A program made the position numbers and the translations under genes. Below are positions 1-64,000 of a stretch of 64,000 bases of DNA, one piece after another. A model generated the notes under the pieces. That model worked only from the letters and a program-made list of their open reading frames with translations, searched no databases and was not told where the DNA came from. The DNA lies in NCBI RefSeq assembly GCF_963921235.1, contig NC_086097.1, positions 173,540,001 to 173,604,000 on the forward strand, in the 5' to 3' direction. Position 1 is the first letter of the stretch, and every line of letters starts with the position of its first letter. This DNA is from Mobula hypostoma. Its lineage: Eukaryota.

Positions 1-2557
1 ACTCCAAGTGGGGTCTGACCAGGGTCCTAAATAGCTGCAACATTACCTCTCGGCTCTTAAACTCAGTCCCACGACTGATGAAGGCCAATGCACTGTATGC
101 CTTCTTAACCACAGAGTCAACCTGTGTAGCAGCTTTGAGTGTCCTATAGATTCAGATCCCAAGATCCCTCTGATCCTCTACACTGCCAAGTGTCTTACCA
201 TTAATGCTATATTCTGCCATCATGTTTGACCTACCAAAATGAACCACCTCACACTTACCTGGGTTGAACTCCATCTGCCACTTCTCAGCCCAGATTTGCA
301 TCCTATCAATGTCCTGTTGTAACCTCTGACAGCCCTCCACACTATCCACAACACCCCCAACCTTTGTGTCATCAGCAAATTTACTAACCCATCCCTCCAC
401 TTCCTCATCCAGGTCATTTATAAAAATCACAAAGAGTAGGGGTCCCAGAACAGATCCCTGAGGCATACCACTGGTCACCAGCCTCCATGCAGAATATGAC
501 CCGTCTACAACTACTCTTTGCCTTCTGTGGGCAAGCAAGTTCTGGATCCACAAAGCAATGTCCCCTTGGATCCCATGCCTCCTTACTTTCTCAATAAGCC
601 TTACATGGAGTACCTTATCAAATGCCTTGCTAAAATCCATATACACTACATCTATGGCTCTACCTTCATCAATGTGTTTAGTCACATCCTCAAAAAATTC
701 AATCAGGCTCGTAAAGCACAACCTGCCTTTGACAAAGCCATGCTGACTATTCCTAATCATATTATGTCTCTCCAAACATACATAAATCCTGCCTCTCAGG
801 ATCTTCTCCATCAACTTACCAACCACTGGAGTAAGACTCATTGGCCTATAATTTCCTGGGCTATCCCTACTCCCTTTCTTGAATAAGGGAACAACATCCG
901 CAACCCTCCAATCCTCCAAAACCTCTCCCATCCTCATTGATGATGCAAAGATCATTGCCAGAGGCTCAGCAATCTCCTCCCTGACTTCCCACAGCAGCCT
1001 GGGGTATGTCCCGTCCGGTCTCGGTGACTTATCCAACTTGATGCTTTCCAAAAGCTCCAGCACATTCTCAAGCTTTTCAATCCACTGCAAGTCATCCCGA
1101 CAATTCCGAAGATCCTTTTTGGCAGTGATTACTGAAGCAAAGTATTAATTAAGTACCTCCGCTATTTCCTCTGGTTCCATACACACTTTTCCATTGTCAC
1201 ACTTGATTGGTCCTATTCTCTCACATACTTGTAGAATGCATTGGGATTTCCCTTAATCCTGTCCACCAAGGCCTTCTCATGGCCCCTTCTGGCTCTCCTA
1301 ATTTCATTCTTAAGCTCCTTCCTGCTAGCCTTATAATCTTTTAGATTCATATCGGTTCCTAGTTTTTTGAACCTTTCGTAAGCTCTTCTTTTCTTCTTGA
1401 CTAGATTTACAACAGCCTTTGTTGTACAATGGATCTTGTAGCCTACCATCCTTTCCATGTCTCATTGGAATGTACCTACTCAGAACCCCATGCAAATATC
1501 CCCTGAACATTTGCCACATTTCTTCGGTACGTTTCCCTAAGAACATCTCTTTCCAATTTATGCTTCCAAGTTCCTGCCTGATAGCCTCATAATTCCCCTT
1601 ACTCCAGTTAGACGTTCCCCTAATATCCCTCTCCAATGCGATAGTAAAGGAGATAGAATTGCTCTCCAAAATGCTCTTCTACTAAGAGACCTGATACCTG
1701 ACCAAGTTCATTTCCCAATACCAGATCAAGTACAGCCTCTCCTCCTGTAGGCTTACCTACATATTGTCTCAAGAAACCTTCTTGAACACCCCTAACAAAC
1801 CCCACCCCATCGAAACCCCTCACTCTAGGGAGATGCCAATCAATATTTGGGAAATAAAGATCTCCCACCACAACAACCCTGCTATTATTACTCCTTTCCA
1901 GAGTCTGTCTCCCTATCTGCTCCTCGATGTCTCTGTTACTATTGGGTGGTCTATAAAAAACACCCAGGAGAGTTATTGACCCCTTCCTATTCCTAACTTC
2001 CACCCACAGAGACTCCGTAGACAACCCCTCTATGACTTCCTCCTTTTCTGCAGCCGTGACACTATCTCTGATCAACAGTGCCACGCCCCCACCTCTTTTG
2101 CCTCCCTCCCTATCCTTTCTGAAATACCTAAAGCCTGGCACTTGAAGTAACCATTCCTGTCTCTGAGCCATCCAAGTCTCTGTAATGGCCGCAACATCAT
2201 AGCTTCAAGTGCTGATCCACGCTCTAAGCTCATCCGCTTTATTCATAATACTCCTCGCATTAAAATAGACACATCTCAAACCATCGGACTGAGCGCGTCC
2301 CTTCTCTATCACCTGCCTATCCTCCTTTTCGCACTGTCTCTAAACTTTCTCTATTTGTGAGCCAACCTCCCTTTCCTTCGTCACTTCAGTTTGGTTCCCA
2401 CCTCCCAGCATTTCTAGTTTAAACTCTCCTCTATAGCCTTAGCAAACCCTCCTGCCAGGATATTGGTCCCCGTCGGATCCAGGTGCAACCCGTCCTTTTT
2501 GTACACGTCACACCTGCCCCAGAAGAGGTCCCAATGATCCAGAAATCTGAATCCCAC
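1..2557 (-). mobile_element. CR1-type LINE, decayed (end of ORF1, APE endonuclease, RT); runs off the window start
   Basis: ORF 152-1090 has RT motifs (QHGFVKG, DFSKAFD, GMPQGSVLGP, FADD). ORF 1620-2171 has endonuclease motifs (GGGVALLI, GVFYRPPNS). Frameshifts and an internal deletion near 1070-1220. Confidence 0.93.
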
Positions 2558-3000
2558 TGAAATACAACAGAATCAGTGAAAGACCACACCCAACAGGACG
2601 GACAAACAACCAATGTGCAAAAGACAACACACTGTGCAAATACAAAAGAAAATAATAAATAAATAAATAAACAAACAAACAAACAAGCAAGCAAGCAAGC
2701 AATTCAAAAAACAGAACATAAGATAAGTCATTGAAAGTAAGTCCATAGGTTGTGGGAACAGTTCAGTGATGGCGTGAGTAAAATTGAGTGAAGTTATGCC
2801 CTCTGGTTCAGGAACCTTATGGTTGAGAGGTAATAACTGTTCCAGATCCTGGTGGTGTGGGTCCTGAGACTCCTGTATCTTCTTTCTGATGGCAGCAATG
2901 AGAGGAGAACACAGCCTGGAAGGTGGGGGTCATTGACGACATATGCTGCTTTCCAGGGATAGCACTCCATGTAGATGTGCTCAATGATGGACTGGTTCGT
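2558..3000 (-). mobile_element. Rex-Babar-like LINE 3' fragment with compound microsatellite
   Basis: C-terminal motif LLPSERRYRSLRTHTTR..NSYY; the same 3' UTR type recurs at 24300-24755 and 61090-61455. Confidence 0.7.
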
Positions 3001-3891
3001 ATTCACTTTTGTAGGATTTTTCATTCAAAGGCATTGGTGGTTCCATTTGCAATGTACTTGAAATGCTGACAGACAGTTTGGAAGTAAATAATATATCCTT
3101 CCCAGGAAACAGTTGTTCTTCATTCAAAATATTCCATGCTGAAATGATGCCAATTAATATATTTATGAACAAATCCACTGACATCCACCAGAACATTATC
3201 TTTACAGCGAGGAAGATTTACTATTGCGTAGCCAGACAATGCCAGTTAGCTCCAGATGAATTTTGACAGATGAAAAGCTAAATTATACAAGGGATGAACG
3301 GATGCACTGCTTGTGTGTTTGAATTATATGTGCATGTCTGATGTTGCACAAAGTTATAAAACCATCACTTCCAACCAGAACATTTATCATGTTCTATTAA
3401 TTTAATCAACTAAAAATTATGCTGCTTATTGAAAAAAGCTTGATCACTATACAATGTGTATAGTATTATAAAACAGGTCAAAAATTTACTTTTGAAAGCA
3501 TGTTGAAAATAATTCTCCAAAGCACCATGGTTAGTGTAACAATATGTGTTTCAAAATACACCCCTAGTAGTTTACTGCATGATATCTGGAAAAGGAGCAT
3601 TGCTATTTAGCACGAGTCTTGCAACACCTCTCTACAAGTGAGGGCAATCTAGATTGTTAATTGGCAGTGGGAAAATGATAGTTCTTGGAAATTTTTGAGA
3701 CAAACTTCTTAGAGAAATGCAGAACAGTGACTGAAAATTTGGGTTACTCCAGTCTTTTAAATCAAATCAAAGACAAGCAGAGTTACGGGTTTCTAAAAGG
3801 TCAAGAACATTCAGAGAAGGAAAGAAGCAGTTCTCCCTGACCTGAAAGAGACCTCTGAGATAAGAATGTGTACAAAGTGGTTGTGGAGGCT

Positions 3892-3908
3892 GGGGGGGGG
3901 GGGGGGGG
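3892..3908 (+). repeat. Poly-G run (17 G)
   Basis: Read directly. Confidence 0.9.
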
Positions 3909-5139
3909 AAGGAAGGAGAACTACATCAGTAAAACTAGTAAATAAGGCATCAATATCAATGAATATACAACTTTGAATAAAAGATTTTTAGAATAGTCTG
4001 GAAACCTTGTTTTCAGCACTGGAGGTAGAAAACTCTGAATTCCTATTAATTTTTTTTAGGTTAACTTCCAGAATTTAAATGTACAAATCAGTCATGTTTA
4101 AAATACTAAATACATGTCCTGCATGATTGCATGTTCTGGTCAAAAAGCTGCAACTTCTAATTAATCATTTTTAATAATAAGTTGCTAATTTAACTCAAAC
4201 TTATTAAATCAGTCAACTATCTGCTGAATATTACTGGCACAGCACAATTAAAGAACTGTTTACATGACTTTTACAGTTTTAATATCATGTGGACAGTTGG
4301 AATCTATCCCCACAAAAAAGGACTGAGTCAAACAACACATCAGCATGGCACATTCAATCAAGTACAAGACAAATTGCCCGGAAGAATGATTAGTCATATT
4401 AGTGCCTGGTCATTTTAATTTAGTTACAAGGATAAAATAGTCATAAAACAAATCAAGTTTAAAATTCATAAAACACTCACCCCAACTGAACTTCAGTTTC
4501 ATTAATTTTATGTCTGCCTGTTTTTTTCCCACTTCTCTAAACACTGCAATTCTATACCCAAAAAGGTCATGGAAGCACATTTCCTACTGCCATAAGCACT
4601 GAAAGCAGATTTAAGGTTGACTACTAAATGCTGAGATGAAGAGAAATTAATTTCCTCAGTAAGTCCTTGGTTCTCTCCACCCTAGTGCTGAGGGCTGAAA
4701 TACAGATTTCTAATGTGGTGAAGAATTAAGCACTAAGGGGATCAGCTGGGAAATTGTTGAAGCCAAAGACTAGACCAGCTACTAAATGGGGAAGCAGGCT
4801 TCACCTAGCCTACTCCTAGCCTACTGCTGATTCTAGTTGTTGTTTTCAATGAAATAGCCACTGAAATATATAGGTCAGTAAGTCTGGGCTGGAAACAAAG
4901 CTGTGCCTCACATATGTGATTTTCGGATGTTGAATGTGCAGCTAGAGGAAAACAATGTAGCCAAGTCACATGAGGTGAATTTCATCAGTGATAATAAACC
5001 TGATTCTGATTCTGATTCTGATCTGAAATTCCCACCTAAATCACTTCCAGCATCTCTATCTTTCCCTTTAGTCACTTCTTGAAATCCACCTCTTTGTTTA
5101 CCAGTCTCAACATTTGGAAGGATCAATATCCAATTCCTC

Positions 5140-5510
5140 ATATCTTCATCAAAAGGCGATGTCTTGAAAAGGCAGTATCCATCATTAACGACCCTCATCA
5201 CCCAGGACATGCCTTCTTTTCATTGCTACCATCAAGGAGGTAGTACAGGAGCCTGAAGTCACACAATTAATATTTTAGGAACAGCTTCTTCCCTTAAACC
5301 AACAGATTTCTGAATGGGCTATTAACCTGTGCACACTACCTCAATATTTTTGGCTCTTTGTTTACTCTCTTTTTGCACTGCTTATTTAATTTATTTATAC
5401 ATACATTTCTTATTGTAATTTATAGTTTTTCATTAAGTATTGCAATGTACTACTGCCATAAAACAACAAATTTCATGATATAGGGCAGTGATATTAAACC
5501 TAATTTTGAT
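5140..5510 (+). mobile_element. Rex-Babar-like LINE 3' fragment
   Basis: ctaccatcaaggaggtagtacaggagcctgaagtcacac...aggaacagcttcttccc motif (LPSGRRYRSL...RNSFFP remnant) and the 3' UTR ending gatattaaacct. Confidence 0.7.
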
Positions 5511-6526
5511 TAGAAAGATTTTACCTAAATTAGAGGCACTACATGCAAAAAGATTGTTGGATTTTAATACAGTGACCATATGATGATGAAGATAAGTTCA
5601 ATACAGAAGGAAAAGCAAATAGGTTTAGTTGAATAATTATGGAAGCAGACTTAGAAGGAGAGGCCCAGTTGAAAATCAATTGTGTCTAATGGTCTGTTTC
5701 CTAAATCTCGATATTAATCTATTCAACAAAATTACTCTCCTGGAAATAATGTATTCCAAAGCCATAAAGGTTTATTATGTGAACATTTAAAATTTTGAGG
5801 TCCTATATTCTGCACTGATCTTTGGATGTGCAATTAAAAGTTTTATGGGGCAATAATAGGAAAGGTTTGACAAAAAGATGATCTTTAGACTTGCTTACAC
5901 AGGAGTTTTTGTACAGATATAAATCTGATCTCATTTCACAGTGTATCGTGTCATCATACAAAACTATTCTACAACCATACAAATCCAAAAGAAAAACACA
6001 CTTTTTATCTTCCTGGCTCTGGGCCCCAAATTTGATTACAATCAGCAAAACTATTCTGGTTTTATGATGCAATGTTTTTGAAATCACGTGAATTATTTCA
6101 CAAGGTTGCAATTCAAGGATATTCATGAAGAGTTAATCACATCCACAATAAACCAATATAAATTAAAATTTTGCTCTTCAAGCAGTAACTTAACACAAAA
6201 GATAATGTATTACATCATGTCAAATTAAACCTACCTTTATTGTCATCCCAATTTAGTGTAAAACTCAAAAATAAACAATGACAGACAACAAATGTATCAG
6301 AGCTGAACGCACTCAGTGGCTACTAGTATGCATTTCCAGCAGATGCAATTAAACAATGATCAGACCAGAAAATCTGGACAATTTTTATCTCATCAACCTC
6401 AGCTCCCTATGGCCAATGCCACCTTTAAACACATCAACTAAGCTAAGCTATAATTGAATATACTTCCTTATTGAAAAAAGTTATTAGGACTACATGATAA
6501 AGTACACTTCTAACATAACAGTATAA

Positions 6527-6693
6527 TCCTGGTGAAGAACTTCCGCCCAAAATGTTGATGTGTCCTGACGAAACGTTTCCGCACAAAATGTCAACGACTT
6601 ACTCCCCTCCTGAAATGCTACCTGACTTGCTGAGTTTCTCCAGATTTTGTGAGTGTTGCTCTGGATTTCTAGGTTCTGCAGAATATCTTGCGT
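6527..6693 (+). mobile_element. Penelope terminal-repeat remnant with two tandem degenerate hammerhead motifs
   Basis: CTGGTGA...cccAAAAtgttga followed by gtcCTGACGA...cacAAAAtgtcaac, then the conserved downstream tgctacctgacttgctgagtttctccag...tgttgct segment. Confidence 0.65.
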
Positions 6694-9600
6694 GTATAGT
6701 TCTATATTATCTTGTAATCAATGTGAGACTAAAGATACAATAAATTTTGATATGGAGAATGTGTAAATTTTGTTAAAATATATGGAGAGAAAATTATAAA
6801 CATTTGTTTTTATAATAATTTCCAGATATGTTTGCACAGAAGTTTCCCATCTAATGGATGATCAGCATTATCATATTTCAACTATTTCCACTGATCCAAG
6901 AAATTTCCACATTATTTTCTCTCTTAATAGAACAATCTGTACTTAAATAACTCAGCAAATAAAAAGCAGCAGAAAGTCTAGCTATCAATACAATTATATT
7001 TTAAACTTGCTTTTCAATCATTTTCAAGGATAAGGACACTAAACCAACCATTAATGACCTTCTCCAATTGCTGGTTCTCTGGTAATTTACTGCCGTACAC
7101 TTCATAAATTTATCAGGAGAACACTGGGTATATCCAGCCCAAGACTTTGGCATGGGAAAATTCTGCAGATAGCGTTCTTTTGCCAATAAATGAGAACATC
7201 TAACTAACTGATAACCCTCCCACACTGCATGTTGTTTAGTTTTCTGCAATGGACCAAGGAAACTCCAATTTGTTCCACTGATGAGACAGAAAATTACACA
7301 AGCTTATTCTCCACATAAATCTGAACTTTGCTCTAGTTCAGATGCTTGTTCTAAGTTGTTGACCAGCTGAAATATAAAACGATTTAATCTACATTTTGAT
7401 CACAAAGTAGAAAAGTATTCATGACTACAAATCAACTTAGGTTAACAAATGGTATGCAGCTGAAATGTAATGCTATAAAAACTATATAGAGAAAAAAAAA
7501 GTCTGACCGAATTGAAGATCACTGCTGTGCAATTGTCAAATGATTATAATGGAAAATAGTGTCTTAGCTTTGTTAAAATTAGTATCCTTTTAAAATTCTG
7601 AGTAATTAAGTATTTTACCAATTTTACATGTGCTCCAGAGAATTTAAAACTAAAGAATGTGTTCTCTTGAAGCAGATATAAAGTGCCTTATTAAACTAAG
7701 CAGCAAAACTGCTTGTACAATTTTCTGAAACACAGGCAATTGCTCTGAAGAATGCAGTAAGTACTCCCTTTTCTATAAATTGTCTGATTCTTTGCAGATT
7801 TCAAAGCTAATTAAATGATTGGATCCCACTTAAAAATTAAATGTAGATATGTGTGGGATATTGCATATTGATGTATATACAGTTGTCAGTGCTTAAACCT
7901 TTCTAGCCACTTGCTTTTACCAATGCTGCTGGCCATTTGGTATTACCATAAGCATCAATTACAAAGATGCCTTAAAAACCGTATAAAGTGGGCCAATTAT
8001 ACTGAGCAGTTCAAGTGGCTGTTCACACCTCACGATTACCTGTCATTAAGTTACTCACTGCTTGCAAGCAGGAATTCAGTTCTGAACATTCCTCAGTTAA
8101 TTTTACCTCACTGTGGAAAAATTGTTTCTTGAAGGTTAAAAAGAGGAAATTACTTTTTAAAGCTTCTAGAAATCCTGCCACTGCTGTGAACTGGCTTGTT
8201 GAACTCAACAGATTCTGGCACAATTTTACAATTAAGTATGGAGAGAATCTTTGAAAAGTTATCTGAACGTTCAACAATACTGCTTTCAGCTGAATTGTAC
8301 ACTGTGGTTCAGTACTCTGATGTGAACAACGCTATCAGAAAGACAGATGGGACTTCAATCTTACATTGACCACTGCATGCAAGGTACAAGTTGAGTTGCT
8401 ATAAAAATGTTCATTATAACCAGCCAAAGCACCAAAAATCTGCACTAATAACAAGAGTAAAACAACCCAATGCACTTCACAAGGCTTTTGTGTAAATGAT
8501 GGTTTCACAATAAGCTACAGAAGGATATTGGAAAGACAGTCAGACAGATAGATTTTAAGGAGAATCTGGAAGGAGAAAAAGCAGATAGATAGCAGAGTTT
8601 GGAAAGAAAACCAGAGACTTGTCTTCATGTTTCCAGCTGCCTTGGCCCTAAAGGTGAAGGTTATTCATCTCTAAGGTTAGATTAAAGGCTTAGTTATAAT
8701 GAGATGTAACATTCACTTGAAAATCAGGTGAGTGATACACTCCATCACACCTGACCAACCTGCAATATACCCATGTGCATGTTGGCCTGAGTGAGACACA
8801 TGACCTCTTGACCATCAATTTCAATAATGAATGATAACCAACTAGATGAACTACTGAGGGATTCTCATCACTAAAGGTGGATGTCATTCAATAACTTCAG
8901 AATATAAGACCATCTAATAATAATGACAAAGAAAAAGCAATGTACCAAAAACTATTTTTCCTCTCATACTCCTGTTCCCACCCTAATTTCTCTTTGCATG
9001 ATCTACATATTAAAATTAGTTCTGTATTATACTGGATATACAATTTCCCAAAATTGTGAAAATCAGTTTTATATCCTTACTGTCAAAACCACCATTCTGC
9101 ATCCAAGTTAAACAGGAGAACAATTACAACAGAAGTCAGCTGTGGGAGGGCTCGAGGAAAGGAAGCCATGCTCTCCACTATCCATCTGTTCCAAGAGCAA
9201 GTAATGTTGAAACAGGGTGGTTTTCAGAAGTTCACATAAATACAGGAATTGGATTCAAAGCCTATGCAATTCAACATCTGTTTAAGTACTAAATGAAACA
9301 TAAACCTGCAAGTTAAAGGCACCTTGGGAGCAGATGTTTTGTGTAAAACTTTTCAATGTGGAATCATGAAGTTCCATTCATCATGATGAACAGGGTTGGT
9401 GCCCCACAGCCAATCATTTCCACACAGAATGTGAGAGAACTTATGTTTAATTTTTCTGTTGCACCAATTAATTTATTCAACTGCTAATACTGTAGCAAGT
9501 CACACACACAGGTGAAACCTTACTTGGATATATAGCATTATATATAATGACTCAATAATGAGTGTATTTATTCAGACAGAGGACTGAATGAGGACTATAG

Positions 9601-11119
9601 AAAGAACCTGCCCTGTTTCAACTTCATTGGTATATTTATCCTTTTAATGTCACATTAATGAGGGCTCTCTATAAAACCTTTACACTCAGACTGGGTCTAG
9701 ATTAGATGACAGAATAAAATGATACACAAGACAAGTAAGAGGAACTAGATTCATTGTTATCACCCTAAATGGCAGAAATTCTATAATGCAAATTCTATAA
9801 TTCTGTGATTAGCGAGCAAAAGGAATTTTCTCGATCATACGCACATACATGAAACTGCCAAAGTATTCAGATCCAACAAGGGGTACATGGTAACAAATAA
9901 AATAATTGAAGTAACAGAGCTGTAGCTTTTTTCCCCACAGTGCAAACTTCAGCAGTTCCTGCTGCCTAATATCACCTTACAACAGAAATATCTTAAGGTT
10001 AATGGAACAATCCTACTATTGATTGCCACTGGGCTCTCCCGTGCAATGTTGATTTTTCTATAATAATGCCATACTGCCCAGTGAATGTCAGCAAACAACC
10101 TGCTGGGAGAACTCAGCATCTGTAGGGAAAGGAATTTTGTAAATGTTTTGGATTAAAACACTGCATTAAGCTGAGAGCCAATAGGAAAAAAAGAAGGAAA
10201 ATAGCACCTGCTATTTTCAGCATGCTTTTATCAGCATCTGCAATCTCTCATGTCTCGGGTGTACATGCTTTTATATGGGTAGGAGTTAGGGTGGGGCAAT
10301 TGTTGGATAAGGAGCAGAACTGTCCAATCAACAGAAAATTATGACATTCTTAGATATTATGATGGAATTGCATCTGGCTAGGAGCACGGTCAACTTTTGG
10401 TTTAATGTCCATATTACAGCAAAAGAATTACCTTTCATTTCATTCAGCCTCTGAACATAGTTATTTCAACAGTGCCACAGTAAATGCCTTCCAATTCCTT
10501 GAAGTGAAAGAAATTAACAAATGTAACTAACTGAGAATCCTGTGGGTAACTATTTTAGATCTGGGAATGAATAGGTAAATAGCACCTGAGGCACACCTCA
10601 ATTCATTGATGTTTTAACTTTCCATAGTGCACTTAAAGATAAAAAAGTATGCAAGTGCTTTTTGATGCTGCAGATTATGTCTCAGTTATTGCTAATTTGG
10701 GCATTAACAGACAAAATGTCTAATTTAAGTACACTATACGTGAAAAGAACTTATCACCTGGTTACTTCATCAAATAACTCCTCAAGTTCAGATGAAACCA
10801 AGCCCAGCTAATAAGCAATTCTAATATAGTTGAGGCCAACCACGATCAAATTAGATCTGATCTGAGAGTAAGTATGAGAGTATATGCTCAGCAGGTACAC
10901 AGAGCAAGAATGGACAGCAGAGACACATTTTAATCAAAGAATAAGGGCGGTGGTACCCTGAATCATTGTTGTGCTATGCCGAACAACTTCATGCTCTCTA
11001 TGAAACAGAGGTAGAGTTGTTAGATAGTAAGTCATGTTTTTTTCAATAAATGCAGATGAGAAGCATATTAATCTGTTTTGTATGGGAAAAAATATATTAA
11101 TAACCACATGGACGTCAGC

Positions 11120-12090
11120 CACAATCAAGAAAGCTCATCAAAGCCAATACCTCCTGGACACTCAAGAAACTGGTATTTCCCATTTGATCCTCATCAATTA
11201 TTATAAGCACACCATTGGAAAGTATCCTGTCTGGAGGCAACATGGTTTGGTATGGTACTGTGCTGCCTGAGACCATGAGAAACTATAGAGGTATATAAAA
11301 TCACAAGAGGTATAGATAGGGTGAGCACATGTTGTCTTTTGCACAGGGAAAGTGAAACTAAAAACGAAAGGCCGTTGGTTTAACGTGAGAGGTGAATGAT
11401 TCAAAAGGAACCTGAGGGGCAACTTCTTCACACAAAGGGTGGGGATGCCGAAATGGAATGAGTTGCCTAAGGAAGTGACTGAGGCCAGCATAGTAACAAC
11501 ATTTAACATACATTTGGATAAGTAATGGACAGGAGAGGTTTACAGGCAAATGAGCCAATGCAGGTAAATGGGAATAGCTTGGCAGGTACGACTGGGCCAA
11601 AGGCACTATTTCCTTGTCTTAATCTATGTCTATAAATTGTGAATGCAGCTCAATACATCACAGAAACCAACCTCCCCTCTGTGGACTCTGTCTACTCTCG
11701 CCAATACAATCAGATTTCACCCACCCGAGACATTCACTCTTCTCCCCTCCCCTAGTGGGTAAAAGATACAAATGCCTCAAAGCATGTACCATCAGGCTCA
11801 AGGACATCTACCAACCCACTGTTACAAGACTTTTGAATGGTTCCCTAGTACAATAACATAGACTCTTGACCTCACAATCTACCTCATTATCACCTTGTAC
11901 CTTATTGTCTGACAGCAATTTACTTTCTCTATAGTTGTAACATTTCATTCACCATTCTGTTTTTGTTTTCTCTTGTATTGCCTCTATGCATTGACACCAT
12001 GGAATGATCAGTATGAATGGCATGGGAAACAAAGTTTTTCACTCAAGTTCAGTGAAAGTGACAATAATAAACCAACTTACCAATTTAATT
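11120..12090 (+). mobile_element. Rex-Babar 3' fragment interrupted by a CR1 3' fragment (about 11285-11630)
   Basis: Rex reading (DHEKL..IVNAAQYIT) is split by CR1 3' sequence (gaggtatataaaatc...aacttcttcacacaaagggtgg...tggaatgagttgcc). Confidence 0.7.
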
Positions 12091-14339
12091 TATCAATTTA
12101 CCTATTGATCCATGACTGTTTAAGTAACATTTTTAGTTCTTGTTGCTCAAGTTCTTCCCTTAATCAAAATGCAGAAATTTGTCAAGCCGATGCAACTAGT
12201 AGTCATCAAATGGATCCAACATAAAAATAATTTTCTAGTTTATGAAGACCAAGGGATAGGATGTGCTATATCACACCAAGCCATAGGTGGCATCAGTAAG
12301 GAATAAAGCAACATTTTGGGGCTGTTCTCAATCTGGCACCTGGTTTCCAGAAGGAAAATTAAGCTGCTTGGTGTCCAAGTGGGTCCAAGAGTGCAACAGA
12401 AAAGATACGGTCTCAGTTTTGTTTCTAAATAAAAACACAAGCAGCATATAACCATTTAAATTCCCATTTCACACCGCTCAGAACCCAATAGCCCTAGGCA
12501 TGACACATATGCAAACCAACTGTGGAAGTGGGACAAACTTCTCAATCGAGTTATTGCAGATACCTTACAGAAGGGAGTTATCACCAGCTGTAAGAACAAT
12601 GCTGTTTGTCTCTCTCACCTGAAATAAGCACGGATCACTTTAATAAAGTTTAAACTTCTGAAAACGTAGAAGGTTCAAGCAGGATTTTGTGAGTTGGACA
12701 GGGAAAAAAGTAAAGGAATAAAAAGGTGCAAATAGTTTCAAATTACCCTTCCACACATTAACTGCATTTTTTTATAATGTGAAACAGCAAGAATTATTTT
12801 TTGTATCATGACTAATGGTTCAATTCCTACATGGACAAGAGGGTTTCTTCATATCTTTAAATCTCTTGTCATTTAAACCAATCTAATAATAAACTTTATA
12901 ATATGTTATGTTGCGCTTTCTAACTCTATTATCCAAGGAGTTATAACATTACAGAGTATTTCTTGAATACGTTTAAGTGATTGAACATATGTTTCAACAC
13001 CATAAGTATGAAGGAATTCAGTGCTCAAAGGGCTGATGAAATCTTACTGGATAAGTGTTGAAGAAAGGAGTATAAAAAGTAAGGAAACTGTTAAAGACCA
13101 TTAGCTTTAATCGTTTGATGGCTGAAAGACTGCTGCAGATTTCTATGTTTGGTTCCCATTATGTCAAAATTGCAGAATTAATGAAGAACTAAAATACAAT
13201 TAATTAAAGTGAGACTTGGAGAATATATGGAATAACAGTACATATCTTTATGAAAAAATGGTTAAAGAACGAATCAATAAAGAATGCTTCACTCTTCTGA
13301 TTTTCCCCTTTGGCACATTCCACTGGCTGCCAAGAAGCAGAGAAACAAAATGACTGATCTTTTATTATTATTCCCTTGCATTCTGAACAAGAGGATCAAA
13401 GTATAAGCACCACCTTCCTTTCTGTGGATGGTTCATTGGTAAGAAAATGAACCATTCTGCCATGTGCTCATTGAAATTTTCTTGTTTCAGAAGTTCATCT
13501 GTAATGCTCGAAAGGTAAAATAATTCATTCACAACTGCCATTTCTGCTACCAGCTGCAACAGTAGGTTCCTGCTCCGTAGCGAAACAAAGAAAAAATCAA
13601 AACATGGGAAAAATAAAACCTAGATACAACTGGCAATAAAGTAACAAATACGTAATCCCTAAAGAGTCAGAAAGTTGTGCTTTCTCCTCATTCTGCTTTT
13701 ACTGCAGGCAGGAGAGCCAAACAACGATATAATTCTGCAAAACTTTCAGAAAATAAATTTGATTTGCAATATATGAAGAGTGAAGCATAATATTCCCATC
13801 TGTAGGTATAGGTTTACAGCAACAAGAGAACTCGTCACAATGAATACTTAAACGCGCACATCCATTTTAGCAAGTAGTAGTTCAGATGTCAACCATCACC
13901 ACCCACTTCATAACATGCGCCAAACAACTCAAAAATGACATAAAGTAGCAATAATGCCATTTGGCTCTTCAAGTTTACTCCACCACCGAAGAATATACCT
14001 CATCTTATTGCAACCCCAACTCCACATTCAAATCTATCCAGCAGAAAAATCAACCCACCTCCATCTTTCTATCTACCCTCATTGTTCACTTATCAAAATA
14101 CCTGCATACCGCTCTCAAAATATCCACAGATCATTTCCACTACCCTGAAGAGGTCAAAAGACTCATAACCCTGTGAGATAAACAATTACACCCTACCTCT
14201 CTCTTAAGTAGGTGACCTCTTAATTTTTAATCACTGATCAGTTTTATTTTGTAAATTCTTACAGATAGCATGAAATATGAATGTACTGTACTTCTCAAGG
14301 CTAGTAGTGAAAACGTTATTATAAAAATTGCTGGGATAG

Positions 14340-15150
14340 TTAGTTACCAGTGAGCAAAAGTAGTTGTAAACTGTAGAAATATCTCAGTAGAGGGACAGAC
14401 AGACAATAATTTGCAACTGAAATTTAATCCAGGGAAATGCAAGGATTTTCTTTGAGACCAACCAAGGCATTAGAATATTTATTAAAGAAGCACAGATGAA
14501 CAGTGGGACTTCAAAGTTCGATACATTGATCATCACGGCAGACAGATAAAAGGTCAAGAAAGTACATATCATACTTGCATGTATTGACCTAGGCAAAGAA
14601 TATATGAGCAGGAAGGAAATGCTGGAAATTTATAAAGTACAAGAAAGACACAGCTGAATTTGTATGTATTATTCAGGCTACTGCATTATGAAAGAAACCA
14701 TGAGCAAGAATAGAAGACCATTCCATCTCTCAGACGTATTCCACAACTAAGCAGAATCACGGCTGATTTAACATTCCTCAAGTGCACTTCTCTGCCCCAT
14801 CCCCAAAGCCTTTGATCTCCCTACTAATTATAAAAAAACTATCACAGACAGATATCCAACGACTCTGAAGAAAGAAGTTCCAGATACTTACAATACTCAG
14901 AGGAAAATAAAATCTTCCTCACCTCAAGCTTATTCTGAGATCCTATCCTCAGTTCTGAACTTTGCCATGAATGGAAACACCTACTCAGCATTTTATCTAT
15001 ACCCTTTTTGAACAAGGTTACCACTCATTTTTCAAAACACCAATCTAGATAGTCTCTACATGTTTTCCCTCATCGAACAAGCTGCAAAATTCATCCCAAT
15101 GTATCTTCACTGAGTCGCTTTCAATTGAACAATACATTTCTTTAAGTAGG
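14340..15150. mobile_element. Two old CR1 fragments tail-to-body (+ 14340-14695; - 14700-15150)
   Basis: Degenerate WQMEFNPGKC-type sequence on +; CR1 3' end sequence on -. Confidence 0.55.
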
Positions 15151-15374
15151 GTGCGTGCTACATCTGGTATATTTCTAGACCACTGTCATCCTGTAGGAAT
15201 TTACATACCATGCGACTGAAGTGGAACTGCAAAACAGAATATTAGACCGTAAGATCATAAGGTATAGAAGAAGAATTTTACTACTTGGCTCATCGAGTCT
15301 GCTTCATCACGGCTGATATTGATCCTTTGACAGTGAAAATATTCAACTGACAAAGCAGAGAAATTACTGTTTTT

Positions 15375-16300
15375 TATCAGGCCCTTTGTTGGTTGGTGTT
15401 GACCATGGATGCTGCATCCCAGCTATCTATGTGACACACAAGACGGCAATGCAACATGGAGAGCAAGCTATTGCTCTCATAGCAGACTTCCCCTCTCCAT
15501 CCATGCAGCTGATGAATCCAAAGGAATGGTAAAAACCAATACAGTTTGGCACCAGCAGCATCACAGGAGTTGCCAGTCAGCATTGAATTGAATTGAATTG
15601 AACTGACTTTATTTCTTACATCCTTCACATACATGAAGGACGAACAGACCATGAATGTACAGACCATGTGAGATCCTCAGTGATGTGTATGCTAAGGAAC
15701 TTAAAGCTGTTTACCCTCTCAACCCCAGATCCACTGATGTCAATAGGGGTTCCACGGTCTCCATTCCTCCTGTAGTCCATAGCCAGCTCCTTTGTTTTGC
15801 AACATTGAAGGAGAGGTTGTTTTCTTGACACCACTGTGTCAAGGTGATGACTTCTCTGTAGGCTGGCTTGTTATTATTTGAGTTAAGGCCAATCAATGTA
15901 GTGTCATCAGCAAATTTAATTAACAGTACTGCCTTAGGGACTCCAGCACTGGATTGTTCCTCATGGTTTACTGCCAAAGCCTTCCCCAAAAGTAAATATA
16001 GTTGCAAGGCAGGGGAGGTTTGAGATCAGAGTTTTCGTCCTCCTAGATGAGTTGCCAACCATGGCCGACAAGCCCCATCCGCCCAAAGTGATTGATTTTT
16101 AGGAGCCAGTAACCTGCACTTGCCTCTTCTCCTTCATGTATGAAACATCTCCACCAGGCTTAGTAGCTAAGCCACACATGAAGGCCAGGAGCTGGACTTG
16201 GTTGTTATTGACTATGTGGGACGCACACATTGAAGCATTTAATAGGTAGTGAGAATTTAACCCTGCTACCACCTCTGGCTATAATAACCTTAAGGAACTC
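15375..16300 (-). mobile_element. RTE-like non-autonomous element interrupted by an internally deleted Rex-Babar piece (about 15583-15928)
   Basis: Insert encodes IKFADDTTLIGL..WCQENNLSFNVAK and ends in an (ATTCA)n tail. Flanks carry the RTE 5'-UTR-like motif ggcaactcatctaggaggacgaaaactctgatctcaaacc on the minus strand. Confidence 0.6.
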
Positions 16301-16508
16301 TTAATTAAGGAACCCTGTATTATTAATGAATACACTCTGAATCATAAAATTATTATTGGAGTCCATATGAAGAGATATGATCTAAAACATTGACCACCTA
16401 TGTGCTTCTGTAGATGCTACATGATCTACTTAGATCAGCTTGCAGTTTGTTTATTGATCTAAATCCTAGCAAAAAAAATCTGCATTCTGCATCGTTCCAG
16501 GAAATAAG

Positions 16509-19500
16509 ACCATAAGACCTAAAAGACAGAAGCAGAATTAGGCAGTTTGGCCCGCTCACTCTGCTCCACCATTCAATCATGGCTGTTCCTTTTCTCTCCT
16601 CCTCAGCCCCACTCCCGGTCTTCTCCCTGTAACCTTTGATGCCATGGCCAGTGAAGAACCTATCAATTCCTGCCTTAAATACACCCAACAACCTGACCTC
16701 CACAGCTGTCTGTGGTAACAAATTCCACAAATTCACCACCCTTTGGCTAAACAAATTTCACCAGATCTGTGTTTTAAATGGACGCCCCTTTATCCTGAGG
16801 CTGTGCCCTTTGTCCTAGACTCTCCCACCATGGGAAACATCCTTTCCACATCTACTCTGTCTAGGCCCTTCAACATTCAAAAGATTTCAATGAGATTCCA
16901 CCCCCCCACCCCCATTCTTGTAAATTCCAGCGAACACAAGCCCAGAGCCATCAAACATTCCTCAAGAGATGATCCCTTAATTTCTGAAATCAACCTTGTG
17001 AACCTTCTCTGAACCCTCTCCAATTCCAGCACATCTTTTCTCAGATAAGAAGCCCAAAACAGTTCATGATACTCAAGGTGAGGCCTCACCAGTGCCTTAT
17101 AAAGCCTCAGCATCACAACACCTGCTTATATATTGTAGGCCTCTTGAAATGAATGCTAACATCGCATTTGCCTTCCACACCACCAATTCAACCTGCAAAT
17201 AAACCTTTAGGGTTCTGCACAAGGACTCCCAAGTTCAGATTTTTGGATTTTCTCCCTCTTTAGAAAATAGTCTGCACATTTATTTCTACTACTAAAGTGC
17301 ATGACCATGCATTTTCCAACGTTGTATTCAATTTGCCACTTCCTTGCCCATTCTCCTAATCTGCCTAGGTCCTTCTGCATCCTTCCTGTTTCCTTAACAC
17401 TACCTGCCCCTCCACCAATCTCCACATTATCTGCAAACTTGACAACAAAGCTATCTATTCCATCATCTGAATCATTTATATACAGCATACAGAGAAGCGG
17501 TCCCAACACCAACCCCTGTGGAACACTACCAGTCACTGGCAGCCAACCAGAAAAGAACCTTTTATTCACACTCGCTGCCTCCTACCAATCAGCCAATGCT
17601 CTAACCATGCCAATAACCTTCCAGTAATACTACAGGCTTTTAACTTGGTAAGCACCCTCATGCATGGCACCTCGTTAAAGGCCTTCTAAAAGTCCAAATA
17701 TACATCTACTGCGCCCCCTTTATCCATTCTACTTGTAATCTCCTCAAAGAATTCCAACAGGTTCGTCAGGCAAGACTTGCCCTTAAGGAAACCATGCAGA
17801 CTTTGTCCTACATTGTCCTGTCCCACCAAGTTCTCCATAACCTCATCCTTAACAATTGACTCCAACATCTTCCCAACCACTGAGGTCAGGCTAACTGGCC
17901 TATAATTTCCTTTCTGCTGCCTCCCTCCTTTCTTAAAGAGTGGAGTGAATTTGCAATTTTCCAGTCCTCTGGATCTACGCCAGAGTCCAATGTTTTTTGA
18001 AAAATCAATACTGACGCTTCCACAAACTCAACCACTCCTCTTTCAGAACCTTAGGGTGCAGTTCATCGAGTCTGGGTGACTTATATATCTTTTGGTCTTT
18101 CAGCTTTTTGAGCACCTTCTTCCTTGTAAGAGTACCTGCACTCACTTCTCATCCCTCACACCCTTCAACACCTGGCACAGGGCTAGTATATTTCAAAGTG
18201 AGGATTGATGCAAAATACTCATTTAGTTCATATGCCATCTCCTTGTCCCCCATTATTATTTCTCTGGCCTCATTTTTTAGCGGTCCTATATCCACTCTCA
18301 TCTCTCTCTTTATTTTTGTATACAGGTGTCTTCCGCTTTTCGAATGTTCGCCTTACGAAACCTCACTGTTACAAAAGACCTACATTAGTACCCTGTTTTC
18401 GCTATCAGAAGGTGTTTTCACTGTTATGAAAAAAAAGCAGCGCGCAATAAAAAAATCAGCATGCAAAAAAGATCAGCGTGCGCCCCGAGCAGCCGCTCTC
18501 CCCCGGATTCAGAATGGCATTGCTTTAACACGTGCCCGTGAGCAGCCGTTAGCAAGATGAGTTCTATGGTGTCGGAAAAACCTAAAAGAGCTCGTAAGGG
18601 TGTTACACTTAGCGTAAAACTAGACATAATTAAGCGTTTCGATCGTGGTGAACCAAGTAAGGACCAAGTGTGCTTGGCTTGTGGAAGCTGATGAAGATGA
18701 TGTTGAAGAGGTTTTGGCATCCCATGACCAAGATCTGATAGATGAAGAGCTGATGCAATTGGAAGAGGAAAGGATAACAATTGAAACCGAATGCAGTAGC
18801 GAAAGTGAAGCAACTGTGTGAGATTTTCGCTGCAATGATAAAGTACGACTTTAATTTTGAAAGGGTACGTAGGTTTAGGGGATATTTGCAAGATGGTTTG
18901 AGTCCTTACAAAGAACCAGGCCGCGGACAGATACTGTACCGATTCGCGGAGAATGCAGCAGTAGCCGGGAGGCACACAGCACATCTTTAAGAAAAAAGCC
19001 GAAATAAACATGCTAATTAATTAGGTGCCGCCCCACACGTAAATGTCGGCCCAGATCAAAGGTGATGCAATCGGCAATCGGCACTGATCTGGGCCAAAAA
19101 TTACGTGCCGGGCAGCACCTAATTAATTAGCATGTTTATTTCGGCTTTTTTCTTAAAGATGTGCTGGATGCCTCCCGGCTACCACTGTACCCCTGCATGC
19201 TTCATGGTATCGGTTGGTGGCCCGGAGGGTGGGGGCAACTGCACCACCCAACCTGCAACGACTTAGTCTAACACACCATCATCAGTGTGCTCAGCGCTGA
19301 ACCAATTCCGGTAAGTGATACTACACTGTACACACATTATTTCTACTTTATATCAGCTGTGTATTTTTACGTGTTATTTGGTATGATTTGGCAGCTTCAT
19401 AGCTTAAAGGTTACTGGAGAGCGCTTGCGCCGTGTTTTTGCCAACAGCGCTTGCGTGAGATTTTCGCTACGGAGAGCAGTGCAGTAATGATTGTGGAAAA

Positions 19501-20630
19501 GTATTTCTACTTTATGTAAGCAGTGTATTTAATATATCATTCCTGCTTTTACTGTGTGTTACTGTTATTTTAGGTTTTATGTGTTATTTGGCATGATTTG
19601 GTTATTTTTGGGTCTGCGAACACTCACAAAATGTTCCCATATAAATAAATGGTAATTGCTTCTTCGCTTTACCACATTTCCGCTTACGAACCGTTTCATA
19701 GGAACGCTCTACCTTCGGATGGCGGGGGAAATCTGTACTTGAAAAAGCTTTTTCTATTCATCTTGATATTGTTTGCTAACTTGCTTTCATATTTAATCTT
19801 TTCCTTCCTAATGATTCTTTTAGTTGTTCTCGATAGGTTTTTAAAATCTTCTCAATCCTCTAACTTCCCACTAATTTTTACTTTGTTGTATGCACTCTCT
19901 TTTGCATTTACATTAGCTTTGACTTCCCTTGTCAGCTACGGTTGCGCTATTTTGCCATTTGAGTATTTCTTTGTTTTTGGAATACATCTATCCTGCACCT
20001 TCCTCATTTTTCCCAGAACCTCAAGCCATTGCTGCTCTGCTATCATCCCTGCCAGCATCTCCTTCCAGTTTACTTTGGCCAACTCCTCTCTCATACCACT
20101 ATAATTTCCTTTACTTCACTGAAATACTGTTACATCAGACTTTACATTCTCCCTATCAAATTTCAAGTTGAACTCAATCATATTCTGATCACTGGCTCCT
20201 AAGGGTTCCTTTACTTTAAGCTCCCTAATCGCCCCCGGTTCACTACATAACAGCCAATCCAGTATAGCTGATCCCCTAGTAGGTTCAATGACAAACTGCT
20301 CTGAAAAGCCATCTTATAGGTATTCAACAAATTCACTCTTCTGAGATTCATTACCAACCTGATTTTCCCAATCTACCTGCATGTTAAAATCTCCCATGAC
20401 CACCACATCATTGCCCTTTTGCATTGTAATCTGTAGTCCACATCCCAGCTACTGTTGGGAGGTTAATATATAACTGCCATCAGGATCCTTTTACTCTTGC
20501 AGATTCTCAACTCAACCCACAAGGAGTCAACATCTTTCGATCCTATGTCACATCTTTCTAATGATTTAATGCCATTCTTTACCAGCAGAGCCATGCCACC
20601 TCCTCTGTCTACCTTCCTATCCCTCCTTTC
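16509..20630 (-). mobile_element. CR1 LINE, decayed, split by a Tigger insertion at 18323-19735
   Basis: RT fragments (VKFADN, GKSCLTNLLEFFE, YKALVRPHLEY, FSQRVVNLWN); endonuclease remnant near 20200-20630. Confidence 0.9.
18323..19735 (+). mobile_element. Tigger/pogo non-autonomous DNA transposon (internal deletion derivative) with central hairpin
   Basis: TA|CAGGTGTC...GGGGAAATCTG|TA ends. Remnant N-terminal HTH (KRARKGVTLSVKLDIIKRFDRGE) fused to Tigger1/TIGD1-like C-terminus (DVEEVLASHDQDLIDEELMQLEEE). Confidence 0.88.
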
Positions 20631-21944
20631 AGCTGGAGGTCAGGCAGCGTCCATGAGAAATACTGGCATCCTTGGAAGCCTCTCACTTCCCCACAAATGT
20701 CTCCCTGATAACTTACTGCAAGTTAACACTTCATCATCTCAAATAAGAATTATTTTTGGACTTGACACAGGAATGAAAAATGGTAATTTACAGTATGTTC
20801 TAAGTACAACACTTTATCTGCACTGTTTTTCAGGCATTAAAACAGGTTTAGCATTCACCATTATGCTATTTCTCAAAGTTCTTTTAAGTCTTATAAATTT
20901 ATTTAGTACCAGCTTCAAGACAGCACTGCCAAGCTCCCTTGCATAAACTCAATCTGTTTCAGCAATAGCAGCATTCAAGGGTGAAATATCCCTCAGTGGG
21001 TGCACTCCTCCTCATGGCTCGGACTTCAGGAAGCTGTTTATATCAAGTCACACTAAGTACAACTTACTTGCTATCAACTACAGGGTGGAAGTCTACTCGG
21101 AAGGTTTGTGGGTTGGGGGGGTGTGGATGAGGTTGGCTGGAGAAAGTAAACAACATGCATGGGCTTCTGGAGAACAATTCACACATTAAGTGACTGCACT
21201 GCGCTGGTTGTAATTGTGCCAGGAGTTTATAAGGGAGGTGCCTATAAGGGCATAAGTGCCCTCTACAAAGAGCCGCATTTCTGGGAGTCTTGTAATGCAG
21301 TCAGTGCACCTTCCAAGTGTGAAGACAAAAATCACATTTACTAAAGAGTGTCAACAAGTGCCACTGTGGGGCATCTCAGGACATCCAAAACCAAAATACT
21401 GCAAATGCTAGTAATTTGGGATGAGAAGAGGAAGTGCTGCAAACTCTCAGTAAGGCGGCAGCACCTTACCAGTTTTGGCATACTCTGGATGTCTCCAGCA
21501 CTTTTACTATTTTAATGACAGCCTACAAGAACCTTAAAGCAGTACTTCTGAAGGGGAGTTTGGTATAGACATTTGTGCTTGTCTGAAAGGCAAACTCCAA
21601 GCATACATGATTGCAAGAGAGTCATGGCTGATCTTTTACATAATTGTTTCAGACTTCACTGTCATTAGAGACAAGTTCTTCAGTACATAGCAGCAATTAA
21701 ATGCACAGCAAAACAATGATAAGTACTAGCATTAAAAATAAGTTGTATCAGGTAGAATAGACAGGAGCCTTTTTTTGGCGGGGGGTTAGAGGGATATCTT
21801 GTGTCTTTGAATATCTTAATGCATATGTAGATGGATAGGTGAGAATGAGTACTGAAGGCAACCAGAAGATGAGCAATAATCTTACTGAATGGCAGAGGAG
21901 GTTTCAGGAGTTGAATGACCTATCCCTGCTCCTAACTTGTATAA

Positions 21945-22080
21945 ACAGCCAACATTTCGGGCCAAGACCTTTCTTCAGGAGTCCTGAAGAAGGGTCTTGG
22001 CCCAAGATGTCAACAGATTATTCTTCTCCATCGATGTTGCCTGACCTGCTGAGTTCCTCCAGCAGCTTCTGTGTGTTGCC
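21945..22080. mobile_element. Penelope terminal-repeat remnant: head-to-head inverted pair of degenerate hammerhead motifs
   Basis: Palindrome centred at about 21981: atttcgggccaagacctttcttcagga|g|tcctgaagaagggtcttggcccaagat. Confidence 0.75.
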
Positions 22081-22399
22081 ATCTGTTGTCAACTGAAATA
22101 GTTCTTCTTTCGATAAATAAGAAATCTACAGTCAGCGTAGTAAATGACATGCTTTCATGTCTTATTCCCATCCAAAAAAAAAGTTGTCTCAGTTCAGATG
22201 AAATTATTCTTTTAATAGCAGCTCTAATAGAATTGAAAACCATTCCTTTAGATAACTTCCAGATACATCTAAATATTTATTTCATATTTTGAATCCAATG
22301 AGTTTTTGTGTACTTAAAACATATCTGAAAATAATTTTCGTAATTCCATAAAGGCTCCAGAGATTAGGACAACAAAGAGATGGTCATGGGAGGGAGTGG

Positions 22400-24755
22400 A
22401 GGGAATACAAATTTGCTTCGAGTCAGTGGACTGGGTTGTGTTCAAGGACTCATCTGTGGATCTGAATGAATACCCCAGAGTTGTCACAGACAATTAAAAA
22501 AAAGTCCTAGACAAGTGTGTCCCCACAATTCATTCAGAGTCTTCACCAACCAGAAGCCCTGGATGAACCATGAGATCTGCAATCTGCTGAGGGCCAGATC
22601 AGAGGCATTCAAGTTTGGTGACCAGGAAAGTTACAAGAGGGCCAAGTACAATCTCTGCTAAGCCATTTCATGGGGGAAGTGGCTATTCCGGACTGAGCTC
22701 CAATCGATGAATCATGCTTGACAGGTCTTGAATGCTACTACTCCTACAAAGTGAAATCAAGAGACACCGGTGACAACCGAGCTTCGCTTCCAGATCAGCT
22801 CAATGCTTTCTATGCTGGCTTTGACTGTCAAACCATCATGAACTCCCACAGCCACCATTGACCTTGTAATTTCAGTCTCTGAGGCTGAAGTACAAGCATC
22901 CTTCAGGAGGGTAAACGAATGGAAATCATCCAGCCCAGATGGTTATACTGGTGCATGAGAAGAATGTAGTAACTTGCCTCAATGACTATTGTCCAGTTGT
23001 ACTTACATCCACAGTGATGAAGTGTTTTGAGAGGATGATGATGAAACATATCAACTCCTGCCTGAGAAGCAACTTGGATCTGCTTCAATTGCCTACCGGC
23101 ACAACAGGTCCACAGCGGATCCCATTTCATTGGCATTTCACTTAACTCTGGAACAGCTGGACAGCAAAGACTACATTGACTTTACTGACCACTGCTTAGC
23201 ATTCAGTACTATTATCCCCTCAAAACTAATTAATAAGCTTCAAGACCTTGGCCTCAGTACCTCCTTATGTAACTGGATCCCTGATTTCCTCACTTCCAGA
23301 TCCCAATCAGTTCAGATTGGGAATAACATCTCCTCCACAATCTCCAATCAGCAAGGTTGCGTGATTAGTCCTTTACTCTACTCACTTTACACTTAAGACT
23401 GTGTGGCTAACTACAACTCGAATGTCATATTCGAGTTTGGTGCCAGCAGCACTGTCGTAGGCCAAACCAAAGGTGATGACAAATCAGCACATAGGACGGA
23501 GAATGAAAATCGGACTGAGTTGTGCCGCAACAACCACCTCTTACTCTATGTCAGTAAGGCCAAGGAGCTGATTATTAACTTCAGGAGGAGGAAACCGGAA
23601 TTCCATGAATTAATCCTTATCAGAGGATCAGAGGTTGAGAGGGTCAGTAACTTTAAACTCCTTGGTGTTATCATTTCAGAGGACCTGTCCTGGGCCCAGA
23701 ACACAAGAGCAATTGTAAAGAAAGCAGGGCAGTGCCTCTACCTCGTTAGGAGTCTGCAGACATCTACAACTCTGACAAACCTGTATAGATGTGCTGACTG
23801 TATATTGACTGGCTACATCACAGTCCAGTATGGAAACACTAAATCATAAACATGAGGAAGTCTGCAGATGTTGTAAATCCAAAGCAACACACACAAAATG
23901 CTACAGGAACTCAATAGGTCAGACTGCATCTATGGAAAGGAGTAGACAGCTGAGGTTTCGGGCCGAGACCCTTCTTCAGGACTTAAAAGGAAGGGGGAGA
24001 CTCAGAATAAAGAGGTGGGAAGGGAAGGAGGCTAGATGGAAGGTGATAGGGGAAGCCAGGTGGGTGGAAAAGGTAAAGGGCTAGAGAAGAAGGAATCTGA
24101 TAGGAGAATAAACCATGGGAGAAAGGGAAGGGAAGGGGAAAGGGGCCCGGGGGAAGTGATAGGCAGGTGAGAAGAGGTAAAAGACAAGACTAATGTGGAA
24201 AATCTTACAAAATGTAGTGGATATGGTCTAGTCTATCACAGGTAAAGGTCTCCCTACTATTGAGCACATCTACACTGAGTGATTTCACAGAAAAGCAGCA
24301 CCCACCTTCATGGACCCCAACCACCCAGGTCTCGCTATTGCCTTCAGGAAGAAGGTACAAGGGCATCAGGACTCACACCACAAGCTTCAAGAACAGTTAC
24401 TACCCCACAACTATCAGGTTCTTGAACCAGAGGGGATAACTTCACTCAACTTCACTTGTCCCATCACTGAACTGTTCCCACAAACTATGGACTCACTTCC
24501 AAGAACTCTTCATCTCATGGTTCCCAATATGTATTGCTCATTTATCAATATGATGATTCCCTCTTTTGTCTTCTGTTTTGTATTTGTATAGTTTGTTATC
24601 TTTTGCACACTGGTTGTCCACTCTGTTGCTGTGGTCTTTCATTGTTTCTATTATGGTTATTGGATTTATTGAGTCCAACAACAAGAAAATTAATCTCAGG
24701 GTTGTCAAGAGTGACATATATGTACTTTCATAATAAATTTACTTTGTACTTTGGA
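22400..24755 (+). mobile_element. Rex-Babar LINE, decayed RT, with a Penelope 3' piece inserted (about 23848-24185, minus)
   Basis: CLNDYCPVVLTSTVMKCFER, AFSTIIPSKL, QGCVISPLLYSLYT, KELIINFRR, KLLGVIISEDLSW; 3' UTR ends at about 24755. Confidence 0.85.
23948..23983 (-). ncRNA. Minimal type-I hammerhead ribozyme motif, partly degenerate (Penelope terminal repeat)
   Basis: Minus strand agtcCTGAAGAagggtctcggcccGAAAcctcagct; core boxes intact, stem III and stem I mismatched. Confidence 0.6.
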
Positions 24756-25772
24756 ATTGAAATGTTGTTAATGACCCAAAATTGAAATAAAAACAACTAG
24801 CTATAATGATGAAAAGGATACTATCTGATTGTCATAAATACCCATCTGCCTCAGTCAAGTTGTTCTGGGGTAGAAAATCAGTCATGCTTTCCCATCTGGA
24901 GTGGTCCAGATGATTATAGAACCACAGCAAATGCAATTTTCCTTAAAATGTACCCAGAAAAGGCCTATGCTAGAGAACAATGAGGAATGTGAAGTAACTG
25001 TTGATATTGTCAGCGATACCCAATTCCCAAAAGTAAATTGTTTGTCAGAATAAGTATACGAGCTCAGATCATCACTGACTACATCATCAGTAATGCTGTG
25101 TTCTTCCCCCACACAATTAGCAGAAGATTCCACAGGATTACTCGGTACTGCAGTGAGTTCAACATTACACAAAGATCCCAGCACGGGAGAACCTCTAACA
25201 AAGTTTATTTCCTGGCTTTCAAAGAGATGTGAATTGAGAGACGTACCGATACCAATGTTGCGATTCCTCACCTCAAACAACTCAATGCACCGGGGTAAAT
25301 CTGTCTGATATGTGCACATTATGACATCTATTTTAATACCAGTTTCACATTGCTTGTGAATTCTGAAATCATCAGATCCATAGAATTGTTTTATAGCTGA
25401 TAACAAATTGTTAAAGAAATAATTACAGTTAAGCAACCTATTCATCAAAATTTATGTAAATCAAAATATTGTACAGAAAAGGGCAGAATACCCAACTCTG
25501 AAATAAACATAAATAGCATATGTACATCCAATTATCCCCACTTGCTCTAACTTAGTTTACCTGCCAATTCCATTTGATCTGATCATACCATCCTTTAAGA
25601 GTATTCGTAAAATAATCAGAAACCAGTGTTCATCAAGCAATACTCCTTCATTGAAATTAGATCAATTAAAACTTAAGCAAATCACTTCAAGTATACAACA
25701 TATTTCAACCAACTATTTAACAGACACACTAAAGATAACAAAGTATGTCATAATCCGAGTTACAAAATCATA

Positions 25773-26530
25773 GGGGCGGGTGAAGTGATGATGGCGCTAA
25801 ATGGCAACTCCTTTGCTTGCATCTTCGGAAACAGCTCTACTTCTATCTTCAATATCTCTATTTTTCCCTTTCAGGGTTCTTTTGAAGACCTCGGCCTGGA
25901 GTTACATGCTAACTACGGTTCTTTGCAGGAATGGGACCTGCTCTCAGGGTTTCACAACTGACCACTGTTTGGCATGCCAAGGGATCAGCATTGGAGGACT
26001 AGGATCTCGGCTTCTGGAGACAGGCAGATTGAAGGTTGGTGTCTGGGACTGGTGTGTTCGTGGGAGCTGGAATATCTTTGGCTGGGTGCCCAGAGACCTT
26101 TCGGCACAGAGCTTGAGAAAAGTGACGCAATGGAATTTTAACATCGTAAACCAGCGAGTTGTTTGTTATGTGTCCTCTCTTGCTGTGAAACAGAGTCATC
26201 TCTTTCTCCTTTATTAGGGGGAGAGAGAGAGAGAGAGCCTGTGGTGTGTCGAATGCCGGGGGAACAATGTAGTCTTTGGAGTATTGCAAGTCTGTGTCTT
26301 TAATGTTGCTTTTGCTGCACGTTTGAGTGCTCGGTGATGGGTGCCGATGCTTTTTTTTTGCCAGTGGGGGGAGGGAGGGGAGCTGGGAGAGACTTTGGGG
26401 TTCTAACATTTAACTGTCATTCATTCTTTGGGGTACTCCTCTGTTTTCATGGATGGTTGGAAGAAAAAGCATTTAGAATGTATACTGTACACATTTCTCT
26501 GACATTAAGTGCACCTTTGAAATCTTTGAA
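25773..26530 (+). mobile_element. Non-coding non-autonomous retroelement (GATGGCG-type 5' end, LINE-like 3' tail)
   Basis: GC-richer island starting ggggcgggtgaagtgatgatggcgc; ends gacattaagtgcacctttgaaatctttgaa; no credible ORF. Confidence 0.5.
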
Positions 26531-28479
26531 AAATAAATGGATGCTTTTGATTGTCAACTTCTTGGCACCCTGCTGAACAGAGCAACATTGTGTACAGGCA
26601 ATTCTGCACTATTCGTGTCAAGCTGCAATAACGATTTCTCAAGCATGTCACGAAAAAGCAATTAACACCATTACTGGGACCACTTATAATAAGTAATATG
26701 ACCTCCCATTATTAGTCAAATGTACCTAAAAAAATCCATTGCACTGTCCTTTTCATATGATAAAATCCAACTCAAGAAAATTATTCTGAAAAGAAATGGA
26801 CTGACAATTTAGGAGGCAGCAGCTGCAGAGATTGATAAGTTTAGGCAGTAATTAGATTTATCCTAAGTTCTTGTTCCATATTCAGTCACTGCCAGTAGCT
26901 GCTGGGGGAAAAAAAAAATTTCCAGCTGCTCAGAGGCCAATGTCAGAGCTTTCCTGTCTGCAACATTCCACATTTCCCAAAATTTCCAAAGCTATATCTA
27001 GGCTATTGTTGCTTATTATAAACAATTACATTAAACAGACCAACAAATACAGGTTGCCTTATGAATTACTGAGCGACCAACATAACTACACAACTGCAAT
27101 GGTCCAACTACTTATTTTTCCTGATTTCTTCATAAAAGAGTTAAATACTCAGCATTTTTCCACATCATTCATTAAAGTAACCATTATTAGGAGCAAAGAC
27201 GGGTTTGCATTGGCATTATTGTCGCATAACTCTATTGTTCCAAAATGATCAATAAAATGACTTAATTCAATAATAAAATTATTTGCAGGTGATGTACTTT
27301 ATACTTTATTGTCACCAAACAACTGGTACTAGAATGTACAATCATCACAGCTATATTTGATTCTGTGCTTCACACTCCCTGGATTACAAATATTAAATAT
27401 TAAAAATATTAAAAATAGTTAAATCAGTAAATATTTAAAATTTAAATTATAAATCATAAATAGAAAATGGAAAAATGGGAAGTAAGGTAGTGCAAAGAAA
27501 CCGAGAGGCAGGTCCGGGTATTTGGAGGGTACGGCCCAGATGCTGGTCAGGATGTTAAAGTTATGTTACAAGAAATCTGCATAAAGCCAATAAAAATTAA
27601 CATTTTCAATTATCTTAATTGTTTCTATTTTTAAATGCTCATATCAGCATGTTTCTTTTTATCAAATATAATTTAACTTCAAAGGCAGCTCTACTTTTCA
27701 CAGATTGCAATGCTCAGACTAACTATTTTGAATCCCTTTTAGTGTGCTTTTGCCTCATGAATTGATTGATACTTATGCAGTTCTACCGAGACAGCATTCT
27801 CTTTGACACAGCAGGGTATTATGCCTCCTCATCTTTCTACGTTAATCATCAACCACCCTATTCCACTCCAAAACCTCACACTAGTACACAGCACTGCAAG
27901 CTGCCCTTGCTTGATTCTAATCCCCTATTTGACCACAGCAAAGTAGCTCCAGCAATGGTTCTTTTATCCACCCCAAAATGATTACCCAATAAAATGAGTA
28001 ATTCGGTGCTTCACAGCAATCATCTTTAAACAGAGTCACCTTCTGCTTGATTCCATCTACAGCTAGCACTCCATCATCTTTTCTGATCCTCCGTGTTGTA
28101 AGATTGGATGAAGCAGTATCTTCTCTGGACACAGATTCATAAAGCAATACAGCAAGGATATAGGCCCATCGGTCCAATAAGTCCATGCAAATCATGATGC
28201 CCACACAGCTCGTCTCAATTTCCTGCATTCCGCCCATAAGCCCTGCCCCTACATGTAACTATTCCAAGTGCTTCTTAAATGGCACTATTGTACCTACCTC
28301 CAATAAGTCTTCCATATATTCACCACCCTTAGCAAGTAAAACTTACCATTCCATCCTCCACAGTACATCGACTATTGAAGCCCTTGAATACTTCATTTCA
28401 AAACTAATGGCACTCATGGCTTCATACCCATGTTGGCAATGAGCCAATCTGATTATGTAATTTCGTTCCAAGCATTCAG

Positions 28480-28810
28480 AGTGCTGTGAATTGCTGCACT
28501 TGTCTCAGAAAAGATGTTATGATGTTAAACTACAGCCATGTCTGTCCCCTCAGGTGGATAGTGAAGACCTAGATGGCATAATATAAAGCAAAGTGGAAGA
28601 GTACTCCTGGAGCTTTGACCAATATTCATGCCACAACTAACATCAAAATTACACGTGACCTTGTTACTCATTTAATTTTTGCTTCTTTGAAGTTCATTAT
28701 TCACAACTTGCCTGATGCACTCCATAGCTTACCACAGTGTGATTACATCTCAGAAGTACTTCCTTAATTGCATTATATTTAATAATCTTCTAAAGTGCTA
28801 TAGAAAGTGT
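28480..28810 (+). mobile_element. Ancient Deu-domain SINE (AmnSINE/SacSINE-like), highly diverged
   Basis: Recalled Deu-SINE blocks: gatgttaaac...tgtctgtcccctcaggtggatagtgaagac...ggagctttgaccaatatt...ttacatctcagaagtacttc...gtgctatagaaa. Confidence 0.5.
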
Positions 28811-30218
28811 TGTCTGGTACAATTTGTTGTTTTACTAAAAATGAAAATGATGAAGCAGCATCAGCGACAACATATTCAACTTTAAATATAAGCACACTGA
28901 TAATGTATTTCCTTTATAATATGCCCCATAAAGAATATCAATTTATGAATTAGCTGCAGAATTTTTCTGAGCAATTGTGTAGATTATATGTATTTCAGTA
29001 ATTTTAAATAAAGGCAGCGATATACAATGATAGTCAATTCTTCTGTGACACCTCACTTATGAGAAATTAATATGACAAACATGAGTATGTAACTTGCACT
29101 TTAGTGTTTTGTTGGTTATAGTCATTTTACACATTTTTGATTTATTAAAATTTTGATTTTAAAGTCATAAATATTGCTCCTGAACAGAATTTGCACAATC
29201 CAAGCAAAAAATTTGCAATGACAGGCATACTAAAATACTATACTTTTATACAGATATTAACCTCCTAACAAATTGCCTCAGCAGCAATCAGCAAACACAG
29301 TTTGTAAAAACAAGACACTGCAGATGCTAAAATCTGGATCAACTCAGCAGATCAAGCAAAGGGATGGTTGTCTTTCAGGTTTCCTCTTTGCCTCTAAAGA
29401 TCCCACTTGACCCACTTAGTTCTTCCAACAGATTTCGTTTTAAATCTATTTTTAATAGTAGTAGAATGAAAATCACGAGATGTTTACTAGAAAGCTGAAA
29501 TCACACAGAATTTATTTAAAAAGAAATATACTGTTTGCTGAGAAGAATTAGATGCAACATACACCACTGGAAGCAATGTTAAAAGGAGAGCAAGAACAGA
29601 GGGATTGAGTATATCTGCACATTTTATTGGAAGTGGCAAAGCAGGTTGATAAGTTGTTAGAAAAACATGGGGAGGATGCTCGGCTTCCCCTTGTACATAT
29701 CTACTTGCAGTTCAATTTAGTTTCTTCTTGTGAGTTTCACATTCTCTGGCTGAAAAAGTTTCCCTATATTTTCTTTGCACTTAACTTGTATGGTCAGCAT
29801 CTAGCTTCATTTTACCAATTCTGTTTATGCCCATTATCGTTAAAATTATCAGCAGCAGATCCCTTTACAATCTCTTCTCCTCCAAGGAGAACAACCTCAG
29901 AGCTGCAAATTACCCTCATAACTAATATACCTCAACTCCAGAATCATTCTGGGGAATTCCTTCTGCACCTTCTCCAAAAAAGTTTGCATCGCTCCTAAAG
30001 TAGTTTTGTTTCACAGGTTCATCACAACACCCTTTCGCACACATTCTGGCTCTGAAGCAAATTATAAATGTAAATATCTGAATCTTATAACTTAGAAAAA
30101 AGGTACATTACCACGGAGTTATAACATAGAAACAGGTCCTTCAGCCTACTGGTTCCACATCAATCCTCAACTATCCATTACATTAACCCAACATTAATCC
30201 CATATTTATATTCTACTC

Positions 30219-31080
30219 AAACACGAGGAAATCTGCAGATGCTGGAATTTCAAGCAACACACATAAAAGTTGCTGGTGAACACAGCAGGCCAGGTAGCAT
30301 CTCTAGGAAGAGGTACAGTCAACGTTTCAGGCCGAGACCCTTCATCAGGACTAACTGAAAGAGCTAGTAAGAGATTTGAAAGTGGTAGGGGGAGGGGGAG
30401 ATCCGAAATGATAGGAGAAGACAGGAGGGAGAGAGATGGAGCCAAGAGCTGGACAGTTGATTGGCAAAAGGGATATGAGAGGATCATGGGACAGGAGGCC
30501 CAGGGAGAAAGAAAAGGGGAGGGGGGAAGCCCAGAGGATGGGCAAGGAATATAGTGAGAGGGACAGAGGGAGAAAAAGGAAAGAGAGAAAAAGAATGTGT
30601 GTATATAAATAAATAAATAATGGATGGGGTACAAGGGGGAGAACGGATGGGGTACGAGGGGGAGGTGGGGCATTAGTGGAAGTTTGAGAAGTCAATGTTC
30701 ATGCCATTAGGTTGGAGGCTACCCAGACGGAATATAAGGTGTTGTTCCTCCAACCTGAGTGTGGCTTCATCTTTACAGTAGAGGAGGCCGTGGATAGACA
30801 TATCAGAATGAGAATGGAACGTGGAAATAAAATGTGTGGCCACTGGGAGATCCTGCTTTCTCTGGCGGACAGAGCGTCAACTGTCCAGCTCTTGGCTCCA
30901 TCCCTCCCCCTCCTGTCTTCTCCTATCATTTTGGATCTCCCCCTCCCCCTCTCAAATCTCTTACTAGCTCTTCTTTCAGTTAGTCCTGACGAAGGGTCTC
31001 CGCCCAAAACATCGACTGTACCTCTTCCTATAGATGCTGCCTGGCCTGCTGCGTTCACCAGCAACTTTTATGTGTGTTGC
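30219..31080 (-). mobile_element. Penelope-like element, 5'-truncated, with an inverted terminal repeat and 14-bp TSD
   Basis: 30254-30460 is an inverted repeat of 30877-31080; GIY-YIG C-terminal remnant at 30674-30860; TSD tttatattctactc (30205-30218) / tttctattctactc (31081-31094). Confidence 0.88.
30317..30352 (-). ncRNA. Minimal type-I hammerhead ribozyme motif, intact core, GUU triplet
   Basis: Minus strand agtc-CTGATGA-agggtctcggcct-GAAA-C-GTT-gact; stem I agtc/gact, stem II agg/cct, palindromic AACGTT at stem III. Confidence 0.8.
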
Positions 31081-31094
31081 TTTCTATTCTACTC

Positions 31095-31505
31095 GTTTTC
31101 AGCAGCTCCCTCAGATTCTACCACTTATTTACACACTAGAAGCAACTCCTGGTGGCCAATTAACCTTCCAGCATGCATATTTATGGAGAGTGACTGAAAC
31201 TGAAGCACTCAGAAGGTTGCTCATATAATCATATAATGCAATTTACCAAATTTAAATTAAGATAGTATAACATTCAGAGTCTATATTCCCTCAAGCTGCT
31301 TCTATGGTAAATTGATCAAACCAAAAGTTCATAACCAACATCTTTTAAAATTTGTTCTGCTTTCCATGTATTTTTATTAAATGTTATATTTTTGATGACA
31401 TGATCAAAGGGAGAGCATGCAAACTCCACAAAGACATTACCTGAGGTTAGGGTCAAACCGTAGTCTCTGGCACTGTGAAGCAGCAGCTCTACTAGCTGTG
31501 CCACT
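31095..31505 (-). mobile_element. tRNA-derived HE1/V-SINE-like element with its core replaced by a local copy
   Basis: Head tggcacagctagtagagctgctgcttcacagtgccagagac...tggagtttgcatgctctccc (31505-31410); tail ggttaattggcc...ctagtgtgt (about 31165-31100). Confidence 0.6.
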
Positions 31506-33169
31506 GTACCAGTCTAGCTGTATTCTTGTACAACACTATTGCTTCTTACCACCTCTGGCAGTGAAATGAAATTAAATGTATTTGCAAATCACTTTTCAAT
31601 GACTGCTGGGTGAATCAAATGAGTGTTACTGCATGCATACACACTACAGTTTAAAACATCAACACTATGAAGAAAGCATAGCAAAAGTCAGCGCATCCAA
31701 CAAAAAAGTTCATCATGATTCTGAACCTTCTGAAACAGAAAAAAGTTAAGAATATTGCTGGGACACAGCTCATGAAGCATGCAATGATTTAAGACTATTC
31801 TGTACATCACCTACTTGGTTAGGTTCCTACCTCCCACTGGACTTGTAATCATTCTTATAGACTAACAAAAGGGCTTTTAAAGTAATTATGTGTTCAAGTG
31901 TGGTCCCATACAAGCTACAAAGTAATAAAAAGGATCCTGTGACTTTTTCCTCATAATCCCACTTACCATATTTAAATTAAGATAGTACAGAATTCAGAGC
32001 CCATATTCCCACAAGCTGCTGCTATGGTAAAGAGATCAAACCAAAGGTTCATAACCAACATCTTTAAAATTTGTTCTGTTTTCCATGTATTTTTATTAAA
32101 TGTTACATTTTTAAATCTTACAGTTCTGACAAAGGCATAAATCTTTGACAGCTGCTGCTTTCCTCTGCAAACACATGTACTTTCTTCTTAAAATCTACCA
32201 TCATAAAATCCCACTGGACCAGGTCAGCAGAACACCTGCAATTCTTCATTCAGTTTACAGCACAAAGTCTAAAACGAAAAGTAACATTAATTGTTTCAGT
32301 ATCCTGCTACAGTTACATTTTTCACAAATTCCTGTGAACAAATGCTACAAGCATGAAATCATCCAGGCAACTCTGTCATCAGGAGGATAATTTTACCCCC
32401 CTCCCTTAAGCAGAACTCCAGTGGGAGCAAGTAGAAAAACTGGCAGCAATTACAAAACAACAGCACTTGAGACAATCTCGGGGGAAACCTGAGGAAACAT
32501 GCCACAGCAAATTAGAATAACTTTCACAGATACTTAATTGAGGATATCATCATTGCTATGGTACTTGACATGTTTGGATTTAAGATAATAATCATACATT
32601 TATATATTGTTTCTTTCCACACAGTTCTTTCTGCTTTTATAGCTTTTGCTAAAGCGTGTGTAACTGGTAAAGATTAAGGGACTGGGCGGAGTAGAGATTG
32701 AATTAATAGGCCAATTAAGCTGCATTATGTCTGGGTTGGAACACTAAATGAGCAATTGGACTGTTTCCGGAGCTTTTGGTCAATTGTTGTGTAGCAACCA
32801 TTAGACTCAATAGATCCCACTTTTCCAAAAGTCACTTTTATTGAATCCCCAAGCCTACCACCTTCCCATTGTCACATTCAACATTTTCTTCAATCCATCT
32901 GCTACTCTGGTCATAACCACTGCACCTAGAAATTTACTCCAGCTGTCATTCACTTTTTCAAAGCAGCATGTTTCATTGCTTGCCCAAAGCATTCTTGTAT
33001 TACTGTGAAATTGTGGAACAAATTACTATGACAGGTTTTTAAAAAGGGTGAGATGAGTACCAATCCATAAAAACGGGATTCCAATCTATTAAAGAAAGAA
33101 TTTGCATTGATATCGGACCAATTGAAAATCCAAAAGCTGTTCATGATCTTGACCATATCACTTCCCATC

Positions 33170-34280
33170 CAATCTCCTGAAAAAAATGCTATTCCCTTTT
33201 CTCAGTTCCTTCATCTCCGCCACATCTGTTCCAAGGACGTGACTTTCTATTCCAGGACATCAGAGGACAGGGTTCCATTCCCTCCACTATTAATGCTGCA
33301 CTCACCTACAAGTCCTCCATTTCCACACTCACCCCATCTTCCCACAGCCGTAAAAGTGATAGAGTTCCTTTTGTGCTCATCTATCACCCCACCAGCCTCC
33401 ACACCTTCTGCTATCTCCAAAAGGATTCTACCACTGAACATATCTTTACCTCCCTCTCTGCTCCTCCCCTCCCCCACTTTCTGCAGAGATCGCTCCCTGT
33501 GCAATTCCCTTGTCCATTTGTTCCTCTCCACCAATGTCTCTGCTGGCACTTATCCCTGTAAGCTGCCCAAGTGCTACATCCACCCGTATAATGCCTTCCT
33601 CACCTCCATTTATGGCCCCAAACAGTCCTTCCAGGTGAGGCAACACTTCATCTGTGAATCTGCTGGAGTTATCTATTTTGTCCGGTGCTCCGGATGTGGT
33701 CTCCTCTACATTGATGAGACCCGCTTAAATTGGCAGACTGTTTCGTCAGGCACCTCTTCATCATCCACCACAAGTGGGACTTCCCAGTGGCCAAACATTT
33801 TAATTCCCATTCCCATTCTGACGTGTTGGTCCAGGTCCCCTCTTTTGCCAAGATGAAGTCACCCTCAGAGTGGAGAAGCAACACCCTATATTCCATCTGG
33901 GGAGCCTCCAACCTGAAGGCATGAATATCAATTTCTCCTTCCAGTAAAATTCCCACCTCTGACATTTCATCTCTTCTCACCTATTACTTCTGGGTTCCAT
34001 CTTCCTTCCCTTTCTCCTATCTGATTCCTTCTTCTCCAGCTCAACTTTTCCCATCCACCTGACTTCACCTATCACCTTCCAGCTAGCTTCCTTCTCCTCC
34101 CCCCACCTTTTTATTCTGGCATCTTCCCCCTTCCTTCTCAGTCCTGAAGAAGGGTCTCAGCTCAAAACATTGACTGTTTGTTCATTTTCATAGATGATGC
34201 CTGACCTGCAGAGTTCCTCCAGCATTTTATATGTATTGCTTTGGATTTCAAGCATCTGCAGACTTGGTCGTGTTCATGAT
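33170..34280 (+). mobile_element. Penelope-like (Neptune-type) element 3' part: RT thumb, Cys linker, GIY-YIG endonuclease, terminal repeat
   Basis: AIPFSQFLHLRHICS; GTYPCKLPKCY; FICESAGVIYFVRCSGCGLLYIDET; PVAKHFNSHSH; degenerate hammerhead at 34140-34175 (GAAA to AAAA). Confidence 0.88.
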
Positions 34281-34589
34281 CAAAAAGTTGTTTCGATATC
34301 AGAATTTCTTCTATAGTAATTTAAAAGACGATCTTTTGCACAGGTTGTGGGGGTGCTACAGAAAATAGTGGAGACGAGTACAAAAATTTGCTAGATGGAT
34401 CACTGAACTGAAAATAAACTATTGCGACTAAACAAGTCTACTGTTATGATAAAGTAACCACTTAGTTTGTTCCAAACCCACAACTCATCCTTACCATAAT
34501 TGGTAATATCCAACCTATGGTTTAACTGTACCATATTTTGAGGAATAGCACAGCAGAAAGGAGAAGTGAGGAAAAGATATTAAATCTTC

Positions 34590-35365
34590 TGGTTTAAGAT
34601 GGTGCTGGTGAAGCTCAGCGACTACTTGCTGGTGGCAAATAAAATAAAGAAAACAACTGAATACTTTATTAATCACACTTTCTTCTGCTAAACGATCCCT
34701 GCAAACAATAGCCTGTATCTTCCCTGTTGGAGTTGAGCTCTTGAACCGCCTGTACAACCTGGCATTTTTGCGGTGGGAACTGAAGCCTCGAAGGTGCAGG
34801 TCATTGTGGTGAAGTATATTCAGGTCTAAATGAGGCACAGGACCTGGTCGGAGAGAGGGGAATGAGCCAAAGTTTGGCCTTTGCTGTAGCAGACTTAGAA
34901 GCAATTCGATGTGTCAGAACCAAGGCGAGGTTCTGGGTCTGAGAGCTTGGAACGGCCTGAGGTTTGGATGATTTAAGCACCAGGCCAGATTGAAACGGGC
35001 AGGGTGTTGAGGCCGGAAGCGGGCATCGGGCTGGTGTTCAGCTCACTACTTGGTGAGGCTTACTCATCTCTGCACTGAACTTCAGCTTGCTGCCCTGCGA
35101 GGTTGATTTGTCTCTGCACTGAACTGAGGCGATGGCCTGCAACTAGTTCACTTCCATTGAAATTCAGTTCTGAATGCTATTTGCATACTTTTATTATTTG
35201 CACAATTTGTTTTTTTTTCTCTCAGCTGATTGGGTGTTTGAGTCTTCTTTTGTTTGACTGGATTCTATCGAGTTTCTTTGTTTTGTGGCTGACTGTAAGG
35301 AGACGAATCTCAAGGTTGTATAATGTATACATACTTCGATAATAAATGTACTGGGAACTTTGAAA
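34590..35365 (+). mobile_element. Non-coding non-autonomous LINE derivative (AAGATGG 5' end, Rex-Babar-like 3' end)
   Basis: Starts tttaagatggtgctggtgaag; ends gaatctcaaggttgtata...gataataaatgtact...aactttgaa, like the Rex-Babar 3' ends at 24690-24755 and 61390-61452. Confidence 0.55.
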
Positions 35366-36109
35366 ATTAGCAAAAATTTACAAATATTAAAAAGCTACAG
35401 CCTATAATTTGGCTAGGGCTCAGTTAATGTGCTTAAGTGCTATAAAATTTATGAATGGTCCATGAACTCATGAACATTACCTCATTTTTGCACTAATTAT
35501 TTATTCTGTAGTTAAAGTAATTTAATGTCTTTGCACTGAACTGCTGCAGCAAACACCAAATTTCACATCAAATAAGAAAGTGATAATGATTCTGAAATTT
35601 GTCAGGAAATAGTTTAAACTGCTTAATTTTCCGTATGTAACTGACATTAACTGCTACATTTATTGGAGTCAAAGATCCTGCTAATGGCCCTGTTGTGAGA
35701 AGTTAAATAATGCTTCTGTATTGCAGTTCTTCATACTACTTCAATCAAGCATATTGATTGCATCAGATTTCCATTCACAACCAGTGACCTGCAGCTAAAA
35801 AGGTTGGGCAGCCTATAACGCAGAACATTTAACCACTATCAAGGTAAGATTGCGATATTATGTTCAATAAATCTATGGAAAAAGTAACCTTGCAAACTGC
35901 TTATTGTAATTAACATCCAACAAAAAGTCATCAATACTTTTCAGAATAAGAAAACCTGCAGCCAACCTGGTCTGGCTGATGTATAACTACTGTTTCAAAG
36001 TGACATGGCTGACTTTTAGAGCCCTCTAAAAACCAGCAGCGAGCCAGATGCAGCAAAATATAACCAACGATCAGTAAAACCTTTGGGTATCTTAAAGAGG
36101 TTTACAAAA

Positions 36110-37710
36110 TTATCAGAATCGGATTTAATATTACCAGCATATGTCATGAAATTTGTTGTTTTGCAGCAGCAGTACTTTGCAATATATAGTAATAAAAACA
36201 ATAAATAACAATGTGAAGTATATATAAAAATAAATGAAATAAATGTGTGCAAAAAGAGAGGGAAACATACTAAGGAGATACTTGTGGGTTCACTGTCCAT
36301 TCAGGAATCTGATGGTGTTGGGGAAGAAGCTGTTCCTGAAAACAGTCACAGAGTCCCTCTCCTTCTCCCCCCACCTCTCTCTCCCTCCCTCCCCTTCCTC
36401 AGAGATGTTGACAGGCAGGAACTCAAAATTGCTCACACTCTCCACCGATGACCCCTCAAAGAGGACTGGTGTGTTCTATCACTTCCCCTTCCTGAAGTCC
36501 ACAATCAATTCCTTGGTCTTAGTGATGTTGAGTGCAAGGTTGTTGTTGTGACACCACTCAACCAGCTGACCTATCTCACTCCTGTACACCTCGTCGTCAC
36601 CATCTGAAATTGTGCCAACAGTAGTTGTGTCATCAGCAAATTTATAGATGTCTTTTAATCTGTACCTAGCTACACAGTCGTGGGTGCAGAGAGAGCAGAA
36701 TAGTGGGCTAGGCACACATTCTTGAAGTACACCAGTGTTGTCAACAAGGAAGAGACGTTATTTCCAATCCACACAGACCGTGGTCTCCCTCTGAGGAATC
36801 AAGGATCCAGTTGCAGAGGGAGGTACAGAGGCCATGTTTTGGAGATTGTTGATAGAAACTGAAGGTATGATTGAGCAGTAGTCAATAATCGGCAGCCTGA
36901 AGCAAGTATAATTATTTCCAGGTGATCCAAGGCCTCATGGAGACCCAGTGAGATTGCATTGCTGTAGACCTATTGTGTCAATATGCAAATTCCAGCAGGT
37001 CCAGGTCCTTTCTGAGACAAGAGTTGATCTAGCCATGACCAATTTCTTAAAGCACCGCATCACAGTGGATGCGAGTGCCATTAGGCGATAGTTGTTGAGG
37101 CAGCTCACCCTGTTCTTCTTGGGCATTGGAATGGTGTCGCTCTTTTGAAGCAGGTGGGTACCTCTGACTGCAGCATGAGAGAATGAAGATGTCCTTCAGA
37201 ACTTTCAATAGTTAATTGGCAGAGGCTTTTAGAGCTCTTCCAGGTACACCATCAGGGCCCTCTTGTTCTGACGTCCACTTCCGGGACAGAGATCACCGGG
37301 TCACCGGATGCTGCAGGGATTCACACAGATGCAGCTTTATTCTCATCTGGGAGTGAAGCATCTCTGCCATTCATGTTGTTAGGTTTCGCTTTGTAGGAAG
37401 TAATGGCCTGCAAAAAAATGCCAGAGCTGATGTGCATCTGATTCTGTCTCTAACCTCAATTGGAATTGTTTTTTCATTTTTTCCATAGATCATACACGGA
37501 CTTCTTGTAAAGTTCTGGATCACTGGTCTTGAATGCAATGGATCTAGCCGTCAATAGACTACGAATCTCCTGGTTCATCTGCTGTTTTTGATTTGGGTAT
37601 GTCCGGTATGTTCCCAGAGGCACACATTCATCCACACAGATTTTGATGAAGTTGGTGACAACTGTAGCATATTCATTCAGACTCGAAGATGAATCTCTAA
37701 ATATTCCACC
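36110..37710 (-). mobile_element. Rex-Babar LINE, decayed, with internal deletions
   Basis: [81 protein letters not shown]. Confidence 0.85.
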
Positions 37711-38028
37711 GTGCACCACGGTGGGATAGCGGTTAGCATGATGCTGTGACAGTTCGGGGCATTCCAGAGTTCAAGTTCAATTCAGGCACTGTTCTGTAAG
37801 GACTACTTTATCACTTCCATATGTACAGTCACTCCTGTGCCTAGCATCACTTTAAAGACATATAATCAATCTATGTATACAAGCTATCTTAGGTATTTAT
37901 ATTTATTGTGTCTTTTTATTGTAGTGTTCTTTTTCGTATTGTGTTTTTTTGTGCTGCGCCAGATCCGGAGTAACAATTATTTCATTCTCCTTTACACTCG
38001 TGTACTGGAAATTACATTAACCAATCTT

Positions 38029-38334
38029 TTTTTTGTGTGTGCGTGCGTGTGCGTCTGCGTGCATGCGTCCGTGTGCGATGTTGGCGGGATGATGTCTTTT
38101 TCATGCCTTTACAAGGTGCGGAGCGAGAGAGAGAGAGAGAGAGTGGTGCACCACTCCTCATCCAGACATTTCGTAGTATTTTACCCTTTTATTTTACAAG
38201 GTCGAGTTGCGATCTCAACTCTCAAACCGGCATGGATGGAAAGCGTACTCGGGAGCGGACCCGAATGGGTTCGAACCCAGGAACCTCCATTCCAGAGTCT
38301 GGCACTGATGTCATTGCGCCACCAGCCAGCCCCG
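38029..38334 (-). mobile_element. tRNA-derived SINE with 15-bp TSD
   Basis: A box TGGCGCAATG, B box GGTTCGAACCC; TSD acattaaccaatctt at 38014-38028 and 38335-38349; (TC)n and (CACG)-like repeats then an A-run at the 3' end. Confidence 0.8.
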
Positions 38335-40657
38335 ACATTAACCAATCTTAAATCTTGAAATCTAGTGTATGTTTTAAAACACGAAGAGTACAGCATAGGA
38401 ATAGGTCATTTGGCCCACAATATTGTGCCAAATTAATTAAACTAGTAATTGACAACCCACTAAACCAGTCCTTTCTACCTACACAAGACCATATTCCTTC
38501 ATTCATTCCATATTTATGTGGCTATTTGAGAGGCTCTAAAGACCCTCTATTTTATTTGCCTCTACTATCACCTTGGCACACCTGGCATCCTGCATAATAA
38601 ACTTCTGCCGCACATCTCTTTTGAACAAACTCACTCTCACCTTAAATGCATGCCCTCTAATATTAAACATTTCGACCCTGCAAAGACGATACAGCTGTCT
38701 ATTCTACGTAAACTGATCATAACCTTACAAATTCTTTATCACGTCTTCCTCAGCCTCTACCACTCCAGAGAAAACAACCTAAAAGTCTTCCATTCAATCA
38801 AAGCCACCTCCTGGGTTTCTGCATCCACTTTCATTTAGGCAACCAATCAGCCGTTACTGGGCACTTCTTCCCTCCTTCTTCCTGCCCAATCGTAGTACAG
38901 ATTAAATGGTGATCAGGACTTCCACAGACTGTCAACAATTCCTTTCCTCCTATGGATGCTGCTTGATCCACTGAGTTCCTCCAGCAGATTCCTTAAGAGG
39001 TCTACAATATTCTCTCTCATTCACCCCCTTTATGGATGTCGAGTGCAAGTTTTCCTAATGAACAACGTTAAAATTATAACCTAGACTATAAAACATAGGA
39101 GTATTGGTCTATTCAGTCCATCGAGTCTGCTCCACCATTCCATCATGGCTGATCTATTTCCCTCTTAACCGCATTCTCTGACAAGATCTGCCTTCTGGTG
39201 AGCAGAACATGTGGTATTCAAGAAAAAGTCCAAACAAGAACATTATAATGATATCAGATGAATATAATCTCAGATTTATACTTGACTAATTTGGCACTGT
39301 AGCCTAACGTTCCATTGTATTTATTGATTACTGCTTTTCCACATTTGGCCACAGTAAGTGTCAAGTTTACCATCCTTCCAGATGTCATCCCACCTATCCT
39401 CTAGTTAGTCAAACTCCATTGATTCAGTATTTTTTGTGCAGTACAAGAGGCTGCATATGATTCTCATTTATGGATCTTCATGTTTGGATTTTCATCTCCA
39501 AAAATTGTGTCCATGAATCAATCTTGTCCAGATCTCTCGTGTCATTTTGAGTGTTTCACCACATTCTACCAGCCCTCCTACATTTGAGATTGCGAGAATT
39601 GAATTCAATTATTTGCAGTTTTGAATCTACTTATTCAATCATTGATTCAATAACAGAAAACAAGCATCCTCTATATATCAGTGCATCTCTGCAGCCCAAA
39701 ACCACAATCCCTATATGAAAATTTAAAAAATACAGATGCTGAAAACTGAAATAATAATATAAAATACAGAAATTAGAATTTATTGTTGCCACATTTATTG
39801 AAGTACAGTGAAAATCTTGCATTGCAAAGTGTTCATACAGATAATTTCACTGAAGTAAACAAGAGCAAAGCACAGAATAAATGGTTGCAGTTATACAGAA
39901 ATACAGTGCATGTCAACAGTGAGATTTAAGGTCATGATGAGGGAGATTATGAGGTCAAGAGTCAATTTTATCATACTAGGGAACCATTCAATAGTCTGAT
40001 AACAGAAAATTTCCAGCAATTCCATCTGTAGGGAAATCTACTATAACCCAGAAAGCAATGTAAAAACTACATTTGTTGAAGGTTTATCCTTTTAAATGGT
40101 GTCATCTTTAACTCAATCCAAAGGCAAGCAAAGGTGGAGATGTGGATAGAGAAATCTTTTTTAACATGGAGATAATTATATTTTACTGTGCATTTCTCTC
40201 TTAGAAATATCCCTCATATTCTATAATTACTTTTCCAGAATAAAATAAATCTTTTTGATTATTATCAGGCTGTGATTAAAGCTCCATTGCTGCTCTATCT
40301 AGAAAATACAAAGTAAATTTCAGACCAGATGAGCAAAATATCCCATTAAATTACCACAAACATATGTGTAGTAGTCTTTCAAAGCTGCCCTCGCTATTCA
40401 TCAACAATAACCATCTCGTAGTTCTCCTAAAAGAGATTTACAAATTTCAGACAGAACTCTGTTCTATTCTTTTCAAGGAGCAGTGCCTCAGAAAGGTGGC
40501 ATCCATTATTAAGGGAATGCCTTCTTATTGGTACCATCAGGAAGGAGATACAGAAGCCTGAAGCCACACACTCAGTGATTCAGGAACAGCTTCTTCCCCT
40601 CTGCCATCTGATTCCTAAATGGACATTGAACCCATGAACACCACTTCACTTTTTTTT

Positions 40658-43060
40658 GCAACACACACAGAATGCTGCAGGAACTCAGCATGGCATGCAT
40701 CATCCATGGAAAAGAGTACAGATGATGTTTCGGGCTGAGACCCTTCATCGAGACCGGAGAAAAAGAAGACAAGGAGTCAGAGTAAGAACGTGGAGGGGAG
40801 GAAGAATCAAGGTGATAGGTGAAACCAGGAAGGGAGAAGGAATGAAGTAAAGAGCTGGGAAGTTGATTGATGAAAGAGATATAGGGCTGGAGAATGGGGA
40901 GTTTGATAGGAGAGATCAGATGGCCATGAAATAAAGAAAATGGGGAGGAGCACCAAAGGAAGGTGATGGGCAGGTAAGGAAATAAGGTAAGAGAGGGGAA
41001 TGGGAATGGTGAAGGGGGGGATGTTATTGGAAGTTCAAGAAATCGATGTTCATGCCATCAGGCTGGAGGCTACTCAAACGGTATATAAGGTGTTGCTCCT
41101 CCACACTGAGTGTAGCCTCATTACAACAGTCAAGGAGGCCATGGACTGACATGTCGGAATGGGAATGGGAAGTAGAATTAAAATGGGTGGCTGGAGCACA
41201 GATGCTCAGTGAAGTGGTGTGCCAATCTATGTCGGATCTCACCACTGTACGGGAGGCCACACCGGGAGCATCAGATACAGTACATGATCCCAACAGACTC
41301 ACAGGTGAAGTGTTGCCTCTCTAGGAAGAACTGTTGGGGACCTGAATGGTACAGGTTTCCCCTGCCATCCGAAGGTAGAGCGTTCCTATGAAACAGTTCG
41401 TAAGCCGAAATGTCGTAAAGCGAAGAAGCAATTACAATTTATTTATATGGGAAAATTTTGAGAGCGTTCGCAGACCCAAAAATAACCTACCAAATCATGC
41501 CAAATAACACATAAAACCTAAAATAACAATAACATATAGCAAAAGCAGTTATGGTATGATAAATACACAGCCTATATAAAGTAGAAATACTTTTCCACAA
41601 TCATTACTGAACTGTTCTCCGTAGCGAAAATCTCACGCAAGCGCCGTCGGAAGAAAATCTCACACAAGTGCTGTTGGCAAAAACACGGCGCAAGCGCTGT
41701 CCAGTAACCTTTAAGCTATGAAGCTGCCAAATCATAGCAAATAACACGTAAAAATACACAGCCTATATAAAGCAGAAATAATGTATGTACAGTGTAGTAT
41801 CACTTACCGGAATTGGTTCAGCGCTGAGCACACTGATGATGGTGTGTTAGACTAAGTCGTCGCAGGTTGGGTGGTGCAGTTGCCCCCACCCTTCGGGCCA
41901 CCAACCGATACCGATCCATGAAGCATGTAGGGGTGCAGCGGTAGCCGGGAGGCACACAGTACATCTTCAAGAAAAAAGCCAAAACAAACAAGCTAATTAA
42001 TTAGGTGCCGTCTGACACGTAATTGTCAGCCCAGATCAGTGCCGATTTCCGATTGCATCGTCTCTGATCTGGGCCGACAATTACGTGTCGGGCGGCACCT
42101 AATTAATTAGCATGTTTATTTCAGCTTTTTCTTAAAGAAGCGCTGTGTGCCCCCCGGCTACCGCTGCATTCTCTGCAAATTGGTATCTGTCCATGGCCTG
42201 GGGGTTGGGGTGGTGGGACACTGGGGTGTCATCTCGTCATCGTCTGTTTCCATTAGAGCAGGCTGGTCATCTTCTATCTCTGCCCGCCGCGATGTCGAAG
42301 GTCGAAGTTCGTCATCTGCTGTGGCTGATGTGGAAGGCTTGCTTGACTGCTGAGCCTCGCGCAGTTTTCTATCACACAGTTCTTTGTAAGGACTCAAACC
42401 ATCTTGTAAATATCCCCTAAACCTACGTACCCTTTGAAAATTAAAGTCGTACTTTATCATTGCAGCAAAAATCTCATGTAGTTGCTTCACATTCATTTCG
42501 CTACTGCATTCGGTTTCAATTGTTATCCTTTTTTCTTCCAATTGCATCAGCTCTTCATCTATCAGATCTCGGTCATGGGATGCCAAAACCTCTTCAACAT
42601 CATGTTTGTCAGCTTCCACAAGCCAAACTCACGTTGTCCTTACTTCGTTCACCACGATCAAAACGCTTAATTATGTCTAGTTTTATGCTAAGTGTAACAC
42701 CCTTACGAGCTCTTTCAGGCTTATCCGATACCTCAGTACTCATCTTGCTAATGGCTGCTCAATGCAACGTGTTTAAGCAGTGCTGTTCCGAATCCGGGGG
42801 AGAGCGGCTGCTCGGGGCGTGTGCTGACTTTTTATCGCGCGCTGCTTTTTTTTCGTAACAGTGAAAACACCTTCTGAAAGCGAAAACAGGGTACTAATGT
42901 AAGTCTTTCGTAACAGTGAGGTTTCGTAAAGCGAATGTTCGAAAAGCGGGGGACACCTGTAGTGAGGTAGAAGATGTACAGGCAGGTGTAGCATTTGTTC
43001 TGCTTGCAAAGATAAGTGCCAGGAGGGAGATCTGTGGGGAGGGACAAATGGACAAGGGAC
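40658..43060 (-). mobile_element. Penelope-like element 3' part, inserted in a Rex-Babar 3' UTR and split by a Tigger
   Basis: GIY-YIG remnant (ATHFNSTSHSHSDMSVHGLL..EEQHLIYRL); Cys linker GTYLCKQNKCYTC resumes after 42960; degenerate hammerhead at about 40722-40755; TSD-like tcactttttt at about 40646 and 43061. Confidence 0.82.
41352..42959 (-). mobile_element. Tigger/pogo non-autonomous DNA transposon, second copy of the 18323 family
   Basis: TA|CAGGTTTCCCC...GGGGACACCTG|TA; reverse-complement similarity to 18323-19735; ORF 42158-42619 is the Tigger C-terminal remnant. Confidence 0.9.
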
Positions 43061-44723
43061 TCACTTTTTTATTATTTCTAATTTTGCACTATTTTTAATT
43101 TAACTATTTAATATATATATGTACTTACTTTAATTGATTTACTTATTTTTTCAATATTATCGTCATGTATTCTTTTCATGACGTATGTTGCTTGCAAGGA
43201 TATTAAACATAATTCTGATTCTGATTTGAAGACACAGCTAAAATATCTGAACTGTTTTGTTGTACTAAAGAGCTTTTGAAAGTTGCAATTAATACTCCTG
43301 ATTGATTGTCTGTTCTTTGTGTGTTGAAGCTACATTGGCACATGGGAAGTTATGTTCATGCGAAAGTATCATGCGAAAGTAATCAAAAGCCAAACGTGAA
43401 AAAAAATGCAATGCTCGATGGGAATATCCGTATTTCTCTTCTTGTTACTGCCTTTATCAATCTTTGTTAGAAGTGGTGCCTGTGCCATATAAGTTCTTTT
43501 TCACACTGCAAAGACAATTGAGTTTAGTGCGGAGATGTGCCGTTTCCTTGAGATCATATTAAAATTTCATAAAACACTGATTAGACTTCCACAAGAGTAC
43601 TGCAGCCCATTCTGAGCATCACATGTCAACAGAGAAGAGGTGTGGGGTGGAGTTGTGGTTTCCAGTAATTCTGTGCTTTCATATTCACCCCAACAGAAAC
43701 TAACTTTTTTTTCCAAAAATACTAAATTATTAAAAATTAACTTTCTATCATATGGACAAGCTCACAATCTTGTTTTTTTAGTCCTCTATTCCACTCTTCT
43801 ACCACACCTGATTCATGGCTCAACCACAAATATCAACATACACTATATGCTGCTCAACACATTTGTCCAGTGTTTTATTTTTGTTCAACATCCCAGCATC
43901 CCAGACTGTTTTTGTCTTGTACCAGACCTTGAAGCAAGAATGGAAAACTTACAGCTTGTTATTCAAATAGTAAAAAATAGGAGATGATTTGATACAGATT
44001 TTAAATATCATCAACAGAAGTTCTAAAAAAGAAAAACTCTTCCCTTCTCTCACTAGGTTAATCACCAGCAGCCCTAAATTAAACCACTGCGAAAATCACA
44101 AAAACAAAATTAAGGAAATTTTGTTTTCACTGAGAAAATAATTGTGATCTGGACACTCCACCTGAAAATATGATGGAATTTGATCCATAAGTACTTTAAA
44201 AGGGAGTTGGGGATACAGGGATCTGAAAAAACAAATGATGCAATTGTAACTGCTCCTTTAAATAGCTAGTAAAATGCAGCAGATCAAGTGGCTTCATTAC
44301 AACTGCAGGTTTCAATTACTGTGATAATTTGTGTCGTCAAACAGCTGATTGAAGTAAACGACAGCAACCTATAATCACAGAGTGCCTCTATGCTACTGGA
44401 CATTCTCATGGGTTCAGAATAGCATTATCAAATACGTACAAATTAGTCACATATGGAAATATCAAAGCAGAATGATTGTTCATGAGATTATCTCTCCAAC
44501 AAACAGTAAACCAAAAAGCTGGAGGAACTCAGTATGTCAAGTAATATCCATGAAGGTAAATGGTTTGTTAGTATTTCAGATCAAGACCAGAAGAACAGGT
44601 AAGGATTTTCCAAAGGGAATACCACAGTTTAGGTTTTAGTCAACTGAAGAAACAGCCACTGCTGGTAGGGTCTTTAAATTCAGGATGATCAAATAGCAGA
44701 ATTTAGGACTTCCAATAAAAGAG

Positions 44724-44802
44724 CAGAAGTTCCCAACCTGAGGTGCACAGACCCTTCGGTTAATGGGAGGGGTCCATGGCATAAAAAGGTTGGGAATCCC
44801 TG
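44724..44802. mobile_element. Possible 79-bp hAT/Charlie-type MITE
   Basis: Terminal inverted repeats cagaagttcccaacct / aggttgggaatccctg; the 8-bp flanks match only partly. Confidence 0.45.
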
Positions 44803-46430
44803 TTTCAGAGGACTTTGGCCCTAGAAGCCCTAGAGATTGGGAGGAAGAGCATCAGGAACTGAAAATAACAATAAGAAATTCAAAAACAGGAAGGAGAAAG
44901 GTCATTCAATTTTAAATATACACAGCAGTAAAACCTTCCATTTACCTCAGACCTTTACCATAACAAAGTACATCACAAAAACATTAAAACAATAAAATTA
45001 ATACCAAGCCAAATCAGGAGATATGCAATTGATCTTAAAATGCTTAATTCCAGTTCAAGTCATACTAGAGGTATTGTAGAACATAGTTCCTTAGGCTAAA
45101 AATATCACTAATATTTCCAACAACATATCTGAAGCATTCATTGTTGTATTAATTAATTTTGTGGATTCACCAAAACATCCCTCGAAAACAACAGTTTCTT
45201 TGTAACTTACAGGAAACATGTTATAATTGCAATCCGAAAAAAAATTAATTCCAATCCTTCAAAATTTAAAACATTATTTTGGCTGACATATCAGTTAAAC
45301 AATGATGGATCTTGAAGATTGCTGTACAATTAACTGGTGTGAGCCCAAGTATATACACCACTCCCAAATCAATAACTGACATATTGTGTGAGACATTGCT
45401 CTATAACTATACTGAACACAAGGTAGTGTAACAACAGTCATCAAGTTGAACAAAATGACTAAAATTTGCAACATTCTGCTAAGACCAAGTTGGTTTCTGT
45501 TATCAGAAAATTGGATGTAGTTTTTTGTATGAAGTGTTATAGCTCAATTTGGTGAAGATCCTATTTGTTACAGAACAATCTTGAATAGATAGAGCTAAGA
45601 AATGAATCTATGTTTCCAGAAACGTTGTGGACAACATTACACTAAAAGACAGATACGCGAAACACATTAATTCTACAATTTTAATAAAATCTGACTAACC
45701 TATTATTGGTAAAAAAAATATCAGAACAGCATTAAAATTTGTTCAAATGGCACCCATTCTGACAAAACGTCATAGAAATGAACTCTATCCATGGCATTTG
45801 GTGAATTTTCAGTTTTATTAGATGATAACAGTCACATTGATAAGCCCACACTTTAATTAACTGTTCTTTTAAAACATGGCTCTCAAATATAACAATGTTA
45901 TTTTCCAAATGGGTTCCAGTATCTAATCTCCTAAAACCTATCGTTTTCATAATGGTTTCATTTTTGCAATCATGTGCAACTTCAGTAGTATTTACATAGT
46001 CCACATCAATTTACTTAAATCTTCTTTTAGACCCAAGAATTACATATTGGACAAGAGTTGTAAATTACATAAAATAAATTCCCAAAAGATTAAAATTCAT
46101 TCCAGCTCTTTGCTCCTTTATCTACTGTCAGCATGAAACAGAGAACATGTAATGTAAGAGGAGAACAATTATATTCTTCATGTTTGACAAAAATGTTACT
46201 TCATTCAGCAGATAGTAATTTTAAATCTGCATAATAAACAATGTTGGGCTGAGTTGAGTGTATTTATGATTAATATAGTGATTAATGTTCATAATTTCAT
46301 CAGATGGTACACGTGCAACTTGTATCAGGGTTGTCACTCATAAATACCTTGAAATAAAATGGTGCTCATCTATTATCATGATAGAAGTTCCCAAAAGAAG
46401 AAAAATAGAATATCCAGAGTTAATTCTTAC

Positions 46431-46610
46431 CAGAGCTGTGATAGCTGTCCATGTGCAGAGGAATCTGGATAGTGAAAGCAAGCAGGTCAGGAGCTAAAAG
46501 AGACTCTGGTTTCCTACTTTCATTCAGCCATTTGCTCTTATGCAAATCTCTTGTGTCTGAAGGTCCTTGTATTAATGGAATCAGCTTTTCCTTCATCCCA
46601 TCACTTCTTC
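46431..46610 (-). CDS. VPS13B: VPS13B next coding exon, 180 nt, phase 1-1 (probably equivalent to human exon 19); missed by the ORF track
   Basis: Hand translation GRSDGMKEKLIPLIQGPSDTRDLHKSKWLNESRKPESLLAPDLLAFTIQIPLHMDSYHSSG matches the recalled human continuation (KEKLIPLLQGPSDTKDLHSTKWLNESRKPESLLAPDL...). Acceptor aaatctag|GA, donor CTG|gtaaga. In frame with the 62264-62398 exon. Confidence 0.95.
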
Positions 46611-47275
46611 CTAGATTTGGTTAAAAGGATTCTGTCAACAACTTCCTTTTAATATATTAATTTCTCAAATCATACACAAACAAACATCCTAACAACCAAG
46701 AAGAAAGGCAAAGCACATTGACCTATTTACCTGGAATCTTAACTTGAAATGATACTGTGAGAAAAACATATTCAATAAAAAAACAACAAAAAGTCTTTCC
46801 CATTCGCCAAGAGAATGTTGTTCCACTGCCTCAGATACATCCAAGGTTTTTCAACCCACAATGGAATATCCTTGACATAAGCTGTTTCGGGGAATAACAC
46901 CTTTATGGAATATGTTTTTATTGTTTTACTCAGAATTTCCAGGGGACATCACCTAGTTGAAGATACTTGGACAATAAGATGATTTTATATAAATTCACTT
47001 CTCTCAAGTGATCAGAGCAAGCCATTCATTAGAATAAGCATGTCATTCCAGTGAATTAAAAATATGCAGCAAGCCCTTGGGGAAGTTCTGTAGGATTTGC
47101 TCTGTGGAATCTTGGCAAGTGAAGTTATTTCATAGGAACACAATACTGTCCAATATAATTAATTTACTTTTTCTACCACAGCAAACCAAAAATACATAAC
47201 AAAAGATTGAAAGGGTAATCTGATTTTTCTTTTAAACGATCCAAGCCACAAGCAAAGAATTGTCAATAAGTACCG

Positions 47276-47357
47276 AATGGCCTTAAAATTGGAGTATATG
47301 TGTTTGTTTACAACCTAATGGCCTTAAAATTTGGGTCTGTGTGCTTGTTTACAACAT
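47276..47357 (+). repeat. Diverged 41-bp tandem duplication
   Basis: aatggccttaaaatt...tgtgtttgtttacaac occurs twice. Confidence 0.8.
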
Positions 47358-47542
47358 AGAGAAGTTCTCCAAGGGGATGGTCGGAATACAACCAACCACT
47401 CTATACAGAAAGAAAGTCTGCAGCCTGCAGTGCTGGTTAAAGCTCCTCCCTATGAGCCTACAATGCATGAACAAAACAAAAGACATCTTAACACCTTCTC
47501 CAGACCTATTTAATAAAATGTGATTGCAAATGATCACACTAA

Positions 47543-48359
47543 GGCTACGTCCACTCTAGACTGGATAAATCCGTAACCAAAGCTTTTTCTCTTCGTTTTG
47601 ATCCTCCATCCACAGTGAAGTGGCGTTTTCCTCCCTCGAAAACGGAGCTTTTCTAAAACACTCTCCAGAGTGTTTAAATCTGAAAACGCCAGTTGGCCAT
47701 TGCAGTGCTTACGGGGTAACCGGCTAATTTTAAAAACACTGTCATGATGTGCCGGAACAAATGGTGGTGGCATCACAGCATTTCACTGTTTTCTTGAACA
47801 CAACCTCCAACACCACAACAACAATATCTGACAATAGATGTATAACAGCCTAATGTAACATTGTATGGAAATACAAGATAACACTGATGCAGACATGTTT
47901 TATACATTTAACAAGGAGCTTTATTAATGTATTGCTTGTGCAAACATTCAATAAGTGCAACTGTCACTTTTGCCCAGCAACTCGTTTTATTGTACATGTT
48001 AAATACAACAAAATAGTACACAAAGACATGGCAAAAGTAAAGGCAAACAAATGAGGTAACAGCAAATTTCACTTTTGCCCAGTAACAAGCCTGATTGCAT
48101 TTAGCCGTAATTGCCGTCCCTTTCATCGGTGAAGAGACTATGGCTGCAGGAAATGTTTTTGGACAAACGAGCACCAAGTATACCGTTTCCTCTTCACTTG
48201 TTTTCTGTGTGGCTTGCGCATGCCCAGTAGGACAAGATACAGCCAAATACCCGTTTTAATATGGATGGAGGTATTTTCAAAAATGCCTGGTGTGGATGCC
48301 TATCGTTTTTATGCGAAACCGGCGTTTTTAGAATTATCCGGTCTACTGTGGACGGAGCC
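47543..48359. mobile_element. PIF/Harbinger non-autonomous element (817 bp)
   Basis: TIRs ggctacgtccac / gtggacggagcc, TAA target duplication (47540-47542, 48360-48362), subterminal tccac/tggat/gaaaacgcc repeats, no ORF. Confidence 0.8.
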
Positions 48360-48804
48360 TAAGAGCCATACATTCTGTAGTATAGTTCTTGCAACTCTTA
48401 AAGGATTGCTGCATTCTGAAAAAGTAAGCATCAAATCCTTATGTTTGCCTTACAAAGCAGCTAACCTTCTTGTTTCAGGTTCCATCCTCCCCTCAACATA
48501 ATTGCCAAGAACTTCAGCTAACATTGCAACTGCTTGAATTAGCACTCTTCCTCCACGTTATCCCACCACCATCCCAGTCCTCCCAACTCCTCCATGATAA
48601 GGAAGCCGCCTCTGAGACTTCAAGTTGGCACTGCAGCTCACAAATAATAAACAAATGAAGATAACCAACTGACCTGTACTTCTGTATTCAAATATAGTCA
48701 GTCTCAAGTGTTGGGATAATTCAAACTGCAATCACAGAAGCCAGGGTGATATTACTTCAACCTTGGTAGCCATGGTTGTCATTGGATACAAGCATAGCAT
48801 ACAG

Positions 48805-48875
48805 TACATTAAGAATCCAATTGAAGCAATGTCCAATTTTTACATTAAGAATCCAATTGAAGCAATGTCCAATTT
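48805..48875 (+). repeat. Perfect 36-bp tandem duplication
   Basis: tacattaagaatccaattgaagcaatgtccaattt(t) occurs twice. Confidence 0.95.
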
Positions 48876-48919
48876 CCAAGCCTTTATACCTCCACTACGA
48901 AGACTGATTTGTTGATATA

Positions 48920-50523
48920 CAAACCCCATTTCCAGAAAAGTTGGCATATTTTCCAAAATGCAATAAAAACAAAAATCTGTGATATGTTAGTTCACGCGAA
49001 CCTTTATTTAACTGACAAAAGTACAAAGAAAAGATTTTCACTAGTTTTACTGACCAACTTAATTGTATTTTGTAAATATACACAAATTTAGAATTTGATG
49101 GCTGCAACACACTCAACAAAAGTTGGGACAGAGTTAAAGTAAGATTGAAAAGTGCACAGAATATTCAAGTAACACCGGTTTGGAAGACTCCACATTAAGC
49201 AGGCTAATTGGTAGCAGGTGAGGTATCATGACTGGGTATAAAAGTAGCGTCCATCAAAGGCTCAGTCTTTGCAAGCAAAGATGGGTCGTGGCTCACCCCT
49301 TTGTGCCAAAATTCGTGAGAGAATTGTTAGTCAGTTCAAAAGGAACATTTCTCAACGCAAGATTGCAGAGAATTTAGGTCTTTCAACATCTACAGTACAT
49401 AATATTGTGAAAAGATTCAGAGAATTCAGAGACATCTCAGTGCATAAAGGTCAAGGTTGGAAACCACTGTTGAATGCGCGTGATCTTTGAGCCCACAGGT
49501 GGCGCTGCCTAAGAAACCGTCATGCTACTGTGACAATTATAGCCACCTGGGCTCGGGAGTACTTCGGAAAACCATTGTCATTCAAGACAGTCCGTCCCTG
49601 CATCCAGAAATGCAACTTGAAACTGTATTACGCAGGGAGGAAGCCATACATCAACTTTATGCAGAAACGCCGGCAAGTTCTCTGGGCCCGAGCTCATCTC
49701 AGATGGACCGAAAGACTGTGGAACCGTGTGCTGTGGTCAGATGAGTCCACATTTCAGCTAGTTTTCGGAAAAAACAGGCGTCGAGTTCTCTGTGCCAAAG
49801 ATGAAAACGACCATCCAGATTGTTATCAGCGAAAGGTGCAAAAGCCAGCATCTGTGATGGTATGCGGGTGCACCAGTGCCCACGGCATGAGTGAGTTGCA
49901 TGTATGTGAAGGTACCATTGACTCTGAGGCGTATATTAGGATTTTAGAGAGACATCTGTTGCCATCAAGGCGACGTCTCTTCCCGGGACGTCCATGCTTA
50001 TTTCAGCAGGACAATGCCAGACCACATTCTGCACGGGCTACAACAGCGTGGCTTTGTAGACACAGAGTGCGTGTGCTTGACTGGCCTGCTGCCAGTCCAG
50101 ATCTATCTCCTATTGCAAATGTATGGCGCATCATGAAGAGGGGAATCAGACAACGGAGACCACGGACTGTTGAGCAGCTGAAGGCTTATATCAAGCAAGA
50201 ATGGACAAAATTTCCAATTGCAAATCTACTACAATTAGTATCCTCAGTTCCAAAATGATTAAAAAGTGTTATTAAAAGGAAAGGTGATGTAACACAATGG
50301 TAAACATGCCTCTGTCCCAACTTTTGTAGAGTGTGTTGCAGCCATCAAATTCTAAACTTGTATATGTTTACAAAATACAATTAAGTCGGTCAGTAAAACT
50401 ATTGGAAATCTTTTCTTTGTACTTTTGTCAGTTAAATAAAGGTTCATGTGAATTAATGTATCACAGATTTTTGTTTTTATTGCATTTTGGAAAATATCCC
50501 AACTTTTCTGGAAATGGGGTTTG
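48920..50523 (+). mobile_element. Full-length Tc1 DNA transposon (1604 bp), about 210-bp TIRs, TA TSD
   Basis: TA|CAAACCCCATTTCCAGAAAAGTTGG...CCAACTTTTCTGGAAATGGGGTTTG|TA; TIRs about 48920-49131 and 50310-50523, with inner aaaagttgggac direct repeats. Confidence 0.95.
49281..50303 (+). pseudogene. Tc1 DD34E transposase pseudogene (340 codons, two in-frame stops)
   Basis: MGRGSPL...HTH, WSDES, QQDNARPH, SPDLSPIAN (catalytic E to A; 34 residues after the second D); TGA at 49488-49490 and 50256-50258; no frameshift. Confidence 0.92.
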
Positions 50524-50599
50524 TAGATACTTACAGATATGGATGTCTGCAGATGATATTTAATATGAGATCTAAACCAGAATAATATATAATTTTGAA

Positions 50600-50790
50600 T
50601 AAACTCTTCTTGGGCTTCCACCCAGGTATAGGTATCGATTATAACCAATGTTTTGATGATAAACTCCGCCATCTTCATCAGGGATGATGCCCGGTGAATG
50701 GTGAATGATGCATGCCTAGCCCAGTGGTATTCATAACCCTATAGTCCGTCCCTCCTGATTGATCTGTCTCATCCAATCAGATTTCCATTC
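50600..50790 (-). mobile_element. Terminal repeat of a second Penelope-like family, with a degenerate long-stem-II hammerhead motif (50645-50683)
   Basis: Minus strand ccCTGATGAagatggcggagtttatcatcAAAAcattgg; stem II gatg/catc. Confidence 0.55.
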
Positions 50791-51059
50791 TTGAACTTAC
50801 AAGCCATACCCAGGTTAGAATATCTCGACTGTGCGCTCCCAAAATATTATTAAATTAAAAATTCTGACTTTACTCTCTATATTTGCTTCTACAAACTGCA
50901 GAACTAATTTTCTCTCTCTCTCTACTTTCTGTAATTCTTCTTCCTTTTTTGCCTCAAATGTTTTTAATGCCATTCATTATAATACTTTGGAGGTATGGTT
51001 CCCATATCGTGTTATTTTTGACAAAGACAATTGTAAAAACGGAATCCATCTGTTATCTA

Positions 51060-54000
51060 TTGGGACCTCTTCTGGTGCAGGTATAACCTGTTCAAAAAGG
51101 ACGGGTTACACTTGAATCCTAGGGGGACCAACATCCTGGCGGGGAGATTTGCAAGGGCTACTGAGGTAACTTTAAACTAGAATGGTTGGGGGGTGGGAAT
51201 CAAATTAAAGAGACTAGGAGAGAGGAGGTTAGTTCACAACAGGGGGATGGGAACAAGTGCAGAGAGACAGAGGGGTGTAAAATGAGGGTAGAAGCAAAAA
51301 GTAGCAAGCTGAAAAGTAAAAGTGGCAGGCCGGCAAATCCAGGGCAAAAATCAAAAAGGGCCACTTTTCAACATAATTGTATAAGGGCTAAGAGTGTTGT
51401 AAAAGCAAGCCTGAAGGCTTTGTGTGTCAATGCAAGGAGCATTCGTAACAAGGTGGATGAATTAAAAGTGCAGATTGTTATTAATGAATATGATATAGTT
51501 GGGATCACAGAGACATGGCTCCAAGGTGACCAGAGATGGGAGCTCAACATTCAGGGATATTCAATATTCAGGAGGGATAGACATGAAAGAAAAGGAGGTG
51601 GGGTAGCATTGCTGGTTAAAGAGGAGATTAACACAATAGAAAGGTAGGACATTAGCCAGGAGGATGTGGAATCGATATGGGTAGAGCTGCATAACACTAA
51701 GGGGCAGAAAACGCTGGTGGGAGTTGTGTACAGGCCACCTAACAGTAGTAGAGAGATTGGGGATGGTTTTAAACAGGAAATTAGAAATGTGTGCAATAAA
51801 GGAACAGCAGTTATAATGGGTGACTTCAATCTACATATAGATTGGGTGAACCAAATTGGTAAGGGTGCTGAGGAAGAGGATTTCTTGGAATGTATGCTGG
51901 ATGGTTTTTTGAACCAACATGTCAAGGAACCAACTAGAGAGCAGGCTACTCTAGACTGGGTATTGAGCAATGAGGAAGGGTTAATTAGCAATCTTGTCGT
52001 GAGAGGCCCCTTGGGTAAGAGTGACCATAATATGGTGGAATTCTTTACTAAGATGGAGAGTGACATAGTTAATTCAGAAACAAAGGTTCTGAACTTAAAG
52101 AAGGGAAACTTTGAAGGTATGAGACCTGAATTAGCTAAGATAGACTGGCTAATGACACTTAAAGGGTTGACAGTGGATACGCAATCGCAAGCATTTAAAG
52201 ATCGCATGGACGAACTACAACAATTGTTCATCCCAGTTTGGCAAAAGAATAAATCAAGGAAGGTAGTGCACCCGTGGCTGACAAGGGAAATTAGGGATAG
52301 TATCAATTCCAAAGAAGAAGCATACAAATTAGCCAGAAAAAGTGGCTCACCTGAGGACTGGGAGAAATTCACAGTCCAGCAGGGGAGGACAAACAGCTTA
52401 ATTAGGAAGGGGAAAAAAGATTATGAGAGAAAACTGGCAGGGAACATAAAAACTGACTGTAAAAGCTTTTATAGATATGTGAAAAGAAAAAGATTGGTTA
52501 AGACAAATGTAGGTCCCCTACAGACAGAAACAGGTGAATTGATTACGGGGAGCAAGGACATGGCAGACCAATTGAATAACTACTTTGGTTCTGTCTTCAC
52601 TAAGGAGGACATAAATAATCTTCCGGAAATAGTAGGGGACAGAGGGTCCAGTGAGATGGAGGAACTGAGGGAAATATATGTTAGTAGGGAAGTGGTGTTA
52701 GGTAAATTGAAGGGATTAAAGGCAGATAAATCCCCAGGGCCAGATGGTCTGCATCCCAGAGTGCTTAAGGAAGTAGCCCAAGAAATAGTGGATGCATTAG
52801 TGGTAATTTTTCAAAACTCTTTAGATTCTGGACTAGTTCCTGAGGATTGGAGGATGGCTAATGTAACCCCACTTTTTGAAAAAGGAGGGAGAGAGAAACC
52901 AGGGGATTATAGACTGGTTAGCCTAACATCGGTGGTGGGGAAAATGCTAGAGTCAGTTATCAAAAATGTGATAACAGCACATTTGGAAAGCAGTGAAATC
53001 ATCGGACAAAGTCAGCATGGATTTGTGAAAGGAAAATCATGTCTGACGAATCTCATAGAATTTTTTGAGGATGTAACTAGTAGAGTGGATAGGGGAGAAC
53101 CAGTGGATGTGGTATATTTGGATTTTCAAAAGGCTTCTGACAAGGTCCCACACAGGAGATTAGTGTGCAAACTTAAAGCACATGGTATTGGGGGTAAGGT
53201 ATTGATGTGGACAGAGAATTGGTTGGCAGACAGGAAGCAAAGAGTGGGAATAAACGGGACCTTTTCAGAATGGCAGTCAGTGACTAGTGGGGTACCGCAA
53301 GGCTCAGTGCTGGGACCCCAGTTGTTTACAATATATATTAATGACTTAGATGAGGGAATTAAAGGCAGCATCTCCAAGTTTGCGGATGACACGAAGCTGG
53401 GCGGCAGTGTTAGCTGTGAGGAGGATGCTAAGAGGATGCAGGGTGACTTGGATAGGTTAGGTGAGTGGGCAAATTCAAGGCAGATGCAATTTAATGTGGA
53501 TAAATGTGAGGTTATCCACTTTGGTGGCAAAAACAGGAAAACAGATTATTATCTGAATGGTGGCCGATTTGGAAACGGGGAGGTGCAACGAAACCTGGGT
53601 GTCATTATACACCAGTCATTGAAAGTGGGCATGCAGGTACAGTAGGCGGTGAAAAAGGCAAATGGTATGCTGGCATTCATAGCAAGAGGATTCGAGTACA
53701 GGAGCAGGGAGGTACTACTGCAGTTGTACAAGGCCTTGGTGAGACCACACCTGGAGTATTGTGTGCAGTTTTGGTCCCCTAATCTGAGGAAAGACATCCT
53801 TGCCATAGAGGGAGTACAAAGAAGGTTCACCAGTTTGAATCCTGGGATGGAAGGACTTTCATATGATGAAAGACTGGATCGACTAGGCTTATACTCTCTG
53901 GAATTTAGAAGATTGAGGGGGGATCTTATTGAAACATATAAAATCCTAAAGGGATTGGACAGGCTAGATGCAGGAAGATTGTTCCCGATGTTGGGGAAGT

Positions 54001-54317
54001 CCAGAACGAGGGGTCACAGTTTGAGGATAAAGGAGAAGCCTTTTAGGACCGAGATTAGGAAAAACTTCTTCACACAGAGAGTGGTGAATCTGTGGAATTC
54101 TCTGCCACAGGGAACAGTTGAGGCCAGTTCATTGGCTATATTTAAGAGGGAGTTACATATGGACCTTGTTGCTAAAGGGATCAGGGGGTATGGGGGGAAG
54201 GCTGGTACAGGGTTCTGAGTTGGATGATCAGCCATGATCATACTGAACAGCGGTGCAGGCTTGAAGGGCTGAATGGCCTACTCCTGCACCTGTTTTCTAT
54301 TTTTCTATGTTTCTATC
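51060..54317 (+). mobile_element. CR1 LINE, 5'-truncated, young: ORF2 (APE endonuclease + RT) intact except two in-frame stops
   Basis: ORFs 51186-51647, 51666-53645 and 53649-54218 share one frame, separated by TAG codons. Motifs NARSIRNK, GITETW, GDFN, SDH, QHGF, PQGSVLGP, FADD; (TTTCTATG)-type tail. Confidence 0.95.
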
Positions 54318-55627
54318 TAGGGACAGTATGTGCTGTTATAATGGATTTAAAAAACCCCAACATGAGCAAAGCACCATGAAAATAAACTAAATATTTAGAT
54401 CTCAGTAGAGTTATTAAACCAACAATTTGAATAGAATGTTGGATTAAGATCTTTGTTGCAGTACTAGATGACCACCCACCACTTGAAAAGGCAGATTTCA
54501 CAAACAAATGAATAATCAGTCTCAGCAGTTGAGGCAACTATTCACACTGGAGTTACAGGACTTGCAGTACCATTATTTCACACCAAAGCAATACATTTAC
54601 GGTATCAATTGTTCACCCAACTTTTAAAACAGAAACTAAGTACTGTCCAATACTCGATCAGAAGCCACTAATGTTTATCTAAAATCCTGGAATGATTCCA
54701 CTTAGATTCGGAACTATTTAATCAAACCTCAGAGATTTCTCAGAAATCCTTGAGAGAAAGAAATAAAAGAGTAAAAGAATGTAAAGAAGACAAACCAGAA
54801 CAAAAGAGAAATGTGATAGATCCAAATATACCTGAAAAACTAAGGAAATAGAATATTTGAATGAAATAAGAGAAAAAAGATAAATAAGATTCATCCTTTG
54901 AATTTTTATTGGGATGGTGGGGGAGGGGCTGGTTAAACATTCAGAGGTAGAATAAGAATCAGGTATTTTATCACAGGCATGTGCCGTGAAATTTGTTATC
55001 TTAGCAGCAGCAGTTCAATGCAATACATGATCTAGCAGAGAAAAAATAATAAATAAAATAAAAATAATAAAGAAATAAACAAGTAAATCAATTACAGTAT
55101 ACATATATTGAATAGTTTATAAAAATTGTGCAAAATGGAACTATTTTAAAAAGTGAGGTAGTGTCCAAAGATTCAATGTCCATTTAGCGTATTGAAGTTT
55201 CAGTCAGTCCGGTGAGTAGGAAAAAATAAGTTTCTGGACATTAGTGGCTTTTATATTCAAATCTGAAATATATGAATTCTTGTTATATATGGTCTATTGT
55301 TTTATTAACTTTTTCACTTGTGTGGTGATTTTGTGGACATTCCCTGGTTGTGCACGAACAGATGCTGAGTGGATACTCACTTGAACTACTACAGACTATC
55401 TGGGGATGCCACTCATGTGAACATTGTCTTTGAAGAAGATCCAGGATAGTGACCTAGAACTTACAGTAGAACAACATTAAACATTCAAGTCAGAAGGTGG
55501 CTGCTGTGGGCTCTTGTCCTTCGAGACAAGAAGCAGATAAAACAGTATCAATTGAGAAACACCTGGCTATGTAACTACGTGGAGGAACAGGGCTTACAAG
55601 GATATTGGCTGAACACATGAAATTGGG

Positions 55628-55774
55628 CAACACACATAAAAGTTGCTGGTGAACGCAGCAGGCCAGGCAGCATCTCTAGGAAGAGGTGCAGTCGACGTTT
55701 CAGGCCGAGACCCTTCGTCAGGACTTTTATGTGTGTTGCTTGAATTTCCAACATCTGCAGAATTCCTGTTGTTT
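55628..55774. mobile_element. 147-bp Penelope mini-insertion (inverted terminal repeat piece plus 3' terminus) with 13-bp TSD, in a CR1 tail remnant
   Basis: TSD acatgaaattggg at 55615-55627 and 55775-55787; inverted repeat gcaacacacataaaagt / acttttatgtgtgttgc. Confidence 0.88.
55690..55725 (-). ncRNA. Minimal type-I hammerhead ribozyme motif, intact core, GUC triplet
   Basis: Minus strand agtc-CTGACGA-agggtctcggcct-GAAA-C-GTC-gact; stem I agtc/gact, stem II agg/cct, loopless palindromic stem III (ACGT). Confidence 0.85.
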
Positions 55775-56199
55775 ACATGAAATTGGGACTAGTTGGGTGG
55801 ACAGTATGGTCAGCACACACTGGATGAGCCAAGGGGCCTGAATACTTGCAGTGTTGCACTATTACCGTATGGATGTCAATGGCTCTAGACAGTGGCAACA
55901 AATTGGGAGGTAGTACCACAGAAACCATGGGAACTTTTTGCCATTATGACTGTACATATCCTCACTACAACATAAAGGTGGTGGATTTGGAGGATTTTTA
56001 AGCTAGTCAGTTGAGTAACTGGCAAACAAATAGTTTGCTCCAGAATTTGTTTCATTTCTTATGATACTTTGCATGTGTACAAGTCAATAATTTGTATTGT
56101 AAGAAAGTGAATCACTTCAGGCTCAGTAGATTTGCCCCACTGAAGTAGCCACAGTATTATGCAGGTGGTCCTGCTGAGATCCTGTTCAGTGCTGACTTC

Positions 56200-59100
56200 C
56201 AGGGTGTTGATGATGAGGAAACAGAAATGGCATTATATATCAAGGCCATTGTTTGCATTTCCAGAGCACTTGCATTCTGTCCACAGTGACCATTCCGAGC
56301 TCCCAGTTGCATGCCATTTCAATTCCTCTTCTCATTCCTACACCAACAAGCCCATCCTCGGCCTTCCCTACTGCAGGGTGGAACTCAAAGCAAACTAAAT
56401 TAACAACAACTCATATTCTACCTGAATAGCTTATAGCCCAAAGGTATGAACATTGGTTTTTCAGTTTCAGGGAACCCTCGCATCCACTGGTTCTCCTGCC
56501 AGCCCATCCTCTCCCTCCTTTTCATTTCTCTTTGATCCTTCCATTTCTGTACCCTTTCCCATACCACCCGACTGCCCAACACCCAATCATCCAGTTTCGT
56601 CTTCCTCCTCTCCTTCCAATTCCCTGTCTACTTCTGATTCCATCACCCTTCAACTCTCCCCTAATGGTTTCCATTATCACCTTCCTTTCTTTCTCATCTG
56701 GTAGCATTCATGTGGCCAGTGATCATCCTCTAGGTTATCTCTACATTCACCCTCCCATAAGACTATAAGACATAGGAACAAAACTGTACAATCCCAATGA
56801 CTACCCAATGACTTGGCCTCCAACGCAGTTAATTCCACAGATTCATCACCCCCGGCTAAAGAAATTCCCCCTCACTCTGTTCTAAATGGATGTCCCTCTG
56901 AGACTGTGCCCTCTGGTCCTGAACTTCCACTATATAAGAAACATCTCCACATCCACTCAATCTAGGCCTTTCAATATTTGATTAGTTTCAATGAGATCCC
57001 CCCCTATTCTTCTAAATTCCAATAAGTACAGGCACAGAGCATCAAACGCTCCTCATATGTTAACCCATTCATTCCCAGAATCATTCTTGTGAACCTCCTC
57101 TGGACCCTCTCCAGTGTCAACACATGTTTTCATTGATAATGAACCCAAACGTCCTCAATGCCTTATAAAGTCTCAACATTACATCCTTGCTTTTATACTC
57201 TAATCCTGTCAAAAAGAATAATAATGTTGCATTTTCCTTCCTTACCACCAAGTTAACCTGCTAGTTAACCTTTAGGGAATCCTGCAATAGGACTCCCAAA
57301 TCATTTTGCACCACTGATTTTTGGAATTTCTCTCCATTTAAAAAATAGACTATGCCATTATTCCTTTTACCAAAGTACATGACCATAGACTTCCCTACAC
57401 TATATTCCATCTGCCATTTCCTAGCCCATTCTCCCAATCTGTCCAAATCCTTCTGCAGATTCCCTAATGCCTCAACACGTAACTTTGTATCAGCTGCAAA
57501 CTTGGTCACAAAGTTCCAACACCAACCCCTGCGGAACACCACTAGTTACTGGCAGCCAACCAGCAAAAAACCCCTTTATTCACACTCTTTGTCCCCCCCC
57601 CCCACCATTCAGCCAATCTTCCATCCATGCACGTATTTCTCCTGTAGTACCATGGGCTATTATCTTGAGTAGTCTCATATGTGGCATCTTGTCAAAGGCC
57701 TTCAGAAAATCCAAGTAAACAACAAACGCATTGACATTTGCAATTTTCCAGTCCTCTAGAACCATTCCAGAATCTAGTGATTCTTGAAAGACCATTAATA
57801 ATGCTTCCACAACCTCATCAGTTACTGTTTTCAGAACCCTGGTGATCCATCCATCTGGTCCAGGTGACTTTCAGATCTACCTTCAGATCTTACAGTTTCC
57901 CAAACACCACCTCATTAGTAATACTGACTACACTCACGTCTGCCTTCAATACTCATGAACTTCTGGCATACTGCTGCTGTCTTCCACAGTAAAGACTGAC
58001 TCAAAATACTTACTAAAATCATCTGCCATTTCTTTGCCCACCATTACTACCACTCTAGCATCATTATACAAAGTCTTATATCCATTCTTGCCTCTTTTTT
58101 ACTCTTTATATGTCTAAAAAATCTTTTGGTATCTTCTTTTAATACCATTAGTTAGCTTACTTCCATATTTCGTATTTTCTCCACTTATGTTTTTTTTAGT
58201 TGTCTTCTGGTGGTTTTTAAAAGCTTCCCACTCCTCCAACTTCACACTAATTTTTGTGCCATATCATATGCTACATCTCTTTTGCTTTTTTGCTGTCTTT
58301 GACTTCCCTTATCAGCCACATTGCCTCACCCTCCCTTTTGAATACTGCTTTGGGATGTATCTATCCTGCAACTTCCAAATTGTCCCCCAGACATTCCACT
58401 GCTGTTCTGCCATCATCCCTGCTTGTGTCCCCTTCCAATCAACTCTGGCCAGCTTCTCTCTCATGCCCCTGTAAACTCCCTGTAATCCACTTTATCTTCT
58501 CCTTCTCAAACTGCAGGGTAAATTCTATCATAATATGATCACTGCCTCCCTAATCAAATCTGGTTCATTACACAACACCCAATCCAGAATTGTCTTTCCC
58601 CTAGTGGGCTCAGCCATAAGCTACCCGAAAAAGACATCTCATAGGTATTCTATGAATTCCATCTCTTGGAATCCAGCATCAATCTGATTTTCCCAATCTA
58701 CCTGCATATTGAAATCCCCCATGACTATCATAACAATGCCCTTATTACATGCCTTTTTCATCTCCTGGATACTGTTTAAGGGCCTGTATATAACTTCCAG
58801 CGGGGCCTTTTTACCGTTGCAGTTTCTTAACTCTATCCACAATGTTTTTACATCTTCCAATCCTATGTCACCCCTCTCTAAGGATTTGACTTCATTTTTT
58901 ACCAGCAGAGCCACCCCAACCCTTGCATTGAAAAGACCTGCCTGTCCTTTTGATACAAGGTGTATTCTTGGATGTTAAGCTCCCAACTATGATCTTCTTT
59001 CAGCTACAACTCAGTAATGCACACAACATCACACCTGTCAATCTTTAATTGCACTACAAGGACATCTGCTTCAATCCGTATACTACATGCTTTCAAGTGT

Positions 59101-60270
59101 AACACCTTCAGTCCTGTATTCACCACCATTTTCAATTCTGCCCCCATGTTACACTTCAGCTCATCCCAGAGACTGTAATTTTGCCCTATCATCTGCCTGT
59201 CCTTCCTCACAGTCTCACTACACAATGTATCAACTTCTGCACCAATTGCTCCACTGTCAGCCCAATCACTCTGGTTTCCATCCCCGTCAAATTAGTTTGA
59301 ACCCTTCCCAACAGCTCTAGTAAACTGGAGCACAAGAATATTGGTCTCAGGTTCAGGTGCAACCCACTCTTTTTGTACACATCATACAGTAACTTCCTCA
59401 GAAGGGATTCCAATTATGGATAAATGTGAAACCCTGCCCCCTGCACCTCTCCCTCAGCCACTCATTCATGTGTACTATTATTCTATTCCTACCATGACTA
59501 GCATCTGGTACTGAGAGTAATCCAGAGATTACTAACTTGGAGGTCTTCCATAACTCCCTATTTCCCCTTTCTATGTATGTCATTAGTGCCAATGAGCATC
59601 ATGACCTCTGGCTGCTCACCCTTCCTCTTTTAAATCTTATGCAGTCTCTCAAAGATGTCCTTGACCTTCGCACCGGTGAGGCAAAACATCATCCTGGCTT
59701 CTCTTTTGTGGCCAGAGAATCTGCTGCCCATCCCCTTAACTATTGAGTCTCCTATCACGATCGCTCTGCCTGACTTTACCCCTCCCTGCTGAGCCTCAGA
59801 ACCAGCAACACTGCCCATGACCTAGTTGCTGCTCCTGTGGCCTGATAAGGAATCTACCCCATCAGCAGTACCAAAGGGATATACTTGTTGCTGACCTCTC
59901 CCCTCTCCTCTCCTGGCTCCCTGCCTTTTCTTTTGTCTTTCTCCATATATCATCTACTTGACCAAATTTCATGATACAATATACCTAAGCGTCATAAACC
60001 TGATTCTTATTCTGCCTCAATCTAGAATGTTCCCCTCCCTCTCCTTTACCTGATTCGATCTTATCATCCTTCCATCTCTTTTGGTTCACCAATCACCTAT
60101 TGGCCCCCTTCATGTCATTATCCCTCTCCTCTACCTCAGTGTGATGTAGGGTTTCAACCCAAGATGTCAACAACTCTTTTACCCCAGAGGTGCTGCTCAA
60201 CTTGCGAAGAGCCTCCAGGAAATTGTTTGTTGCCCTAGATTCAAGCATCTGCAATCTCCTCTGTATCCGC
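56200..60270 (+). mobile_element. Old Penelope 3' part (56200-56757 and about 60010-60270) split by a CR1 insertion
   Basis: HSELPVACHFNSSSHS GIY-YIG C-terminal remnant; pyrimidine-rich UTR resumes after the CR1 and ends in the degenerate terminal repeat (..gttgccctagattcaagcatctgcaatctcc). Confidence 0.6.
56758..59900 (-). mobile_element. CR1 LINE, old and heavily deleted, retaining part of an SGNH-esterase-like ORF1
   Basis: RT remnants (KFAADTKL, DFLKAFDKMPH), endonuclease (IYRPLNS, MGDFN), ORF1 remnants (AIVIGDSIV, GAKVKDI, VISGLL, NEWLR). Confidence 0.85.
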
Positions 60271-61069
60271 TTGTGATTCTGTATCAGATTACAACATCAG
60301 CATTTATTTTGCTTGTTTCTCTCATTTATTGTGGTGGTAGTGGTGAAAGGTTTAGAAAATGATGGTGAAATAGCCTGGTTTTGTAATGGCCAATATATTT
60401 TTGTACATGGCTGGTGTTGAAGAGAGAGAATAGATTAAAACAATGAACACACTTCATATGGATTGGGTGCCAATCAAGCAGGGTGCTTGCGTTGGACAGT
60501 GTCATGACTCAAGTATTATTGGAACTGAATTCCTTATCACATGTGGAGAGAATTCCATTACACTCCCGGCCTGTGCATTGTAGATGGTGGAAAGGCAACT
60601 TCAACTTAACTTCCATTAAAAAGGTCAATCTCAGAAGAAACACAGCACTGTTATTTGAAGCACATGGAGAAGCCCAAACTCCATCTAATTTCTTCAAGGT
60701 GTTTTAATTTCAAAACATTAAGCTCAGTTGGACAGTTGAAATGTTTCCCGCTTGTGAAATCAGACATCCTGGCAATCATTCATAAACCTACAGCAAACTT
60801 CATATAAAGATAGGAGAGAAGTTTCACACTGAGTTCAGTCACTAAGAAACAGGTGAAGATGATTAAAATTTCACACCAACAACTATCTATAAGAAAGAGT
60901 TTAATCTCATCATTTTAGATCTTTATGATAATCCAATATACCATCTATTTGGCGTTTTCTCATAATAAAGTCATTGTTATTCATGAAACTACTTAAAAAT
61001 ACAAATGCTAGATAATACCACATTTTAAAGCATTATTGTTTTAAAACTCTCCCAACTTTTGAGCACATC

Positions 61070-61455
61070 TACATGAAACATTGCCGTAGAAAAGCAGCAT
61101 CCATTATCAAAGATCGTCACCACCCAGGTCCTGCTCTTTTCTTGCTGCTGCCATCAGGTAGAATATACAGGAGCCTCAGGACTCACACCACCAGGTTCAA
61201 GAACAGTTACTACCCCTCAGCCATCAGGCTCTTGAACAAAAAGGGATAACTACACTCATTTAAGGACTCTTTTATCTTGTTATTTTATGTTTTTGTTATT
61301 TATTGCTACTTATTTATATCTGTATTTGCACAGTTGTCCATTGCTAACAGCTGCTGTTCCATAGATTTGCTAAGTATGCCGCAGAAACAGAATCTCAGGA
61401 TTGTATGTGGTGACATGTATGTACTCTGATAGTAAATTTTACTTTGAACTTTGTA
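61070..61455 (+). mobile_element. Rex-Babar LINE 3' fragment
   Basis: ctgctgccatcaggtagaatatacaggagcctcaggactcacaccaccaggttcaagaacagttactacccc (LLPSGRIYRSLRTHTTRFKNSYYP). Confidence 0.8.
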
Positions 61456-62263
61456 AACTGAACATAGATTTCAAATAGTCACCATTTCTAGAATTTGAGA
61501 CCACTCCAAGAAAAAGGGTCAAATCTCTTCTCTCCTTTACAGTATAAATGAGCAATGTAGTGGTAATTACCTATTGAACTCCACGTCTGAAATTCAGCTC
61601 TTTTGAATTGAGAGATGGACTTCAATGCATATTTATTTTCACATCAAGCATTTAGTGTTTAATAACATAGGACAAGTTACTGACCTATTAAACTTTATGG
61701 CTTACATGGGTATGGAAGGAACTATTCTCTACTTAGATTATAGAATTGTTTTGCGGATGTATATAAGAATTTGAATGAAATGTGTTAAAATTGAAACTGT
61801 ATTTAATAGAGATGATTAACCAAAGTTAATTTAAATTAATCAACGCAATTCTGAATGTATGTTAACTGCTGTCATTTTAAGCCATTTTCTCTTGCAAGAA
61901 CATGACTAAATGTACTGCTTTAATTAAGTGGAGCATGCCACATGCACAGACCTTAAGACAGCCTTGTACATCAAAAAATTATACATTAATTCTTAACAGT
62001 GAAACTTCAGGGAATACAAACTCCAAAGCAGTTTCAGCCAGATTGTAAATAAGATTATTATTTTCACTGCCTAATCATTGCATATAGTAAGTAGAACTTT
62101 TAACACAATAAGATTATCCACTGGCAAAACAACACACCTTTTGGGAGAGAAAGCTGATTCATGGCAGACAAGCAAACTCTAATTTCAGTGACTTCCCTTA
62201 TAAAGAGATCAGTCAATTCTCCTATTCAGGCAATAAACTTTTACATGTTCCAGCTGCACATAC

Positions 62264-62398
62264 CTGGGGCTTTGGCACAAGCTTTTATTGATCCCATGGT
62301 CCCCGAAACACATTTTACCAATGATGTGCTACAGAATTTCAACTCAACGTTTTGGATAGAACCCTCCAGAGTTGGCAATGGATTCTGGGATTTCACAC
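62264..62398 (-). CDS. VPS13B: VPS13B (COH1) internal coding exon, 135 nt, phase 1-1 (probably equivalent to human exon 18)
   Basis: Translates GVKSQNPLPTLEGSIQNVELKFCSTSLVKCVSGTMGSIKACAKAP, nearly identical to recalled human VPS13B (GVKSKNPLPTLEGSIQNVELKYCSTSLVKCASGTMGSIKICAKAP). Acceptor tttcttttattag|GT, donor CAG|gtatgt. Confidence 0.95.
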
Positions 62399-63745
62399 CT
62401 AATAAAAGAAAATTGCAAATGAAGTAGTCTGCTGTGTTTAAATAATTAGGAATTCTAGATAGTGGAGTTATTTCTCCACACTTAGATGTAATGTTATACA
62501 AACTGTGTATTCGTATATAACTGTATGAGCTTTGTACAAAATTACATAAATTGCAAAAAAAAATCAGCACAGGTTTAACTTTCAATCTTTTGAAAAATAC
62601 ATTGTGAAGCAGTTTTTAATTTTCAAAATATTCAGATTTGCAAATTGCTCTGAATGATAGCTACAGATAATGAAGACAGTTAAACCTGCAACACAGGGCA
62701 GTAAATTAATCTGACACTTCAAGTGCATTCTACTATGGCACTGCAGTGTAAATTTGGATATGAAGCACAACTAATTCCGGAGGCACGAGTCTCACATTGG
62801 TTCGTTTCAGCACTTCATTGAGTACAAGCTAGAGTGGTCACCATGCCTAGTTTATAAAAGTGGCCTAATGGCCTCCTTAAAATAACCTTAACTTATTGAT
62901 TAGTTCAAATGTTTAGTTAAGTGATTAGTTCAAAGTTTCTTCCAGTCCAAACTTTCTAAGCATCCCTAATTATTGGAAGAAAATCTGTGCATGCATCTAT
63001 GCTTGCACAGACCGTTCCTCAACGGGACAGTGGAGCTTGAACCAAAGCAGGAACCAAACAGTGTAAACAGGGTTCCATCTCAATGGAAATAGATATCACA
63101 AACAAACATATGATCCATCTAAACTAATGAACACTGATAGAAAACACACCTTCCTTCTCAGTCTCAAAAATGTTAAAAAAGTTCAGAACAGTACCGTGAT
63201 TGCATTTAGCTACCACTACAAAATAGCTTTGAACATATCTATGAAAGTAACTTGAAAGAAAGAATCGATCTCTAGTTTGTGATAAGCACTACTCAACAAT
63301 AGTAATTGGTTTAATGTAAGTGTGCATGACAATACCCATCAAATCTAACCTTGACATTTTTGCACACTGCTATGGAAAGTACAGTGCCTTCAAATTACAA
63401 GGATCTTTCCTCTGCTAATTAAACTTTATTTCTTCACAAATCTGCATCAGATCATCAAAGAGAAAAAAAATCAAATATTTTAGGTAAGGACAATATCTAA
63501 TTTTGTTTAAAATTGCATCATTTCAAAATCTCGTTTAAAATTTTCTGAAAACTTGAGTCCAAAGTCCATATTGTTTCAGACTTGAGAGATTTTGAAATGG
63601 AGATAGTTTTGCTGTGACTGCAAGCTTCCTCTTTAACTCAAACTAATTAGTTTATTAATAAACCACACAATGTATTTACTGATAAGGTCATTTTGTTAAC
63701 TATTTACTCTACTAATTTAACCTTTGCCTTACCTGGCTACTCATT

Positions 63746-64000
63746 ATAGAAACATAGAAACATAGAAAATAGGTGCAGGAGTAGGCCATTCGGCCCTTCG
63801 AGCCTGCACCGCCATTTATTATGATCATGGCTGATCATCCAACTCAGAACCCAGCCTTCCCTCCATACCCCCTGACCCCTGTAGCCACAAGGGCCATATC
63901 TAACTTCCTTTTAAACATAGCTAATGAACTGGCCTCAACAGTTTGCTGTGGCAGAGAATTCCACAGATTCACCACTCTGTGTGAAGAAGTTTTTCCTAAC
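63746..64000 (-). mobile_element. CR1 LINE 3' end, same subfamily as 51060-54317; runs off the window end
   Basis: (TTTCTATG)n tail and 3' UTR closely match the reverse complement of 54055-54317. Confidence 0.9.

Follow-up and report, generated by a model that had tools for sequence, protein, structure and literature searches.

Minimal hammerhead ribozymes (min-HHRs) in the repeats of Penelope-like elements (PLEs) have been known since 2014, when Cervera and de la Pena (PMC4209133, Fig. S3) gave a consensus made up of the boxes CUGANGAH and GAAAN, a G...C pair, a palindrome, an NUH triplet and one unpaired base before stem II, with G10.1-C11.1 as the closing pair at a consensus level above 80%. 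The 56 motifs on their list include none from a shark or ray, so that a ray copy adds a host group to a kind already described. In their account of S. mansoni, a lone min-HHR did not cleave and cleavage by dimers and trimers was weak. For the Poseidon element PAc of the lizard Anolis carolinensis, Frangieh et al. 2024 (PMC11167929) report that cleavage by the hammerhead required the Penelope protein and that, in the RNA-seq data they present, no reads ended at the cut site. Two other settings of type-I hammerheads are also relevant: those in introns of the amniote genes RECK, CTCL and DTNB, which PMC6155905 describes as resembling canonical motifs and as showing conservation among mammals, birds or reptiles, and the non-LTR retrozymes (PMC7229834; bioRxiv 10.64898/2026.07.22.740005), which these sources report from one chondrichthyan genome.

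The locus considered here lies in the ray Mobula hypostoma, within a 64,000-nt stretch of contig NC_086097.1 (positions 173,540,001 to 173,604,000; hereafter the window), in which a sequence-only reading had pointed to a minimal type-I hammerhead on the minus strand at 55690..55725. From 55725 to 55690 the minus strand reads AGTC CTGACGA AGGGTCTCGGCCT GAAA C GTC GACT, and the boxes, the GUC triplet and stem III are letter for letter as that reading had given them. Its parts are stem I (AGUC/GACU), CUGACGA, an unpaired A, a 4-bp stem II, GAAA and GUC, with a stem III that is a loopless palindromic ACGU (a 15.2-16.2 palindrome with a zero-nucleotide loop III). By standard hammerhead numbering the predicted scissile bond follows C17, i.e., it falls between 55694 and 55693, the position proposed before. 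The copy thus has the CUGANGA and GAAA boxes, the NUH triplet, the unpaired base at 9/10.1 and the palindromic, loopless stem III, and it shares with the PLE pseudo-LTR motifs depicted in PMC4209133 the fuller forms CUGANGAH and GAAAN, the G at 10.1, a short stem I and a location in the 3' repeat. Unlike most of them it has a U at 11.1, and an inverted arm has been swapped in for the U-rich 5' flank. Judged by its letters, the motif fits the PLE min-HHR class in every testable feature except the base at 11.1, and it is placed there.

The motif is real and is a member of a repeat family. Eleven copies were tabulated in the window, and the removal of one misregistered row left 10 that could be aligned, divided evenly between the strands (5 of 10 each way) with no orientation bias. 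Both boxes, the UH, the stem III pairing and the 4+4 stem pairs are retained only in the copies at 55725 and 30352, and of these two core-keeping copies only 55725 has the GUC triplet, the other having GUU. No copy among the 10 carries the full set of consensus features, and 55725 comes nearest, which bears out the earlier ranking of this copy as the best preserved in the window.

The layout of stems first proposed for the motif stood for the 4-bp stem I, the boxes and stem III, and failed for stem II, which had been drawn with 3 bp (AGG/CCU). That register was rejected on the folding model, in which it has a predicted probability of 0.02, against 0.86-0.95 for a register in which the A that follows A9 (at 55714) stays unpaired and four pairs, GGGU/GCCU, form around CUCG; the 4-bp register also agrees with the consensus published in PMC4209133. 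In it the closing pair is G10.1•U11.1 instead of G-C. Position 11.1 is a C in 8 of the 10 window copies, and positions 11.1-12 read CG in three, CA in five and TG in two, a spread such as CpG decay would leave. The 55725 copy has its TG in common with the 95%-identical 30352 copy, however, so the G•U pair may mark the subfamily instead of reflecting decay. Nor should it be disabling alone, since by our own count 8 of the 56 PLE representatives listed in PMC4209133 carry G•U at 10.1-11.1; no measured rate for the G10.1•U11.1 change was found in the literature passages searched.

The link to Penelope, which the sequence-only reading had proposed as a terminal-repeat origin, comes from three sister copies, and the 55725 copy itself is too truncated to retain any ORF. 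The hammerheads at 30352, 34140 and 40755 each lie downstream of same-strand remnants that match two ray proteins, P0057 and P0058, i.e., in a terminal repeat that follows an RT/GIY-YIG ORF. The first belongs to a sister insertion at 30219..31082, of the same young subfamily and the same two-armed build, whose minus arm holds an endonuclease-end remnant, the hammerhead 30352-30317 (with GUU) and the tail, and whose plus arm holds a broken hammerhead (30982-31017) and lacks the tail. The other two are older Penelope-like remnants: one on the plus strand at 33148..34280, with a broken RT-thumb/linker/GIY-YIG ORF (33148-33932), the 3' repeat, the decayed hammerhead at 34140 and a tail, and one on the minus strand at 40658..41342, with an endonuclease remnant (41342-41015) followed by the decayed hammerhead at 40755. 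In the Atlas clusters nearest to P0058, part of the members have HTH_animal, GIY-YIG (16-77% where listed) and RVT_1. A CX4CxxC linker stands ahead of the GIY-YIG-like region both in P0058 and in the window at 43062-42958, like that described for Neptune and Nematis PLEs by Craig et al. 2021 (PMC8557442), and by this linker motif alone (CX2-5CxxC between RT and EN) the family would be placed in a Neptune/Nematis-type clade. Pfam gave no domain for five broken Penelope-region frames or for P0058, and for P0057 only a sub-cutoff RVT_1; no full-length element is present in the 64-kb window. Our literature search returned no paper on this Penelope family in sharks or rays, and repeat databases and subscription papers were outside its reach, so that Repbase, Dfam, subscription papers or preprint supplements may already contain it.

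Some further observations on the family can be added here. The minus-strand hammerhead of 30219-31082 is the only other copy in the window to pass the full descriptor used below, and the insertion that carries it is larger than the one at 55.7 kb. The ray protein P0057 is publicly annotated as 'chitinase domain-containing protein 1 isoform X1'; it resembles a Penelope RT-to-endonuclease fragment throughout its length, and its name is therefore probably a mis-annotation. A decayed terminal-repeat copy on the plus strand at 60118-60268 lies antisense in the same intron as the 55725 motif; in the pre-mRNA, weak pairing between it and the 55.7-kb copy would be possible.

The insertion that brought the motif to its present place is 148 nt long and consists of a 99-nt terminal-repeat piece and an inverted 52-nt tail piece, joined via a 3-nt overlap at 55723-55725 and bounded by a target-site duplication (TSD) of 12-13 nt. 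With element positions numbered from stem I, the 99-nt piece (55627..55725, minus strand) covers positions 0..98: it begins at the outer edge of stem I, runs in the sense of the host gene VPS13B and is without the tail of about 35 nt, and it is 95% identical to 30352-30254 and 94% to 30982-31080. The 52-nt piece (55723..55774, plus strand) comes from the 3' end of the same element and includes the tail, covers positions 82..133 and is 90% identical to 30219-30270. The upstream copy of the TSD, at 55775..55787, is identical to the downstream copy at 55615..55627, base 55627 being common to the latter and to the end of the element. The insertion created a perfect 17-bp inverted repeat (arms 55739-55723 and 55643-55627, spanning 55627..55739) that surrounds the hammerhead and covers the stem I letters AGU; the motif has lost its native U-rich 5' flank, which the inverted arm replaces. 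Copies in the window end at about 98-102 or at about 133-140, two classes from which it follows that the tail of about 35 nt is present at one end only. The 5' truncation, the inverted truncated partner and the one-end tail of 30-40 nt are those described for EN+ PLE insertions in PMC8557442; compared with the insertions described there, this one is very short and has a clear TSD. It is also like the non-LTR retrozymes (PMC7229834; bioRxiv 10.64898/2026.07.22.740005) in being a short, non-coding, PLE-related unit with a type-I hammerhead. Those, as described in the same sources, consist of units repeated head to tail in tandem, with two or more hammerheads, whereas here there is one motif between TSDs and the junction is inverted.

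The anatomy suggests a mode of insertion for which PAc, as presented in PMC11167929, provides the closest parallel. The GIY-YIG endonuclease of the element would nick both strands 12-13 nt apart. The first nick would prime reverse transcription at the tail end, with 52 nt copied, and the second would prime about 35 nt further in, with 99 nt copied through an uncut or rejoined hammerhead as far as the outer edge of stem I, whereupon the two cDNA ends would anneal over 3 nt and be filled in. PAc likewise has two 3' ends a tail-length apart, and its priming on both strands would yield the two-armed build seen here. The longer cDNA spans the cut site, so its template must have been uncut or rejoined, and here too PAc, which uses uncut RNA, offers a likeness in that the cDNA went through the hammerhead. 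Unlike PAc, this family probably belongs to another PLE clade, and protein-assisted cleavage in vitro is a property of PAc, the 55725 copy being known from its sequence.

Junctions at the outer edge of stem I were seen in three insertions, i.e., at 55725, in a head-to-head pair near 21981 (21980/21982) and at 6525-6596, the last including a 36-nt tandem duplication of the motif (6525/6561). Contigs from other genomes also step back by 35 nt at the stem I edge, and the break does not fall at the cut site. A breakpoint hotspot had been considered from contig joints that end at 55725 and was set aside, for the reference used in the comparison itself ends there, and the joints listed were 15 of 58.

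The host gene was also named correctly beforehand, as was the orientation of the motif within it. Searches with five VPS13B homologues placed two consecutive exons on the minus strand, both with AG/GT ends: one of 135 nt upstream of the motif at 62264..62398 (95% identity to shark and skate VPS13B, E 2e-18; the frame 62396-62265 is likewise 95% identical to both), and the next, of 180 nt, at 46431..46610 (75-92% identity by tblastn), whose residues continue those of the first. As both exons are on the minus strand, the motif lies in the sense of the 15,653-nt intron between them (46611..62263), about 6.5 kb from the donor and about 9.1 kb from the acceptor, and from the gene structure the intron, with the motif, should be transcribed. 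The five homologues revealed no further VPS13B exon below 46431 or elsewhere in the window, and for want of an exon below 46431 the placement of the lower window within VPS13B is an assumption. An ORF at 25376-24885, suspected to be a VPS13B exon, was dropped when its search returned no relative.

The age of the insertion was approached through four of 24 listed sequencing runs, three of them non-RNA (from organisms B, C and D) and one putatively RNA (X16). In organism C, a contig runs from 55970 to 55776 and then from 55615 to 55202, with 195 and 413 nt on either side of the joint 55776/55615, and skips 160 nt, i.e., the 148 nt of the element plus 12 nt for one TSD copy. In organism D, one contig carries 55591 and 55777 only 15 letters apart. 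The flanks in these two organisms are about 4-6% diverged from the window, and those of organism B, on two contigs, differ at 7 of 1,026 nt (about 1%). The contigs of organism B reach 25 nt into the element on one side and 22 nt on the other, lengths below the 31-letter threshold that cover the junctions only and not the motif, and they suggest that the insertion is present there. The site is thus empty in 2 of the 3 other species compared, and the orthologous conservation seen for RECK-type hammerheads is absent, organisms C and D both lacking the insertion. It is therefore likely that the insertion is recent, in which case the good preservation of the 55725 motif would likely reflect how little time it has had to decay, and its youth argues against a conserved role. 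Matching contigs in the three non-RNA runs numbered 44,481 (the run of organism B), 13,691 and 15,355, with depth concentrated on the element, figures that are not copy numbers; like the PLE min-HHRs described in PMC4209133, the copies are chiefly solitary and truncated and very abundant. No RNA run was listed as containing the sequence, and contigs of the putative RNA run lay on repeat parts only, with none in 55200-55568 or 55815-56265, and contigs by their nature cannot show RNA ends.

Folding predictions, from a model that leaves out tertiary contacts and proteins, give the lone motif little prospect of an active shape. In the 36-mer, a core-blocking helix of G5-G8 with C15.2-C17 has a probability of 0.96-0.98, and the dimer-ready fold a probability of 8e-4 alone and 6e-6 in context. 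Two monomers score -20.0 kcal/mol and the best cofold -28.3, whereas an active double hammerhead is put at -9.5. The probability of stem I falls from 0.83 when 47 nt of 3' sequence are included to 0.03 when 55 nt are, and the enclosing fold made by the 17-bp inverted repeat reaches -44.3 kcal/mol (z -4.6; none of 200 shuffles was equally stable). Sister copies in their native flanks nevertheless have stem I probabilities of 0.00-0.2, which weakens an idea once entertained, that the inverted repeat uniquely silences the 55725 copy. As these copies fold poorly too, and as the model ignores tertiary contacts and proteins, folding is a weak discriminator.

Taken together, it is very probable that the motif is the hammerhead end of a Penelope-like retrotransposon, carried by a 148-nt, two-armed insertion with a TSD in a VPS13B intron, and that it is probably a recent arrival and probably inert in host RNA. 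That the short hammerhead boxes might instead have arisen by chance in the intron had some claim to attention, given that the bare boxes (CTGANGA-N8-30-GAAA) are unenriched in the window (8 matches where 5.94 are expected, a count reached in 23 of 100 shuffles) and that the 36-mer is no more stably folded than its shuffles (z -0.37). The covariance-model (Infernal-type) check that the sequence-only reading had suggested, run against Rfam, likewise returned no hammerhead family at E<=10, either over the whole window or over 55600-55800, its other matches in both being sub-threshold miRNA and snoRNA hairpins. Against this, the full descriptor with paired stems finds two loci in the window, 55721 and 30348, where only 2 of 200 first-order Markov simulations gave any match at all, and sequences within 13 mismatches of the 36-mer occur at nine places, where 30 simulations averaged 0.1. 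The motif also sits at a fixed place downstream of Penelope ORF remnants, and the repeat family together with this position in the element refutes chance, the probability of which we consider negligible. A domesticated intronic ribozyme that regulates VPS13B processing, after the manner of RECK, CTCL and DTNB, is only slightly less remote. The precedent of PMC6155905 is real, and the 55725 motif is like the hammerheads described there in being single and in the sense of its host intron, with an intact core. It differs from them as a minimal motif at the end of a high-copy transposon that is missing at the orthologous site in two relatives, at flank divergences of about 4-6%. Its loopless stem III and 4-bp stem I preclude what is found in RECK-type motifs, i.e., a stem III that closes in the monomer and an extended stem I, and the lost U-rich flank and the equal split of copies between orientations weigh further against such a role; there is no sign of function for this motif.

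A less implausible alternative, which we nonetheless judge improbable, is conditional cleavage without consequence, in which a few nascent transcripts would be cut whenever Penelope protein is at hand or a sister copy pairs in trans through ACGU, the exons being joined all the same. Cleavage chemistry is possible because all catalytic positions are intact and a GUC triplet is present, a Penelope protein did activate a PLE hammerhead in the in vitro assays of PMC11167929, stem I is predicted to be free for about 50 nt of transcription, and sister sequences are so numerous that partners in trans may exist. In the model, though, the active dimer lies about 10 kcal/mol above two monomers, and the open interval would last less than 1 s at the rate of 3,800 nt/min given in PMC2995048. 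The same intron contains no other hammerhead copy in the same sense, the nearest with an intact core being 25 kb downstream, past the next exon, and even the expressed anole element yielded no cut-site reads in the data of PMC11167929. The reading that we prefer, an inert insertion, would play out as follows: in the pre-mRNA the monomer would be unable to close its loopless stem III, and G5-G8 would turn to C15.2-C17 as partners; once some 55 nt more had been transcribed, the inverted repeat would capture the 5' strand of stem I; and cleavage would require a second copy or Penelope protein inside that short interval, so that the most likely outcome is removal of the intron by splicing with the motif still whole. 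If a cut were made, it would probably leave splicing unimpeded, by analogy with hammerhead-cut introns, whose splicing PMC2995048 (citing Dye 2006) gives as efficient; the one ribozyme that blocked splicing was a fast HDV ribozyme (PMC2995048, citing Dye 2006 and Fong 2009). The suggestion that the motif is a latent self-cleavage site accordingly found no support as anything meaningful, given the young insertion, the core-blocking helices, the lack of a same-sense partner in the intron and the PLE min-HHR precedents; latent cleavage is possible and, on the model and these analogies, unlikely.

As it stands, the 55725 copy is one more instance of an RNA motif described in 2014 and matters little as such. 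It has a modest value as a dated and cleanly bounded insertion whose arms fit the priming from two start sites, on both strands, that was seen in vitro for the anole element. Were protein-assisted or trans cleavage in introns to hold in cells, it would bear on whether PLE hammerheads cut in vivo and on what they cost host genes. The broader idea, that young, core-intact Penelope hammerheads in introns are switched on by Penelope protein or by meeting nascent copies, is a long shot; if true, transposon activity would cut host pre-mRNAs, that of VPS13B included, at fixed sites, a trans-acting, transposon-controlled layer of RNA cleavage.

The window contains other mobile elements that were noted in passing. 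A Tc1-type DNA transposon at 48915-50528 has inverted ends of 219 nt that are 94% complementary, and a 255-aa frame with DDE_3 and HTH_Tnp_Tc3_2. A long LINE remnant on the plus strand at 51165-54218, putatively CR1-like, has endonuclease and RVT_1 domains and an open frame of 665 aa, and related fragments lie at about 150-2200, 16400-18000 and 57000-59000. A repeat of 1.4-1.6 kb is present in two opposite copies, 18321-19738 and 41349-42961, that are 89-96% alike and probably represent a DNA transposon; each has a long internal hairpin (18956-19187 and about 41925-42176) with sub-threshold miRNA matches in Rfam.
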